Source of the DNA: Ruditapes philippinarum | Lineage: Eukaryota | DNA length: 64,000 bases | Direction: 5' to 3' | Assembly: GCF_026571515.1 (NCBI RefSeq) | Contig: NW_026867184.1 | Location: forward strand, 310,001-374,000 | Shown here: in pieces, positions 1 to 64,000 of the stretch | How positions within the stretch are numbered: position 1 is the stretch's first letter | Layout: the number at the start of each line of letters is the position of its first letter | The notes under the pieces: generated by a model | Database searches by the model: none | What the model was told of the DNA's origin: nothing | Seen by the model: the letters and a program-made list of their open reading frames with translations, nothing else | Position numbers and translations under genes: made by a program

Positions 1-1392
1 ACTCGGCCCCAACTCGTCCCCTATATTCTATTAATATTTGTTTTTCATATATTTCATAAATTATTATAGACTGTTAAAATAATATATTATAAAATTACTG
101 AATTGGACATATTTTGACGCTTTTTGTATGCGAATATTTGGAGTTTTTTTTATTTAATAATAAGTATATATATGCATAATTCTGATTAAATTACATACAG
201 AAAAAAAAACACAAAGACGATCAATAGCAATAACATTTAATGTATAAAAACATGTTTCATATGCAATGATAAAATATACTCGTAATTTATACATTCAATA
301 TATTGACTTGTATTATACATACACCGTTCACATGCAGTCTATAATCCAACAATATGGAATTGTTGTGCTTGTGGTATTTTTAGTTTCAACTTTCGGCATT
401 TTCTATATGGGTGGTTCCAATATTCCTACTTGAATAATGTTGAATCACCCTTAGGATATATGTTAGTATCTGTGATACGCAGGCTTCATAACCTCTGATC
501 CCCTTTCAATATTCCATTTTATTTAGTTCTGCCCATTGTTTTCTCGTTTAGGGCACACGCTTTTTATTACTTGGGGACCATACGCCGCTTTTCATGGAAT
601 GGCACGGAAGTGTCACATTGAAGGTTCCATGATAACCGCCGTATGAACACATCTGCTGATGTTTCTAAATTCAAAATTTTACTGTTTCACGTTTAAATGT
701 TGAAGAAAAGGCAAAACGAATATTGAGCTGATGTTGTGATGAATGTGTAGCCAGCTTCAAATCCCAGGTCGACATTCCAAGCAGAGACAAAACGAAGGAC
801 GAGTTGGATGTTGTGCTTTATAGTCAGCTTCACAACCCAGCTCGACATTTTAAAAAGAAACGAAACACGAATGTTTAATTGACACGGTCCTTCTATAATG
901 AGATCAATACGCACCGACATAAAGTTTTTAGCACTTCTAATTTCTTTTAATCTGTCGTCAGTCTTTAATCCATTAAGTGAGTCGGTAAAAATCAAAGAGT
1001 TAAACCTAATTTTAGTTTTAATTATCATTAAAACTCCGATGAATTAAACATTAACTGAATTTTTGCAAACTTACCTGGTTAGTTTGACATCAAAGCTATG
1101 CACGTGCGCTTAGATAAAGATCATTAAAATTTAACGTAAAAAAGACGTTATTTTATTAATATTTCGATATATCAATCAAATTCATTATTAATTTTACATA
1201 AAAGAAATATTTAAAGACATTGATTTACAACATAAAAGTGACGAATAGATCGAAAGTAGGGGACGAGTTGATCATATTAGGGACGAGTTGACTCTTTGAG
1301 GACGAGTTGACCAAAAATAGGGGACGAGTTGACCAAAAAGGTGACGAGTTGACCAGAGGACGAGTTGACCAGGGGACGAGTTGACCGGATTG
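1..1392. mobile_element. Non-autonomous DNA transposon with subterminal GGACGAGTTGACC repeats (left end runs off the window)
   Basis: About 7 copies of (G)GACGAGTTGA(CC) at 1258-1386 ending GACCGGATTG; the reverse-complement motif CAACTCGTCCCCTA is at 10-23. Superfamily not determined. Confidence 0.6.
568..700 (+). repeat. Dispersed repeat, second copy at ~58097-58235
   Basis: TACTTGGGGACCATA..TTTTCATGGAAT..GTGTCACATTGAAG.TTCCATGATAACCGCC..ACATCTGC.GATGTTTC is present at both loci. Confidence 0.75.
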
Positions 1393-1928
1393 CTAATTAT
1401 GCCTAGTTTCGTAAAGTGACTAATCCTTATCATCGCGAAATCACATGACACTGCATAAATTTTCGATGATTCACGCAAAATTTAACAAGCATGGTATCTT
1501 GTTAAATGTCACGACTATTATGCAGTGTTAATTTTATCACATATCTACACAACAGCCAGTTTTTCAAAGTATTTGTTCTTTTAAATAGAGTAAAACCTTA
1601 CCAGAATTGTTCATTTTTTGTTTTCAAACATTCATTCCAGTGCGCTTGATTTTTGATAGAAAAAATTGACATTCAAAAAAAATTATCGAACAACAACAGG
1701 TCCGATAGAGTTCCATCCCCTTGTACTTGTAAAGAGACATGTACGTAGACCTAAGATCTACGGTTCTTCCTCTTGATTAATAATGATTATGAAAATATTT
1801 GCAAGGACCGACCTGTGAATCCAGGCTTTCCTAAACAGAGATGTAGATAACAGAGATAAGCAGCTCCTATAGATATACTTCATTGAAATATCACTCATGC
1901 CTATCAAAAAGGGGAAAAATTAGGCATT

Positions 1929-2280
1929 TTGTAGCAAGTAAAACTTAATGGATGTACATATGATCCTTTTATTTTATATACCATTTGAAAGTTAAATCTT
2001 TTACCTATGGCTGCATGTTAAAATATTGGTAACATTCCTTGCCTTTCACTTAGAGAAGCATAGCAGAACATACCCACTGAGCCAGTTTAAAATTTTCTGC
2101 CATGTGAATAGTTTTGTATAAAAATTTGTTGAGTAGTTCGCTTTGAAAATTGGTGTATCATTTATTAAAATGGGAGCTGTAAATGTTTTTACCTGCAGCC
2201 ATAGACAAATGCATAAGCTTTCAGAAAATGTATTATTTTACTGATTTTGGTATCTGGTTAATAAGTTTTACTTGCTACAA
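1929..2280. mobile_element. Palindromic MITE-like element
   Basis: 19-bp inverted repeat TTGTAGCAAGTAAAACTTA (1929) / TAAGTTTTACTTGCTACAA (ends 2280), plus inner inverted pair CTATGGCTGCA / TGCAGCCATAG. Confidence 0.6.
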
Positions 2281-2349
2281 GGTTTAAGTTTAGCAAGCAC
2301 GCGTGATATCTTAACTGGGTAGGAAGTTGCCTATCTCTGTTATCTATGT

Positions 2350-3407
2350 CTCTGTCCTAAGCAACCGATCCCAATCTTTAGTCTTGGAAGGGGTAAATTC
2401 AGATACAGTATCTGTAGAATCCGGCGTCCCACAGGGCTCAGTCCTTTGCCCGAGTCTGTTCCTTTCCTACATTAATGACATCCCAGAGGGTCTCAATGCC
2501 TACCTTGCCATCACCAACAAGTCTGACTGTTCCACCCTACAAGCTGACCTCGACAAACTAGCTGTCTGTGAAGAGAAATGGAAAATGTCATTCCACCCAG
2601 ACAAATGCCAAGTCCTCACCATCTCCAAGAAAAGAAGCCCCATCTGCTACAACTACACTCTTCATGGTCATACTCTAGAGCAGCTAAATACCTCGGATGC
2701 ACCCTGAATAACAACCTAGACTGGGGCCAACATATAAATAACATCTGTAACAAAGCTAACCGTACCACAAGCTTCCTTTTAACATCGCCTCTACTTCCAC
2801 CAAAGAAACAGCCTACAAAGCTCTATTCCGCCCCACAGTTGAGTATGCAAGCACTGTCTGGGACACCCACGAGAAGGGAGACATACACCGTCTAGACATG
2901 GTCCAACGACGTGCTGCACGGTATTTTACTATGTTAAGGCAAGTATCACAACAGGTCCAGCGTCATAGACATGCTTGCAGACCTGGAATGGAAATCACTA
3001 CAAGAACGTCGTAAGAAGGCCAGACTGATCATGCTCAACAAAGTCATCAACAACAAGGTCTAGACAACTCACAACTCATACCCTCCAACTCCACATCTAC
3101 AAGAAGTACACATAACATATCCTTCAAGATCCCCTACTGCCGTACACAATATCGTCAACAATCCTTCTTCCCACGCACCATCGAAGACTGGAACAGCCTC
3201 CCTCCGGATGCTACGTCAGCCGGTACAGTTGAGTCATTTCGTAATCATCTGTCCCAACTCTATATCTAAACCACACTCTTGTCCGTTTTTTACCTGCACT
3301 GTATATATTCCTCACTATTTTTACTCTTTCTTTCCCTCTTGCGCATTAACCTGGCAAGTAAACTTAAGTTAGTTGAAGGTGGCCAGTATATTGGAAGAAG
3401 AAGAAGA
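2350..3407 (+). mobile_element. 5'-truncated, decayed CR1/L2-group LINE (RT C-terminal part and 3' UTR)
   Basis: SGVPQGSVLCPSLFLSYINDIP, WKMSFHPDKC, KYLG..L.WGQHINNIC motifs across frameshifts; the (Y/F)ADD segment is deleted; ends in a (GAA)n tail at ~3394-3407. Confidence 0.9.
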
Positions 3408-4575
3408 TACAGTTTTCATATAAAAACAAGCACAAAATATCCTAAACAGTTTTACAAGTTTATTTATCTAACAGGGACGGGAACATCGTGCTCTTGTAAG
3501 AATAATTGAAAGATATAGTCAATCAAAGAGTATTTTGAATAGATGTTTGTGCATATTTTGTATGCAATTTTTGCTTTTGTTTAAGTTTTCGTGAATGAGA
3601 AATTTATATACATTTTACTCATTTCATGTTAGAATGTCATTTATAAAGCTGTAAAATAGAGAAATAAGAATCCCCAAAGAAAGCCCAACATGGCAAAATT
3701 GAAAATGTTGCAGGCTCGGTTTGATTGAGTCTGTTCATGGACGGTACTGTAAAGTGCAAACTACCGTAACACATATGTTTTTATAGGTAAAATGTCTGAT
3801 GGTCGATGGTCTAAAAGACGATGATTTACTACTTCAAGGCGTACATTATATTTAAATAAAATTAAAGCTTTAACTTTTATCACTATGAGCATACACTTAT
3901 ATAAAATAGCCCCGTGCTGTAAGAGATTACTTATGATTGGCGAGTTTTGGCACGATTATTGCGCGTAATATGAAACTAACGCTGATGTCATTTAAATGCA
4001 ATACATATAGAAATAAAAGTCCATTTCGATCAGATACTGTATAACAGGAATAAAAAGAAAGAATATGCAAACCAGGTAAGTTAAAAGCGTATTGACAAAC
4101 TATTAAACATGGACATTTTAAATATCTATTATAGAGTAACATAAAAATGAAAACTGCACGTTAAATGGCGGCTTTTGATGCATTTTTGTGCAAATATAAC
4201 AATGCAAGTGTTTAGATTGTCTACATGTTTAAAAAACAACAAAAAAACACCTTAAAACATCCAAACTAGAGTTCTAAATTATATCTGGTGCATTTTAAAT
4301 TACACGTTTCTACATGTCCCTTTCAGGGCGTTTTTCCTTCTATAGCAGGGGACGTTATAGGGCTGCTTCTCCATTGAAAAATTCTTTAAAATAATGCAGT
4401 TTTCCCCAAAAATTTAATCTACATCTTTTTTTTCACCCCTTTTGCAAATATATCGTGTAATTTTCATCTATGTTTTATTGTAACCGACTATAAATAAAGA
4501 TTATCTTATCTTATAACAATTATATAATGGTTATTTTATAATGCATCCTTTCAGTCCATTTTGGTTTTTGAACAA

Positions 4576-4788
4576 TTTTGTTTATTTTGAACTAAATAAC
4601 TTAATTATATGGTTGAATGAATTTGACATTATAACTCTTTTTCATTGGTGGATTTTAGTTTATGGATTACGTAGGCAGTAAACAACTTTCTATTGGTCGC
4701 TTATATCATTGGTGGTAAACATTTTTGTCTTTTTCACCTCTATTCTGTATTTGTTTGACAAGTAGATCACATGTTGAGATTCTAATTT
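4576..4788 (+). repeat. Local duplication, ~215 bp, second copy at ~7210-7437
   Basis: Near-identical sequence ATTTTGTTTATTTTGAACTAAA...GGATTACGTAGGCAGTAAACAAC...GTTGAGATTCTAATTT at both sites. Confidence 0.85.
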
Positions 4789-4789
4789 A

Positions 4790-5330
4790 ATAATTATATC
4801 TGCAATCATCCCACGCCCTATAGATTTTGATACAACTGGTAATAGGGTTAAAAATTTAAACAATAAATTGGTATTATTATGCAAATCTAGAAATGTTACT
4901 TTCATTAGAACTTTCAAACCCTTTCTTATAGGTGTGGCATGCCCCGTCGTGAGTATTTTGCTATTAAAGACGGTGGTTTACATCTTAATCTAGAAGGTAC
5001 AAGGCGTTTGAAAGAATTTTTCATCAATACCATTGCACACTTAAAGTAATTAGTGTTGGCTGAGCGTTGCATGTTGACTACAAGTTTCAGTATTTGTAGT
5101 GCTAAATTGCTTGTAAATTGAAATATGTATTTTGTGATTATTGAAATCTTTAGAATATACATTCATAAGATCTTGTCATGTTCTTATGTCATTATGTCTT
5201 TGCTTGAGACACTTGGTTTCACAAAAAGGCCTGATCTTACAAGCTTGCAATGGCTAGTATTGAAGATTACTCTCTGCTAAGGAGGTTAAAGAATGCCTCT
5301 TAGTGGATTTGTTATAGTGTATACACTAAT
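4790..5330 (+). mobile_element. Retroelement relic: SGNH/GDSL esterase-like ORF end, followed by a possible APE endonuclease start
   Basis: Manual translation IIISAIIPRPIDFDTTGNRVKNLNNKLVLLCKSRNVTFI..(frameshift)..YFAIKDGGLHLNLEGTRRLKEFF*; DG(G)LHLN..G is the SGNH block V motif found in LINE ORF1 esterases; downstream LLET-like remnant is duplicated (5199-5331 / 5417-5529). Confidence 0.6.
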
Positions 5331-5620
5331 TCTAGGGATGTTTTATGGTCTTGAACTTAATGTTTATATATTAAAATATATGTATTAGTTTATATATATA
5401 TACTTAAATTTAGGCCTTTGCTTGAGACACCTGTTTCTCAAGAAAGACTCAGTCTTGCAAGCTGGCAATGACCTGTCTTGGAGATTATGCTGCTAAGGAG
5501 GTGGTAAGAAAGTCTCTTAGTAGATTTGTATGTATCTGAACTTATATTTGCTGATGTTTTGTTTATGTTTTGTTTTTGTTTGTGTTTTTACATGGCCATG
5601 GGTTTGGCTAGATTATAATT

Positions 5621-5855
5621 ATTGGCGTCCTCTTATGGAATGAAATCAGATTTTGTGAAAGGGCGACAGCAACTTCTCGAGCCTTTCAGTCGGACATAAT
5701 AAAAGCCGATCATTCCGATCGGTATGAGGGTGCTTGATTATTAATTAAAAATGAAATGTCGCGATATATACAATGAATAGCGAACTGGAGAATTTCGCAA
5801 TGCAAACATTTTCAAATGAAATAACCTTTTCCGTCAATAAATCGCGCTCTTCGGG
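5621..5855 (+). repeat. Dispersed MITE-like repeat, second copy at ~31453-31684
   Basis: Shared GCCGATCATTCCGAT.GGTATGAG..GAAATGTCGCGATAT.TACAATGAATAGCGAACTGGAGAATTTCGCAATGCAAACA..CGCTCTTCGG. Confidence 0.8.
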
Positions 5856-7006
5856 GTATTTTTATTTATCATTTTGTAGTACACAGTGGGTTATTATGGT
5901 ATGTTATTGTTGTACATGTATAGAATGATGAGTTGATGACCTAAATATTCCGAAAATCTATTTATAGAGGGATGTAGTCCTATCGGTAATTCCCGGTCTC
6001 TGACCGGGATTTACTAGTGACCGGCGAATCACGTTTATTGTCCGGTCTCTCCCGGTTTTGGAGTAGATGTTTGATATCGTTACAGAACAGAACAAATATT
6101 TTACAGATAAATAAGCTTTTTTCAAAATAAAAAAATAAATATGTACAATAATTGAGGAAAAAGGTACATTTTTATGGTATTAATATGACACTATCAACTT
6201 TGAAACATTTCATTTAATTTGTTATTCGTGTTTAGTAAAGATGCCGAGGAATTATTCAAAGTTACAAATTAGATTTTATGAATTATTCAATTGATTGATA
6301 ATTTAAAAAATGATAAAGAAAAATACAAATGTACATGTATATGGTTTAAGAATAAACAATATTATATATTGAAAGATTAACCATAATTTACTGACTTTTT
6401 CCAGTTAAGTTTTGACTTATAATCGTCGGTCAATATGACAATTGAATTCTTAAAATAGTAGTAAACGTAAAAACTCAGTATTAAAATAGCACATAAAACA
6501 CAAAAAAGAAAAGAAAACAATATTCATAAAATCTGTATTTTTTTTTATTAAAATAGATATTACGATTATTGTATAATAAACAATTATGATCAACATGGTA
6601 ATATAACCAGTGTCATATTGTTAGTAAGTGTGAACAGATACCTTTAGAGGGGGTCTTCGCAATAGCGATAACATAATAAGGGACAATTACACAAGTGTGG
6701 TTATGATCATATCGTTACACATATGGATTATAAATGATTGTATACATGTATATCCGTTGCTATTAATAACCACGATCATAAAGAAATAACAAGTAATATT
6801 CTAATCTCTAGCATGCCAATCAAAGTTAATAATGAACAAGGTCTTTCGTCCGTTCATTCATAAATGATATACAATTCTGGTAAAAACCAATTAACCATTA
6901 AAATGTTTATAAGAATATCTTGTCATCATATATCTACTAGTTCATCTTCACCTGCTGCATTTCTTGCTTGGACGCCCTTTGATGCTTTGCATCAATGCTT
7001 TTCTTG

Positions 7007-7743
7007 TTACTACTGTAATGATTATTGGGTTGTCACATATGGATAGACAAAGACATTTCGATTGTGTTTCTTGATGATACAAATTGTCTTATTTGTACTT
7101 GATAAAAGAATCATTTATAGGAATGTGAAACATGTGATCTCTGTTTACCTAATAATATTATATCAAGATCAAAATTTCTTTTGTGTTTTCTTTTAAATGA
7201 AAACTTATAATTTTGTTTATTTTGAACTAAAATAACTTAATTATAAGGTTGAATGAATTTGACCTTTAGAACTCTTTTTCATTGGTGGATTTTAGTTTAT
7301 GGATTACGTAGGCAGTAAACAACTTTCTATTGGTCGCTTATATCATTGGCGGTAAACATTTTTGTCTTTTTCACCTCTACAATTTTTGTTCTTTCTGTAT
7401 TTGTTTGAAAAGTAGATCACATGTTGAGATTCTAATTTACCCTCCTCACCAGCCCTAATTGTGTGTTATTTGTATATCTTATTGTACAATATTGTATTTT
7501 GTATAAGTCATGTTTTAATATTTGCTGGATTATGAATATTACTACTGTAATGATTATTGGGTTGTCATATGGATAGACATAGACATTATGATTGAGTTTC
7601 TTGATGTAACAAATTGTCTTATTTGTACTTGATAAAAGAATCATTTATATGAATGTGAAACATGTGATCTCTGTTTACCTAATAATATTATATCAAGACC
7701 AAAATTTCTCTTGTGTTTTCTTTTAAATGAAAACTTATAATTT
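7007..7743 (+). repeat. Direct duplication (7007-7213 and 7539-7743)
   Basis: TTACTACTGTAATGATTATTGGGTTGTCA...TTTTAAATGAAAACTTATAATTT occurs twice at high identity. Confidence 0.85.
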
Positions 7744-8051
7744 AATTTCTCTTACTCAAAATTAATGCATAGATGCATCAGGCACAGATCAATCGAAGAG
7801 GACCCCGACCCCACCCACAACAAACTGATCTGTTAATATATTTTTTATTTTCAATACAAAAAGAACATAAAGCTAGCTTAAGATAACCTCCTAAATCAAT
7901 ATCAATTGGATCTCGGATCCTTGCTAAGCTTTCTGTCATAAAACTTTGACAGTCAAACACTTCATGCCTTGAGGCAATTTGCCGACAAATGTGTAAGAGT
8001 ACTCGGGGTCATGCAGATGCTTTCAGTAGATTAATTTTGACTCATTAATGA

Positions 8052-8420
8052 TTTTTGTGTCGCCTGCTACATAGTAGGGGCAAACTTTAGATATCATTAC
8101 TCCGTCGTCCATCTGTCTGTCTGTCCGTTACAAAACTTACAGAGTATTCCTTAAAATGTTCTAGTGCAATTACATCCAAAATCTACCAGAATGAACTGTA
8201 TTAAGACTATGTTTGCATATCGTTGGCATTTTCCAATTAAATGATTTTGTCAAAGTGAAGGCTGTTTAAATAATGATTTTTGTTTTTAAAGTTTGACTTG
8301 AATGATCGACTACTTCTCTTATTCTATAAACGTAGATTAAATGAATTGTTGCAGGATGGATCAGTACCTCAAATGCTTTCCCATATTTATTTAATGGGAG
8401 TTATGGCCCTTGAATAAAAA
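8052..8420 (+). mobile_element. Degenerate Helentron/HINE-like element 5' part
   Basis: T-rich start, short stem (CCTGCTAC..GTAGGGG), (GTCT)n microsatellite and GGAGTTATGGCCCTT motif, as in the other HINE-like copies here. Confidence 0.45.
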
Positions 8421-9156
8421 AATATGTATTGTAATGTATCTTCCATTAATTAATGTTTTTAATTTGTATCGGCAACTACACAGTAGCTGCAACATGAAAC
8501 TAAGTAAAAACAGAAAGATAAAAAAAATATGAATCACTGACACCATGTTAACATGAGAGTTTACTGCTGTGAAAATTAATGAGTATAAATGCTCGTGAAA
8601 GAGATGGATGATGAACTGAAAATAAGCACAGCTTTGCAGGCAATGAGATCAAGAAAAAAGTTGAATGTAGTTCGATAAACAGTCCTTATTGAATAAGGGC
8701 TCCCCAACTACCACCACCCTCGTAATCGGTCAATTTATAATGTCAAAAGCGCAGTTTTCAACTTTTAGCCCTCGGATTTTTTTTATTATCTGCCTTTTAC
8801 GCGACATTGTTTGTAATCAGTTCAGCACATGTTCTACCACTGCATAACAATTATTGCAATCAAGTAACCATTCTCTCAACTCTTCTCATTGGTTAATATT
8901 AAGCCAATAAAAATTGTAATATTTTTAATTATATGACATCATAAAGTAGACCTTATAAAAAATAGTTCTTTAAAAACTTTATAATTTCATTCACATTTGT
9001 CAAAAATATATTTTAATTTATTTCTAAACATACAAATAAGCGTGTTCAATAGCAATATATCTACAAATTGAAGTGACAGATTGACTTTGTTTTTAGTTTC
9101 ATGTTACACTTTAATGCGGATGAATATTTCTACGTTCGTAGCATTTGCGTAAATCC

Positions 9157-9170
9157 AACATGGCGGAAGT
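9157..9170 (+). promoter_or_regulatory. YY1-like (AACATGGCG) and ETS-like (CGGAAGT) motifs overlapping the cyclin L start codon
   Basis: Sequence AACATGGCGGAAGT; motif match only. Confidence 0.3.
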
Positions 9171-12100
9171 TAAGCCAGCCACGATGGAGAGAGACTTCAG
9201 TAAGGTGATTTTAACCTTAGAAAATGTCCTGATTCCAGATGAAAAGTTATCCCCAACACCTTCGATGCAAGATGGTTTGGATCTTGAAACAGAAACTGAT
9301 CTCAGAATACTTGGATGTGAGCTTATCCAGACTTCCGGAATTCTGCTCAAGTTACCGCAGGTTTGCCTTTTGTTTACACCGAAAATATTTTCCCAGTAAA
9401 CTTAGCATACTGACATCAATTTAACATTTAAAACGTTCTAATCTTGACTTTCAAATTAGACTTAATATTTTGGTTTGTTTTTTCAGGTAGCAATGGCGAC
9501 TGGACAAGTGTTATTTCAGAGATTTTATTATTCGAAGTCATTTGTGAAACACAACATGGAGGTAGGTTGACCTTTGATTGTTGTTAAAATGAACAGATTC
9601 AATGTTTTATATTATGCTTTTCTAATTGTTTATCACAGTTTTTAAGAACACATTACTGATATTGTCATCATTTGTAACATTTCTCCCTTTTGAGAGAATG
9701 ACTGACTATTCTCAGAATCTCCCCCACTTTTCCCTTAATTTTGAAATATTCTGATATTTCTCCCCAAAATAGTCAAAAATAAAAGGAAATTTAAGGGGAG
9801 GAACTGATAAGGAGTGAATAGCCTGACTACCCTTTTGAGCAAAGCACTATAATAGATATTCAATCACTCGCACATTTAAATTTTAATCAGGGACAGAGTT
9901 TAATCAAGCGCAACTGAATTGGGCATAGCTAAATATAGTGAAATTAGGCTTGTAATAGTTAAATCTGTATACTGACCTCTCAAATATGTACAATTGAAAG
10001 ATATTTTAGAATAGTCAGGCCTCGACATTAGCGGTGGTCCCTTGGTCCGAGACCACCTGATTTTGGCAAGGACCACCTACTTTTAAAAGCCGCTGGTCCG
10101 TCGGACCACTTGAATTTTCTGGTTGGTGCAGACCCATTTGGGAGAATGTTGATTTGGTCAAAAACATGTTATAAACATTTTCTTTAAAATCATTTGTCCA
10201 ATGTACATGTATATGGTTCATTAATTATCTGATTAGTTAAAGAAGTTCTTAAGTCATCTATTACTTTCATTTTAAGTCGCTAAAATTTGGTTTATGCAAG
10301 TTAAAAGAGTTTAGACTTTGTGATATCAATTAAGGTACAACATTCATTCAAATGATGCTAATAATTATGCATCGTTGGATACCTAAGGTGGAACCAGTAA
10401 CATTTATGTTATATTACATGTTAATTAACCGTGGGCATCCGACGATGGTAATTATGATATTGTATGGGATATAAGATAAACTTAAAATTTCATATACTTA
10501 AATAATGGCAGCAAACAAAGGGAACTTGAAAAATACATCTAGTAATTCTTTGCTACTTATCTTTATTTTAACTGTTTAACGATAGAGATCCATTTCCTCT
10601 AGAGTTAAAATTACTTTAAAAGGTTAAAAATACTCATGTTAAAAATAAATATCAACCAACAAGCAACAGGGAGGTAAAAATTAGGTATTATACATCTGTG
10701 AGAAAAATAAGCTTAACTATAGATATATATAACATTAGTTTTATTTTTTTATCCTCTAGCTATTTCCTTGTTTTATTAAGATAATTTATTAGTTTTATTA
10801 AAAATGTTAATCTATAAAAGATACATGTAATTATCATAATTAAAGAACATAAATAAGAGCCCTGTTGTGTATTTTTGAATGACATATAAAAAACCAAATA
10901 ACTTTATGATAAAATACCTACTAACTTGCTTTCCTTTATTTCTGATTAGATAAAATATATATCTAAAATATCTGTTTTCTTAATGATACATCTTTGTCAT
11001 CAATTTTAAACATATTTTTTCTAATTTTGCAGTAAAATGACATAATAATAATTGACCACCTGACTCCTGGAAGGACCACCTTAATTTCAAATCTAGTGGT
11101 CTGGCTAACCACCTGCTAAAAAAGTTAGTGTCGAGGCCTGATAGTCCATTTTTTTGTTTTCAGGTTTTAGCAATGGCATGTGTAAACCTAGCATCAAAGA
11201 TAGAGGAATGTCCACGCAGAATTCGAGATGTTATTAACACATTCCATCATGTCAAACAAGTCCGCAATCAAAAGTGAGTATTTATCTTCGGTGCTATTTT
11301 CTAAACTTGATTTAGTTTGGACGAATAATTATATGGCAATTTAGCTACATTTAATGACAACATACAGATTTTTTGAGATTGTATCTTGTTCTGAGAATAA
11401 CAATTGTCTCTAAGTGTGTATTAAGACAAAATTGTTTTAATATTTAAATAAATGGGTGAAGATAATAATCCTTCTTGGTAAAGGTAAACAGTGTTAATCT
11501 AGATCTCTCATTCTCTGATTGATGTTAATCTCTTAATTGTTTCCATATATATCAAAGTTCTAATTTTAGTGCATGTTAATACCTTTGTTTATATATATAT
11601 AATTCTTTGAAGAGATTTCTACTGGAAAAAAGATTATTTGTTTCATAACTTAAGTACTAACATATTTCCAATGGTTAATGGTCTACTTTTTGTTTCAGAA
11701 ACATTCATGCATTGGTACTAGACCAAAACTACATCAATCTTAAAAATCAAGTGATCAAAGCTGAAAGGCGTGTGCTCAAAGAGTTAGGCTTCTGTGTGCA
11801 TGTGAAACATCCGCACAAGGTAACTGTTGTTTTAATTTTTCTGTTGTTGGATCAGTTGTTGTTGTGCACTGTATTTGTTCTATATTTTATTGTGATAACT
11901 TGGGTTTACAGGTACATGAGAATGCTGAAGTGAGAAGTGGTTTGAATGAGTATTATATTTCAGGATAGGATTTTAGAAAATGCTGAAAATTATAGAATTG
12001 GTTGAAAATAAAGTGACTTCACAGACAGATGTGTAAGACAGGACATATTGTTTTATTTAGAGAAGAAGCACTAGCAGAGAGGACCGTCATCAATAAAGTT

Positions 12101-15100
12101 GTGGTTTGGAAACATCAGGCTCATGTATGCACAAAGATGGTAGACACTTTGCCATACTGTTTCTAATATAACAACATTAGAAACTTCATAAAGTAGATTT
12201 AGGAGCAGTGATTTATAAGTTCCAAACTGAAAGGAAATAGTAGATGAATCAGGGAGGCTTTTTTTTTCAGAAACAGTATGGCAATTGTTAATCAGGGTTC
12301 CAAACTTTTTGTAATGTTAAACTTTTAAAAAACCCTTGAAGTTATTTTAAATTAAAAGGGGGATTGGGGATGTACCTAAAAGTTTGGGAGCCCAAAACCA
12401 AACCCAAAAAGGGTTCAATGGGGCATGGAAAAGTTATTTTGTTTCTTTCTATTTACCCACCCAGAGTTTTTTAAAGGGTTTTTTGTATCAGTGATATGAA
12501 AGTCTAACAAAAACCAGTGCAGATAATAGCACTGTCTCATTAATTTTTACATGTATATAGGTCTTGAGTCTGTATACATTTTCAGTTTTGCTTTCTCAAG
12601 ATTATAGATGATCTTGATAATGAATTATAGAAAAAGATTAATCTGCTGTTTGATAGGTTGACTAAACTATCTTGTATCTATCTATTTTTGATGATGAAAT
12701 TTTGTTAGGCTTTTATAACAATATGCATTGCCTTAAAATGTTTGCATGTCTAACTGATTAAATATTTACTGTAACTGAAATCAAACCATGTCAGTAAATA
12801 TCTCTGTAGTTGAAACAGAGAAACCATACAATTTTTCCTACAAGTTTAGCCAGTGAAACCAGCAATTTGGTAATTTCCAAACACAATTTGGAGATTAAAA
12901 AATTTATAAGGAATTATCTAGGCCTTGTCTCAGGTTCCAATATTTGGAGAGTCAGTGTTAGGTTCCAGTAAGCGTTGTAAGTACAAAGAATTCTTTTTGT
13001 TACATTCATGCTATCTCTATCAAAATCTTGATTGTATCATATAAACAGTGTATGATGTATAGCTTTTTGATCTGTGTTGTGAGGGTACCTGAATTATGAA
13101 CTATTATTCTATGCTCATGTAATTTTGAACATTTTCACTTTATTATATTTTTATGTATGTTAATTTTTCCACATTACTCTGTACATGCATTATTAACTTA
13201 TATTTTTCCTTTTTGCCTACCCCAGATTAGGTGGGTAGCCAGCAAACTTGTCACCCCCAAATTGCCAATGTCAGAGTATCTGCCTATGTCACACCATTGC
13301 TCAACTGTGAAGCAAAAAGCCTGGGTAACGTATATACGCCAGATGAAACTAAGACAAGTGCCGAAAGTGCGAAATCCCCCAAGTGTGCCTAGAGATGTGT
13401 GGACATCAATCTTGAAAAGTGTTACGAAGGACTAACTGGAAATGGATTGGACCTTAAAAGTCGGCAAAGAATTTCTGGACTTATTCTGTGCATCAAAAGT
13501 GTTAAATTCTGGGAAATATTCTATTGAAGTCTAGATTTGGCCTGTAATTTGAGAGAACAAAATTCATTTAATGATACAGTAAATGTTTTCATTCTGATAA
13601 TGAATATATTTAAGTAACTTTTCACAACACAAAAAAAAGAAAGATTGTTAAATATAAACAAGTCTTATACAAGTAGGGGGTGTGTAAGATACTGCACATG
13701 TTCAAGTGCTTTTAATTTGTCAGACCTTAGAATTTCAGATACATCCTTGGATGGCATACAGAAGTTTGTTACAAGGGTTTATGGAAAGCAGTAATCAAAA
13801 CATTGGTAACACAGTAGTAAGATTAGTCGGCAATGAAAAGACAAGAGTGCTTAAATGAGATAAAGAACAATTAATACTTGGTTCGCAACGGCAAAATGTG
13901 GTGACAACTTGGTGTAAATCATGATCTCTTTGTTTGGACTTGCATGTTTAATTACCTTTTGTTTTCTAGTTATTTTTGGGATTCCATCGTTTGGTTTTAA
14001 CAAAACATGCACAGGTAAGCATATCTTTTCTATTTTACTTGAAATGATGACTTGGAATGACTTGGTCACACTTATTCATCAGTTATGTTTTCTTTGGTGA
14101 TATCTGGAAAATTAACATACAAAAAAAAAGATTTAGTGAAATTGGTTCAAAATTTTGATTTTTGAAAACTTTCTTTAATGTTTATTGCTGAGGCAATTCC
14201 TTTATATTGTTAAATTTCATTAAAAATAATTTTTTAAAAATGTATCGAAAGTAAGTTTTGATTTCTATAGAAGTATTTTAATGCTGACTTTTGTCTTGAA
14301 GCATTTACATCAAAGAAAGCTTTCACTCTTTTGTCAATCATGTTCTTAATCTTGATCAGATTTCAGGATTCAGAAAAGTTGTTAGGAATAAAGTCATGTT
14401 TTTTTGTACTTTTTATATTTTCAGGAATTACATGAATGATAGTTTCCGAACAGACGTTTTTGTTCGCTACAATCCGGAGACAATTGCTTGTGCATGTATA
14501 TGGTTAGCTGCTAGGCAACTTCAGGTTAATAAATTTGTATTTGTAACATATGGTTAACTGTTTAGACAAAGATGAAGCTTAGTTTTTAATGAACTTTGTA
14601 AATAAGCTGATAAAATATTTGTATTGTACTTAACTATAGCAGAATGAATATAAAGAGATTTTTCAAGATCTTATTTTAGTTTTTATGAACTTTGTTAATA
14701 AGCTGATAAAATATTTGTATTGTACTTTACTATAGCGTAATGAATATAAAGAGATTTTTTCAAGATCTTATTTTTTGAGCTTAAATAAATGCTGAAGTCA
14801 TTACATGATTATATAGTATAAATAGGTGTATAAATAATTACTAAAAATTTCTTTGTTACAGGTACCATTGCCAAACAGTCCACCATGGTATGAGTTGTTT
14901 GGTGTGATAGAGGAAGACATACGAGAGATCTGTCTTACAATTCTAAGATTGTATGCCAGGAAAAGGGTATGTGTTCAGTAACCAAAAAATTATTTATACA
15001 ATAGCCTACTTCTTATTATATAAATGAGGTGTAACTGTAAGTTGTAAAATCTTAAATTACTATTGGCTAGTTAATTTAAACATATTTATTTCAATATTTC

Positions 15101-17534
15101 GCATATTTTACATGTTATATGTATATAATTTTTACATAAAATTGAAATGGATTAGAAAGAAAGATAACTTATATAGTTCCTCTCCCTGCTGGTTAGTTAA
15201 ACTGGCTGGACGGGTATTTTTCCCTGACCGTCATTTGATTGACAGTGAATTTTAGATTAAAAATTTATTATCCGAAGTTAATTTGCATAAAAATTTGAGA
15301 GGTTCTTTGTGGACACCATATAGCTGGCATATGAGTTGTTTTTTTGTGTGTTTTTTTTCATTGCTAATAAATATAACTTTATTATTATTTTAGCCAAATC
15401 CTGATGCATTGGAGAAGAAAGTGAATGCTGTGCGAACATTACAGCTTGAAGCTAAAAAGAAGGCAAAAGGACTTTTCTCAGAACGAGACACACCAAATTC
15501 TACCTCGAGGCAGAGTAAGTGTAATATTACGTTATTGATACAACCATTTTCCATCAGGATTTACAGTACTGGTTGTTTTAAAAAAGATCCTTTGGAGACA
15601 ATGTGTGGAAAGTATTTTATTGTGCCCCCATTTTAGGGGGGGGGGGGCATTTAGCATTTACCCTTGTTTCTATTAGATAATAAAATTAATTATGTATTAA
15701 AATTCCAGTCTGTGCAAACGTCCATTACTTAAATATAAATATATCTAACATTTATTAGTGTCTAATTGTCTTATTATTTATCTTATTTTTGTAATGTTTA
15801 CAGTGCAAACATGCGAATATATTTACAGATTCGCCAAAGAATGTCAGTCCTAATCCAACCACTTTAATAGGAGAGCTCAAGAAAAGAATAAAGAAGGAAG
15901 CTGAGGAAAAACATGATGGGTAATTGCTCAGCATTGTTTCAAATAACTAACCCTTAGCCTGCTGGTTAACTTTGCTAGTCAAGCATGCACATCTATGCAG
16001 TGTTACCAGGCTTTATAATGTTTGTAGCTGGGTTTCTGTATTTTGATATTGAAATCGTTTAAACTTCAAGTAGAAGGCTCCAAATTCATTGAAGGGCACA
16101 TACAATACATAAACTAAGTAGATTTTGGTGTATAATGTGTTAATAAATTTCAAATATTACACTTTATCTGATAGTTATAACAGATATTTGTTGACTTAAG
16201 GAGAATTTGTTCTATTTTAATTGTTAAAGGTATTGAAGCTGCAGCCTTCCAGTCAAAGTGTCAAACTCCTATTTCAGGAATCATGGTCTCCAGCTTGTCC
16301 ATGTTTCTACATGCTATATCTTTATAAGTTTATGCTGAACGATCGTTTAATTAAAACGATAATAATAATATGCTCTTATTATACACAGGGACTATAATAG
16401 CATTATTGTGTTATTTTGACTAGTATTTTCATTGTCAATTATCAACTTTTTACTTGTTTTAGTGATGGATCTAAGAGAAGAAAAAATGGTGTTTCCAGAA
16501 GCCGGTCGAGAAGTCGATCAAGGTAATTTGATGTTAATAATTTTGAATGCGACTTCTTATTATCTAACCAAATATTTTTAGCTTGACTATTTTAAGTTTA
16601 TTGGTTGAGATTTTGATTGCAACTTTGCAACTATTTTACTTGATATATAAAGATTACTGAAAATAATTCACTTGAAATTTTACTCACTATCAAAGACCTG
16701 TAACTGTCAACTAATAGTTGGACTTGTCCTGGTCTAAAGTTTTTTATGCAAGTACCGTTCCTTCAATCATACAACCAGTAAAAATCACCAAAGGTATTTG
16801 TGTGAAATTTAAAACTGATATATTTATATATAAAAGTGGTCATTGTCACTAAATAGATATGATCAAAACTTGTAAAAAAACTTACCGTCTTTGCTTTTCG
16901 CTCCGAATTTGGAAGAAACATTTATTTTTTTGTATGTGAGAAAACTATTGTAATTTTTAAAGGGGAAATTTGACAAATGACCACTCTTACTATTAATCGT
17001 AAGTGCAGTGTATTAGATTAACAGTTCAGATTAGGATTTCATATTTAATTTAAATTGAAAATTTATAACAAATTGCTACATGATCTTAATCAAATAAGTA
17101 AGAAAAATTCACTATGTTATTTGTACGTTTTAAGGTCATCAAGATCAAGTAGAAGTTACAGCCCAGCACAAAAGAAACGAAAGCGAAAGGAGTCTCACAC
17201 CAAGAAAATCTAAAAAAGAGAAGTACTCGCCAGATAGAAGGAGCGGCAAGGATCTTCAACAAGTCTCGCAAGCGAAAACATCGATCTCGTAGCCGGAGTT
17301 TATTCATACAGTCCATCCCTGATTATAAATCTAGTCACAAGAAAAGATCGAAAGAATAAGATCCGCGATTATAAAGACAACAGAGATTATAAAGAAAATA
17401 AAGACAGATATTATTCTCCAGATCTGACATTCTCGGAAACATCGGAAACGGTCACCACTCAAGTCCGTCTCGAGACCGCAGTGATAAGTATGATAAATAT
17501 GACAAGTACGGATAAGGTCCTGTACCGAAGATGA
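9160..17534 (+). CDS. CCNL1: Cyclin L (cyclin L1/L2 ortholog), 11 coding exons
   Basis: GT-AG, phase-consistent exons: 9160-9360 (..[38 protein letters not shown]), 9487-9561 ([22 protein letters not shown]), 11164-11273 ([21 protein letters not shown]), 11699-11819 ([25 protein letters not shown]), ~12359-12427 (garbled exon 5), 14425-14524 ([14 protein letters not shown]), 14862-14966, 15394-15514, 15829-15919, 16463-16522, and 17135-17534 (RS domain ending YRR*, with several +1 indel errors). Confidence 0.96.
10016..11140. mobile_element. Non-autonomous DNA transposon (hAT-like CAGG..CCTG termini) in cyclin L intron 2
   Basis: TIR CAGGCCTCGACA(T/C)TA / TAGTGTCGAGGCCTG, subterminal GACCACCT repeats, flanked on both sides by ATAGT. 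Confidence 0.8.
14580..14776 (+). repeat. Tandem duplication, 2 x ~98 bp, in cyclin L intron 6
   Basis: TAGTTTTT(A)ATGAACTTTGT.AATAAGCTGATAAAATATTTG...CAAGATCTTATTTT twice head-to-tail. Confidence 0.9.
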
Positions 17535-18414
17535 TGTTAGTTACATTCTAGTGTCTTAAAAACAATTGTGATATGTGCCAAGTGGTGATGGATCAAAATC
17601 TAGTTTTAAAGGGTTACTGGATATTTGGTCTTAGCACCATACTGTATAGGTCCGCAATAACAATCAGATATTTGCAAGAAATGAATTGGTATGAGAATTA
17701 TAAAGAAAAGTTGAGAAGAAAAAAAATGTGAAGCTTCTTGAGTATAGAAACTTTCCTATAACCTGTTTTCTCTGAATAATATACAGCATTGGAAAAATGA
17801 TATAAAATTAGATTTCTTTTCTTATTTCCTTAATTGTTTTGTGGAAGATAAAAAAAATGTTGTAGAATGTTATTTTGTAAGAAGAAAAGTGCTCTCAGGG
17901 TTCATCTTACATCTTATGATTATCATTTGAAGTGCAATTATTATCTTTTATTTTGTTTCCCATGGTACCAAATTGAAACTATTTCACAGTGTTTTATTTT
18001 TTACAGATTTTTGTGTTATGATGTCACTTTTAAGCAATAGTGACTGAGTGAATCATATACATTGTTGAAAAAAAAAGACTTTAAGCTAAGCAGAAGTTTT
18101 GAATACAGTAAAAATATTATATTACGTTTTGTTTACATTTTAAAAGTGTATTTATGCAAGTTTAAAAATAGATAATTCAACATATTGAAAGGAAAAAAAT
18201 TTTTTCTTATCCAATTGAATTAAAATAGTTATATCATAGCTATGGCTGGAAGATAGAATATCATATTATAAGTCAATGCCACAGTTATCTAGCGACTTAA
18301 TCTTTTTTTGGGTACCGGTAAAATGACTTGATGCCAGGTTTAATCGCTGGTCCAAATATCCTAATATTATTGATGGTCAATAAAGTCTACACATGCACAG
18401 TTTTATCTTTAAAA

Positions 18415-19041
18415 CCCATTGCTTCATGAGCATTTTGTGAAAAATGGCTGTTTTCATTGAAAAGTCTCCCGTTACAAGTTCAAATTGCTATAAATACTAT
18501 AAAAACTGCTTCAACACTAATCAAACTTGGCACAAATGTTGACTGGACCATTACCCTTGCAACAACATGCTCAGGCTTAAATTTTCTGTTACCGAATGGC
18601 AACGAGGGGACATCTCAAAATTGCCAAAAAATCATTATTTTGCGTTGATTTTTTTCCATCAAAATTGATTTCAAAGTGCTGCAACTTCTCAATGGATTGA
18701 GATAGAGTCAAATGCTTTTCAGCGTTGGTTACACGTTACCTTAATGATCAATCTGGGTCATTTACAGCCTCTCACAAGTCCAAAAATTTTCTTGGCGATG
18801 AGGGGGACTCCGCCCCCCTTCAACCCCCCAAACAGAAGGGGGCACATCCCCCTTCTGGCAACCCCCTGATGTATCATTTGATTGGGGGGCCGCGCCGAAA
18901 AAGAGGTCACTTTTTTAACAACATTTCTCAAACAAAAACAAGTGTTTGGGGCCTAAATAAGGCATTTTTTCATCATTTGAGACAACAAAAAGGGGGGGGG
19001 GGTGAAAAAGGCGTTAAAAGGCGTGTATATGAAGTAATGGG
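18415..19041. mobile_element. piggyBac-type MITE (copy 1)
   Basis: CCCATTGCTTCAT...ATGAAGTAATGGG-TTAA termini; reverse-complement homolog of 29416-30044. Confidence 0.8.
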
Positions 19042-20500
19042 TTAAATTGTACTGTATATTGGATAATCGATTTTTCTAGCTGTCCAGGAAAATAATGTGA
19101 TGGAAAATTTTGTTGTAATGTTGTTTCATTTATGATTTAATATATATAGATTTGATTTCTTTCTTTAAACTGTTTAAAGTTTTTGAACTACTTATTTAAC
19201 AGTTTTCATCATGGACTTTTTTTAACCAAGTTTGAAATTTTAAAAGCAGTGAATAATTTATGTTTATAAATAAAAGGTGTTGAGTAAAACAGCTGGAGTT
19301 TATATATTTTTTACTTTAATTGCATGAAAAATTATTTTCTTGGCTGAAATTCAGCCTTTGTAGTTTTCAATTCATGATCATTTTGATCTTTTTGTTTATT
19401 CAGCCTTTCAGGGTTTAAATGTTATCTTCAAAACAGCGGATGTATTGTCTTATTTGAAATGTACATTACATGATTTTAGTTTGTATAAATTAGATGCCTA
19501 GAAGGTTAATTTAAGTATCATGATATGCATTAAAATGCTGATTTGTTCATATTTCACATATTTTGTACATAGATCTGAGATATGTATATTGTGTACATAC
19601 AAAATAAAATTTACAAGAAAGAATGAAAAATAATAAAAAAATATGTAATGAAAAGTTTTGTTTATTTGTTTTGTTTGTTCAAAGTTTTAAAATAATGTGA
19701 ATTGTATCTTGCAGTGCTAAAGATGTTCTTGTTTACACTGAGGTTGAACATAATATTGTTCTAATGAATCATTACTGCTTGGTACAGAAGTACTGGTAAA
19801 GGTACTTTATGCATCTCCCCAATTTTAAGCATTGAAAACTTTAGCTCTGCCTTTTCTGTTCATTGCTACTGCTCACAAACGATATCGCAAACAAAATCAT
19901 GTGTTCTCCTGTTTACACCAAGTTTAAAAAATACTATTGTCTCAGCATAGCAGTTTTGAGAAACCGTCAGTTCACATAAAACTGAGGGCACTGTTGGTCA
20001 GTTCACATAAAACCGAAAGCACTGTTGATGATAATTGATCAATCTTAATGTTTTTGAGCATCCAACAAGGCAGCTACTAGTACAATGTTTATAATGATAT
20101 ACTGATAAAGCTAGGAAAATCCTTAACATAGTCGTGTCTTGCAATCCACACAGGGCGACATGAAGAACAAGGTTAGTGAAAGTGACAAACTGGTTTTCAT
20201 GTGGAAATTGAATTTTCTTAAATCGCTTTTAAAACAAGATCATTACAGTAAAGAAAAGAGACAAAACTAGAATGGGAGGAAAAAAATCCTACAAAACTGG
20301 AAGTGAGGAAAAAAACCTGAAGATATTGGAAGATTGAAAAATATAACAAAGTTAACAAATCCTTACATACATGTATAAATTTAAAATATACACTAATTTA
20401 ACAACCATTAAAGATCAACATTTTCCTGTAGAATGCGAACTAAACATTATATAACTGTTCTTTGGTGTACTGCACATTACAATGTTCAGCCCTTTTCGCC

Positions 20501-21325
20501 AACAAAGAGGGTCATTAGGGCCTTCGATCGCTGACCTACGATACATTTTTTCAAGTAACAAGGTCACATTGGGTTGTCGATCATTTTTGACCCAAGCTGC
20601 ACATTTTCTTAGATGTGTCCGCTAGGAATAACTGCATTGACCAATGGTTTATGTCTCTTGTAAAGGACCACACAGCAATGCTTTATGCTTAAAATCTAAG
20701 CTCAAAGCATCAAAATTCCACACAAAAAGACTTAAATGTGTTTTCCTAGATAAGTCTACATAAACAAAGAGACCCCAAGGACTGGGTCAATTTTGACCCC
20801 GTTGGAATGTCTTTAAATGTATATGCAAAATAGCTTAGTTTTCCACAAGAGGATTTAAATGTGTTTTCAGAAGTCTATAAAATCTTAGAGACACAGAAGT
20901 GGGACAGTCATTTATATAGAGGACCACAAGTCAAGGTGATGATTCATGCCAAAATATCAGCACTTGGCATTGCAGTTTCACAAAAGACATAAATTTATTT
21001 TTCTAAGCTAATCTAAATATGTCAAGGGCCACAAACCATGCTACATGCCAAAAACCTAAGTAATCCCAGGGGCATGATTTAATTATTTTTTTTGCAGAGG
21101 ACCACAATACGATTCTACATGATTAATATCTAAGCTCAGTGTATTGCAATTTTAGAAAAGAAATAAATTAAATAAACAGAATAAAAGAAATAAGAAATTA
21201 AATAAACAGAACAAAAGAAATAAGAAATTTAGTAATAGAGAATTAATAAATTTAAATGCATTTCCTTATACGAGTATGTCTATAAATCAAATGACCACAG
21301 GGGCGGGTCAAATTTTGACCCTCAG
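20501..21325 (-). mobile_element. Degenerate Helentron/HINE-like element with tandem repeats
   Basis: Begins with the reverse complement of a HINE-type 3' end (AACAAAGAGGG..GGGCCTT..ATCGCTGACCT); recurring TTTTGACCC / GAGGACCACA..ATGC units. Confidence 0.5.
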
Positions 21326-21693
21326 ATGCACATGCTTTATTTCCTAGCCAGAGGCTGGCTAAATCCTCCCCTAAACGCCCTCTTGTTATTTACGGTCGAA
21401 TCTCTCTACAGTATATTCCGGTAGTGGTGCAAGCGAACGATTCTGAGAATCGTGATGATTCATATAGCTGTATTGCTTTGAAAATTGTAAATGTATCTTA
21501 TCTATAATTGACCGGTGTTGTAATAGGTCTGTTGAGGCCTTTGCACGTGCACACGTTTGTTGAAAGATACATTTGTATTTAATATGTTTTTATTAAAACA
21601 ATAAATATATTATTATTATAGCAGACGGCACAAACACGTGACTGCATACATGTTTACAAATGTAAATACACTGATACAGGTCTGAGAACCAAA

Positions 21694-21890
21694 ATGGAGG
21701 AAATACGTCAAAATCCCAAGCGTAAAAATTACATTGCAGTTTTATATGGATTTAATTATATAGGTAGAAAAACGGAACATATCACACGAGAAAGACTTCG
21801 TCTACTACATCAAAAGATTTACAGATTGTTAGCAGGTCTCCCACGTTGTCAAACAAAGTGCAGCTCTCTTTATAAGTTGAAACTGAACAA
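21694..21890 (+). pseudogene. Duplicated first coding exon of the CXorf38-like/NACHT/ankyrin gene, splice donor lost
   Basis: 52 of 66 aa identical to 30525-30721; AACAG|GTACGT has become AACAA|ATATGT; upstream ACGTGACTGCATACAT is also shared. Confidence 0.8.
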
Positions 21891-22655
21891 ATATGTAGAT
21901 CTAGTTCTTATTCTGTATAGACACATCATGTGTATTTTTTGCTTATTATCTTCTTCTTAATCTACCCCTTCTTTTTTATAATGTATTTGTATTTTGCTCG
22001 CTAAGGGGCAATGTCGTACATGTATGTTTTTATTATCGCTGAATGTACATAATTACTAATAACTCAATTTACAATTTGCACACTTGGTTCAAGCGAGAGA
22101 ATTGACTGCAAACTTGACAAAATGGCTACCGAATCATGAAAATTTATATCGCCCGCACGTATTTTATCCTGGTACATGTAGTTGGGTTTGTGTGTTATTT
22201 TAATTTTATTTAAATATGTCCATTCCTCTATAAGGCAATGTTTATGACACTCGGTTTTAGGTTTCAGCTTCCTAGCTTCTGATTTGACGAAGTTATTTAA
22301 GAGTGCATGTTTTAAGATTTGACAATTAAATCACTTTTCTGGTCGAGTTTAGAACCATATATTTCTACAATGAGACAAAATTAAAATTCGATCCAATTTA
22401 GTAAGTAGGGATAAAAGGTGGCTACAATTATGAGGCCTCAAAACTTAAAGGCAGCCCTCAGCCACATGGTCAAGGTGGGGTGTCAACTCGAGCATGAAAT
22501 GGCATACCACCTACTGCATTCAATTTTGCAATTAATTATCCTAGTGCCATTCCTGTTGCTTTTGACAACAACTTAGCAGTCACTTTATAATTTAAAGAAT
22601 TATTCAGACCATGTTATGTATACTTTTTTTACATTATTCAGAACAGTTTGAACAG

Positions 22656-23688
22656 TTTATTAGTCCCCTACCGGTTTAACCGGAGGGGACTTTAGGCTTA
22701 CCCTCCGTCCGTCTGTCTGTCTGTCTGTCCGTCTGTCTGTCTGTCTGTCTGTCAGTCCGTCTACAAAACTTGATCCCGCGATAACGCAAAAAGTACTGAA
22801 AATATTTTTATGAAGCTTGATATATGGATAGATGGCAGTATGGAGATTATGCACGCCTTTTTTCTTCCTATGTTGAAAATTCTGGTTGCTATGGCAACAA
22901 ATAGTCTGAAAATATGTCAAATTTAACACATAAACTGGATCCAGTGATAACTCAAAAAGTACTGAAAATATTTTTATGAAACTTGAAATATGGGTAGATG
23001 GCAGTCTGGAGATTATGCACACCTTTTTCTTTTCTTCCTATGTTGAAAATTCTGGTTGCTATGGTCTGAATTTCAAGATTTCTGATTTAAATTTTTCAGC
23101 TTTTTCACTATAAGTTCTTTATTTCTTAAGGTGTTTACTTCAAACTTTAAATATAAGTTTCTGGTCATCAACCACATTATATGTGACAAGGTTTACAACT
23201 CTAGCACAAATATTATCAGTATTACCTCCCTTGAACTTAGAATTTTTATGAAAAAAATGTCTTTTTTAAATAGCTTCTTTATTTCCTAATGTATCTACTT
23301 CAAACTTCATATATATGTTTCTTATTATCACTCAACATTTTTGAGAAGGTTAAATATTCTAGCAAGACTATTTGCAGAATTATGTCCCCCTTGAACTTAG
23401 ATTTTTTTCGAGAAATTGGTATTTTTCACTCCAAGTCTTCATTCCTTTACTTTAAAATCCCACATCGTAATAATATGACAAGGTTGTATTTAAACATAAT
23501 TTCCTTACTAGGAAGGAAAACACATTATACTGTGATATAGACAAACTTAGAACTCAAAAGATTTAAGTTCATTCATGTCATTCATTCACTGGTAAAATTG
23601 AATGGCCAATGGCCCATCAGAATGTTGCTGGGGTTCTAACCGGTAGGGGACTTATGGATTGCTTGCAATACTATGATAATTGCTTGTT
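22656..23688 (+). mobile_element. Helentron/HINE-like non-autonomous element
   Basis: Subterminal inverted repeat TCCCCTACCGG / CCGGTAGGGGA, (GTCT)n microsatellite, two ~170-bp internal tandem units, 3' end ..TGCTTGTT. Confidence 0.8.
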
Positions 23689-23739
23689 GAAAATGCTGGG
23701 CCTCTTAGAGGCATCAGTCACATATACAATAATATAAAA

Positions 23740-24230
23740 TAATATGAATATATAATAATAAATAAATATATAATAAAATAATATGAACTATCATAAAAAG
23801 AGTTCCACAAAATATACTTATACACTAGATGGGATATAAATAAAAAACGAAAGTGTTACATTATAAAAATAGTTACTTAAATGCTGATATAATTTTTTTA
23901 CAGAATACTGCAAGTTTTAACAATATACTCCTATCTGTGCTATTCATTAGCATAGAAAACTTGATTGAATTGACATTAGTACTATACTCTCTAGTAATAT
24001 ATTTTTTCTATCAGTATTAAAGAATTGACAATTAAATAAGTAATGATATTCATCTCCAAGTGAGCTAGTATTGCATAAGTTACACACTCTTAATTCTCTT
24101 GGTATATAACAAAATCTACCAGACTCAATAGGCAATTTATAGTTCATACATCTAAAGCGCAATAGAACCAAAGCTAAATGAGATGGTAAAATATCTAAAA
24201 ACTTTTCAAATCTGAATTCTATAATTCAGA
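23740..24230 (-). mobile_element. 3' fragment of an RTEX-like LINE
   Basis: FRCMNYKLPIESGR..RVCNLC..LGDEYHYLFNC C-terminal CCHC motif (ORF 23947-24171). Confidence 0.8.
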
Positions 24231-24339
24231 CATTTACTGGATTCTGACATTTCACTATGCCAATTTTGAACGAACTGATCTTTATCATTGTTTATGTAGA
24301 ACCTTTACAGTAAAGTAAGTGACTTACCTATAAAAATGC

Positions 24340-25772
24340 AAACCCAGCAATTATAGACCAATCTCCCTCACATGCATAGCGTCCAAATTGATGGAGCACA
24401 TCTTAGTGTCCAATATTATGTCCTTTTATGATAAACACAACATCCTTAGCCCCTATCAACATGGCTTCAGGTCAAAACGGAGTTGTGAGTCCCAGCTAGT
24501 AAGCTTCTCCCAGGAAATTCATGACAATCTTGAAAGTGGCCAACAAACTGATGTCATAGTCATGGATTTCAGTAAGGCATTTGATAAGGTGGACCATCAC
24601 AAACTTGTGAGTAAACTAGAAAGATTTGGTATAAGTTATGAGGTTACAAATTTGGTCCATTCCTTCCTTAAGTCACGCTCCAAGCAAGTTGTAGTTGAAG
24701 GTCAAAAATCAGGAATACTACCAGTTCTCTCAGGTGTCCCCCAAGGCTCGGTATTAGGTCCCTGCCTTTTCCTTTCTTACATAAATGACCTCCCAGATAG
24801 TGTCAAAGGTAAGGTGAGACTCTTTGCAGATGATACTGTTGTCTACCTAACCATCAGATCTAAACAAGATGCCCAAACCCTCCAAGATGACCTTCATGCT
24901 TTAGAAAAATGGGAAAAAGACTGGTCCATGGAGTTCAACCCTGACAAATGTGAAGTTCTCAGGATAACAAGAAAAAGGAACCCTGTAATATTTCCTTATA
25001 CCCTCCATAACATTCAACTAAACTCAACTCAAGAAGCGAAATACTTAGGAGTCACTATTAGTCAAGACCTTTCATGGACCAAACATATAAACAACATCAC
25101 ATCTAAAGCAAATAACTCCCTCAGATTCATTAGAAGAAATGTTAAAACTCCAAATAAAAAGATAAAAGAAACTGCATATAAGACCTATGCTAGACCTCAG
25201 GTTGAATATTGCTCCATAGTTTGGCATCCTTGGCAGAAATACTTAATATATAAGATAGAGCAAGTACAAAGATCAGCTGCTAGATACATTTTTAATGATT
25301 ACGACTATACAAGTAGTGTCTCAAAAATGATAAATGATCTTAATTGGCAAACCCTTGAACAGCGTCGAAACATCAGTGCTGTAACCTACTTGTATAAAAT
25401 CCAAAACAACATTGTTTTTGTTGACCACCAACACCTTACTCAAACAAGAAATCTGAACTACCTGATACCCTACTCGAGGACACAATATCATCAAAATTCA
25501 TTCTTTCCTAGGATCATACCTCTTTGGAATAGCCTTCCCCTAACTGTTCAGTCTAGCCCCAGTTTAAACATCTTTACTGAGAGGCTTGACCCATTCTATA
25601 AATTCTAAACTGTACACTATGTCTTTTAAATTAATAGTCTTGTAGAACTTTTATTCTTTTAACTTTTAATTTGCATATAAATAAATTCTTTTATTAACAG
25701 TTCCCTGACAACGCGCCTGCTAGTCATAATCAGAATTGATTGTTAAGCAGTATAATGTAGATGTAGATGTAA
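24340..25772 (+). mobile_element. 5'-truncated CR1/L2-group LINE with an uninterrupted RT domain
   Basis: NYRPISLTCIASK, QHGFR, DFSKAFDKV, GVPQGSVLGP, RLFADD and KYLGV in ORF 24388-25608; 3' tail (TGTAGA)n. Confidence 0.95.
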
Positions 25773-26795
25773 AGATGTCTGTATATCAGATCTGAATGCA
25801 CTAGCATGCCTGTCTAATGAACGGATTAGTTTTACCTATTCAATGCTGCATACAACACCAATGACTGCTTCTAGAGGAATCACTCAGAATCCCAATGGGC
25901 CCTTCGCTGTCAGGGGTTACAGGCTTACAGCCACTCAAAGGTTATCAAAGATACATATACTCACGTATTCACCTATCTCGTACCAAGGTCCGCAAGTACT
26001 ACACTCCTCCCCGTCCTATTTGAAGGTGTTGGTCCACCCTGACGACCTAACCAAACAGGCTCTTATTTTTGGGATGACCTTCCTGGTTCTAACCAGTACT
26101 GCTGTTGCAACTACTTGCTTTTTCAATTAGTACTACAAGTTACGATACCCCCTCCCTTGTGATCAAGGGGCCTATTCTACCAATAACCACAATTTGTGGA
26201 TCACGGGTCCTATACCAATGGAACATAACGATCTAAGATGTTTCGAGGTCTCTAACCATTGATCCCAAATAAGCACCTATATGGCTTAATCAGACTATTC
26301 TACTGAGAGCGACATCATCCCCTCAATGCACAGCCACAGAGAGATTACCGAAGACAATTGGATAATTTCCTTCTAAATTCTGGCCTCATTCTGGTCTCAG
26401 CAACGCGCAACTTGACCCCAACGATCAAATCTGAAGTAGAACTACTACCTTTCGGCGGACTGAAACAGAAGACTCACCCTAATGACTGCCTCCAAATGGT
26501 CGTTTAACCGGCAGCTCACAACGGTGAACCACACACTCATGATTTGGAACTTCTCCAGCCGCCGAGGACTGATTAAGACGATGTATACATTCAACTCACC
26601 TAGTGATTTTATCCACTATCATAAGTACATGCCCATGTACCCGTTTCATGGGGGATCCTGCCTGGTACTCTGTCAAATGGCACTTCTCCGGCCAGTCGAC
26701 TTACCGGCCTCACACTATGAAACAAACGGTTTCATATCATAGCCTAAACCATATCAGGTATACTTCTCGTTAACTTGTTCCTTGATACTAGTAAC

Positions 26796-27682
26796 TACGG
26801 AATGCCGTTAGGGCCATCGCCTATAAATGTGTTGATCTAAAACGCGATAGTCGATAGTACGATGGTGAAAACGCGAAATCACGAAACTACGATGGTGAAA
26901 ACGCGAAAGCACGATGATGAAAACGCGATAGTACGATGATGAAATCGCGACAGTACGATACTACGATGATGAAAACGCGATAAACTATCGTGTTTTCACC
27001 ATCGTACTGTCGCGTTTTCACCATCGTAGTTTCGTGATTTCGCGTTTTCATCATCGTACTGTCGAGTATCGAGTTTCAGACCAAACCATTCATAGGCGAT
27101 GGCCCTAACGGCATTCTCGAATGCGGCATTCTGGAATGCCGTAAGGGCCATCGCCTATGAATGTGTTAATCTGAAACGCGATAGTCGATAGTACGATGGT
27201 GAAAACACGAAATCACGAAACTACGATGGTGAAAACGCGAAAGTACGATGATGAAAACGCGATAGTACGATGATGAAATCACGAAAGTACGATGGTGAAA
27301 ACGCGATAGTACGATGATGAAAACACGACAGTACGATGATGAAAACGCGATAGTACGATGGTGAAAACGCGATAGTACGATGGTGAAAACGCGATAGTAC
27401 GATGATGAAAACACGACAGTACGATGATGAAAACGCGAAATCACGAAACTACGATGGTGAAAACGCGACAGTACGATGGTGAAAACACGATAGTTTATCG
27501 CGCTTTCATCATCGTAGTATCGTACTGTCGCGTTTTCATCATCGTACTTTCGCGTTTTCATCATCGTGCTTTCGCATTTTCACCATCGTAGTTTCGTGAT
27601 TTCGCGTTTTCATCATCGTACTATCGACTATCGCGTTTCAGATCAACACATTCATAGGCAATGGCCCTAACGGCATTCCGTA
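26796..27682. mobile_element. Tandem dimer of a fold-back MITE with a 22-bp minisatellite, IS3EU-like termini
   Basis: TIR TACGGAATGCCGTTAGGGCCAT / ATGGCCCTAACGGCATTCCGTA; 6-bp TSD AGTAAC at 26790-26795 and 27683-27688; internal ACGATG(G/A)TGAAAACGCGATAGT repeats; internal TIR junction at ~27090-27160. Confidence 0.8.
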
Positions 27683-29415
27683 AGTAACACCCTGATGCAG
27701 TACGTTTATATGTATGGCACTTGCACAAAACAACCATATTTTGGATATTGAATTATTGCCATTGCCTGTTTATAAAAAAAAATGATGAAATATAATTGTA
27801 TCATAGTTTGGAGACCTAAAAGTTGAAAATGTGTCAGAGTTAAATCGTATACATATATATGCACAGTGCGTTAACTGGAGTGCAGGTGTTAGTTACCCGC
27901 ACTCCAGATTGGCTCATTTCTTCTGGGGTTTTCTTATTGTGACGACAGAGAAACCGTATTCAGATGCTCATTTATTGGCTACTTTTTCTGGGGTGTCATA
28001 TTGTAACAAGAGGGAACGTGTTTTTATTTTTAACTATGCTACAAAAGAGAAAGAATATCAAAACACTCCGCAATCCGACTTACACTTTCGTACAAATCAG
28101 ATAGCCTCTTGTTTCGATGCTCTTTCTATTACTTACAACGCAGGTGGCGTCGGATTCGATTTAACCGTGTGCATGTAGTAAGTTGGAGAAGTAAATATGT
28201 GGGCTCCTGTCTCACTAGGCGTTTCCAGTAAAACATTAAACCTAAAGCGAAATTCAGTCATTAACCTACCGACAACAGCAAACGACCATTTTTCAGCCAT
28301 ACTCCATCGACGCTGTGATGGGCGAAATCTATGGCCAGTGTGATTGAGATTTGCGGGCATTGTTCTGGCTTCCAAAACTTCAATAGCCGCCTTTTATATA
28401 GTAAAATGAGGTATATCGTTAAATCGGGATATAATTTATTGATGACGATTAACCATTACGAGCATGTCTATATATACAATATATACACTGTATATAAGAC
28501 ACCGGTGTCAGATTCCTGGCACACTTATTGGTGAGGTTTCCTTATGGCATTGACTTAATCCTACCCGTCCTGACGTATTATTAAATGAGATCTAGTATGG
28601 AAGTAATTGAATTTCAGGTTTCACAATTGCGTAGATCTATGTTCTATATTGATAAATCTTGAATTGATAAGCTCCGCTTTTAATAGCATGCTACATGTAA
28701 CATCACTTGTGTATATTAAGACGACTCCTGTTGTCTCCTAGTTAAAATGATACAGTAGTATGTTTTACCTTTACATCTCATTTGAGATATAATATTCACG
28801 ATACTATACTTGTCACTAAATCAAAACATACAATAATCTAAACAGAAATTCATAAAATAGTATTTTATCCAGCCCTTCTCAATCAAAGTATGCAGTGTAC
28901 AGCTGGTCATTCCTTCGCAGCCATTTTACGAGTGCGTAAAACCTCGCGTGTGCACCTTCGATAGAGTTTCTGTAAGTTTCGTGTTATGTACGCAGTAATT
29001 AAGATGTGATTTAATTCAATATGTGTCGCCTGTCTACTGAGCTTTATAGCGCAATAGGGTAACCTACGTATTTATAATTTCTAAATGTCTTACTAGTTGT
29101 ATGATCGAAACCGCGTAATACCATGTTTTTTCTTATTATATTTTCAACATTATTAAAGCTATATGGTTGTTTTTATGTTGTTTGCTTTGTTCTTATATGT
29201 TTTGCAATTATTTTGGTAATTAAAGTCTATACTAGTCTAAAGAAGTAATATTTAAAATTCATTCGGTATAAAATCATTTCAAATGGCATTTAACTAAAAA
29301 AATTATAAATGTTACAAAACAACAATTTTTCACCAAAATTAGGTGAAAGACCACATGTTGACATGGAAAAACTAGATTTTGGGTGATTCCGAGGTTTTTA
29401 ATCATTTTTTGTTAA

Positions 29416-30044
29416 CCCTTTACCTCATATATACGCGAAACAACGCACTTTCGACCCCCCCCCTTTTTAGGCCTGAAATTGTGAAAAAATGTCCTATTTG
29501 GGCCCCAAACACATGTTTTCGTTTGAGAAATGTTGCTAAAAAAGTGAGCACTTTTTCGGCGCCGCCCCCATCCAAAAGATACATCAGGGGGTTGCCAGAA
29601 GGGGGATGTGCCCCCTTCTGTTGGGGGGGGGGGGTGGGGGTTGGAAGGGGGGGCGGAGTCACCCTGATCGCCAAGAAAACTTTGGACTTGTGAGAGGCTA
29701 ACAATGACTCAAGGTCGATCATAAGGTAACGTGTAACCAACGCTGAAAAGCCTTTGACTCTATCTCAATCCCTTAAGAAGTTGCAGCACTTTGAAATAAA
29801 TTTTGATGGAAAAATCGAGGCAAAATAGTGATTTTTGGCAATTTTGAGATGTCCCCTCGTTGCCATGGTAACAGGAAATTTAAGACTGAGCATGTCGTTA
29901 CAAAGGCAATGGTCCAGTCAACATTTGTGCCCAGTTTTATTAGTATTGAAGCATTTTTCATAGTTTCATAGCAGTTTGAACTTGTAACAGGTGGCTTTTC
30001 AGTGAAAACGGCCATTTTTCACATTATGCTCATGAGGGAAAGGG
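29416..30044. mobile_element. piggyBac-type MITE (copy 2)
   Basis: TTAA-CCCTTTACCTCAT ... ATGAGGGAAAGGG-TTAA; TTAA TSD on both sides. Confidence 0.85.
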
Positions 30045-30524
30045 TTAATGCAGTAAAACAGTATACAAATCGGAACAAAAGTATTTCAAAGTATCTTAAT
30101 ATCCTTGTTGATATTTTTGCAAAGCCTTGACCATTTGCATTAAAATAAACTGCAAAAAAAGAAAGAAAAAAGTAAGTTTAAAAGAATGGTAACACAGTAA
30201 TAACTGAACAACAGACCTTTCATATATTAGGCAATCACTTAACTGACTGTACTATTACGGATGTAACTACGAGCTATACATTAAGCTGGTGTGACTTTTC
30301 AAAGCTTAATATTAATTCTCGTAAATTCACGGACAGGACCGAAGTAAAATCGAATATTTCATTAATGTGTGTTGTAATCTTTTCATAATTGACATGTCAA
30401 TAAAAGCAGAGCATTTTGAGACATAGCCTCGACTACCATGTTAACGTTGGAGATAAGAAATTGAATACGTGACTGCATACATATATTACACTGATAACGA
30501 TACTTGTTTTCTATGATAGCTAAA

Positions 30525-33500
30525 ATGGAGGAAATACGCCAAAATATCAAGTGTAAAGATTACATTGCAGTTTTATATGGATTTGTACATACGGGTAGAA
30601 AAACGGAATCTTACACACGAGAAAGACTTCGTTTACTACATCAAAAGATATACAGATTGTTGGCAGGTCTTCCACGTTGTCATGCAAAGTGCAGCTCTCT
30701 CCATAAGTTACAATTTAACAGGTACGTACACGTCTTATATTATTGTTCACATACATATACGAATTTTATTTTGTTACTACTTTCGCGGAATTGTTTATAT
30801 ACATAAAGCCTAACTATATTAATCTCGATCCACCAAACTGTCCGCAATGAGGCAAAATTAAAATCGAAAGTAAATTTCAAGGTTAACATCAATGCTTTTC
30901 AGATAGCACCTATTCCCTTCCTTGACCAACATTTGGAGTCATTCCCAATATATTTTAATGTAAAAGGTAAGATGAAAATACATGTATCTCAATTCAATTA
31001 TCTTCATATGTAACCTGATAAAAATCTTATTCATGCTGATGCTATAATAATATTTCCATTCACAGATAACTAAATTTGACAATTCACCTTAAATCGTATT
31101 TATATTACATAGGATATTGGCCCACAATATGGTAGTCGAGAGGTAAATATTGTAAAAATAAAGACCATAACTAACTACAATTACAATTTTGACGAGGCCC
31201 AAATCAGACTCGACCTAAATCAGACTCAACCTTACACAGATTCCGTCATAAAAGATGTTTTCATTTGTTATCTAGAATATACAATATATGTGTTGCTACA
31301 GAAAAAAGAAGTCCTCAGTATTTGATGTATAAATTGCTTAAAATTGACAAATTAAAACGAAACTTACAAATCTGCTACGCCCTGTCTACCATAATCACAT
31401 GAGTGAACGAAAGCAGTCACGTGACCAATCACTAGCAGGTTTTAGAGGTATCATTGGCGTCCGCGCCGAAGCGCGACTCCCCTCATGGAATGAGAAAAGG
31501 CAATTGAAACTTCTCGGGCCTTTTAGTCGGTCATAACAGCCGATCATTCCGATTGGTATGAGAGTGTTTGATTTTTAAAAAAGAAATGTCGCGATATTTA
31601 CAATGAATAGCGAACTGGAGAATTTCGCAATGCAAACATATTCAAATGAAATAATCTTTTCCGTCAATTAATCACGCTCTTCGGAACGGTCACTCGTGTG
31701 GCGCTATGGTAATAAATAAGAAACTGGAGAATTTTGAAGGAAATGAAATGGAAACATATTCAAACAATTAATTGCATTCGTATAAATCTAGGCGTCCGCT
31801 GTGGGTTAGAATCCCGACAGGGACTTTGGATTCTTTCATATGAGGAAGCTATCCAGCTAGCTTACGGAACGTTGGTGGTTCTACTCAGGTGCCCGTTCGT
31901 GCCTGAAGGGCACCTGAGGTCTTCCTACACCAGTAAAGCTGGAACGTCGCAATATGACCTATATTGTGTCGGTGTGACGTAAAACCGAAAAACAAAACAA
32001 AAGCATGAGGTTTCTGCACGGAAATAAATATTTTTTCCAGCGCACGCACTTCGTAATTTTGATGTAAAATCTAAATAGTATTTCAAAGTAAATACAACAC
32101 ACAAAGAATCACTGATATAGTTTTCTATATACAATTCACTTAGATGGTTTCCATGGCGCGTTTGTTTAAGTAAATCCTGAATACGAATTTTGATTGCTGT
32201 AGATGAAATTTCAATATTATCTAATGTGATACAGTGTAGAGTTTGCATTCTTTGACCAGTACACAATGCTTATAACATTAACAATTCATAACTTAATAAT
32301 CTAAGTGATAAACCCTCTAACGGAAATATTGATTGAAGATAACACATAACAGTTTTATCATGGGATGTTCCCATGTACAATTGTATCTAGATAGAGATGG
32401 CCTTTTATCAGATATTCCTTTCATAAACTGCTTTATCAATATTTGGTTTCCAAATTATATGTTTGAAACTATATACATGTACACAGCACTAGAAATCGTA
32501 TTGATAGCACTATAACCTGATTTATGTTTTATTCTTCATAGTTTAAGGGACTTTTAAATAACTTGGCACAAATAGTCACAATAATAAGACGATATGTCAA
32601 GTACAACACCTGCACCCCTACCTCCAATGTCAAGGTCACACTTAGAGGTCAAAGGTTAACAGAGTCTGTTATATGGTATATTTTGTGTCCCATCCATAAC
32701 TTCTTCATAGATTAAGGGATTTTGTAAACACTTTGCACAAATAATCACAATAATAAGACGATATGTCAGTCACAAAATATGAGTCCCTACCTCCAAGGTC
32801 ACACTTAGAGGTCAAAGATTAACATAGTCTGTTATAGGGTATATTCTGTGTCCGATCTATAACTTCTTCATAGTTCAAGGATTTTGAAAATACTTGGCAC
32901 AAATAGTTACAATAATAAGACGTTATGTCATGCACAACACCTGTACCCCTACCTCCAAGGTCAAGGTCACACTTAGAGGTCAAAGCTTGACATAATAGAT
33001 TTTTAAATTCCATGTTTCATTTTATTTCTTAAATAAATTTATTGTTGCATTTGCAGATCTAGCATTGATCATAATTTTGGACTGAAAATCGTGAGATCCA
33101 TGCCTCAATCTTTTGAAATAGCATAATTTTATGCTTCATATAAAACTTCCCTGAGGCGGGGGACGTTGGTAACTCTGTTACAAATTCTTGTTCAGTTTGT
33201 TATTCCATTTCCATATCTATATCAAAATAACCATATATTTTTTATAATTTGGTTAAATATTTCAATGTCTAAACTCCATTCCATATCAACAGATAATTTC
33301 TGGCGGTATAGGGCGTCAGCTCTATCATTTAATTTTCCAGGAATGTGATAAGCACTTATCCAAATATTTTTGGATATACAACATTCTCATATATCTTTTG
33401 TCAATGAATTAATTTTTTCTGCCGCCGACCCCCTCCCCCATTTTCGTCAAGTGTGCTACATGTACATGTATTATTGTCGTTGTGTTATCTAACATTAATT

Positions 33501-36500
33501 GTACATTTTCATTTTCCTTGGCAAATCTTTTCAAAGTTAAGAGCGCGGCTTTTAGCTCAAGGTAATAAATATGTTGCACTTTGTCAAAGATATTGTTGCG
33601 TTCTTTGAATCTGCTTGTCACCTGCTGTCAGTTCTTTTTTTCGCTTGTTTATTTGACCAGATTATTTAGTTTACTTTCGGGACCTGAATGTATTAACATT
33701 TGTCTGGTATTTTTTTTACCCAAAAGCTCTTGTACTTCGGATGCTCTTTTTTTACGGTCGAGGCTATAACATTATGTACGCTTGGTCCACATTCTTCTTG
33801 TTTGGTACACGTTGCAGTTTCGCAAGTTTCCTGTCTGAGTGTGAAGACGCACTCTGTTTTTCTTCATTTGTTTACTTCTAGATGTCAAGTCACTTTCACT
33901 TCCCGAGTCTGACAAATCACCACGAGACGAAACTTCATCATACTTTAAGGCATACTAGTATTCAGATTTGTAAGGCTTGTTATTGCCGCTGTTTATTTTT
34001 CCAGTGAATTTTGTTGGTAAAGGCACATATGCTTTGTGTTTGTCGTAACTGTTCTTAAAATACGAACATCACTGGATCAATATTGTTACCTATAGGGGTG
34101 GCCGTATTTAATCCCGCCCCAAAAGAGATTTTCGGATCGATCGGAGGATTTCTATCCACGTGCTTCTTCCGGATGTCGATTCTTCAACAGCACTTCCGCC
34201 GGATGTAGTTGTTAACGTGACCGCCACATATCTAAAAACATTTAAGCGGGATTCATTTTGTCCGGCTGTCAGTTATCCCTTGGACTCCAGGTGCCTCTAA
34301 GAGCTGATTATTCTGAAGAGACCCATTTGCAGAAAAGTTTAACTCACTCTGCTTTTCTGGCCCTTCGACCATAATTGAACAAGTTTACACAGTTCTAATC
34401 ACAAAAAATCCAGCGAAATCGGAATAATTCACTACTTTATATGTTTATGAATGAGACACGATAGAGTAATTCCCTTTTGGTACCAAAAAGAAATAACACT
34501 TTCAACAGATAACAATCCTTAACTAGATAAAAACTATTATTTTTATATTCTTCGTAAAGCCACAAGTGGTCAGTTCCAAGGTAGCGTTGTTCTGCTAGTA
34601 ATTGGTCACGTGACTGCGTTCGTTCACTCGTGGGATTCTGATTGGTTGAAAGGGGTAGCAGAATGTCATGCTTTAAACCATATATGGTTTTCTAATCTGT
34701 GAAATCGATGAAATAAGACTCGTAGTTTGATGGATATTGTGGTCATTTATAATTTGATAAAGTAACACATTTGTACAAGTTTGCGTATAATATTATGCTT
34801 TATTTTAAAATAATACATTTAAAAGAAAGTTCATAATATGACAAAAAGTTGCAAAACTGCATAAATCATATATTTTTCATTCAGACTGATATAGATCAAT
34901 ATCCCACCCACTAATGGTTAAGAAAATAAACCACTTTTTTAAAATTTTCATTAAGGTGCCAGGATTTATTCTACAATTAAGCTGTATAATTCACCTAATA
35001 CAGACACTTTTCCTTTTTATATGCCCCCCCTTCGAAGAAGTGGGGGTATATAGTTTTGCTAATGTCTGTCGGTCGGTAGGTCGGTCGGTCATTCTGTCCA
35101 TTGGTAGACCACATGGTTTCCGCTTACAAACTATTTATCACAAAGTCTTTATATTTCACATACATATAAGTAATAATAAGTAGATGACCCCTATTGATTT
35201 TGGGGTCACTAGGTCAAAGGTCAAGGTCAAAGGGTCCTTAAACGTCAGAATGGTTTTTGCTGATTATCTTGAAAACTATTCATCATAAAGTCTTCATATT
35301 TCAAGTACTGATTTGTCATAACTAGTAAATAAACTTATTGATTTTGAGGTTTCTAGGTCAAAGGTCAAGGTTACAAGGGCCCTAAATGTCAGAATGGTTT
35401 CCGCTAATTATCTTGAAAACTATCAATCACAAAGTCTTTTATATTTTACTTACTGATTGATCATAACCTGTTGATGACCCCTATTGATTTTGGGATCTTT
35501 ATTTCAAAGAACAAGGTCACAGGGGCCTTAAATGTCAGAATGGTTTCTGCTGATTATCTTGGAAATTATTCATCACAAAGTCTTCACATTTCATAAAATG
35601 GTTGGTCATAACTAGTAAATGACCCCTAATGTTTTTGAAGTAACGATGTCAAAGGTCAAGGTCACAGGGCTTTGAATGGTAGCATGGTTATCTTGAAAGC
35701 TATTTATCACCAAGTTTTCATATTTCACATACTGATTGGTCATAACTAGTAGATGACCCCTATTGATTTTGGGGTCACTAGGTCAAAGATCAAACTCATA
35801 GGGGCCTTTAATGTTAGAATGGTTTCAACTTTTTTTCTCAAAGTATTTATATTTCACATACTGATTGGTTATAAAAAGTATGTGACCCCTATTGATTTTG
35901 GGGTCACTAGGCCAAAGGTCAAGCTCATAGGGATCTTAAATATCAGGATAGTTTCCGCTGATATAGATCATGACAACTATTGATCAAAAAGACTTCATAT
36001 TTCACATATTGAATAGCCATATGAGCCGCGTCACGACAAAACCAACATAATGGGTTTGCGACCAGCATGGATCCAGACCAGCCTGCGCATCCGCGTAGTC
36101 TGATTAGGATCCATGCTGTTCGCTATCAGTTTCTCTACTTGTTATTGGGTCTGTAAGTGAACAGCATGGATCCTGATCAGACTGCGCGGATGCGCAGGCT
36201 GGTCTGGATCCATGCTGGTCGCAAACACATTATGTTGCTTTTGTCGTGACGCGGCTCATATGTAGAAGATGACCTTTTGATTTTGGGTTAACTAGTTCAA
36301 AGGTCAAGGTCATCGGGGCCTTAAATGTAGATATGGTTTCAGCTTATTACCTTGAAAACTTTTTATCCCAAAGTCGTCATATTTTAGATATTTATTAGTC
36401 ATAATGGGGTCATTAGTTCAAAGGTCAAGGTCTTTATATTTCACATACTGTTTGGTTATAAATACATGTAGTAGGTCATTATTTTTCTTTTTTCCATAAC

Positions 36501-39500
36501 TGAACACTTCCACGTACCCATTTATGGCAAGTTTCTGTAACAAATTACCAATGATGTGAGTCAAAGGCAAGAAAGGGGGTATATGTGTCGTCCGACATTT
36601 TTTGTTTTTAATTACAATTTGTCCGTTGTTCATCGGCCGTCTGTGCGTCCGTATTCAGTTTATTACAAACGAATTCTCCTCATAAATACTGGGCCAATTA
36701 ATTAACTAAATTGTTCAAATGGTTCTGCTCCATTTAACATCTGGGACAGAAATGTAAAATATATAGATATTTACATCTGCATTTTTCTCAAGTTCTATAG
36801 GTCTAAGACAAGGCGAGAATTTATCGCCGGTGCTCTTCTCAATCTACCTAAATGCCCTAGAGTTAGCCCTTAATAAGGACAATAATGGAGTCACATTTGA
36901 CGCTACAACCCAGTTTTTAAAAATATTAATATTACTATATGCAGACGACACGGTCGTAATAGGCGAAAATCAGGAATCATTCCAGTCCTGTCTCAATGAT
37001 TTTCACAAATATTGCGAGGCTTGGAAATAAAATATAAACTTTCAGAAAACTAAGGTAGTTGTCTTTGGCACAAATAAACCCAAGTCATACACTTTCAATA
37101 TAAATGGTCAATCAATCGAAACAGTAACGGAATATAAGTATCTAGATGTTATTTTCTCTAGCTCTGGTTCATTTCTTGCGTGTAGGAAACACCTAGTTTC
37201 ACAAGCAAACAAAGCCATGAATGTTCTATATATGAGAATAAACAACTTTGACCTTCCCTTAGACCTACAAATAAAGTTATTCGACCATACAGTGCTTCCC
37301 ATTCTTACATATGGAAGTGAAATATGGGGGTTCGAAAATTTAAATATCATAGAACAAGTCCATTCCAATTTTTTACGCAAGATTACTAATACCAGAAAAA
37401 GTACTCCTAGGTACATGTTATATGCTGAACTTGGGCGCTATCCTATCGAAATAAACATCAAATCTCGTATGATAAATTTTTGGAATAAACTTATTCAGTC
37501 TAAGGAATCAAAAATTTCATTTATGTGTTACAGGTATATGATACAGTCTAGTTAAAAGTATACTTAACTGTACAGGTAATTCTATTTTATGGTTAAATCA
37601 AAATAATATCCAAGCTAAATGTATTAACAAATTGGTTAAACAAACATTAATCGACCAATATAAACAAGAATGGTTCTCACAACTAGAAAACTCGCATAAA
37701 GGTAGACTCTATGGTAGTTTTAAAAACAGTTTTAATCTAGAATATTATTTAAATATTCTCCCCCACCCCCTTAGATTATCTCTTTTGCATTTCCGAACTG
37801 CTAACCATCGTTTCCCAGTAGAAACGGGTCGTTGGAAACAATCTTTTAAACATCATGAGCAAAGAAAGTGCCAAAAATGTAACTCGGGGGACATTGGCGA
37901 TGAGATGCATTATCTGTTAATATGCCATTTTTTCAGAACTAAAAGAAGACAGCTAATACCAGAGAGATTCTATATTAGACCAAATATACTGAAATTTAAG
38001 ACACTACTTAACACAAATGATAGCCAGACCCTAACAAACCTTAGCTTATATGTTAAATATATCATGAAACAAATTAACGATTGATAACAATTACATGAAC
38101 TGATTTATTTTACATACCTGGTGATTGTTAATCCTTATTATCCCCATCTTTGACTACTGTATGTTCACTGACTTTTTCCTTTTTTTATTGTTGTTAGCAT
38201 ATTAAGAACTCAAAACTTTGTTTTTTCACCGCTTTCAAATAAATACTTCAAATATTGTCCGCTTTCCCCATCGAATACAGAAACACTAAAACACAAAACA
38301 TAATTAATTAGAATATTTTTGATCATGTGGTTACCCATACTAATTATTTATGCTACTGTTCGTTCACATGTTATTGCTTGATACATGTTAAATGTGTATT
38401 ATGTAATCTGTGACAATTGAACATGAAGTGATTTGTATTGTATTGTATTGTATTGTATTGTATATCTTAACATTGAATAAAGTTTGAAAGTAAATATTGG
38501 CATCGTTCCAGGAAATCATTGATTTTCCTTATATGTATATAGTAAAACCTTAAAGATATTTCTTCTCTTAAAGTACAAGAGCTAAAGGTTTGTTTTTGAC
38601 ATGAAACATTATCAGTTAGGACTCTACTAATTTGCTCCAATTATAGCATTGGGTTAAATTGGCCACGTCCCAGGGAATCATTGATTTTTCTTATATGTGT
38701 ATTATATGTGTATAGTGAAAACAAAATTTATCTTCTTCTATTATACTACAAAGGTTTAACCTTGAAAAATTGGTATATTACATTGTCCGGTGGACCTTTA
38801 CAAAAAAATATTTAAATTATAGGCCTTAGGTCAAAATTGACCCGCCCCCAGGGGGTCATTGATTTTCCTTATATGTATATCGTATAAACAAACAAAAAGT
38901 CTTCTTGTAAAAAACGAAAAAAATTAGTGCTAAGATATTTAGCATGAAAAATCTTCTAAAAGGTGTCTATCAAGTTTGTTCAAATAAAAGCCCTGGGGTC
39001 AAAATTGGCCCCGCTCCATATGTATATAGTAAAACCAAACAAAAAACTTATTCTCAGAGTCTTTAACTTAGATATTTGGTATGAAACATTGTGTAGTTGA
39101 TCTTTACCAATTTGTGTTCAAATTATATCCCTGGAATAAAATTTGCAAGTATAAAGAAATAACAAAAAACTTCTTTTACTATGCTAGAGAGACTTTAGCT
39201 TAGATATTTAATGAAACATTGTCTAGTGGACCTTTAGGCCTCAAGGGAATCATTGATTTTCCTTCTATGTTTATAATAAAAAACATAAAAAATCCAATGA
39301 TACTGTAGAGGCTTTATCTTAGATATTTGGTATGCAACATTGTCTGGTTGACCTCTACAAAACTTTTCAAATAATAGCCATCAGGTTAAAATTTGCCCCG
39401 CCCCGGAAAAACATAGATTTCCTTATTTGAATGTAGTAAAAACCTTTTTTAAAAATCTTCTCTAATTATACAAGAGCTAAAGCTTAGTATCCATAGCAAC

Positions 39501-42500
39501 CTGTGACTTTATAGCAACAGCAACCAGTGACTTCCATAGGAAACATTAACTTTCCATACCAACCAGTGAATCTACCATTGAATTTCTTAGCAGGCACTGA
39601 CTTCCAAGGAAACCATTTACTTTGTATAGCAACCAGTGACTTTTTATTTTACTGTTATTTTCCCTTAGCAATAGCAATCAGTAATGTTATTACACGTATA
39701 CTTTTTCAGATACAAATATGAACATTGTGACAGTTTATGATTTAGATTTTATATCTGCTTTGGTTTGTAGTTTACATTATTACTTGTAAAGAGAGTATTC
39801 ATATTTAAGTGAGCGATATTAAGGCCATCCTGGCCCTTTTGTTTGTTTTTCTTTTCTGTTTTAAATCTGGCCAACGTCATCATGATTGGTAAGATATTCT
39901 TATTTGTGATTATTTCTTATTGACTCCTGTATTTCGTTGGCTTGAAAGTTTGATTGTGTGGCAATATGTTGAACTTTTTTTCAATGTTAAATCTTGTTCA
40001 CGAATAAATCAGACCTTTCACTTCTTTGAGATGCGGTGTTTGATCAGTTGGTCACGAATCATATTTTCTTTGGAAAGAATAAGTATGTAAAATCTCCCAA
40101 TGTTTGAGTCATCTTGACGTATTTTTGGTATGAAAATATCTTGTAAAAAATAAGAACAAAGATAAACAAGGCACAGAACACAGCCCCGACACAATCCAAA
40201 AACAACAGCAAGGCATGGAGAAGGCACCGAGCCAAAACCGGGAGAAGACACAAGGGTGGCAAAATGAGGGGACATGTAATAAGTGAAATGCTTATAATTA
40301 AAAGGGGCGGATAGACAAGGGGCGTAAGGAAAACATTTGTGGTTGGGGAAGAGAAAGGGACATGGCACAAAATGTAATAAGAGGGACCCTCCACAATGTA
40401 ACTTTCGTTTTTTTTTCTTGTTATGCCAGCTACTTGTATATAATAGTCAAATCGTTTAATATAATTGTCCCATGCACTGGACAAGTGTGCATTTGCCCGT
40501 CAACTTTGAAAGTCTGTGGCGTTGGCAGTTCCGAAGATGCCATCTTGAAAAAATTATAAAAATCCTTGATTCTTGTAAATAGCCACAAGTCCTCTTGAAA
40601 TAATTAAACTATTAAAAAGTATGATCCCATCATTATCGATCAAGTGAAACTCAATGGAATTTTGAGAAAGCATATCACTCAGATCTGTCCATTTTATCGA
40701 AACTAAACTGTCAGACCCATTCTCAATGAAAACAAACTAACCGTGACCATTATACTATGAAAATTTAAGACATCAGGAAATGATCACTTTCGACTATATA
40801 ACAATAAACGTTATTATTCATTCAAACTTCTAGAGAAAACATTAATATTGCTATTAATCAGTGTAACATATAATTTCTACGACTGTTTACAAAATATCTA
40901 AATTTTATTTTTATATAGGCTTTCTTGGTAAACGTTCGTTTACTTTTATTTACAAAGGACATGTCAGATTATGTAAATGATTATTATGCATTCGTTCCAG
41001 GGATTTTGAGCAGTTGTTTAAAAGTCCTAAAAAAGATTAAACTTCTTTAACATCTTTTAGGGCCGATGTATTTAGCACTGCCATATTCTTTTCATCATGT
41101 GACATGAGTACATTATTTAGCCAATAAATGTGATGGTGGCATTGCAAAAATCACATTTACTTTTGTTCATCGTTAGGTTTTTATCTCTAAGGTGGTGTAG
41201 GACATTGCGCAGCGTGGCGTTTTGTTGTTCTTTTTTAAATCATGTACCTGTATAAAATCTGAATTCTTTGTTTGCAATTCGGTTGTCTTGAAGTGTATGT
41301 TGAATTCAGGTGTTGGTATATGTCTTGATATAGGGGACTCTTGAAATGCACGGACGGGCAGCTAAGGTCATCCTCAAACTGTAAAACTGGAAATTCGCCA
41401 TTTGATTTCTACGTTACCACCCCCACCCCCTACAAAAAAAACAAATACAGAGTATAAATCTGAAGCACAGAAAATTCTAAATATAATTCGAATATATAGT
41501 CCATAGTTTGTAACAAATGTTGTTGTTTTCTTGATTGTGGGTCGATCTCTATCTGATATACTCCATGTTTAGGCCTATTTATGTGAATAATCCGGCTCAA
41601 CTAAGTTCTTCCAGTGTTTCGTAAATGCTCAGCATGGAAAAATCGTTCACGTTCAACTGCTGTGTTTTCTTGTCTCGTGTCTACACAAATTCTTATGTCT
41701 CAATTGCTTTCAGAAATAATTTAGCGGGGTGGCACCAATGGTGTATTATCTTCAACTTTTTCTATGACATCAGAGTTTGGTAGTTAGTTTTATTTTTTCT
41801 CAGATGTGTCGCCGAATTTTAAAAGGTGACAGTCTAACAGTGCAATGGGCTTAACATCTTTGTGTGTTGTATATGTAGCTGTAATCTTTGAGTTTCCCAA
41901 TACTTAAAATCGATCATTAAACTCTGAATGTTTTTATTTGGAATTTGTTTCAAAATATAGGTAATTCTGGATCAACACTTCAGTTTGCTGTCCTAAAAGT
42001 GGTGTACATTCTACATCAGTGATGTGAAACGTTATTTTTGTTTTTATTAACCAGATTTTCCGAAGAAAAAAACTGGTTATTGGATTGAGGTATGTCGGCG
42101 GGCGGGCGTAAAAAAGTTCTTCCGAGCACAACTCCTCATACATTTCACAGAAGCTTTGTCAACAAGTGCCCGGCGCATATTATCGGGGTTTTGTGATTTG
42201 ATAATATTTGACCTAATTATGCCCCTGTCCTTTTCTTATATAGATTTCTTCAGGAATTTTGACCAAACTTTCACAGAAGCTTTGCCATCAAGTGTCCTGG
42301 CGCATATTATCGGGGTTTCTGATTTGATAATTTTCGACCTAATGATGGTCCTTTTATGGAATATATAGTGAACAATTCCTTCTGTGCGCAACTTCTTCTT
42401 TAATTCTCAACGAATAAGATATTTCAATTAAACTTGATGTAAAGCTTATGACAAGACCTTGCTTTGGATTGCTTTTGGGCCCCTTTGGGTCACGGTCATT

Positions 42501-45500
42501 GTTACTAAAATTAGAAAATCAGTTTCCGGGAATTGGTTAAGTTTGGAATGAGATATTTCAATGAAACTTGGTGTATTGCAAGTTTATGTAAAGCCTCGCT
42601 TACGATTGCTTTTGGGCCTGATGAGTCAATGTCACTGTTACTAAAAAGGGAAATTAGTTTATGGTCAATAACTAGAGTTTGAAATGAAATATTTCAATGA
42701 AACTTGGTGTAAAGCAAGGTTATGTAAAGACCTTGCTTACGATTGATTTTGGCTTCCTGAGTCAAGGTCACTGTTACTTAAAATATAAAATCGGTTTCCA
42801 GTCAGTAATTAAAGTAACTTGAATGAGATATTTCAATGAAACTTGTTGTATAGAAAGAGCTTATGTGAAGATTTTGCTTGGAAATGCCTTTGGATTCCCT
42901 ATGATCAATAAAAGGTCATAAGAAATAGAAAATTTGTTTCAGGTCTAGAACTTGATTAAGGAATGAGATTTTAATTCCTCTTGAATATTATTTCTACAGT
43001 ATTTGAACGCTTCAATTAGAATTGCATTTTAACCCCATAGGGTTATTGCCATTGTTTTAATGCCAAAGCTAAACTGCACATAGCTTGTATTTATATTCCA
43101 ATGACAACAGTGCATTCAACAGTGGTGGTTATTGAAAACCTGGTTTCGTGGCTTTTTTCATTTTCATTTCTGCGATTCCAAAAACATTCAAAGCTTATTT
43201 TAAGCATATTGGTATATCTTGAAATGGAATTTGTTTAGAGATGTAGATTTTGTTTCACTTTTTCAAAGGTTTAACGATTTAGACAATTGACACTTGCTCC
43301 AGAATGTATCAGCAATTTACATTTAAGAAGTTAATTGTATTGTTTCCAGCTATGTAATTGTTCTATATCATTCTTCGACCTTTTTTAAGTCAATTTATGT
43401 GAACTTCAGTAAATGTTTTAGAAATGTGGTAGACTAATTGTTCTCATGTTAATAGACTATGTCAAACAAATTCTTTTTTTCAGATGGTGTGAAACTTGCT
43501 CAAAGTGGAAAAAAGAACTGTCGGGGGTAAATAGATCAAGGAGTGTAAATTGGGAGAAAACGGAATCATGGAAATGGCCTGACTCTTATGAAAGCATTGT
43601 CGAAGTATTCCTGCCGGGTGACTGGACAAAAAGCAATCCCATACAGTTTTCAGATATATCAACACAGTGTCATATTTGGCTGCAATGTAGGGAATTTCAC
43701 CTGAATAAAACAATAGTTAAAAACGTTAGAGCTGCAAGAAATGAAACATATCATAATATTAGTTTTGAAGCCACTGATATTGAAAAGGCCAAAGCTTTTG
43801 ATGCTTTAAAAGATTTGATAAAAGATAAAGACATCGCAAACGACATTAATGTGAATGAATATTTAAGCAAACTGGATGATATTTATGTGGATGATTTATT
43901 CTATTCCATTGACAAATCTGTACTTGAGGAAATAACAGCTGTATATCATGAAAATCAAAGATCATTAGAACACACATTAAGTGAAATATGTGACCACTTA
44001 GAATCTATAGAGGTGGAAAACAGATATTCTGGTACGGTGTTAGACAGACTTTCAAGGAATTTTAAAAAAAAAGATTCGAAGAGAAGGAAAACAACACCTT
44101 TTACAACTCTTGCGCTTACGTTTGCATTTTTAGGATGTGTATGGTATTATTTTGTACCAAACCACGTATCGTTGAAAGAGTATCATTCTCAAGGTCTAGG
44201 TAAAAATATTCAATTAACTGACGCTTTCTGTTTTTAGTTAAATAAATTAGTATAGCAAAATAAAGGACATTACTTTAAATGATTTGCTAATAACCATACT
44301 TGAAGGGTGTTTAATATGATTACACCTGTTGAAGATTGTTTTTATGCCTTCCAATTCTAAGAATGCTTTCATATATGGGTCGGTTGGTCCGCCGTTCTTC
44401 CGTTAGACCATACCTTGTTCAAACAATGAAGGAGTTGGCATGACTTGTAAGTATAATATCTGATGATTGCGATATTGATATGTCAAAGGCAGGTACAGTC
44501 ACCGTAATATTGACATCAAACTGTTGTTATACTAATCATAAAATAATGCGTTGACCTTCAGATAAAGAAAGGAGATTAGGAGATTAGACGCGACATTAAG
44601 ATACCTTTCATAGATTTTTTTGTTTAAGACGACCGAGATAAAGGTTATAGAACACTTTAATACAGCAAATTCCTTGGAGAGTATGAATTTGACAGGTTGA
44701 AGGATATGTTTAAAATAGAGATTACAATGCTTTACACGACAAAAGCCGATTTACAGTTATCAGATTATGAATTGTGCATGGTTAAATGTCTCACGGGGTC
44801 ATATATGTGTAAAGCGATTCGCAAGACAAGATAGAGGTACACGCAAATATGTTGAAAATAAGTACAGAAAAATTATAATAATATATTAAAATTCTGGCCT
44901 AGGATTTATCGAAATGTTGAAACATTTACAATTTCTTAATGTAATTGTTGACTTTTACTTTTTGCAGACGGATGTGTCTATGAAAACTATACTTTGCCTT
45001 GGATGCAAGATTTACCATTAATAGAGTACGTACGAGACACTAACACTTTAGTTGGGAGACATTGGCTGTTTAAAATGTTAGATAGAAAACTTTTACAAGA
45101 CGAATCATCTGGACGCGGAATAGTCTCTGTTGCAGAATTCGGGTACGGAAAGTCGGCCATAGTTTCCCATTTGCTATGCGCCAGACATGGTGAAAAGGGC
45201 AGAACTTTAAGGGAACACATAGCTGCGTTTCACATATGTAAATACGATGTTTCTAGCACGCAGTCACCCGAGAGGTTTATCAGGCGTTTAGTAGGGTTAT
45301 TTGCAATGAGACTACCGGAATACGGCAATATTGTTTCCATGATGTCCAGTTCCTCTATTTTATATGACAAGGAAAAATGTGCTAAGGAACAAGATGCGTG
45401 CTTTGATCAGGCGTTTAGAATTCCATTTAAAAATATGACATCAGAATATTCTACAATGATTGTGGTAATAGACGCTCTTGATGAATGTTTTCACTTAACA

Positions 45501-48500
45501 AAAAACGAAAATTTTATTTTGAATTTGATATCGACACGACTACGATATTTTCCAAAGTGGGTCAAATTTCTCATAACAAGTAGAGACATAATGCAACTGA
45601 AGTTCTCTAAAAAAAACTAGAGAGATTAAATCTTTTAGCTAACGACTCGACCAATTTCACAATATTCAAAAAAAAAAAAAAAAAAAAAAAAGTATATTGA
45701 AAAGTATTTGAATATTTACAATGAAAAGTCACGATTTTTTTATTCTGATATAAAACAGAAAATACTGGAAAGTGGTGAAGGCAACTTCCTGTACATTATT
45801 CATGCATTGCAATATGTTCAGAGTCCTGACTTTAATGGCAAGTTGCCTAAGCTACCATTTTCATTAGAGGATATATATGAACTTAATTTTGATCGACAAT
45901 TTCAAGGAGGTAATACCTACAGTAATGCTAGACTTATTCTCGAAATTATTTGTACAAGTTTAACTCCTCAAAGTAGAAACGATATATATGACATACTAAT
46001 AAATAGTGAGGCAATCAACATATCATATAAAGATTTTGAACGGGAATTTGAACAACTTTCTTACTTTATAAAGGCGGAAGATGGCGTAATTTTACGCCAT
46101 AAAGCAATACACAGTTGGTTAGTTAATTCAGCCTCCAGCAGATATAAAGTTTCCCTTACAAAAGGACATGAATTAATTTCAAAACATTTGCTTAGAACTG
46201 TGGAGAACAACGGCACTGGTGATATTATTGCGCTAGTAATTCATCTGAGTAACTCAAAAAGTGTTACTCTGCAAAAGACATTTCATTCATTCAATATGAA
46301 TAAGGTGATGTCTTTCAGAGAGAAGGAAGTTCTACATAATCTAATAAGTAAGACTGAGTCTGAAGAAGCGCTTGATTTACTTCTATTTCATCATTCCAAA
46401 GTTGATATAACAGATGAAAATGGAGTAAGTCCGGCATTTCTCGCAGCAGCGAAAGGGCATCTTAAACAGCTAAAATTGTTGCTGCGGAAAGGTGCAAACT
46501 GTGATTTTGCAGTGAATCCTTGTAGGAAGTGTGATACAAAGCTATTTCTACGCGATTTCAAAAAAGATATAGAAGAGATAAAAACAATTTTCTATTCTGG
46601 TTATGGACTTCTTCACATAGCAGTACAGCATAGATCTACAGAAATTGCAAGATATTTGATTGAAGAAACAAGCATTTCTTTAAATCTTGTAAACGTTATT
46701 GGGCAGCGGCCAATTGATATAGCTTGCGAGATGGGAAATATTGATATATTGAAAATATTTATGTCTAGAAAGTCAAATATAATTGACGACAATTGTTTGT
46801 ATTTTGCGTCCAAAAAAATTCACATTTTAATATCGTTAAACAAATTTAGACTCAGGATTTAAACCGAGTTGCATATCCAACAGAACTGCTGAAAGGGAAT
46901 TAGGTAAAATAATGAAATCGTGTAACTGCGACGCCTCGCCTTTAGACAATCTGATAAAACCTTTAGACACATGGTGGATTGTCTTTCGAGAAACCTCACT
47001 TCATTATGCGATTCGGTCTGGGGACTCACACATCGCAGAATATATTGCAAAAAAGACGAAGCGTTTAGCAGAGTGTGTTGATTCGTATGGTTATACACCT
47101 TTCTTACTTGCGATCAAGCATGGAAGATACCAGCTTACTAATGGCATGAAAAAAAGAGCAAATATAGATATCTGCTCTTCCTCTGCTTCATTTTTATCTC
47201 GTCAAGACATCGCCGGTTCCGGTACTATAATTGATGAGAAGAGGGAAGATATTTGTCAAGAAGGTGCAACATTTGCCCATTTAATTGCTAAATACAATCG
47301 GGTTAAAATGATTGACCTTTTTGAAAATGACGTCACTCTGAAATGGAATATAGCAGATAGTTCTGGCAATAAGCCTATACACTATGCAGCTAGTCACAGT
47401 AGTACGGATTTCATCAAGTTCATGTCCTTGAAATTCGGAAGGACTGCTTTTGAGGAAGAGTCAAAAAATAAATCAACGGCGTATCATTCTGCAGCAATAA
47501 GCTGTTCAGAGGCGAGTTTAAGGGCACTTACTAATGCATTTAGTGATAATTTAATAGATTTCAAAGATAATTGCAATAGGAGCGTATTGCATTATGCTCT
47601 CATGTGCGAGGCTAAGAGCTGGTCGAACTTTCCTCAAAATAATCTAACCCTGCGTTGTCAAAAATATTTACTAAAGCTAACAAATATATCACATGTTGAT
47701 TGCAATGAGCAAAATTTACTTCATTATATCGTTATGTATGGGCACGAAAAACTGCTTCATTATCTTCAGAAAATGAAACCAAAGCAATACAAACAAATGC
47801 TACATTCAAAAAATCGATTAAAGTTAACTCCAGTCGAATACATTTTGTATTATGCACCAAATGATGAGATTTTGTTCTCATCTACTGTTTTCAAACAATT
47901 CAGTAATGAAAGCATAAATACACAGTCTTGGGAAATACGACGGTCGTTGATCCCATGGGAAAAATGTTTAATCAATATTCAAAAATTATTTACGCAGGAG
48001 GAGACCAAAGAACTTCTTTTAGAATACTTCTATGCTATTCTTGTTAAAAGCCCGTTTTTGTCGAAAACTCTTTTACTTAATCGTGTTTTTGCAAATATCT
48101 CGTTTATTGAGGCCTTAAATATCAAGGGGCATATAATTCATGGTATGTTTTGGGCAAAACAGTTCAAACGTGAGCACATTTTTCAACAATTATTAAAGAT
48201 AATTTCCGATGACAATCCCACGCTACTTTTCAGTTGTGGGCAACCTCTAATTCGTTCTCCTTTGCATTATATTGCATTCTCTGCTCCTTGGACTTACAAT
48301 GACACATTGTTTGATGTTATCAATAATACCTTTGCTGTAGGAAGACGCATTAAGAATTTGAAGTGCAGTACCATAGATGGATTTAACCTTCTTCACTACT
48401 CTATTATTGGTGGTTTTATAAACCTTACGGATTTTTTAATGAAAAAGAAATTATCTTTGGTAACTCAAAATGTTTCTGTTGTTGATATACTTTATATGAC

Positions 48501-49875
48501 TGTGTTTGCGAAGTTTAAACCGTATATTTCTAGTGATAAATTAGTTACCTATTCTCTCCTTGATAGATTTTTATCGGATTTCATTAGAGACAGAAAATCG
48601 GATTTGAATGCAAATGTCTTCTGTAGTAACCATTCTAAGGGTTTGTCTTTAGTGCATTTCTTCGCTATAAATGGAATGGCAAGAACAATAGAAACAGTTA
48701 AGAATTTATTTGGGGGTGAAATAACACAATGTCGAAACGTTCATAATTTTACTGCAATGTTTTTTGCCGAGTTGTTTGGCAGAACAGCGGTCGAATCTTC
48801 ATTACCAAAGGAAAATTCTTACATTTTCCCTGAGAGAAGTGCTGTAGAATTTCTTTTACTCAATATCTATAATAACTTTCCTCAAATGAGGAAACAGAAT
48901 CCTTTCCGTTGCATTACTTTAAGGAGAATGATCACCATGAAGGATAGAGCACTTATTAAAAACTATCAATGTCTAAAAGGATTTTATTATATGTATTTTA
49001 TGACTGTTAACGATTTCTTAATTCATAATCTCGTGTTTGCAAGAGAAGGCTTACACTTAAGTGAAAAACTTATGCTACAGTATCTAGAGATAAAAAAGTT
49101 GTTCTATGCCTCTTTAAAAAGTGAAATTATATCAAACTGTAGTAGATTTACCCGATACCTAAGTGAAATCATAAAGATACTTAATGAACTAAAACTTTGG
49201 AGTGGTATAAGTAATGGGTATCTTTCCTGGCAAAGTGAGTATGATTTTTTGAAAAATATATACAATGCATTAGATTTACCCTACGATAAAAGTATGATTT
49301 CATTAGTACAAGATGGCATGAATAGTGATTGTTCAACTTTTAATTTTCGACATATTTGGAACACAATGCAATATCTGGAAAGAACTCTTAGGACAGTAGT
49401 TCAGAATGTTCAAGATATTACAATTTTGGTGGCGCTTTTGGACCAAAAAGATTTCATAAGAATTCAAAGTATGCCACCTGGGTTTAATGGTTTACAGCCG
49501 CATTTTCAAGACTTTGTGTGTGGATATAGATTTTCCTTATGCCATGGATGCCCATTACGTTTATTGAAGGGAGCAGTAAATAACATAAATCGTTTTCGGT
49601 ACCTGAACGTTATTAAATCAACTACTACATACAAACATATTGATGGAGTGAGACTTAGAAGTAGTCCAATGTTTATGAGCAAATCTGAAGTTACTAGGCT
49701 AGAAAAGAAACGGAAATTCATATACAAAATGATGCACAAAACAAAGAAAAGGCAGAAGTGGCTATTAGGAAACTTCAAAAGTGAAAGAAATGGGATTTGT
49801 AAAAGCCAAACTAGCAATGAAAATGAAAGATATAAAAAGAGTTTGTTATACAATATTAGGATACCATTGATTTAA
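30525..49875 (+). CDS. CXorf38-like (HEPN-type) domain - TM helix - NACHT NTPase (TANC/NPHP3 type) - ankyrin repeat protein, ~1,940 aa; frameshifted in this assembly
   Basis: Coding exons 30525-30721 (phase 2), 43484-44199 (phase 1) and 44968-49875 join in frame at canonical GT-AG sites. Motifs: CxxxC..CxxCxxWK, W..W.WP, RNETYH; TM FTTLALTFAFLGCVWYYFV; VGRHWLF, Walker A AEFGYGKS, AFHIC, Walker B IVVIDALDEC, FLITSR, SGEGNFLY; ankyrin repeats (G.SPAFLAAAKGH, LLHIAVQH, TSLHYAIRSGD, GYTPFLLAIKHGR, GNKPIHYAA). Indels at A-runs near 45609-45691 and 46812-46847. Confidence 0.85.
31790..32003 (+). mobile_element. tRNA-derived SINE with a Meta-type core, 5'-truncated, inserted in the DIRS relic
   Basis: B-box-like GGTTAGAATCC, core GAGGAAGCTATCCAGCTAGCTTACGGAACGTTGGTGGTTCTACTCAGGTGCCCG, tail GTGTCGGTGTGACGTAAAAC + (AAAAC)n. 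Family assignment is from recognition of the core sequence. Confidence 0.8.
32525..33000 (+). repeat. ~160-bp tandem repeat array (3 copies), HINE/satellite-related
   Basis: GCACAAATA.TCACAATAATAAGACG.TATGTC..CCCTACCTCCAAG(GTCAAG)GTCACACTTAGAGGTCAAAG repeated. Confidence 0.85.
35012..36607 (+). mobile_element. Helentron/HINE-like element with ~130-165 bp central tandem repeats
   Basis: TTTTTATATGCCCCCCC..stem..(GGTC)n head; >=7 units of TGACCCCTATTGATTTTGGGGTCACTAGGTCAAAGGTCAAGGTCA; 3' AAGGGGGTATATGTGTCGTCCGACATTTTTGTT. Confidence 0.85.
36022..36258. mobile_element. Nearly perfect palindromic MITE nested in the HINE array
   Basis: ~100-bp arms TGAGCCGCGTCACGACAAAA..GCGACCAGCATGGATCCAGACCAGCCTGCGCATCCGCG and their reverse complement; TA on both flanks. 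Confidence 0.9.
36608..39843 (+). mobile_element. Second HINE-like element, interrupted by a LINE
   Basis: Head GTCCGTTGTTCATCGGCCGTCTGTGCGTCCGT; ~170-bp units CCCAGGGG.TCATTGATTTTCCTTATATGTATATAGT.AAAAC from 38500-39480; CCATAGCAACCAGTGACTT minisatellite; 3' GTGAGCGATATTAAGGCCATCCTGGCCCTTTTGTT. Confidence 0.7.
36795..38488 (+). mobile_element. 5'-truncated, decayed RTEX-like LINE
   Basis: GLRQGENLSPVLFSIYLN, LLYADD, PILTYGSEIWG, AELGRYP, FRTANHRFPVETGRW..CQKC..GDEMHYLLIC; in-frame stops; (ATTGT)n and AATAAA 3' end. Confidence 0.9.
40390..40542 (-). mobile_element. Possible Gypsy gag N-terminal relic
   Basis: MASSELPTPQTFKVDG../..SAWDNYIKRFDYYIQVAGIT resembles Gypsy gag starts; short and frameshifted. 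Confidence 0.45.
42041..43165 (+). mobile_element. Helentron/HINE-like element
   Basis: Sub-TIR AACCAGATTTTC / GAAAACCTGGTT, (GGCG)n microsatellite, 4 units of GAGATATTTCAATGAAACTTGGTGTA..GATTGCTTTTGG. Confidence 0.75.
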
Positions 49876-49935
49876 AATTTCTAAAGTAATAAAAAGGGTT
49901 GCCAACGTTTTCGTCAGTGGAGTTTTATTTCTATT

Positions 49936-51277
49936 TACGTTCAAAAAGTTCGTGGACTTTTGCTGTCATTTTTACTTGGTTCATAAAAACAACCTGAGTT
50001 GATATGAATCGAAAGAGTATCTTTATTTCTAAAAGTAAGTTATACTTTTATCTTAAACCTTTACTTCCTTTACGAATTATGTGCACTTTAATAACCATGG
50101 CAACGCGACATCGGCGCACGTCGAAATTTCCCTACTATGTTTAAATAAATCTGAAATTCGACGTCATTTGGACGTTGAATGACTAAACAAACAAGTTTTG
50201 AGTGGCAGTAGTCAGTAGCGTAAATTGCGAAATAAAAAGATTTAAAAAAAGAAATTCACATTTTCGGAAAGTTTTGCCATCAAACTGCGGAAACTCATTC
50301 ATTTTCATATGAGGTGTTTAATTTAACAAAGGGCAATGAGTCAGCGAACAAGTCGTTCGCTTTCAACTTGCGCAAGGGATTCAAAAACGGCAAATACATG
50401 ATCACAGACAGAAGGGGGCGAGGGAGAAAGGGGCAAATTGTCAGGACGTGTGCAACGTCAATTGCAAAATGTCTACAGGAGGATGTACAGTATGAAAGGT
50501 TTGCGAGCTGTCCGGCATGTTAAATTTCTGCATCGGGTCTGGACATTCAATTCTTACCAGACAATTAAATTTAAAGAATATTTTTTTATTCATCAGGATA
50601 TATGCGTATTTACAATAAATTAATGTAGTTAATAGTTGTATTACATGTATTTTCCCTGATTTGTTTGTTAATAACTGCTAACCGGTGATTTAACGCACAT
50701 AATAATTGTCAGTTGATAAAATATTTTTCTTTTCTGTTGAGAATCATACTGTTTACGGATCAAACGATTGTGGTTTTAAATTAATATTATAAACCACCAA
50801 TTGATGAATGAATCAACTTGATAACACTGTCCATTAAGTATCAATATTACTAAAAAAATCGCAATAAAGAGCGCAAACTGGTCGTCTCTCGAGGCCCTTA
50901 TACGAAAAATTGACCGAAAAGGTGACCGTTTTCTTTCTCGCTTCTCATAGCACACATAAAAATGGTTTTGGTTATATGATCCGGAGACATTGAACACTCG
51001 AAAATGTACTTTCAGAAGCAACGACGCTGATGACATTTTTAATTTAAATTTCGACGTCACGAAAGTCATTTTGTTTTATCATTAGCGTGCGCCGGATCGC
51101 GTTCCCCTTGTTATTTGTAATTTTCACAGAATTGTTATTTGTAAACATATTGTATTGATTTTTTTACTGTATGTTAAGGACATGTTCAATTATTTGTCTC
51201 TTGTAAAATCGTGTACGTAAATTAAAAAATATGAACAAAAGAGCTGCAGTCCACGAACTTTTTGAACAGCCCTCGTA
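49936..51277 (+). mobile_element. Decayed mariner element
   Basis: TIR GTTCAAAAAGTTCGTGGACT (49939) / AGTCCACGAACTTTTTGAACAGCCCTCG-TA; internal remnant SANKSFAFNLRKGFKNGKYMITDRRGRGRK resembles the mariner transposase HTH/GRP region. Confidence 0.8.
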
Positions 51278-51509
51278 TTTATATTTCTTTATGTATATAC
51301 AAGTAATAACATTTTGATTTGTTACCACTAGTGTTTCATGAGAATGATATACATATCGTTATTTGTTGTCATAGCAATCAAACATAAATAACTGCATTTC
51401 AGTTTGCGGATTTTGTTTTTGATGTGTGCGTGCGCGTGCGTGTGCGTGAGTATATGTGGTGTAAAGATAAAAAAGATACATATAAAGCAAATATCATCTA
51501 GAAGTTAAA

Positions 51510-53610
51510 CACGAAGGCGATCATCATTACGAATTATCTCGAGACCCGATTGGATTTAATCAGTTCGCTCCAATCTGTATAATTTACGCAATTGTTTCTA
51601 GAATGACGACAAAAATAATACGCTCTGCTTTTTCAACCTACTTGTTTGTTTATATACAAAAATGACTTATTTAATGGAGAGCAAAGTCGGTATTCAAGTT
51701 TAAATTAGCTTCCGCCGTGATGTTATCGGCTTATTCAGTGGCCTTATGCTGAATCAGTTTATACATTAGGAAAAATGAGTACGGTTTGTACTTAATATTT
51801 AGTTTCTATTTAAATCACAATTAAAAACATTTTGCAATTACAGTTAATTTATAACTTAGTTACATTACTTCATCGTAAATGTAATGCATTTACCATACAA
51901 AATAGAGGGTAAATGTACCTTTCTTTGTGCATTAACATCTTCAGCATTTGAATCGCGTTTCGGCAGGTCAGGGCATAAAAGTATACGTCTGATTCGGCGA
52001 TTCCAATTGTTACTTTCCCAATCGTGGCATATATCTGTCTATGGATACCAAGGCAACGCGCCGGAAACCTTATATCATCCGTATGAATTTATTCATTTGT
52101 AACTACTAAGTATTGCTTATAAATGGGATGCTTGCCGCTACGTTTGCGTCACCTGATCTGAGCAACATAAGAAACTGCAGCGAGGAGTTTGCTTTACCAG
52201 GTAACGTTAGACATCGCGAATGAGTTGACGTGACTTTATTTAAACTCAGTCTTTTAAAGTCATGTAGACATAACTTACAAGTTTTGAAATGAATTGACAA
52301 TGTGTAGTCTTAAAATCAATGTCTCAATTGATGTAATTTACAATTATAAAGTTATATATATTTCTTTTTGTATATAGATTTCTTTTTTAGAATTGTAAAG
52401 TTTTCATTTGTAATCACTTATGTTCTATTTACATTTTGTTATCACAATAAATCTTGAAAAAAAAAACTGTATTTAAGTTTGTGGATTTGTTATTTGTTTG
52501 TTTTTTGTTGTTTTTTTTGTTGTTGTTTTATTTTATTTTTTTGTAAATTTGTAAAAACATGGTCTATATCAAAGATGATTTTTTTCAAAAATACATGTAC
52601 ATAATCACTCCATGTTTCTATGTATTGTATAACAAATTTAAAAATATTTAGAAGATTAAACAGTGTGAATAAAAAATGATAGATACACATCAAATATCTA
52701 AAAGTTTTTCACAAAACCATTGGCGATTAACATTACGAATAATTACTATCGGAATCAATACACTCGCTCCAATTTGCATAATTTATACATTTTCCCAGAA
52801 TGATGTGCTACTATTTTCAACACAACAAAACTATACGATATATTTGTTTTCAAACTGAACCAGTGCACATGCTTGTTTAATCAATAAAATTGAATAATCC
52901 GGAAATAAGAAAGAATAGGGTTAATATTAAATATTACAGATATAGCTTCATCGATGTTGTAACCGGGTATTCTATTGGCCTTATGCTCAATCAGTTATTA
53001 CTAATGCGCCAATGGGTCGAGACTTACTAGCGGAATTACTTTTCAATTTTTATTTAATATCACAAATGCCATATTTCGCATATACATGTAATCTTGTTAT
53101 ACTTTGTTGATAGTTATTTCTTGTAATATTACCATTACGTTTCCAAACGAAGTTTTAATGTATCCTTTTTCGTGCAATAACATCTGCGAAGCACGAGGAT
53201 GCATTTAAAGCCCTCTCAGTCTGGAATAAAAATCTGATTCCGTAATTTTGTGTTTCATATTGAACCTGACCATTGTTAGCATACTTTCTAATCGTACTCT
53301 TTTTTATCGTTACGTACCGAGGCACGTGCCAGAAACCATAAATTGAAACCTTAGATCATCCGTGTGAATGTAGTTCCAATAGGACTACAGCGCATGAAAA
53401 AAAGTAATATTGCTTTACTGCGTAACGTAAGACGCCGAGAAACTGGTTAATGGTCACATAATAGACTGACTATCGCATTGTGACATTATTGCAAATATTT
53501 CTACGTCTCAGTCTTTTCAATACATGTAGACATAGCCTCCAAACTTTTACAGTTAGTATTAGAGTTATTAAATACGATTGTCTTAATAAATGTAATTTTC
53601 AGTTTACTTA
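51510..53610. repeat. Old tandem duplication (~51510-52340 and ~52720-53610)
   Basis: Colinear shared blocks CATTACGAAT, TCGCTCCAAT, GGCCTTATGCT.AATCAGTT, GAAACCTTA.ATCATCCGT.TGAAT, TTGCTTTAC...GTAACGT.AGAC, CTCAGTCTTTT.AA..CATGTAGACATA. Confidence 0.75.
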
Positions 53611-56600
53611 ACACAGGACTTTGTTAATGTCTCAATATTGTCATTTACGTATAAGTAAGTTTATATATTGTTCGCCAGTTAGTATTAAAAACACGCCATG
53701 TTGAATAATGATCACGGTTTCCTTTACTATTTTTATTACTGGTGTCATTTAACTATATGAATTAGCACCGAAGTGGTTAATGTCAACCAACAGCAAGTCT
53801 ATATGACAAATTGCTTGCCTGTGTTTTTAGTTTCTTGAATTATATTCTGTAAATTTTACACATGATATGTTATTTATGAGCATGGTTTATACAAAGAAAC
53901 ATTTATTACTTATTTTGTTATTCCGCTTTTTGAAATGTACTCATGAGAGAAATGTATTGATGTGTTCATGTTTGAAGAAATCTATGTTTGTTATTAAACA
54001 GTAAGACATATTCAATGTATAGTGAAATAATATAGCAAAAATAGGAATCCCTTAAAAACTTAAATTAAAAACGTTGCACGTTCGGGTCTCTCCATTATTT
54101 TCCTCTATTTTGTGTTTCTGTCAAATTATTTGGGTGTAATGCATGTAACAGATTAATATAGATTACAATGAATATGATAATATGCATCTTGTTATGATAT
54201 GAATGACTCGTCAAATCATATTATTCGGAACGACATATACACGATAAAATTTAATTTTGAAAGAATGGTACCATTAGAGGTATCATTTAAGATCTAATAA
54301 ACTATCAAAAAAGTTTTAGGGATTCCGTTTTTTCTCTGTTTTAACAATCAAATTAGCATGATTTTCTTGTAATGTCAACTTCAGTAAAAAAAAAGACCTC
54401 TTGCATAAATCAATTAATATACTAGTAACACATTTTCTACGCCAAGTCTGTGTGTATGCAATCATGTGAATTGCATTTTAGAGAAAAAAATATAAAAGGT
54501 GAAGTATAACAAAACAAAAATTAATTGCAATAAAATTTTATTTCATCATTTTTAATTTTTTATTTAAGAAAAGGAAGTGCGAGTGATTCTGATAACAGTA
54601 GTATTTCTACTATAACCAAATCAAACGTACTCGTAAAGTCATTTTCTTACAGTATACAGCAAAACATATTTTGCGAATCAAAACTTTGTTTAACGTAACA
54701 AGATAAACGGGTCCTCTTCTAATAGTATTTATATAGGTATATACTTTTTTTCTAAAATATTTGTGTAAAGCAACTATTTTCCTCAAATTTGTGTGTAAAC
54801 TAAATAGAATTACAAACTAGAATTCGTTTTCTTATACCGCTAATATTCGGTGGCGCTGGCAATTATTAATTACAATGTTTGAACCGCCGTTACATTGCGT
54901 CCATTTTTGCATAAGAATAATATTAATACGCGTTGTATGGCTGTAAAATGTCACCGAAAGTATAATTAATAGATACAGAGACGATAAAATAAACTTGTCA
55001 TATAAATAAGGTACATTCAAATTGAATTTGTCATTTTTCTAACTTGATTGTGAAGTGAAAGAATGACATTGTAAAACATAAAATAACTTTGATAAATTTT
55101 GTCTACAAATTGCAAGATATTGAAACGGGGGACCACTTTATGTTTATGATTTTGAAAGCACCTTCGTCTGGAAAGGTAACAAACTTTAAAACTCTATATA
55201 GGTCAGAACAGTCTGTGTATACATGTATAATGTTAAGTGAGAAAAATTATACTATTGATGCCCCGTACTTCACTTTGAAGTGTTGTTATATTTTTCTGGT
55301 CTTTCGGAATCATTGATATCAGTACTATATAGTGTTGAGAATGGAGTACCGCTCAAGGTGGTGCTAGGGGGCGTGAGGGATATGTTGCACTTATTCATTA
55401 TTCCTCATTTATAGACTCAATCAAACCGAGTCTGCTATTTTCATGCAATTTTGTTGTGATTAATGCTTCCGAGGGATCACTTTATTTCCAGATTTTTGTC
55501 CATAAATGTTTTTCATCTATACTAGAATTTCTAAAAAAGTAACATCTGGATGAATTTATATAGCGGATCATTTGGCTTACAAGTTTTTTACATGATCTTC
55601 TTTATTCAATTTAATTCATTTAATAAAAATGTATGTCTTAGTTTTTTATTGTTACAAAGTCTTTTGTCAATTGTGTTTGTTAATCGTAATTAAACTTTAG
55701 TTATGTTATGTTTTTAGTTCTGTATACTTGTACAATATCATTATTATATGATTTTAGGCCTGTAAAGGCCCATAATTGGAAATAAAATATATTCTATTCT
55801 ATTCATTAGATAGTTGATAAATGTCCCTGACCGCTAATGATTTCCAGAAATACGTTAAATTATTTTTAAATGTTTGACTTAGTAATAATGATGTACCAGA
55901 TATTGTAAAACTGAGCGAACTGTTACATATTAACATCAGAATTCAGTAGACTATATCTTATAATTGTTTCATGGTGATCATAACATTAAGCTCAAATATA
56001 ATATTTTCGGCTTAAAACACAATGTAATTTTGATATAGTCCCCATTTTGATAAAACTTATAATTCTCAAATTTAAAAACTGTCAAACACTTTCAGTGCCC
56101 GAATCGGGAAATGCAAATAAAACAAATAAACATTTTCCTAAAATTTGTTTGTTTGTTTTTTGTTTAATTTATTATGGTCACAATCGTTTGTTGATGTAAA
56201 TTTATTATATGAAGCAAAGTAATCTTTTCTTAACTTTATGTAAAAAAGCAGGATATAATCAACAATAGATCTGTTTCATTGTTTAATTGAGTTAGTTGCT
56301 TTTGCTCTCGTGTGTGTTGTATTGTCAATTTTATTCTGTTACCACTTACTCTAAAATCTAAAAGTATTTAAAATTCAAACCTTATTTTAGTTTAAAAAAG
56401 TGAGATATTTTTTCACTTTCGTGGAATAGTTTGTTCAACCGAGGTCTTCAAGTAGAATTTGAAAGACTCTGGTTCAAATTAAGTTGGTATTTTAATTTGT
56501 ATTCAGGTAGTTCTATTTGATTTGTCAGAACATAAGATTTGATGTCACTTCTTCTTGATAGCATGCTGTCTTATTGAGTGTACTGCATATACAGTAAAAT

Positions 56601-56815
56601 AATGTTCTTGATTAAACTAAATGTTTAAATGTACTGTGTGTCATATTTCATATATACTAAATAGTTATGAAGGCATGGTAGGGTAAAGTTGTAAATCATT
56701 CATTTAAGCTAAATTTATGAGTCTTAAAATTGATAGCTTAGAGAAGAACTTGATTTACTACCACATAATTATTTATCTTACACTAAATTACGAAATCCTA
56801 TATTGTAAAACAAAC

Positions 56816-58965
56816 ATGGACTTTGTCGGATATATTCTCATATTAACTGTTGGTGTTTTTGGCATCATTTGCTGTATAGGATCGGAACAGAATGGTAACA
56901 TCATGATCTATTTCTTACATCTTTCATTTCTACTGTTCAGGTTGATGATACTTTGCGTAAAAAGATCACGAAACAATTCATCTCATTACTGAAACCAGTA
57001 CTGACTGGTTACGGAATAAATGCTATTAATTAAAAGTGTTTAATATATGCGATTTTTAAAGTTCAAATAACCAAAACATCGGGAACGTTGACTAGTTTAA
57101 TATTTAAGACATAATTCTATGTAACTTACTTTAAAACTGATAGAAAGCAAACGGATTCTTTACATAATTCCAGGCAGGTGCACGTGTAATACGTTCCGAT
57201 GTCCGATGGATCGTGTAAATTCCGGAAGCTGTTATTCTTCGTCACTTCCGGGTGGCTGGGGAGTTCGCTGTTGCAAGCCATATTGTAAATGCAAGCATTC
57301 TTGTGAAGCAGACGAGACTGACGAAGGGAAGTTTGAAACGCTAGCAGAAAATAAATCAGTGACGTCACAAAACTGGCATCTAGTCAACATAGACAAGAGA
57401 GACCATTGTCCAGAAAATACAACACTGTGTTGTCCAAAATGTAAATGCCAAAGAGGCGTTTGTAATAAAAAAGAAATCAAAGCCAGAAAAAAGAGTTGTG
57501 GAGATAAAGTAAGTAATTTAAAACACCTGGATTCAATGTAACTATGTTTAACAAAATAGTATCGGTCTCAGCGTTGTTTATCGACTAATTAATACCGGTT
57601 TGGAGTTTGGATGCATAGGAATTGGCCACGAAGGCCATAAATGTTTCCTTCTTTTTCTTTGGAATGTCATATAAATGAAGATAAGATGTACTTTAATTCC
57701 CATTAATTTGGTACACTTATATTTTACCTAACTATATATTTCTTTTGTTTTATTATTTTTTAATGTTTTTTATGACAAACTGAGAAGTTAATTTTCTTCA
57801 AATGTTCACGTCTTTCGGAAAAAGTAGCTTTATACATGGATGGGTATAGTCTCTCCTAGTCAAAATATTTTGACGTCCTAAACTAGATTCTGAGAGATCT
57901 TTTTTCTATGTCGGAATCTAGATTTCAATGATAAGATTTTAAACATGCATAAAAAAGCAGAATTATCTCAACTCGAACTAAGTCTCCAGCATATTTTAAT
58001 GTATTCTGATTAATTGATACACATATTACAAAATAAATTTCTATGTTTAAAATTCTTTCAAAATTCCATTTTATTCAGTGTCACTACACGTATTTTTACT
58101 TGGGGACCATATGCCGTTTTTCATGGAATTGCACTAATTAATGTGTCACATTGAAGCTTCCATGATAACCGCCACATGAAAACATCTGCGGATGTTTCAA
58201 AATTCATTATTTTACATGTACCACATTAAATGTTGAGTTCCCCATAAGCCGACGCTAGGGTGCGTTAATACCACTCCTCTTAATAAAAGCGATGGATAAC
58301 TCTAGAAATAAAACCGGCAACACTATAGTAATTGTGGCACTACAAATTTCAAGAGTTCTCTTAGCATGTGCTTGTAGATTAAATAAATGCAAGAATCTTA
58401 AACAATATGATGTCTATAACAATATACATATATTGAATAACAAAAGGCAATTTTTGCAACAAGATAAGAATCAGAGTATACAACATCAGGCCCGCTATCC
58501 GCAATATTTAACATGTTATATAATAAATGAATATTGTCGCTTTGTCTTATTCATTTCATTTGAGAAATAACCATTTTGTCTTTTTACTTTCAGCACAAAC
58601 TATGTTGTCAACCGCAATCAACGTTGTTCCGTCCAGTGCCCGGATGTAAAGACAACGAACTTCCTTTATCATTTAGCGGAAGTGACCATTTATACGGACT
58701 ATGTCAGTGTAAGAAAGAGTGTGAAATGCACGAAGCTTTTTTAGACCACAACACGTGTGGAGAAAACAGAGACATGTGTTGTAAATTATGCGCATGCAAA
58801 CCAGAGTGTGATTCTTTCGATATAGATATAGGTCAAGGTCTTTGTGGCTACCAACTGCAGCAATGTTGTCGCGCATGCGTCTGCAAGACGCCGTGCAACA
58901 AACCAGAAGAACTGCTTGGACCAGAGGGGTGTTTTTATGGTGAAACGGTTTGCTGCGTAACATGA
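56816..58965 (+). CDS. Secreted cysteine-rich protein with six tandem defensin-like (CxC-x3/4-C-xn-C-xn-CC) modules, ~261-271 aa
   Basis: Exons 56816-56894 (signal peptide MDFVGYILILTVGVFGIICCIGS, phase 1), 57144 (or 57174)-57508 (phase 0) and 58594-58965 join in frame at GT-AG sites with no stops. Confidence 0.85.
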
Positions 58966-59996
58966 AAGATGTCATGATGTATGCTTATGCTATGGCTACG
59001 CTCTGTTTCCGATACATTCCGAATGACATTAATAGAAATTTTAATTGATTATTTTTGTATAGTTGAATATAAAATTGAACACAGTTATGACAAAATGTAA
59101 AATGATGTTGACTTTTCTCTGTTCACACACCATTTACACTTTGATGGGCATATTATGTCTCTTCAACCAAACTTGCATGCTGACGTATACGTAAATGTCC
59201 GGCCTTTAAAGTTCTCTTGTTAAGTTTTGTATATATATACATGTATTCTATGCTTTCATGACTGCATGTATTACTAAAATTATAATTTTGGTCAATTTAA
59301 TTTCTAGCACAAAATAAGGCATACAAAAATAGTGATCAATTTAATATTCTGACAAGTACTTATGAAAACAAAACACAATAAAACGATTGACATTTTTTAG
59401 CTTTTTTTCCTGACACAAAAAGTAGCAAAACAAAAACCTGTTTAAAACAAAACAGTATTTTAGAAAAGGAATGTTATTTTCGTCTTGTAAGTTATATAGA
59501 CCACCCCACAATTAAAACAATTTAAACTTAGCCCAGTGTTGGTCTTGTACATGTATATATGATGTGTGTTCACTGTACTTGTAAGTGATAACAATAAAAA
59601 TACAAAACCTGATCATAAAAATGTCCGAACGCTTTAATATTTTTGAGAAAAAGTATTGACAAAAGACGTGTCTTCCACTCTGTCAAAAAGGGTTTTACTG
59701 AAAGCGGTAATAATTCAAGCCTTGTTACAATCTCAGCCCTAAACTTGCTGATTTGGCCTACAGTCCATTTAAAGTTTGATGTGGGGCCAGACTCTATACT
59801 GGTAACATATGTTAATCACTTCCGGTTATAACAGGTTAAGTGTTAATGTATTATACAAACAGCCGAGTATGAACAACAATGTTAAAAGGATCCTGCCTTT
59901 TTTAAACAAGAAGCACAATGTGCAGCAAAGGAATAAGGTGTCTTATCGCCAGTTATTGCCTACCCTGACGAAGGACATGTTTCTTTTTTGCGATAT

Positions 59997-61136
59997 TTAA
60001 CTCGGCATCGTGCGCACGTGATCCAGGTGGGATTCCCGTAGGCCATCGTGTATCTGAATGTTGCAAGGTTCGCAGAATTGTGCGCATTGAAACTGACCTG
60101 GAATAGATATAAAAATAGTAATGTTATTATTGAGTTGCTTAAAATATTATTGATTTCTTTTACAGTGTACAGTATATGTAATTGAAAAGGGCAGAAGGCT
60201 TTTGAAATCGGTTTACAGACAGTCATATAACCGTTTATGTCTTTATAACCATTAATTTGCACAATTGTCTTTTTGATTAAAATAGAAATCAATTCGTAAA
60301 TTTGCATCTAATAATTCTTCATGATTGACCAATGAAAGTCGGCGGAAAGATCGTGTAGTATTTATATATAAAAAAAACAAAAGAAAACAAAGAATCTTCA
60401 TGTAGCATACCGGAGCATTGTGGGCATACCAGTGTCGCTTGGCAATGCAGACAACGGTCACACATCCGATCGCCTGGTCGTGTTGCCGAGATATGGCTGG
60501 TACAAGTTGGATGGAACCGCTTGTGACATGTCTTGCACATTGTTAACGTAATACCTGTAAGCACATGCTCAATTTCCTTCTTACGAAGCATATATAGCTA
60601 TTTTACAGAACCGTTAATAAAGTCCTTTGACGAAAATCCGGGAAAAGTCAGGAAGTGATTTAGATTATTATTTAAAAGATCTAATTAAAATATATCTAAT
60701 TCATTACATTTCACTATAATTGTATTTGCAATTTACTCACCCTACTGTACTGCACTGTGATTTTTTTGTTGTACAGTACTAGTATATTTCGTAATTTTGG
60801 TCGATGCTGTAAATTCAAGTGCGTGCATCATTTAAAATCATGCCGGGTCGCGATACAGCTCCTATTTTTATATACATTTTTTGTATATCTTTTGTCAAAA
60901 ACAAGCTTTTAACCAACTTTGATTTTAGAAAGAAAAAGTGTTAGGTGCTTTTCGTTACTTTTCCTTTAAATTTTTTTTAATTTATATTTATTTTTGTACT
61001 ACTTTGATCTTTCTAGAAAAGCTATACAAAGCAGAAAGGCATACTCACCAAGAATTGTGTTATCACACTTCAATATACTAACGTTTGGGAAAGATGCCGA
61101 GCACCTAGCACATGACAAGCGTCCCTTTTCTCTCAT
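59997..61136 (-). CDS. Putative small zinc-finger protein (PHD-like plus B-box-like), 110 aa
   Basis: Minus-strand exons 61136-61049, 60554-60411 and 60097-59997, all phase 1 with GT-AG sites, give MREKGRLSCARC..MCKTCHKRFHPTC..MCDRCLHCQATLVCPQCSGQFQCAQFCEPCNIQIHDGLRESHLDHVRTMPS*. The first-exon join is less certain. Confidence 0.6.
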
Positions 61137-63339
61137 TTTTATTTGTAATGCATTCACGACGTCTAATGATGACGTCACTTCGTAAGATTATGACGTTAGC
61201 GTTGAAGTGTACACTTTCCCGGATATTGCTAGTAAATTGTTTTTTGAATGCGGCAAAAATGGAGGCAAATGGTTTTGTATATTGAATAACTTTTTCCCCA
61301 TGCAACATCTAAACATTGCTTTTGAAGGCAAGTATCACTGAACTAAACTCAACAAGCCCCATTTCGCTCTTAAATATCATTTATATTACATTTGAAGTTT
61401 TATTTAATGAATTGAAATTTAAAACGACTCATGGCATACATGTACTTTTTTAAACTGAAGATGTTCTTGACTAAAAACAAAAGCTTTACAACTACAATGT
61501 ATGTACTTTATCCACAACAAGCCCATCTAGCTCATTTTTTAAGATTGACATGTTTTGTAGGGTTGTTTTTATCTCATAACAAGGACTAATTTGGCGGAAA
61601 AGTTACAGCACTGTTTCTTTAAGAACTTTCCTCCAATGTAGCTGTGTAAATTGTGTTCAAACGCGATTTATAACCATAAAAAACAAGCTAAATATCATAT
61701 ATTATTATATAACTTATAACTGGGTAAGACTTTTAGTCTTCCTAGGTTATTATGTGCAATCGATTGTTGGTCCGTAATAGGGTCTATCAAACATATATAC
61801 ATATATGGTCGTAACAAGTAGGCGTAAATATACATGAAATATGTCCAGGTGGAGGTATGCTTATTGAAAATTATGAATACTGAATCACGGGGTAGGAATC
61901 TTTGCACGGGTCGGCAGAAACAAAAGTTATCAGACTAAGTCTGCGATATGTTTATAGAACTCTGTGGTCGCTTAAGGGTTTATTTCAAATTTAGGCTATT
62001 TTATAGAATATATCGATATTATTATGAATCAATCGGAACATTTCGGCTTTTATTCATAACCCTTATCCGAAGTTTGAGAAGTTTCGAATGTCTCATTTAA
62101 AGTTACGCCTGAATTTGAAGTAGTTTTGCTTAATTTAATGTAATTATAATTGATATATTTTTTCCGATGGCAATCAAACACCTGAAAATTTGCATCATTT
62201 TTTTTTTAAAAATACATTTATATTTTTCTTATTGTCGAGTCATTTTAAGGTGCTATTTTTCTACATTTGTAGAATATTATAAGGGCTGAGAAAACTTAAA
62301 TGTATCAGAAACGGAAAAAAACTCACGTTTTTCACGAACTTCGTAACGGTTATCGTGCGCAGATGAATACATGGCAAGTTATTAGAAGAATTTCATATAT
62401 CGTGGATAGTTCTTACCACATGATGTACGTTCTATTAACCTATTACCATTCTGTAGAAAAAATATATTAGAATATCAGACATTGAATGTCCAGTTAATGT
62501 TGCCATGTCAAGTAGTTTTTTGCCTTACTGGCACGGCCGTTCCGTTCTTGGTACGTGTAGTTGGATCTCTGCATAGAGTCTGAATAACTAAATTTATATT
62601 AAGAGTCTTTAAAAGTAACAAAATCACGAAGATAAATAGTCGACGGTTTTAAAAGGTAACACATTTCATTTGTCTTACTTTAATTAAGCTGGGTACCTAA
62701 TTATATATCAGTGTATATCAGTCACCAAGATATTTCTACATTGATACATTGATATATATATTTATGAAAAATTAAAACTTAAATAACAGTTTTGATATGA
62801 TTAATCAGGATAAATAACATGACATAAAATAGCATAGCATAGCATATTCATATTTGAACATCTATAATAATACATTATTATATATATTGTATTATTATAG
62901 ATGTTGAAATATGAATTTTTTTCAAAACGGCTTATATTAAGTTTTTTGATATATATGATCAGTACATGTGCTGGGATTGACAAATATGCATTTTATTTGG
63001 ATTTTAAAGGCGTTTTGAGCTCCAAACCCCAAGTGTCTGTGTGTACAGACTCAATCAAACCGAGTCTGCAATTATCATATACACGTAGTTTTGTTGTAAT
63101 TCATGCTTCTAAGGGACACAGATACATGTATACATATAGATCACCTTTTCCCATTTTTTTTCTAAAGCATGAAATCGTTTTATTTCGAAATGTTTTTATC
63201 AATTATCGTTTTCTGTAAATTTACGTCTTTTATTTCAGTGACGAAATTTAATAATCTATTTGATTATGGAGCTAAATATACATGTATATCTGTGCTACAA
63301 AAAAATGCCATATTTTACAAACGTAGGTCTACACGCGTT

Positions 63340-63530
63340 ATAGAATAGAATAGAATAGAACAGAATAATGTTTTATTACCAATCATGGGCCTTCTCAGGC
63401 ATACAATTACATAAAATATCAGTACATTAAATGTACATAAACAAAACAATAATAAGATAACTACAATTACTTATTATGCATAAAAGTTCTATTATTGTTG
63501 TACTGTATAAATGTATTTGACTAAAATGAT
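63340..63530 (-). repeat. LINE 3'-end remnant with (TATTC)n tail; related copy on + at ~55620-55805
   Basis: GCCTG..AAGGCCCAT.ATTGG.AATAAAA + (TATTC)n at both loci. Confidence 0.6.
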
Positions 63531-63818
63531 TATTTATACAATCAGCTATTGACCTGTAAACGCATATTAACATGATGATTGTTTTACACATTTGAATGTA
63601 TTTGACCCCTCACTAGTATGTGGGAAAGATACTTCTATTAGATTGGGAAATAATCTCACAATTATTTGGCATTTTTGGCGTTAGGATGATGGTCGTAAGT
63701 ATTCTATTCGTAAGAAACTTAGCAAATTCAAAACCGGATGTAGTGATTTGTAATTTCGCTTTCGCCGAATTTGCGTTCTTTGTAATCTTTAATTAATAAT
63801 AAGTGTAAGAAAAACACG

Positions 63819-64000
63819 ATGCATTTGACAATAACTACGTTAGATGATAGAATAATGAATGTAGAAGTTAGTGAAGATTTGGAGATTGAAAACTTAAAGG
63901 CCCAGTGTGAATTTGAACTAGGTGTTCCGTCTGCTAATATCAATTTAACATGGGAGGGCCGTCCGCTTGCCGACGAAAAGAAGACCCTTAAGGCATACGG
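63819..64000 (+). CDS. DDI2: DDI1/DDI2 homolog, N-terminal ubiquitin-like domain (partial, runs off the window)
   Basis: MHLTITTLDDRIMNVEVSEDLEIENLKAQCEFELGVPSANINLTWEGRPLADEKKTLKAYG matches the DDI1/2 UBL pattern (V..D.E..N..A.CE.E.G.P.....RPL.D....L..YG); not in the ORF track because it lacks a stop. Confidence 0.88.
   Translation, partial: MHLTITTLDDRIMNVEVSEDLEIENLKAQCEFELGVPSANINLTWEGRPLADEKKTLKAY

Follow-up and report, generated by a model that had tools for sequence, protein, structure and literature searches.

Whether one clam gene can join a predicted RNase to a STAND-type sensor through a membrane helix, and on which side of the membrane each half would lie, is the question raised by a locus of Ruditapes philippinarum. 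The window, that is, the whole 64,000-nucleotide stretch of DNA analysed, had been read in an earlier note as encoding a single protein of about 1,940 residues, with a HEPN domain in the cytosol, one transmembrane helix and a NACHT-ankyrin module in the ER lumen or outside the cell. The gene is here considered to be probably one copy in a bivalve-expanded family of membrane-anchored STAND (NLR-like) HEPN-NACHT-ankyrin proteins.

Gene structure

RNA contigs from three studies showed that the HEPN, helix, NACHT and ankyrin exons form one spliced gene (Table 1). The 8396-nt contig of run X15 aligns in two blocks, 43481-44197 and 44966-49349; a GT..AG joint lies between them, at 44199/44968 once a 2-base shift is applied to the alignment. 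In the X1, X2 and X15 contigs the letters 5' of 43481 match window positions 30689-30718 uniquely, and this match together with the shared CAG fixes 30721, followed by GTACGT, as the donor of exon 1. The exon phases at the two joints give ...LQFNR/WCETC... and ...SQGL-D-GCVYENY.... Both junctions of the earlier note were thus right: contigs of all three studies join exon 1 to exon 2, and the 8.4-kb X15 contig joins exon 2 to the NACHT-ankyrin exon, which argues against an origin of the HEPN/helix and NACHT exons from different genes. Retention of intron 2 leads to an in-frame stop at 44235-44237; inside this intron X1 has low coverage and an alternative joint from 44446 to 44968.

Exon 1 encodes the first HEPN helix and the first two Zn-ribbon cysteines, and its N-terminus aligns with those of relatives P0002 and P0034. 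The absence of a signal peptide was borne out, as exon 1 has no hydrophobic N-terminus (its best 19-residue window reaches a Kyte-Doolittle (KD) value of 0.22) and in-frame stops precede the candidate ATGs. Intron 1 contains a reverse-transcriptase (RVT_1) fragment at 36830-37030 and tandem repeats at 32532-32963, 35128-35955 and 42412-42871.

Table 1. Features of the gene in window coordinates
Feature	Position	Strand	Basis or remark
Exon 1	30513..30721	+	ATG 30513 or 30525; donor CAG/GTACGT; X1/X2/X15 contig ends
Intron 1, 12.8 kb	30722..43483	+	bounded by RNA-contig junction
Exon 2: HEPN core, coiled coil, basic cluster, hydrophobic helix, short linker	43484..44199	+	RNA contigs, Pfam
Predicted HEPN catalytic motif RNETYH (Rx4H, N after R)	43737..43754	+	family alignment
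Basic cluster RNFKKKDSKRRK, N side of helix	44055..44090	+	sequence; family N-flank bias
Hydrophobic helix FTTLALTFAFLGCVWYYFV, candidate transmembrane segment	44100..44156	+	KD 1.64
Intron 2, GT..AG	44200..44967	+	skipped in X15 contig
Exon 3 start: juxtamembrane motif, then NACHT P-loop domain	44968..45620	+	Pfam, RNA contigs
Disrupted stretch: A24 run 45668-45691 and imperfect short duplication, frame break	45650..45713	+	three-frame translation
AAA lid, TANC1-type winged helix, first ankyrin repeats	45708..46862	+	Pfam
Long ankyrin solenoid	46912..48862	+	AlphaFold2, Foldseek
C-terminal helical region, about 335 residues, stop 49873-49875	48863..49875	+	frame open throughout

Domains and gene family

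The proposed order within one gene holds: HEPN comes first, a coiled coil and the basic cluster lead up to the hydrophobic helix, and the NACHT follows it, with about 20 ankyrin repeats and finally a helical tail. The N-domain matches Pfam DUF4559 (CXorf38-type HEPN) at 3.6e-12, and exon 2 has 110 relatives in the representative library. Across 43 aligned family N-domains the R and N of the RN....H motif are invariant and the H is at least 90% conserved. The structure model of this domain is confident (pLDDT 93.6). Its comparison with the yeast Swt1 HEPN, among the best and widest-coverage matches, gave Z 6.1 over 120 of 136 residues and that with Csm6 gave Z 5.0, both lower than the noise that helical bundles produce; Foldseek with the same model returned zero matches, and a weak HEPN_Swt1 Pfam match (1.1e-4) was found in one relative. 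The N-domain is accordingly best read as a CXorf38-type HEPN with a Zn ribbon and a predicted RNase, an assignment that shares the good probability given to the overall explanation.

Walker A (AEFGYGKS, 45132-45155) and Walker B (IVVIDALDEC, 45459-45488) were found intact, as had been noted. The P-loop domain matches Pfam NPHP3_N (TANC/NPHP3-type NACHT, 3.8e-16), the winged helix HTH_TANC1 (2.8e-15), and the 45708-46862 region also Ank_2 (7e-16). AlphaFold2 modelled the solenoid with pLDDT mostly 70-92 over residues 20-650, and its best Foldseek matches were ankyrin-1 and AnkB 24-repeat structures (E=4e-13 to 8e-12, 650-780 columns); the repeat count given above includes the repeats that precede it. 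The C-terminal region is predicted to be helical, with pLDDT <50 and no recognised fold.

At least 22 paralogues are present in the R. philippinarum genome, where HEPN/helix exons (26 matches) and NACHT exons (24 matches) lie consecutively on the same 14 contigs. The giant exon is open for 1600-1680 residues in at least nine genomic copies, and the juxtamembrane motif GC.YENY.LPWMQDLPL that opens exon 3 marks the same start in 24/24 paralogous exons. Relative P0065 also carries GT4 and TRADD-N domains. Judged by sequence comparison, the family is expanded in bivalves (venerid clams) and also occurs in a sea anemone.

The hydrophobic helix and its flanks

Among 29 distinct NACHT-bearing relatives from Ruditapes, Mercenaria, Mya and Nematostella, 27 carry the helix, 61-89 residues before Walker A; by this homologue check it is a family trait, conserved at the sequence level between sea anemones and clams. 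Its KD lies at 2.3-3.1 in the majority of paralogues and orthologues, and most relatives have it as a single span of 20-27 uncharged residues. The window gene and its two closest paralogues constitute a weakly hydrophobic subclade (KD 1.33-1.64), in which the NACHT remains 87-93% identical while helix hydrophobicity has eroded; the helix of the window gene itself (KD 1.64, naive Hessa sum +0.5) is marginal. The basic N flank proved to be a property of the family, with a mean of 4.2 K/R against 2.0 on the other side, net charge +2.4 against -0.7, and more K/R on the N flank in 22 of the 29 rows (3 ties). Under standard topology rules this charge bias assigns N-in/C-out. In the non-bivalve members P0065, P0067, P0095, P0099 and P0107 there are two hydrophobic segments, and a short, very basic loop lies between them.

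State of the window allele

The window copy has at least four frame breaks (45604/45609; 45650-45713; 46812-46818; 46846) within 1.3 kb, which the earlier note had taken for a few homopolymer indels. At every one of them in-frame RNA alleles exist. The extra bases at 45604 and 45609 are absent from the X1 and X15 contigs and from one X22 read. In 45650-45713 X15 lacks a net 29 bases and has one extra base at 45713, which restores the downstream frame, and the unmatched end of X1 also differs from the window there. The window has A7 at 46812-46818, where X1 and X2 have A5, and lacks one C at 46846; its frame then stops at 46860-46862. The frame is intact at both sites in X1 and X2, whereas X15, only 3 substitutions away from the window, has the window's state at both and the same stop. 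Because this near-identical RNA haplotype keeps the 46812/46846 break, the window allele is probably truncated and the copy broken; the single protein of the earlier note thus holds as one spliced gene but probably not as the product of this allele.

It is slightly more probable than its opposite that the locus is a pseudogene allele, with transcripts that would be carry-over of a dead copy and an architecture that would inform on the family only. The density of breaks points that way, given that paralogues of the same assembly keep their giant exons open, from which a generally low rate of assembly indel error follows; so do the X15 haplotype and the A24 run with a short duplication inside a coding exon. 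Against it, none of the RNA contigs that cover 45604/45609 or the A-run region, X15 included, bears out the window's breaks there, which may be assembly errors; X1 and X2 provide in-frame alleles at the remaining two sites, the 987-codon frame downstream remains open, and the X15 transcript is abundant (word depth 37). Expression was low (depth 0-5) in one raw RNA run, in which many reads came from paralogues or other alleles.

Topology of the two halves

A cytosolic HEPN is strongly indicated, since a signal peptide is absent and the helix comes only after some 250-340 residues of N-domain (about 800 in one GT4/TRADD-N member), which would have folded before the helix leaves the ribosome. By sequence rules the NACHT-ankyrin half would be exoplasmic (type II), a placement held only tentatively. 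The matching receptor model, with HEPN and coiled coil in the cytosol, NACHT-ankyrin in the lumen or at the surface, and ligand- or nucleotide-driven clustering that dimerises HEPN across the membrane in an IRE1-like manner, is possible though somewhat less probable than not. The charge bias and the single strong span of most relatives favour it, and a precedent is an echinoderm NLR whose NACHT is claimed to be extracellular (PMC13133943). Cysteine is the most conserved residue after the helix (12 of 37 invariant in 10 proteins of 17-45% identity; 18 columns conserved in at least 7 of the 10); the conserved ones include one that follows the helix by 8-25 residues and those in loops listed in the earlier note, which are invariant, and C945 and C968 are lost jointly in two proteins. 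Yet a further 10-24 cysteines after the helix in each protein are not conserved, six of ten totals are odd and the content of 1.7-2.6% is that of intracellular proteins, a pattern that fits a reducing compartment. Over the family, forward sequons exceed reversed ones after the helix (278 against 179) but not on its N side (151 against 144), with a Fisher p of 0.01 on non-independent sequences. This excess is confined to the winged-helix (2.1-fold) and first ankyrin (2.2-fold) blocks, being weak in the tail (1.17) and absent from the NACHT block (0.97), and the sole sequon conserved in 9/10 proteins is NGST of the ankyrin consensus. The roughly 19 sequons once offered as lumenal support came to 17 in the translatable pieces of the window gene, which is chance level against about 13 by shuffling and 15 for the reversed motif. 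The outward NACHT therefore keeps the charge rule on its side, but sequons and cysteines do not discriminate.

NACHT NTPases and ankyrin repeats are, with almost no known exceptions, cytosolic or nuclear, which speaks against the type II placement, as does the erosion of the helix in the window subclade beside a well-kept NACHT. The alternative, nearly an even bet, is that both halves are cytosolic and the helix is a peripheral, hairpin or other non-standard anchor, or is buried until activation and then inserts into the membrane, resembling the released helices of BAX, MLKL and the ZAR1 resistosome. Every recognisable domain is of cytosolic type (HEPN with Zn ribbon, GT4/TRADD-N of P0065, NACHT, ankyrin), the variable free cysteines are numerous, the paired segments of the non-bivalve members could put both halves on the same side, and weak helices are tolerated in the window subclade. 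However, SRP would normally recognise a strong mid-chain helix of 20-27 residues, which would then enter the membrane as a type II anchor, and in most bivalve members the helix is too short for a hairpin. The very basic loop of the paired segments suits a cytosolic position with a single true span after it better than a translocated hairpin, and a docking site for the helix is without evidence.

Relation to known systems

The closest published system is the CXorf38-type HEPN fused to NACHT and ankyrin repeats, described in 2013 by Anantharaman et al. with a proposed immune, RNA-degrading role and Nematostella among its taxa (PMC3710099). The likeness covers the DUF4559 match, the RN....H motif, the Zn-ribbon cysteines and the NACHT and ankyrin partners; molluscs are unlisted there for this family, and a membrane helix between HEPN and NACHT goes unmentioned in the accessible text (PMC3710099). 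The clam family differs by its venerid expansion and its helix. Bivalve HEPN-NACHT expansions of the DZIP3/hRUL138 type with haplotype variation are known from the pearl oyster, and share the N-terminal HEPN on NACHT, the lineage-specific tandem arrays, the haplotype presence/absence and the broken copies; their HEPN is PF18738 instead of DUF4559, their repeats are LRR, TPR or WD40, and a membrane helix is unreported (PMC9646362). TANC1/TANC2, NPHP3 and ANKRD50-type STAND NTPases likewise have the NPHP3_N P-loop and HTH_TANC1 winged helix followed by helical repeats, but are soluble cytosolic scaffolds without HEPN effector or membrane helix.

Membrane-bound NACHT proteins have also been published: anthozoan NLRs with 3-4 N-terminal TM helices (PMC3879445, PMC5094078) and the sea cucumber AjNLRC4 and AjNLR-new (PMC8699970, PMC13133943), the latter reported with its NACHT outside the cell (PMC13133943). 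They resemble the clam family in joining NACHT to transmembrane segments and differ in helix number and placement, in their gap-junction-like TM bundle or Ig partners, and in lacking HEPN and an ankyrin solenoid. The view that no characterised receptor has such a layout was thus overstated (PMC3710099, PMC3879445, PMC8699970, PMC13133943). IRE1 and RNase L (KEN-type) are HEPN-superfamily RNases activated by induced self-association; IRE1 couples its sensor across a membrane, and RNase L senses through ankyrin repeats. The clam protein differs from both in having no kinase or pseudokinase, another HEPN family, an N-terminal rather than C-terminal HEPN and a STAND NTPase switch, and IRE1, a type I protein, has a dedicated lumenal domain, so that the likeness is one of logic, not of family.

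Proposed mechanism

Counted against the membrane-anchored family explanation are the low hydrophobicity of the helix in the window subclade, the frame breaks, the low read depth and the sub-noise structural similarity of the HEPN. Given how STAND and HEPN proteins are known to act, a likely mechanism can be proposed in which the ankyrin solenoid would bind a pathogen- or damage-derived ligand, upon which the NACHT would exchange nucleotide and oligomerise. N-terminal HEPN domains, carried on a coiled-coil stalk, would then meet on the cytosolic face of the membrane to form a composite Rx4H RNase site, and cutting of RNA would lead to translational arrest, antiviral RNA decay or cell death. What the family adds to the published fusions is the near-universal helix between HEPN and NACHT in its NACHT-ankyrin members; if that helix inserts on activation, membrane damage or localisation would be added to the RNase output.

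Gene structure and splicing

The window DNA is AT-rich (GC about 0.33) and contains no N. All five open pieces from which the earlier note assembled its protein were found on the + strand in the ORF listing of the window. Profile searches were run on each exon or open piece separately, and full-length questions were answered from natural full-length relatives. RNA was mapped over 43350-49349 with Logan contigs of three sequencing runs and one raw RNA-seq run.

Open pieces and frame breaks of the HEPN/NACHT-ankyrin gene
Feature	Position	Strand	Observation
Open piece 1	30504-30806	+	ORF listing
Open piece 2	43446-44237	+	Pfam: DUF4559, 3.6e-12
Open piece 3	44994-45620	+	Pfam: NPHP3_N, 3.8e-16
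Open piece 4	45708-46862	+	Pfam: HTH_TANC1, 2.8e-15; AAA_lid_TANC1 sub-threshold; ankyrin repeats
Open piece 5	46912-49875	+	Pfam: ankyrin repeats
Frame break	45604 and 45609	+	Two extra bases, absent from runs X1 and X15 and from the only covering read of run X22
Frame break	45650-45713	+	A24 run and imperfect short duplication
Frame break	46812-46818	+	A7 in the window, A5 in runs X1 and X2
Frame break	46846	+	Extra C in runs X1 and X2

A contig of 8396 nt from RNA run X15 aligns to 43481-44197 and 44966-49349 and leaves out the 768 bases between them, which have GT..AG ends; this is exactly the junction 44199/44968 that had been proposed from the sequence. This joint between exons 2 and 3 is of phase 1 and reads ...SQGL-D-GCVYENY.... 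The possibility that the HEPN/helix and NACHT exons belong to separate genes is ruled out by this spliced 8.4-kb contig. Upstream of 43481, contigs of X1, X2 and X15, which come from three separate studies, carry identical letters; these occur once in the window, at 30689-30718, directly before CAG/GTACGT at 30721. Exon 1 is therefore spliced to 43484, and the product reads ...LQFNR/WCETC.... The ATG at 30513/30525 is preceded by in-frame stops, and no hydrophobic stretch was found in exon 1. With the N-terminus complete and exon 1 free of such a stretch, the protein has no signal peptide, as had been claimed.

The X1 contig also shows a minor joint from 44446 to 44968, with thin coverage of 44150-44549 that extends into intron 2 (44200-44967). 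If intron 2 is retained or partly retained, the frame would end at 44235-44237, and a tail-anchored product of HEPN, coiled coil and helix with a 27-residue tail is possible. Short members of the representative protein library were considered as true tail-anchored forms, but most of them stop where exons 2 and 3 meet or continue into intron sequence (P0001, P0003), and they were therefore not taken as evidence for such forms.

Several other features lie near or within the gene. A reverse-transcriptase ORF of 406 residues (RVT_1, 9.9e-34) is located upstream at 24388-25608, and intron 1 contains decayed RT fragments (36830-38084) and three arrays of tandem repeats whose units recur every 129-162 bases. 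On the - strand, at 27166-27564, an ORF of 132 residues built from repeated SRFHHR(T/S)..(V/I)FSSSYYRVF units is probably a translated tandem repeat; it lies within 26001-28000, where the GC content of the window peaks (0.43).

The HEPN domain

From its profile matches and motifs the N-terminal domain is a CXorf38-type HEPN domain with predicted RNase activity. Exon 2 alone matched PF15112 (DUF4559/CXorf38) with 46.8 bits against a cutoff of 27 (E = 3.6e-12), and scores of its relatives, 110 of which were found for exon 2 alone in the 50%-identity representative library, reach 7.9e-31. The Rx4-6H motif of the window is RNETYH at 43737-43754, with N after R; in 43 aligned N-domains the R and N of RN....H are invariant and the H is conserved in at least 90%. 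The C..C and C..C pairs of a Zn-ribbon are invariant or nearly so (positions 52, 56, 68 and 71 of relative P0004), and in the window they correspond to CHAKC in exon 1 and CETC in exon 2. PMC3710099 describes Zn-ribbon cysteines inserted in the CXorf38-family HEPN domain, and there Anantharaman et al. proposed antiviral RNA cleavage for HEPN domains of this type.

The AlphaFold2 model of the N-domain of paralogue P0007 has a pLDDT of 93.6. Foldseek searches of the HEPN-domain model against the PDB returned zero matches at E <= 0.001. By VIA-align, the Swt1 HEPN structure 4pqz ranked fourth (Z 6.1, 120/136 residues) and Csm6 reached Z 5.0; neither score rises above the noise level stated for helical bundles, although both agree with the 2013 "Swt1-like" placement. 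A weak HEPN_Swt1 Pfam match was seen in one relative. Two-copy structure prediction of P0007 HEPN residues 1-205 gave scores of 0.01 and 0.09, which speak neither for nor against dimerisation.

The NACHT, winged-helix and ankyrin half

By its profiles and motifs the P-loop part is classed as a STAND NTPase of the NACHT clade, of the NPHP3_N/TANC type. Walker A (GYGKS, 45141-45155) and Walker B (IVVIDALDEC, 45459-45488) are both conserved in paralogues, and every paralogous copy carries the motif C.SE.Y..PF.QDLPL.GY at the start of the NACHT exon. NPHP3_N scored 60.2 bits (cutoff 24.8) and HTH_TANC1, the winged helix after the P-loop domain, 56.9 bits (cutoff 27), while AAA_lid_TANC1 stayed at 15.3 bits, under its cutoff of 29.1.

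The sensor half consists of about 20 ankyrin repeats in both open pieces together (Ank_2, 8.4e-21 in Pfam). Structure prediction of the 987-residue open frame gave a helical solenoid over residues 20-650, with pLDDT mostly 70-92, followed by a helical, low-confidence C-terminal stretch of ~335 residues. The best Foldseek matches of this frame were 24-repeat ankyrin-1 and AnkB structures (E = 4e-13 to 8e-12), with E = 4e-13 over about 650-690 columns. Canonical NLRs carry C-terminal LRRs, whereas the window gene carries ankyrin repeats instead and is NLR-like in layout only.

A hydrophobic helix conserved between HEPN and NACHT

The window helix, at 44100-44156, is marginal, with a KD of 1.64; the values are 1.33 and 1.36 in the two closest paralogues and 2.3-3.1 in nine others. 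Conservation of the helix in homologues, on which the earlier note depended, was found: a hydrophobic span lies 61-89 residues upstream of Walker A in 27 of the 29 distinct proteins among the library matches that also carry Walker A. The remaining two are a fragment of 307 residues and P0094, a protein of different architecture with HEPN, a classic NACHT and LRR-like repeats. Most uncharged spans measure 20-27 residues, and no second conserved span was found in bivalve members. Basic residues are concentrated on the N side, with a mean of 4.2 K/R in the N flank vs 2.0 in the C flank and net charges of +2.4 vs -0.7; charge is more positive on the N side than on the C side in 22/29 rows, with 3 ties, and the window has 7 K/R within the 12 residues before the helix. 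The sequence of the helix varies, and what is conserved is hydrophobicity and position only. Reading the segment as a buried core helix was dropped because of this pattern, which is that of a true membrane anchor.

Where bivalves have one hydrophobic segment, five non-bivalve members (P0065, P0067, P0095, P0099 and P0107) have a pair, with a strongly basic loop of 9-10 residues in between. The pair could form a hairpin that leaves both halves in the cytosol, or its first segment could be an interfacial helix and its second the one true span. Ahead of HEPN, P0065 has GT4-conflict and TRADD-N domains as well.

Orientation in the membrane

By textbook topology rules, the lack of a signal peptide, a folded N-domain and a basic N flank give an N-in/C-out protein. 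The folded N-domain before the helix comprises about 250-340 residues, and about 800 in the GT4/TRADD-N member P0065. The type II topology of the earlier note therefore stands by these rules, but the sequence proxies for a sensor outside the cytosol conflict with one another. No residue after the helix is conserved nearly as strongly as cysteine, which is invariant at 32% of positions vs 20% for G and <=6% for most others. Eighteen cysteine columns are kept in at least 7/10 proteins, including one 8-25 residues past the helix and the four loop cysteines singled out earlier, and two cysteines are lost together in two proteins. Against this, each protein carries a further 10-24 cysteines past the helix that are not conserved, the cysteine content of 1.7-2.6% is like that of intracellular proteins, and several of the "conserved" cysteines are ordinary buried ankyrin positions, e.g. 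LH.AC..GH. The notion that all cysteines are paired was rejected, as post-helix totals are odd in 6/10 proteins. In the family, N-x-S/T exceeds the reversed motif after the helix (278 vs 179) but not before it (151 vs 144); however, the excess is limited to the winged helix (2.1-fold) and the first ankyrin block (2.2-fold), with 0.97 in NACHT, and the sequon common to 9/10 proteins is the NGST of the ankyrin consensus. The window gene itself has 17 sequons vs 15 reversed motifs, with about 13 expected. The sequons offered earlier in support of a lumenal sensor thus fail to provide it, being at chance level in the window gene and regionally uneven in the family, and their counts were rejected as a decisive topology proxy. 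The two hydrophobic segments of the five non-bivalve members also count against an outside sensor.

Since modules of the NACHT and ankyrin types are hardly ever known outside the cytosol, two placements of the sensor are weighed almost equally. A type II protein with its NACHT-ankyrin sensor outside the cytosol is a serious but tentative reading. A cytosolic sensor, with the helix serving as a non-standard anchor or inserting on activation, has a probability approaching even. The remainder falls to other arrangements, such as insertion followed by retrotranslocation, as is known for NFE2L1. It is possible, though less likely than not, that in all members, whether of sea anemone or clams, a STAND NTPase and an ankyrin solenoid of 20 repeats lie outside the cytosol, in the ER/endosome lumen or at the cell surface, and signal through one helix to a cytosolic HEPN RNase. 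If true, an NLR would here have become a transmembrane receptor that works by IRE1-like logic.

State of the window allele

Three-frame translation and RNA comparison revealed four disrupted places in the window gene. Without the extra bases at the first break, the frame reads ...QLKSLKKLERLNLLANDSTNF..., in agreement with the paralogues. At the second, X15 is net 29 bases shorter, with one base more at 45713; by length arithmetic, as distinct from the contig letters, it would be back in the downstream frame after the A-run region. The unmatched end of the X1 contig there reads ...TATTGAAATA/ATTTAC, i.e. YIEIIY, resembling the YIEKIY of paralogue P0034. Within this coding exon, at 45668-45713, the A24 run and an imperfect 9-10-base duplication (TATTGAAAAG / TATTTGAAT) form a stretch at which RNA contigs break or differ.

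At the last break, X1 and X2 read ...KNSHFNIVKQILDSGFKPS..., a good ankyrin repeat. X15, with only three substitutions from the window over about 5.1 kb, is identical to it at 46812-46818 and 46846, and in that state the frame ends at 46860-46862. The giant exon is open for 1600-1680 residues in at least nine paralogues of the same assembly, and the assembly is therefore not riddled with indels. We read the 46812/46846 break as a real allele whose product stops after the first ankyrin repeats, and take it that other animals express intact alleles; the breaks further upstream would reflect more decay of the window allele or else local assembly errors. On this reading, the locus offers a clean example of intact and broken immune-gene alleles segregating in a bivalve.

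An X2 contig has one extra A in the A9 run at 44064-44072, the codons for KKK in the basic cluster that immediately precedes the helix. With a low depth of 9 here and a contig end 26-34 bases past the run, the extra base could be an error or another frameshift allele.

Family distribution and genomic arrays

Named members come from Mercenaria mercenaria (many), Ruditapes philippinarum, Mya arenaria and Nematostella vectensis; the family predates the cnidarian/bilaterian split. Over about 710 residues, RefSeq proteins named Ruditapes philippinarum match paralogous loci of this assembly with 100% identity. In the clam genome, HEPN/helix exons gave 26 matches and NACHT exons 24; the two kinds share one set of 14 contigs, where they lie about 1-1.5 kb apart and often in tandem arrays. 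Seven contigs of the Ruditapes philippinarum assembly G000 (C3904, C12990, C3171, C1185, C6892, C5236 and C14343; family loci L002-L036) hold arrays of 2-4 copies each, mixing broken copies with intact ones whose giant exon is open for 1600-1680 residues. The closest paralogue lies at C3171:17549-21120; identity to it is 80% over HEPN and 93% over NACHT, and its frame stays open for 1628 residues.

Proposed mode of action and relation to known systems

NLR-type switches are textbook cytosolic sensors, and the behaviour of STAND switches and HEPN RNases is well established. By analogy with these, the most likely mode of action is that a ligand would be bound by the ankyrin solenoid, nucleotide-dependent oligomerisation of NACHT would follow, the coiled-coil stalks and HEPN domains would be gathered at the cytosolic face of a membrane, and a composite Rx4H site would then form and cleave RNA. 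The domains and their order are observed, and every step of the mechanism is inferred. In IRE1 and RNase L, a kinase or pseudokinase directly precedes a C-terminal KEN, whereas HEPN of the window gene is N-terminal; no kinase match was found by Pfam in any searched piece of the gene.

The novelty claimed for this layout survives in part. The HEPN-NACHT-ankyrin fusion of the CXorf38-type family has been known since 2013 (PMC3710099). Bivalve HEPN-NACHT expansions with haplotype variation were already known (PMC9646362), membrane-bound NLRs were reported in anthozoans (PMC3879445, PMC5094078), and a membrane-bound NLR of the sea cucumber and, in a 2026 paper, a claimed extracellular NACHT have been published (PMC8699970, PMC13133943). 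The literature search found no account of a conserved single helix between a CXorf38-type HEPN and a TANC-type NACHT-ankyrin module, nor of a CXorf38-HEPN-NACHT-ankyrin family expansion in clams.

In conclusion, a conserved membrane helix separates the predicted RNase effector from the NACHT and ankyrin sensor in a clam and anemone family. If the sensor lies outside the cytosol, the family would be a new receptor class and would lend independent support to the recent "extracellular NACHT" claim; otherwise, the fate of a strongly hydrophobic mid-chain helix would differ from that expected under current topology rules. Either topology would be new biology.

Follow-up and report, generated by a model that had tools for sequence, protein, structure and literature searches.

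The window analysed here is a stretch of 64,000 nt of Ruditapes philippinarum DNA (contig NW_026867184.1, positions 310,001 to 374,000), and all positions are counted from its first letter. It contains a three-exon gene on the forward (+) strand, the strand on which all of the features described below lie. The coding part of exon 1 (30513..30721) begins with an ATG at 30513, which is also the start of the RefSeq model, and there is a second ATG at 30525. An in-frame stop lies at 30495-30497, 15 nt before the first ATG and inside the transcribed stretch, which shows the N-terminus to be complete and to lack a signal peptide. Exon 1 encodes the first HEPN helix and the first two putative Zn cysteines (30678 and 30690). 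Intron 1 (30722..43483) is a repeat-rich GT-AG intron of 12,762 nt in phase 2. Exon 2 (43484..44199) encodes the remainder of a DUF4559/CXorf38 HEPN domain, a helical linker, a basic patch and a predicted transmembrane helix. Intron 2 (44200..44967; phase 1) separates this HEPN-transmembrane cassette from the STAND-ankyrin exon. Exon 3 (44968..49875; stop at 49873-49875) is a single exon of 4.9 kb encoding an NPHP3_N STAND ATPase, a TANC1-like lid and winged helix, ankyrin repeats and a C-terminal helical bundle. The encoded protein is approximately 1,930 aa long and runs from the HEPN domain through the basic patch and one predicted transmembrane helix to the NPHP3_N-type STAND ATPase and the ankyrins. 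The RefSeq model LOC132735167 (R. philippinarum) represents the same gene and is 100% identical over exon 2, and a Mercenaria relative, P0003 (1,923 aa), can be aligned over the whole locus at 46-63%. There is also an upstream copy of exon 1 at 21694-21890.

An earlier note, made from the sequence alone, proposed that the effector domain is split by an intron of about 12.8 kb, and the splice evidence agrees with this. There is a GT after 30721, a pyrimidine tract and an AG before 43484, and the split codon gives Arg in frame. Assembled contigs from 4 of 24 runs provide the splicing evidence; the kind of molecule is unrecorded or guessed for X1 and X10 (that X10 is RNA is a guess). In run X1 one contig of 8,396 nt is made up of 30468-30718, 43481-44197 and 44966-50300 in consecutive record coordinates, and in run X10, from another study, a contig joins 30400-30718 to 43481-44098. 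The 2-3 nt offsets at the junctions in these contigs are letters that match either side of the junction. Contigs of run X5 (guessed to be DNA) continue into the introns. The 12,762-nt intron is spliced, and contigs of two studies span the junction. The end of the feature had been placed too early, at 43900; exon 2 extends to 44199 and takes in the basic patch and the transmembrane helix.

The same note assigned the domain to CXorf38/DUF4559, grouped it with HEPN and suggested comparison with profiles of both. In a Pfam profile search exon 2 matches PF15112 (DUF4559) at 45 bits (cut-off, 27; E 1.3e-11), the residues of both exons together reach 55.6 bits against the same cut-off, and 67 of the 79 alignment members are matched by the profile, which upholds the assignment. 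Matches to the HEPN clan are weak: the clam protein matches HEPN_Swt1 over the motif at E 0.065, and among the family members 16/79 match HEPN_Swt1 at E <=0.01 (best, 1.7e-6), 8/79 match AbiU2 and 6/79 match RiboL-PSP, with further weak matches to DUF4145 and Cthe2314. Together with the text of PMC3710099, which places CXorf38 among the 'active' Swt1-like HEPN domains, notes its inserted Zn ribbon and describes its fusion to NACHT, ankyrin and death domains, these matches support the HEPN grouping. The R-N-x3-H motif (RNETYH), which conforms to the HEPN pattern R-x4-6-H (R-[DNH]-x3-4-H), lies at 43737..43754; its R (43737) and H (43752) are exactly where the earlier note had placed them. The second pair of putative Zn ligands is a CxxC at 43488..43499, and the four putative Zn cysteines are kept in 64/76, 62/76, 64/82 and 78/82 rows. 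A near-invariant Asp at 43653..43655 (109/111 rows) is a candidate partner of the catalytic His. A His-Asp dyad and dimerisation have been proposed for human CXorf38, by prediction only, in the available text of a preprint (bioRxiv 10.64898/2026.05.28.728550); the clam Asp, judged by its position, would be the equivalent of the human dyad Asp.

The ATPase part of exon 3 matches PF24883 (E 4.7e-16) and PF25521 (E 3.3e-15) and is followed by ankyrins. Walker A (AEFGYGKS) lies at 45132..45155, with G-x-G-K in 40/40 homologs, and Walker B (DALDE) with the invariant Cys that follows it lies at 45471..45488, where the second D, the E and the C are each present in 40/40. Between 38 and 40 of the 40 homologs retain Walker A, Walker B and the sensor Arg, so the STAND module is likely still to bind nucleotide. 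An NLR in the strict sense has a NACHT match above cut-off and leucine-rich repeats. The clam protein scores 12.6 bits against PF05729 NACHT, below the cut-off of 26.7, and has no leucine-rich repeat match, carrying ankyrins instead. A profile scan found no match to a kinase domain in any part of the protein, and an atlas search returned ankyrin/NPHP3_N clusters only. The ankyrin-repeat region, with conserved cysteines, occupies approximately 46419..48810, and a predicted four-helix bundle of no specific family lies at approximately 49000..49453. The C-terminal 710 aa (model pLDDT 78) gave only weak matches to ankyrin proteins and generic four-helix bundles. A second HEPN domain in this region was considered and rejected, as HEPN toxins appear at ranks 34 and 49 amid unrelated bundles.

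Between effector and ATPase there is a basic juxtamembrane patch (44055..44099; 8 K/R in 15 residues versus 1 after the helix) and then a predicted single transmembrane helix or signal anchor (44100..44156), with a Kyte-Doolittle (KD) 19-mer value of 1.64 in the clam and mostly 2-3 in homologs. This helix was absent from the earlier note and is the unusual part of the protein. Searching with the ATPase region identified 112 proteins; the named ones come from bivalves (Ruditapes, Mercenaria, Mya, Argopecten, Ostrea, Mytilus and Sinanodonta) and cnidarians (Nematostella, Dendronephthya, Paramuricea, Oculina and Stylophora). The family has undergone expansion in farmed bivalves and corals, and its members are annotated as uncharacterised, TANC2-like or ANKRD50-like. 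The set used to examine the helix comprises 41 bivalve and cnidarian-type homologs of at least 1,000 aa in which Walker A lies no earlier than residue 250 and the score is at least 125; it leaves out shorter-headed fragments, which mostly start near the exon 3 boundary. A 19-residue window with a KD value of at least 1.6 lies between HEPN and Walker A in 40 of the 41, and in 0/9 prokaryote-type STAND matches. A signal-like N-terminus is found in 1/41 homologs and a later window of KD >=2.0 likewise in 1/41. The predicted membrane helix is a family trait. By eye, no ER-retention tail is evident in the 41 C-termini.

The topology of the protein was assessed from a hydropathy window, charge and sequence statistics. 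By hydropathy and charge it has the marks of a type II protein: no signal peptide, one internal helix and positive charge on the N side. The orientation statistics cover 24 proteins with less than 60% identity, and their z-scores ignore relatedness. K/R residues are biased to the N side of the helix in 20/24, equal in 4/24 and reversed in 0/24. N-glycosylation sequons after the helix number 381 versus 267.4 in shuffled sequences, with 23 of the 24 proteins above expectation, and before the helix 46 versus 50.0; five control motifs are flat or depleted at 0.82-1.02 of expectation. The excess is present in bivalve rows and in cnidarian-type rows, and for both NxT and NxS. In the STAND core it persists after removal of the one site shared there (100 versus 75.5), and in the ankyrin zone after removal of a consensus-like site (154 versus 109.9). 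There is no excess in the HEPN part of 105 proteins (141 versus 159.5) or in the last 350 aa (43 versus 40.6; 16 proteins). The clam protein alone has 4 sequons versus 2.0 expected before the helix and 18 versus 13 after it; both sides are above expectation, so the clam protein by itself gives no contrast. Three non-membrane animal HEPN-STAND controls have 31 sequons versus 25.2, one of them with NxT at 9 versus 4.4, and so lean the same way as the membrane clade, but they are too few to settle the matter; a search for more non-membrane DUF4559-NACHT controls gave 2 proteins.

Seven cysteines after the helix are kept in 40/40 homologs and one in 39/40. Two of these cysteines occur in 0/8 non-membrane STAND relatives, and one invariant Cys in 8/8. 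Pairs of cysteines covary (phi 0.90-0.95) with only 1-4 changes on the tree, and a clade-specific triple has a phi of 1.0. Covariation as proof of disulfides was rejected, because it fails the test for independent pairs on the tree. EGF-like and Cys-rich repeat modules belong outside the cytosol. In the homolog P0028 the HEPN-linker-transmembrane cassette is followed by EGF-like repeats (Pfam EGF E 0.0012; 19.6 bits versus a cut-off of 21.5), and in P0046 by Cys-rich repeats, both being gene models that are possibly mis-joined. Taken together, the data suggest a type II membrane protein, which we consider quite probable, with a cytosolic N-terminus and a luminal or extracellular C-terminus that would be glycosylated and is probably disulfide-bonded.

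It could instead be that this is an ordinary cytosolic NLR-like protein tethered by a re-entrant or hairpin anchor, with HEPN, ATPase and ankyrins all in the cytosol. In 4 of the 41 homologs there are two adjacent hydrophobic segments, which could form a hairpin that leaves both ends in the cytosol, whereas 36 of the 41 have one segment or none at a stricter scan. In these four homologs, moreover, the C-terminal parts carry 67 sequons versus 41.0. Walker A, Walker B and the sensor Arg are intact, which suits a supply of ATP in the cytosol, and the animal control, with its three proteins, is weak. HEPN-NACHT proteins are also treated as intracellular in the available text of published accounts. 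However, an all-cytosolic arrangement does not sit well with the one-sided charge bias, with a sequon excess on the C-terminal side only or with the EGF-like module that follows the same cassette in P0028, and we regard it as unlikely.

For the type II protein we propose, on balance, that it is a receptor in which the luminal or extracellular ATPase-ankyrin part clusters on ligand and thereby joins cytosolic HEPN domains to cut RNA. The STAND-ankyrin part would face the lumen or the cell exterior and sense a ligand there, candidates being a pathogen surface, luminal or extracellular ATP, or ER stress. Ligand would drive oligomerisation of the STAND module beyond the membrane, and with this clustering the HEPN domains in the cytosol would come together as a composite active site for RNA cutting. 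We favour clustering because nucleotide exchange causes STAND proteins to oligomerise and because dimerising HEPN domains build one composite active site between them. Judging from the expansion of paralogs and from the partner domains, the protein most likely acts in immunity or cell death.

The effector also appears to be exchangeable. Four proteins carry a DZIP3-type HEPN (PF18738) on the same transmembrane-STAND-ankyrin chassis, two of them identified by scan (E 5e-42 and 1e-39) and two from precomputed matches. In a 40-row unrooted quick tree the DZIP3-type proteins form one group (support 99) within a 14-row group (support 100) that also contains DUF4559-bearing cnidarian proteins. The simplest reading of this tree is a single effector swap between the CXorf38 type and the DZIP3 type. 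Both effectors are HEPN domains, which suggests that the chassis supplies what a HEPN domain needs, namely clustering. We would put it at slightly better than even that bivalves and anthozoans share an inside-out NLR-like family, in which a glycosylated, disulfide-stapled luminal or surface STAND-ankyrin part controls an exchangeable cytosolic HEPN RNase.

With the same type II topology, HEPN might be activated by proteolytic release from the membrane rather than by clustering in place. ATF6-type proteins are released from the membrane by proteolysis after sensing or trafficking. The type II orientation would fit such a release, and so would the linker ahead of the helix, with its poor conservation and its basic patch, and the auto-inhibition of human CXorf38 by a downstream helical bundle that is proposed in the available text of the preprint (bioRxiv 10.64898/2026.05.28.728550). 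However, inspection of the 24 aligned helices by eye revealed no conserved motif for cleavage or helix breaking, and the retained STAND motifs indicate oligomerisation. Release is a distinctly unlikely mode, and clustering in place is the one that we retain.

Clustering for RNA cutting presupposes that the HEPN domain is catalytic. The earlier note had taken the domain to be an RNase and expected its R and H to be conserved among homologs. A library-wide search gave 110 proteins, and in an alignment of 112 proteins, 110 of which cover the motif, the motif residues R, N and H are present in 107/110 rows each, with R and H together in 106/110; two of the four rows without both are gapped or truncated. 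Outside the R/N/H/D motif, identity among homologs falls to approximately 20-45%, and retention of these residues against such a background is the pattern of a catalytic site. The model of the domain (pLDDT 94.5) is all helical with the motif at a helix end. At E 0.001 Foldseek found no match for this model in the PDB or among viral models, and PDB sequence searches with the domain and its profile gave nothing significant. A fold search placed the Swt1 C-terminal domain (4pqz) at rank 8 (Z 6.2, rmsd 4.0, 121/136 residues), not above unrelated bundles. A single-sequence prediction of the homodimer, with no control beside it, scored 0.02, a value that speaks neither for nor against a dimer. It could be argued from the fold searches, in which no active HEPN RNase is matched significantly, and from the literature searched, in which we found no report of RNase activity for any CXorf38 protein, that the domain binds RNA or nucleotides or serves as an adaptor and does not cut. 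The near-complete retention of R, N and H (107/110 each) and of D (109/111) speaks against this, and we consider a non-cutting domain improbable; the clam HEPN domain is likely to be RNA-cutting, as judged by its conserved motif.

Exon 3 of the assembly contains two breaks in the reading frame. The first (45609..45700) has stops and runs of A8 and A24, and across it the X5 contig is 30 nt shorter, a difference for which skipped repeat letters are flagged at the break. The second (46812..46850) starts at an A7 run, and across it the X9 and X10 contigs are 1 nt shorter (3 gap letters each). Both the 30-nt and the 1-nt shortenings fit the reading frame of the homologs. Over exon 3 and the UTR taken together the X1 contig is 26 nt shorter. 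The breaks are likely to be assembly errors. Decay of the locus to a pseudogene in this clam, with function only in the family, would explain the two stop-bearing breaks and a RefSeq model that skips both and ends at 828 aa, but it is very improbable, since both breaks start at A runs, the X5, X9 and X10 contigs are shorter by frame-fitting lengths and a single spliced X1 contig covers the whole CDS. It is possible that the sequenced animal carries a null allele.

Several known systems share parts of this architecture. TANC1/2 and ANKRD50-like proteins share the NPHP3_N ATPase, the TANC1-like lid with its winged helix and the ankyrins, but they are cytosolic scaffolds that are not known to have HEPN or a membrane helix. 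The Torsin AAA+ proteins are P-loop ATPases that work in the ER lumen; they are not of the STAND class and are not known to have an effector across the membrane. IRE1 is a type I protein in which the kinase precedes the RNase and the luminal domain is unrelated. It shares the logic proposed here, that is, a sensor beyond the membrane, one helix and a cytosolic HEPN-type RNase activated by clustering. The likeness is one of proposed action and not of family membership: IRE1 differs in its opposite orientation and in the fused kinase that marks the IRE1/RNase L group (the clam protein has none), and there is no homology outside the HEPN superfamily, with which the text of PMC3710099 classes the KEN domain of IRE1.

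The clam protein shares with CXorf38/DUF4559 (PF15112; PMC3710099) the profile match, the Zn-ribbon cysteines, R-N-x3-H and the listed NACHT and ankyrin fusions, and as far as the available text of that paper goes, a CXorf38-type Zn-ribbon HEPN fused to NACHT/ankyrin is already a published kind. In contrast with the clam protein, no transmembrane helix is listed for CXorf38 in that text and molluscs are outside the listed range; the Swt1-like entries given there with transmembrane fusions are all others, STY4199 and Plim_2023 among them. The HEPN-NACHT proteins of bivalves and cnidarians likewise place a HEPN effector ahead of a STAND NTPase with repeats, and they show lineage expansions in the same phyla. 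According to the available text of the reports, DUF4559 is found in 45/99 Corbicula NACHT proteins (PMC8298618), and DZIP3-HEPN-NACHT proteins occur in Pinctada (PMC9646362) and in anthozoans (PMC8260672). These proteins are described there as intracellular with a PF05729 NACHT, whereas the clam clade is NPHP3_N/TANC-like, falls short of the NACHT cut-off and has a predicted membrane helix between effector and NTPase. Membrane-attached STAND proteins are known from the same phyla: the text of PMC3879445 describes anthozoan NLRs with 3-4 N-terminal helices, and that of PMC8195603 describes Crassostrea receptors with a Cys-rich ectodomain and intracellular DED/TRADD-N plus STAND or HEPN. In the oyster receptors, as described there, STAND and HEPN are both intracellular, but in the clam protein they are predicted to be on opposite sides of the membrane.

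In the literature that we searched, which was mostly non-subscription and for which the figures and supplement of PMC3710099 may bear on the question, we found no description of a HEPN-helix-STAND protein with the ATPase outside. The domain is known; the architecture appears to be a new variant, with a mode of action that is possibly new. The clam protein falls below the Pfam NACHT cut-off, so NACHT-based counts of NLRs would miss it. STAND/NLR proteins are treated as intracellular sensors in the literature surveyed. If the proposed topology and mechanism are true, the sensor would be outside the cytosol and the RNA cutting inside, which is the reverse of the known NLR immune proteins, and the STAND class would be extended to luminal or extracellular surveillance. 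This would be an invertebrate receptor type that links an outside signal directly to RNA cleavage, combining a STAND switch outside the cytosol with an independently built, IRE1-like pathway to RNA decay. Additionally, it would provide a natural on-switch for testing whether CXorf38-type domains, including that of the human protein, are RNases.

There is a LINE reverse-transcriptase remnant on the forward strand at 24334-25608 (RVT_1, E 2.9e-39), and two further ones on the same strand, at 2315-2895 and 37031-38084, were judged by eye; the 37031-37552 portion of the latter gave no Pfam match. A 647-bp element is present in two copies that are inverted relative to each other (18413-19045 versus 29412-30046, 85%) and there is a palindromic repeat array at 26796-27682. 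The inverted pair and the array are probably non-autonomous transposons. Intron 1 contains a high-copy repeat (31925-32269, reverse strand) with an ORF whose sole Pfam match is DUF5851 (E 0.003), and which resembles a recombinase fragment.

A second copy of exon 1 lies on the forward strand at 21633-21897 (CDS 21694-21890), with 81% identity to 30464-30728. GT is absent at the corresponding phase in this copy, and no second exon 2 was found between the two copies of exon 1. The copy is either an orphan duplicate or an unused alternative first exon. Downstream, two strongly Cys-rich forward-strand ORFs built of short repeats (57125-57541 and 58564-58965) gave no match in a Pfam search and are likely to be exons of a separate secreted protein.

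Among the homologous proteins, P0067 (Montipora foliosa) has a GT4-conflict glycosyltransferase and a TRADD-N-like domain, followed by DUF4559, the helix and the STAND domain. The TM-STAND-ankyrin chassis also occurs with a DZIP3-type HEPN (P0197, P0199, P0202 and P0203); these four have neither the cysteine directly after the helix nor its putative partner. In P0058 and P0220 (Mya arenaria), which have no membrane helix, a PGRP/Amidase_2 domain (E 1.4e-18) is joined directly to the DUF4559 HEPN, an arrangement that links a peptidoglycan-recognition module to HEPN. Finally, in the gene models P0028, P0046 and P0023 the HEPN-linker-TM cassette leads into Cys-rich repeats, EGF-like or of another kind, in place of STAND-ankyrin; the receptor family may include several ectodomain types.

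Follow-up and report, generated by a model that had tools for sequence, protein, structure and literature searches.

A three-exon gene on the plus strand of a 64,000-nucleotide stretch of the Ruditapes philippinarum genome (contig NW_026867184.1; this whole stretch is referred to below as ‘the window’) encodes a likely secreted protein with six six-cysteine modules on one chain, each beginning with C-x-C, ending with CC and predicted from structural modelling to form a three-strand defensin-like fold. The three exons (56816-56894, 57174-57508 and 58594-58965) comprise 261 codons, and the reading frame is open across GT-AG junctions from the ATG at 56816 to the TGA at 58965. The spliced protein corresponds to residues 34-294 of XP_060578082.1 (P0003), an R. 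philippinarum entry named ‘keratin-associated protein 5-4-like’, a name that most likely reflects its cysteine content. The NCBI model starts at an upstream ATG at 56717, 33 codons before 56816; the Mercenaria ortholog begins at the Met that matches 56816. The N-terminal leader is hydrophobic (best Kyte-Doolittle 11-mer 2.8) and is likely a signal peptide. The features of the gene, in window positions, are:

56816-56894 (+): exon 1, which encodes the start Met and the hydrophobic leader, likely a signal peptide, and ends in phase 1; Mercenaria ortholog P0005 starts at the matching Met
56895-57173 (+): intron 1, 279 nt, GT-AG, phase 1; acceptor 57174 agrees with P0003 and P0005
57179-57274 (+): module 1, spacing 1,4,9,12,0, with G-x-C4, without Arg at C2+1 and without Glu at C3+4
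57284-57433 (+): module 2, spacing 1,3,34,6,0; the C3-C4 insert is 34 residues (30-39 in homologs)
57416-57424 (+): N-glycosylation sequon in module 2, three residues after C4
57440-58608 (+): module 3, spacing 1,4,11,6,0, split by intron 2 (57440-57508 and 58594-58608)
57509-58593 (+): intron 2, 1085 nt, GT-AG, phase 0; joint 57508>58594 in contigs from two studies
58609-58701 (+): linker, likely a decayed seventh module, with one Cys in a C-x3-E context (58645) and another whose codon (58693-58695) reads Tyr in the window allele
58702-58782 (+): module 4, spacing 1,3,11,6,0
58789-58869 (+): module 5, spacing 1,3,11,6,0
58876-58956 (+): module 6, spacing 1,3,11,6,0, the most conserved; stop codon at 58963-58965

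This mapping bears out the six modules, with their positions and spacings, that an initial annotation had read from the DNA alone; net charges of modules 1-6 in the window protein are +2, -4, +8, -3, -3 and -2. A relaxed module pattern, used in a six-frame scan of the 64-kb window, produced four matches, all within this gene, whereas each of 100 local shuffles gave zero; modules 2 and 3 escape the pattern, the former being too long and the latter intron-split.

Elsewhere in the window, which has the character of AT-rich animal DNA (GC 0.28-0.43), positions 43422-49875 (+) hold a STAND-type gene with DUF4559, an NPHP3_N NTPase, a TANC1-like HTH and many ankyrin repeats. It is divided into four open frames. 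The last three adjoin one another in different frames, with one of the shifts falling on a poly-A run near ~45640; either the assembly is in error or an NLR-like receptor gene is decaying here. LINE-like fragments are located at 24334-25608, 2315-3372 and 37031-38084; positions 24334-25605 match RVT_1 (E 3e-39), the two ORFs at 37031-38081 have no Pfam match, and the fragment at 2315 looks similar to the one at 24334 by eye alone.

Transcript support and family conservation

Four of 24 sequencing runs (X1, X3, X21 and X23) were compared with the window, the RNA nature of X1 and X3 being a guess. Contigs of X1 and X3, which represent two studies, contain the intron 2 joint 57508>58594 with GT..AG ends, and intron 2 splicing is supported by this transcript joint; P0012, a family protein from another genome, breaks off where intron 2 begins. 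The same contigs cross intron 1 unspliced, though intron 2 is removed; with intron 1 kept, the frame ends after 58 codons. This retention could reflect a detained, regulated intron or could come from the assembly. Raw reads of X21, mostly oriented as expected for plus-strand RNA, cover exons 1 and 2 at 2-3x and the inside of intron 1 at ~0.05x, and no intron 1 joint was among the joints listed for that run, which has eight more. Removal of intron 1 is suggested by the NCBI model, the ortholog, the conserved start of exon 2 in P0012 and the drop in X21 depth. Exon 3 received no reads from X21, and X23 gave none on the exons; the X21 gap may be caused by low depth or by a read filter, and a short isoform ending in intron 2 is possible. 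Intron 2 also contains, at ~58050-58220, a short high-copy interspersed repeat; in each of the four runs its read depth is very high and both of its sides show loose ends.

The linker had been described as holding one unpaired Cys, which is true of the window allele only. In both studies with contigs over exon 3, these contigs carry A58694G (Tyr172 to Cys), and all five other proteins with a linker have Cys at position 172; Tyr172 in the window is either a rare allele or an erroneous base of the assembly. Cys172 is likely the partner of Cys156.

When sets of 5.8 billion and 1.84 billion proteins were searched (word-based and of limited sensitivity, with proteins of at least 68 aa), a small family emerged whose named members belong exclusively to venerid clams; wider or single-module relatives may lie beyond the reach of these searches. 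In addition to the P0003 model it contains the Mercenaria ortholog P0005 (61% identity), the Mercenaria paralogs P0007 and P0011 (37-38% identity; XP_053385271 and XP_045174501), an allele-level copy of exon 3 (P0004), exon 2 from another genome (P0012) and a C-terminal half (P0008, 32-34%). P0007 and P0011 are near-identical to one another, and the longest contig has the same length for each. Three further search matches were rejected as repeat-driven noise. No Pfam family matched two exons of the window gene at E<=10, the sole Pfam match among five family members was a KID-repeat in one of them (E 0.15), and a PDB sequence search gave no match. The proposal of a molluscan multi-domain, trans-defensin-like family is supported, albeit one without a Pfam or PDB sequence match.

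All four full-length members are built alike: the leader is followed by module 1, whose last loop has 12 residues, then by module 2 with its insert of 30-39 residues, module 3, a two-Cys linker and modules 4-6. The module 2 sequon, three residues beyond C4, is found in all five proteins that cover it (P0003, P0005, P0007, P0011 and P0012). Identity with Mercenaria outside the cysteines is 18/26 in module 1, 18/21 in module 6 and 9-13 of 21-22 in modules 3-5. Charge is less constant: module 3 has +8 in the window protein versus +4, +2 and +2 in homologs, and module 4 is -3 in one ortholog (the window protein) and +3 in the other. Overall net charge is near neutral (+1 to +10). Most junctions between modules (18/22) are 2-3 residues long.

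The proteolytic processing that had been envisaged is not supported in this family. An acidic pro-piece ending SKR would need acceptor 57144 (adding 10 residues), whereas the NCBI model and the Mercenaria ortholog use 57174 and have no SKR, and in P0003, P0005, P0007 and P0011 the six modules directly follow the leader, with no pro-piece. The DKR of module 2 does not occur in the other four homologs covering that part, no dibasic site is conserved at any module junction, and an R-x-K/R-R site is present in none of the seven proteins.

Predicted fold and disulfide pattern of the modules

Domains of the trans-defensin superfamily consist of a three-strand antiparallel sheet and three disulfides, two of which leave the last strand (at the CC) in opposite directions. 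Module 6 was modelled as a three-strand defensin-like fold, with no helix, and alignment ranges place this one usable model in the beta register; the confidence for module 1 was poor (pLDDT about 25). Structural matches of the module 6 model were weak yet nearly uniform, with an rmsd of about 1.9 Å over 28-30 residues for alpha-defensins.

Residues 1..31 of the model align with 2..32 of HD6 and 1..32 of HD5, and Cys29 of the model overlays Cys30 of both if the last residues are left ungapped; the other nine alpha-defensin rows and five hBD1 rows presumably have the same offset, judged by Cys numbering, and all of these rows read a single model, that of module 6. Because Cys30 bonds the third Cys in HD6 and HD5 (available text of PMC4827351 and PMC6936886), the overlay would place the CC of module 6 in the beta arrangement (3-6). 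The linker, as a likely decayed module, would retain the Cys of C3 type and one Cys of the last strand; for the latter it gives two indications, its flanking residues pointing to C5 (alpha-like) and its distance to the next module pointing to C6. Many sea-anemone peptides of the beta-defensin fold begin with C-x-C. Since sea-anemone peptides with this fold pair 1-5, 2-4, 3-6 (PMC6627431), the C-x-C start alone does not imply an alpha-defensin.

Alpha-defensins have disulfides 1-6, 2-4, 3-5 and nine conserved residues, namely the six Cys, the Arg and Glu of a salt bridge and one Gly (excerpts of PMC9872612). The possibility that venerid clams independently evolved, or kept, such domains, six per chain and complete with C-x-C, an Arg/Lys-Glu bridge, G-x-C4 and the 1-6/2-4/3-5 pairing, has its strongest point in module 1 of P0007 and P0011, where the six Cys are joined by the Arg (C2+1), the Glu (C3+4) and the Gly (C4-2), and where three of the four spacers are those of alpha-defensins. 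Across the family, a K/R plus E pair occurs in 22/29 modules, and Gly two residues before C4 occurs in module 1 of all five proteins that have this module and in 11/29 modules overall. The window protein has Asn and Arg at the two bridge positions of module 1, so that the salt-bridge pair is absent. The alpha-type spacing ascribed to module 1 stands for the first three spacers (1,4,9) and fails at the last, which is 12 and not 9. On balance we lean slightly toward beta-type pairing (1-5, 2-4, 3-6), regard alpha-type pairing (1-6, 2-4, 3-5), and with it the evolution or retention of alpha-type domains in venerid clams, as rather unlikely, and give a lower probability again to some other pairing or to the lack of a defensin fold. 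With a beta pattern, what the family adds to clam extracellular biology would be modest and restricted to one lineage. If the alpha reading is true, this topology exists outside mammals, in a multi-domain protein, and the view that it arose only in mammals needs revising. The family bears directly on the interconversion of alpha and beta disulfide patterns in C-x-C modules with a last loop of x6 or x12.

Proposed function and rival explanations

We tentatively propose, with somewhat less than even confidence, that this likely secreted and likely N-glycosylated protein acts intact and multivalently, binding or inhibiting enzymes outside the cell or the surfaces of microbes. The leader would take the chain into the secretory path, and each module is predicted to close three internal disulfides and the linker one. 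Given the short junctions, the conserved glycan site and the lack of a conserved cleavage site, the chain would stay whole as a rod-like, beads-on-a-string protein. Its best-conserved end modules (1 and 6) would carry the target contacts, since variable charge combined with strong cross-genus conservation points to fixed binding surfaces on those modules and not to a membrane-lytic peptide. The site of action may be mucus or pallial fluid, as for multi-domain or acidic enzyme inhibitors of the beta-defensin fold; because helianthamide, magnificamide and mucin domains use this fold, hydrolases or microbial surfaces in mucus could be what is inhibited or bound. The architecture may have arisen when a single C-x-C trans-defensin module was duplicated internally, with one of the copies decaying into the linker.

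An antimicrobial polyprotein, the main idea of the initial annotation, appears unlikely to us; in it the cationic modules 1 and 3 would be active, and either proteolysis would set the modules free or microbes would be trapped or killed by the uncut chain. It would suit the predicted defensin-like fold, the charges of modules 1 and 3 here (+2 and +8), the proposed cleavage of the close-set modules of mussel multi-MgCRP-I (accessible text of PMC4558851) and the range of big defensins from anionic to cationic (accessible text of PMC7203481). It is opposed by the lack of a conserved processing site and of a pro-piece, by the 2-3-residue junctions, and by the single copy in the 64-kb window; furthermore, 61% identity across genera contrasts with the fast diversification of bivalve big defensins (excerpts of PMC7203481). 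The antimicrobial role suggested for module 3, with its charge of +8 in the window, is weakened by charges of only +4, +2 and +2 in homologs, and in our analysis an inhibitor or binder would fit better.

A structural or matrix protein (of shell, periostracum, byssus, or egg or sperm coat) that forms a rigid, cross-linkable disulfide rod without a role in defence strikes us as doubtful. Strong conservation, the conserved sequon, regular 29-residue repeats and the near-neutral net charge (+1 to +10) agree with it, and the low depth of reads from two RNA libraries (tissue unrecorded) would suit narrow expression; the common allele, however, has an even Cys count that leaves no free thiol for cross-links, low-complexity matrix segments are lacking, and neither the name nor the accessions occur in three supplementary files of one Mercenaria extrapallial-fluid study, in which identifiers may differ (available portion of PMC8902148). 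Quite improbable is a non-defensin fold, in which the repeat would either take a different register (C-C-CC-C-C, like that of CRP-I or knottins) or bind metal in the manner of a modular metallothionein. The weak structural scores and the failed full-length model speak for such a fold, and a shifted register can be drawn because the modules are two residues apart; but C-x-C at the start and CC at the end in all four full-length members fix the register, the shifted spacing (11,6,0,2,1) misfits the CRP-I consensus (excerpts of PMC4558851), the Cys patterns are unlike three mollusc metallothionein domain patterns (excerpts of PMC9781358), and a leader and a sequon are present.

Comparison with known families

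By the sequence features tested, the clam protein falls outside the alpha-, beta- and big-defensin families; it would function as a multi-domain protein of the trans-defensin fold. We found no description of the clam family, and none of four family accessions, in CC-licensed PMC and bioRxiv literature (most subscription journals are absent from this set), in agreement with the initial view that it is undescribed. The accessible part of PMC10945409 has nothing on it, and that of the big-defensin review PMC7203481 names no multi-module C-x-C form. In databases the family is hidden under the keratin-associated name.

To our knowledge, alpha-defensins have been described from a few mammals only. 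Their spacing is ~1,4,9,9,0 (excerpts of PMC9872612 and PMC6936886). The C-x-C start is common to them and the clam modules, module 1 has the 1,4,9 spacers of HD5 and Crp14 (same excerpts), and the G-x-C4 of HD5, HD6, HNP1/4, cryptdins and RK-1 is in module 1 too. Their last spacer is 9, unlike the 12 or 6 of the clam modules; they have an anionic pro-piece and one C-terminal mature peptide, in contrast to six modules without a pro-piece; the CC of the module 6 model would lie one residue out of alpha register; and no alpha-defensin matched the clam protein at the sequence level.

The C4-x6-CC end, C3-x3-E, a phase-1 intron before the Cys region and, in the model, the CC register are common to the clam protein and beta- or big defensins, and AvBD11 (1-40) is among the Foldseek rows. 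Beta-defensins have a longer C1-C2 segment (about x6) with an N-terminal helix. The clam modules have C1-x-C2 instead, and no further Cys lies ~6 residues before C2 within a module. A phase-1 intron just 5' of the Cys-rich region is a feature of beta- and big defensins (PMC7203481, in part); intron 1 of the clam gene, positioned by the NCBI model and the ortholog, is in phase 1 and two codons before C1. Big defensins have a hydrophobic N-terminal domain and a pro-domain, whereas the clam protein has ~6 residues between leader and C1, and differs further in its six domains plus one decayed.

Cnidarian peptides of the beta-defensin fold (helianthamide, magnificamide; APETx/BDS) have no sequence similarity to the clam protein, which does not contain the helianthamide binding motif; clams, as far as we know, have no venom apparatus. 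Helianthamide and magnificamide are inhibitors of amylase, and the same fold also occurs as domains of larger mucins (available text of PMC10604346). The clam modules, with six Cys per 27-50 residues (~16% Cys) and a leader, differ from mollusc metallothionein domains, which have clustered CxC motifs and 9-14 Cys (excerpts of PMC9781358).

The tick carboxypeptidase inhibitor is a secreted protein with two beta-defensin-like domains and thus an example of a multi-domain inhibitor architecture; its C1-C2 spacing is longer than that of the clam modules. It is absent from the structural rows, and the clam protein has no Pfam match. Among multi-domain precedents, AvBD11 appears in the Foldseek rows, a double beta-defensin of shrimp is named in a title among the references of PMC11767717, and the array of mussel multi-MgCRP-I is a different one (accessible text of PMC4558851). 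The latter, like the clam protein, is a secreted bivalve protein of tandem six-Cys modules set 2-4 residues apart; it differs in its C-C-CC-C-C array, a conserved KR-ended pro-region, hypervariable modules and a reported occurrence in mussels only (same source). No register of the clam repeat fits the MgCRP-I consensus, C(X3-6)C(X1-7)CC(X3-4)C(X3-5)C (same source), and no KR is conserved. R. philippinarum has four big-defensin genes, two of them without the N-terminal domain, and described molluscan trans-defensins comprise big defensins and beta-like short forms (PMC7203481, in part); beside these the clam family would represent a further architecture, with C-x-C trans-defensin modules and six domains on one chain.
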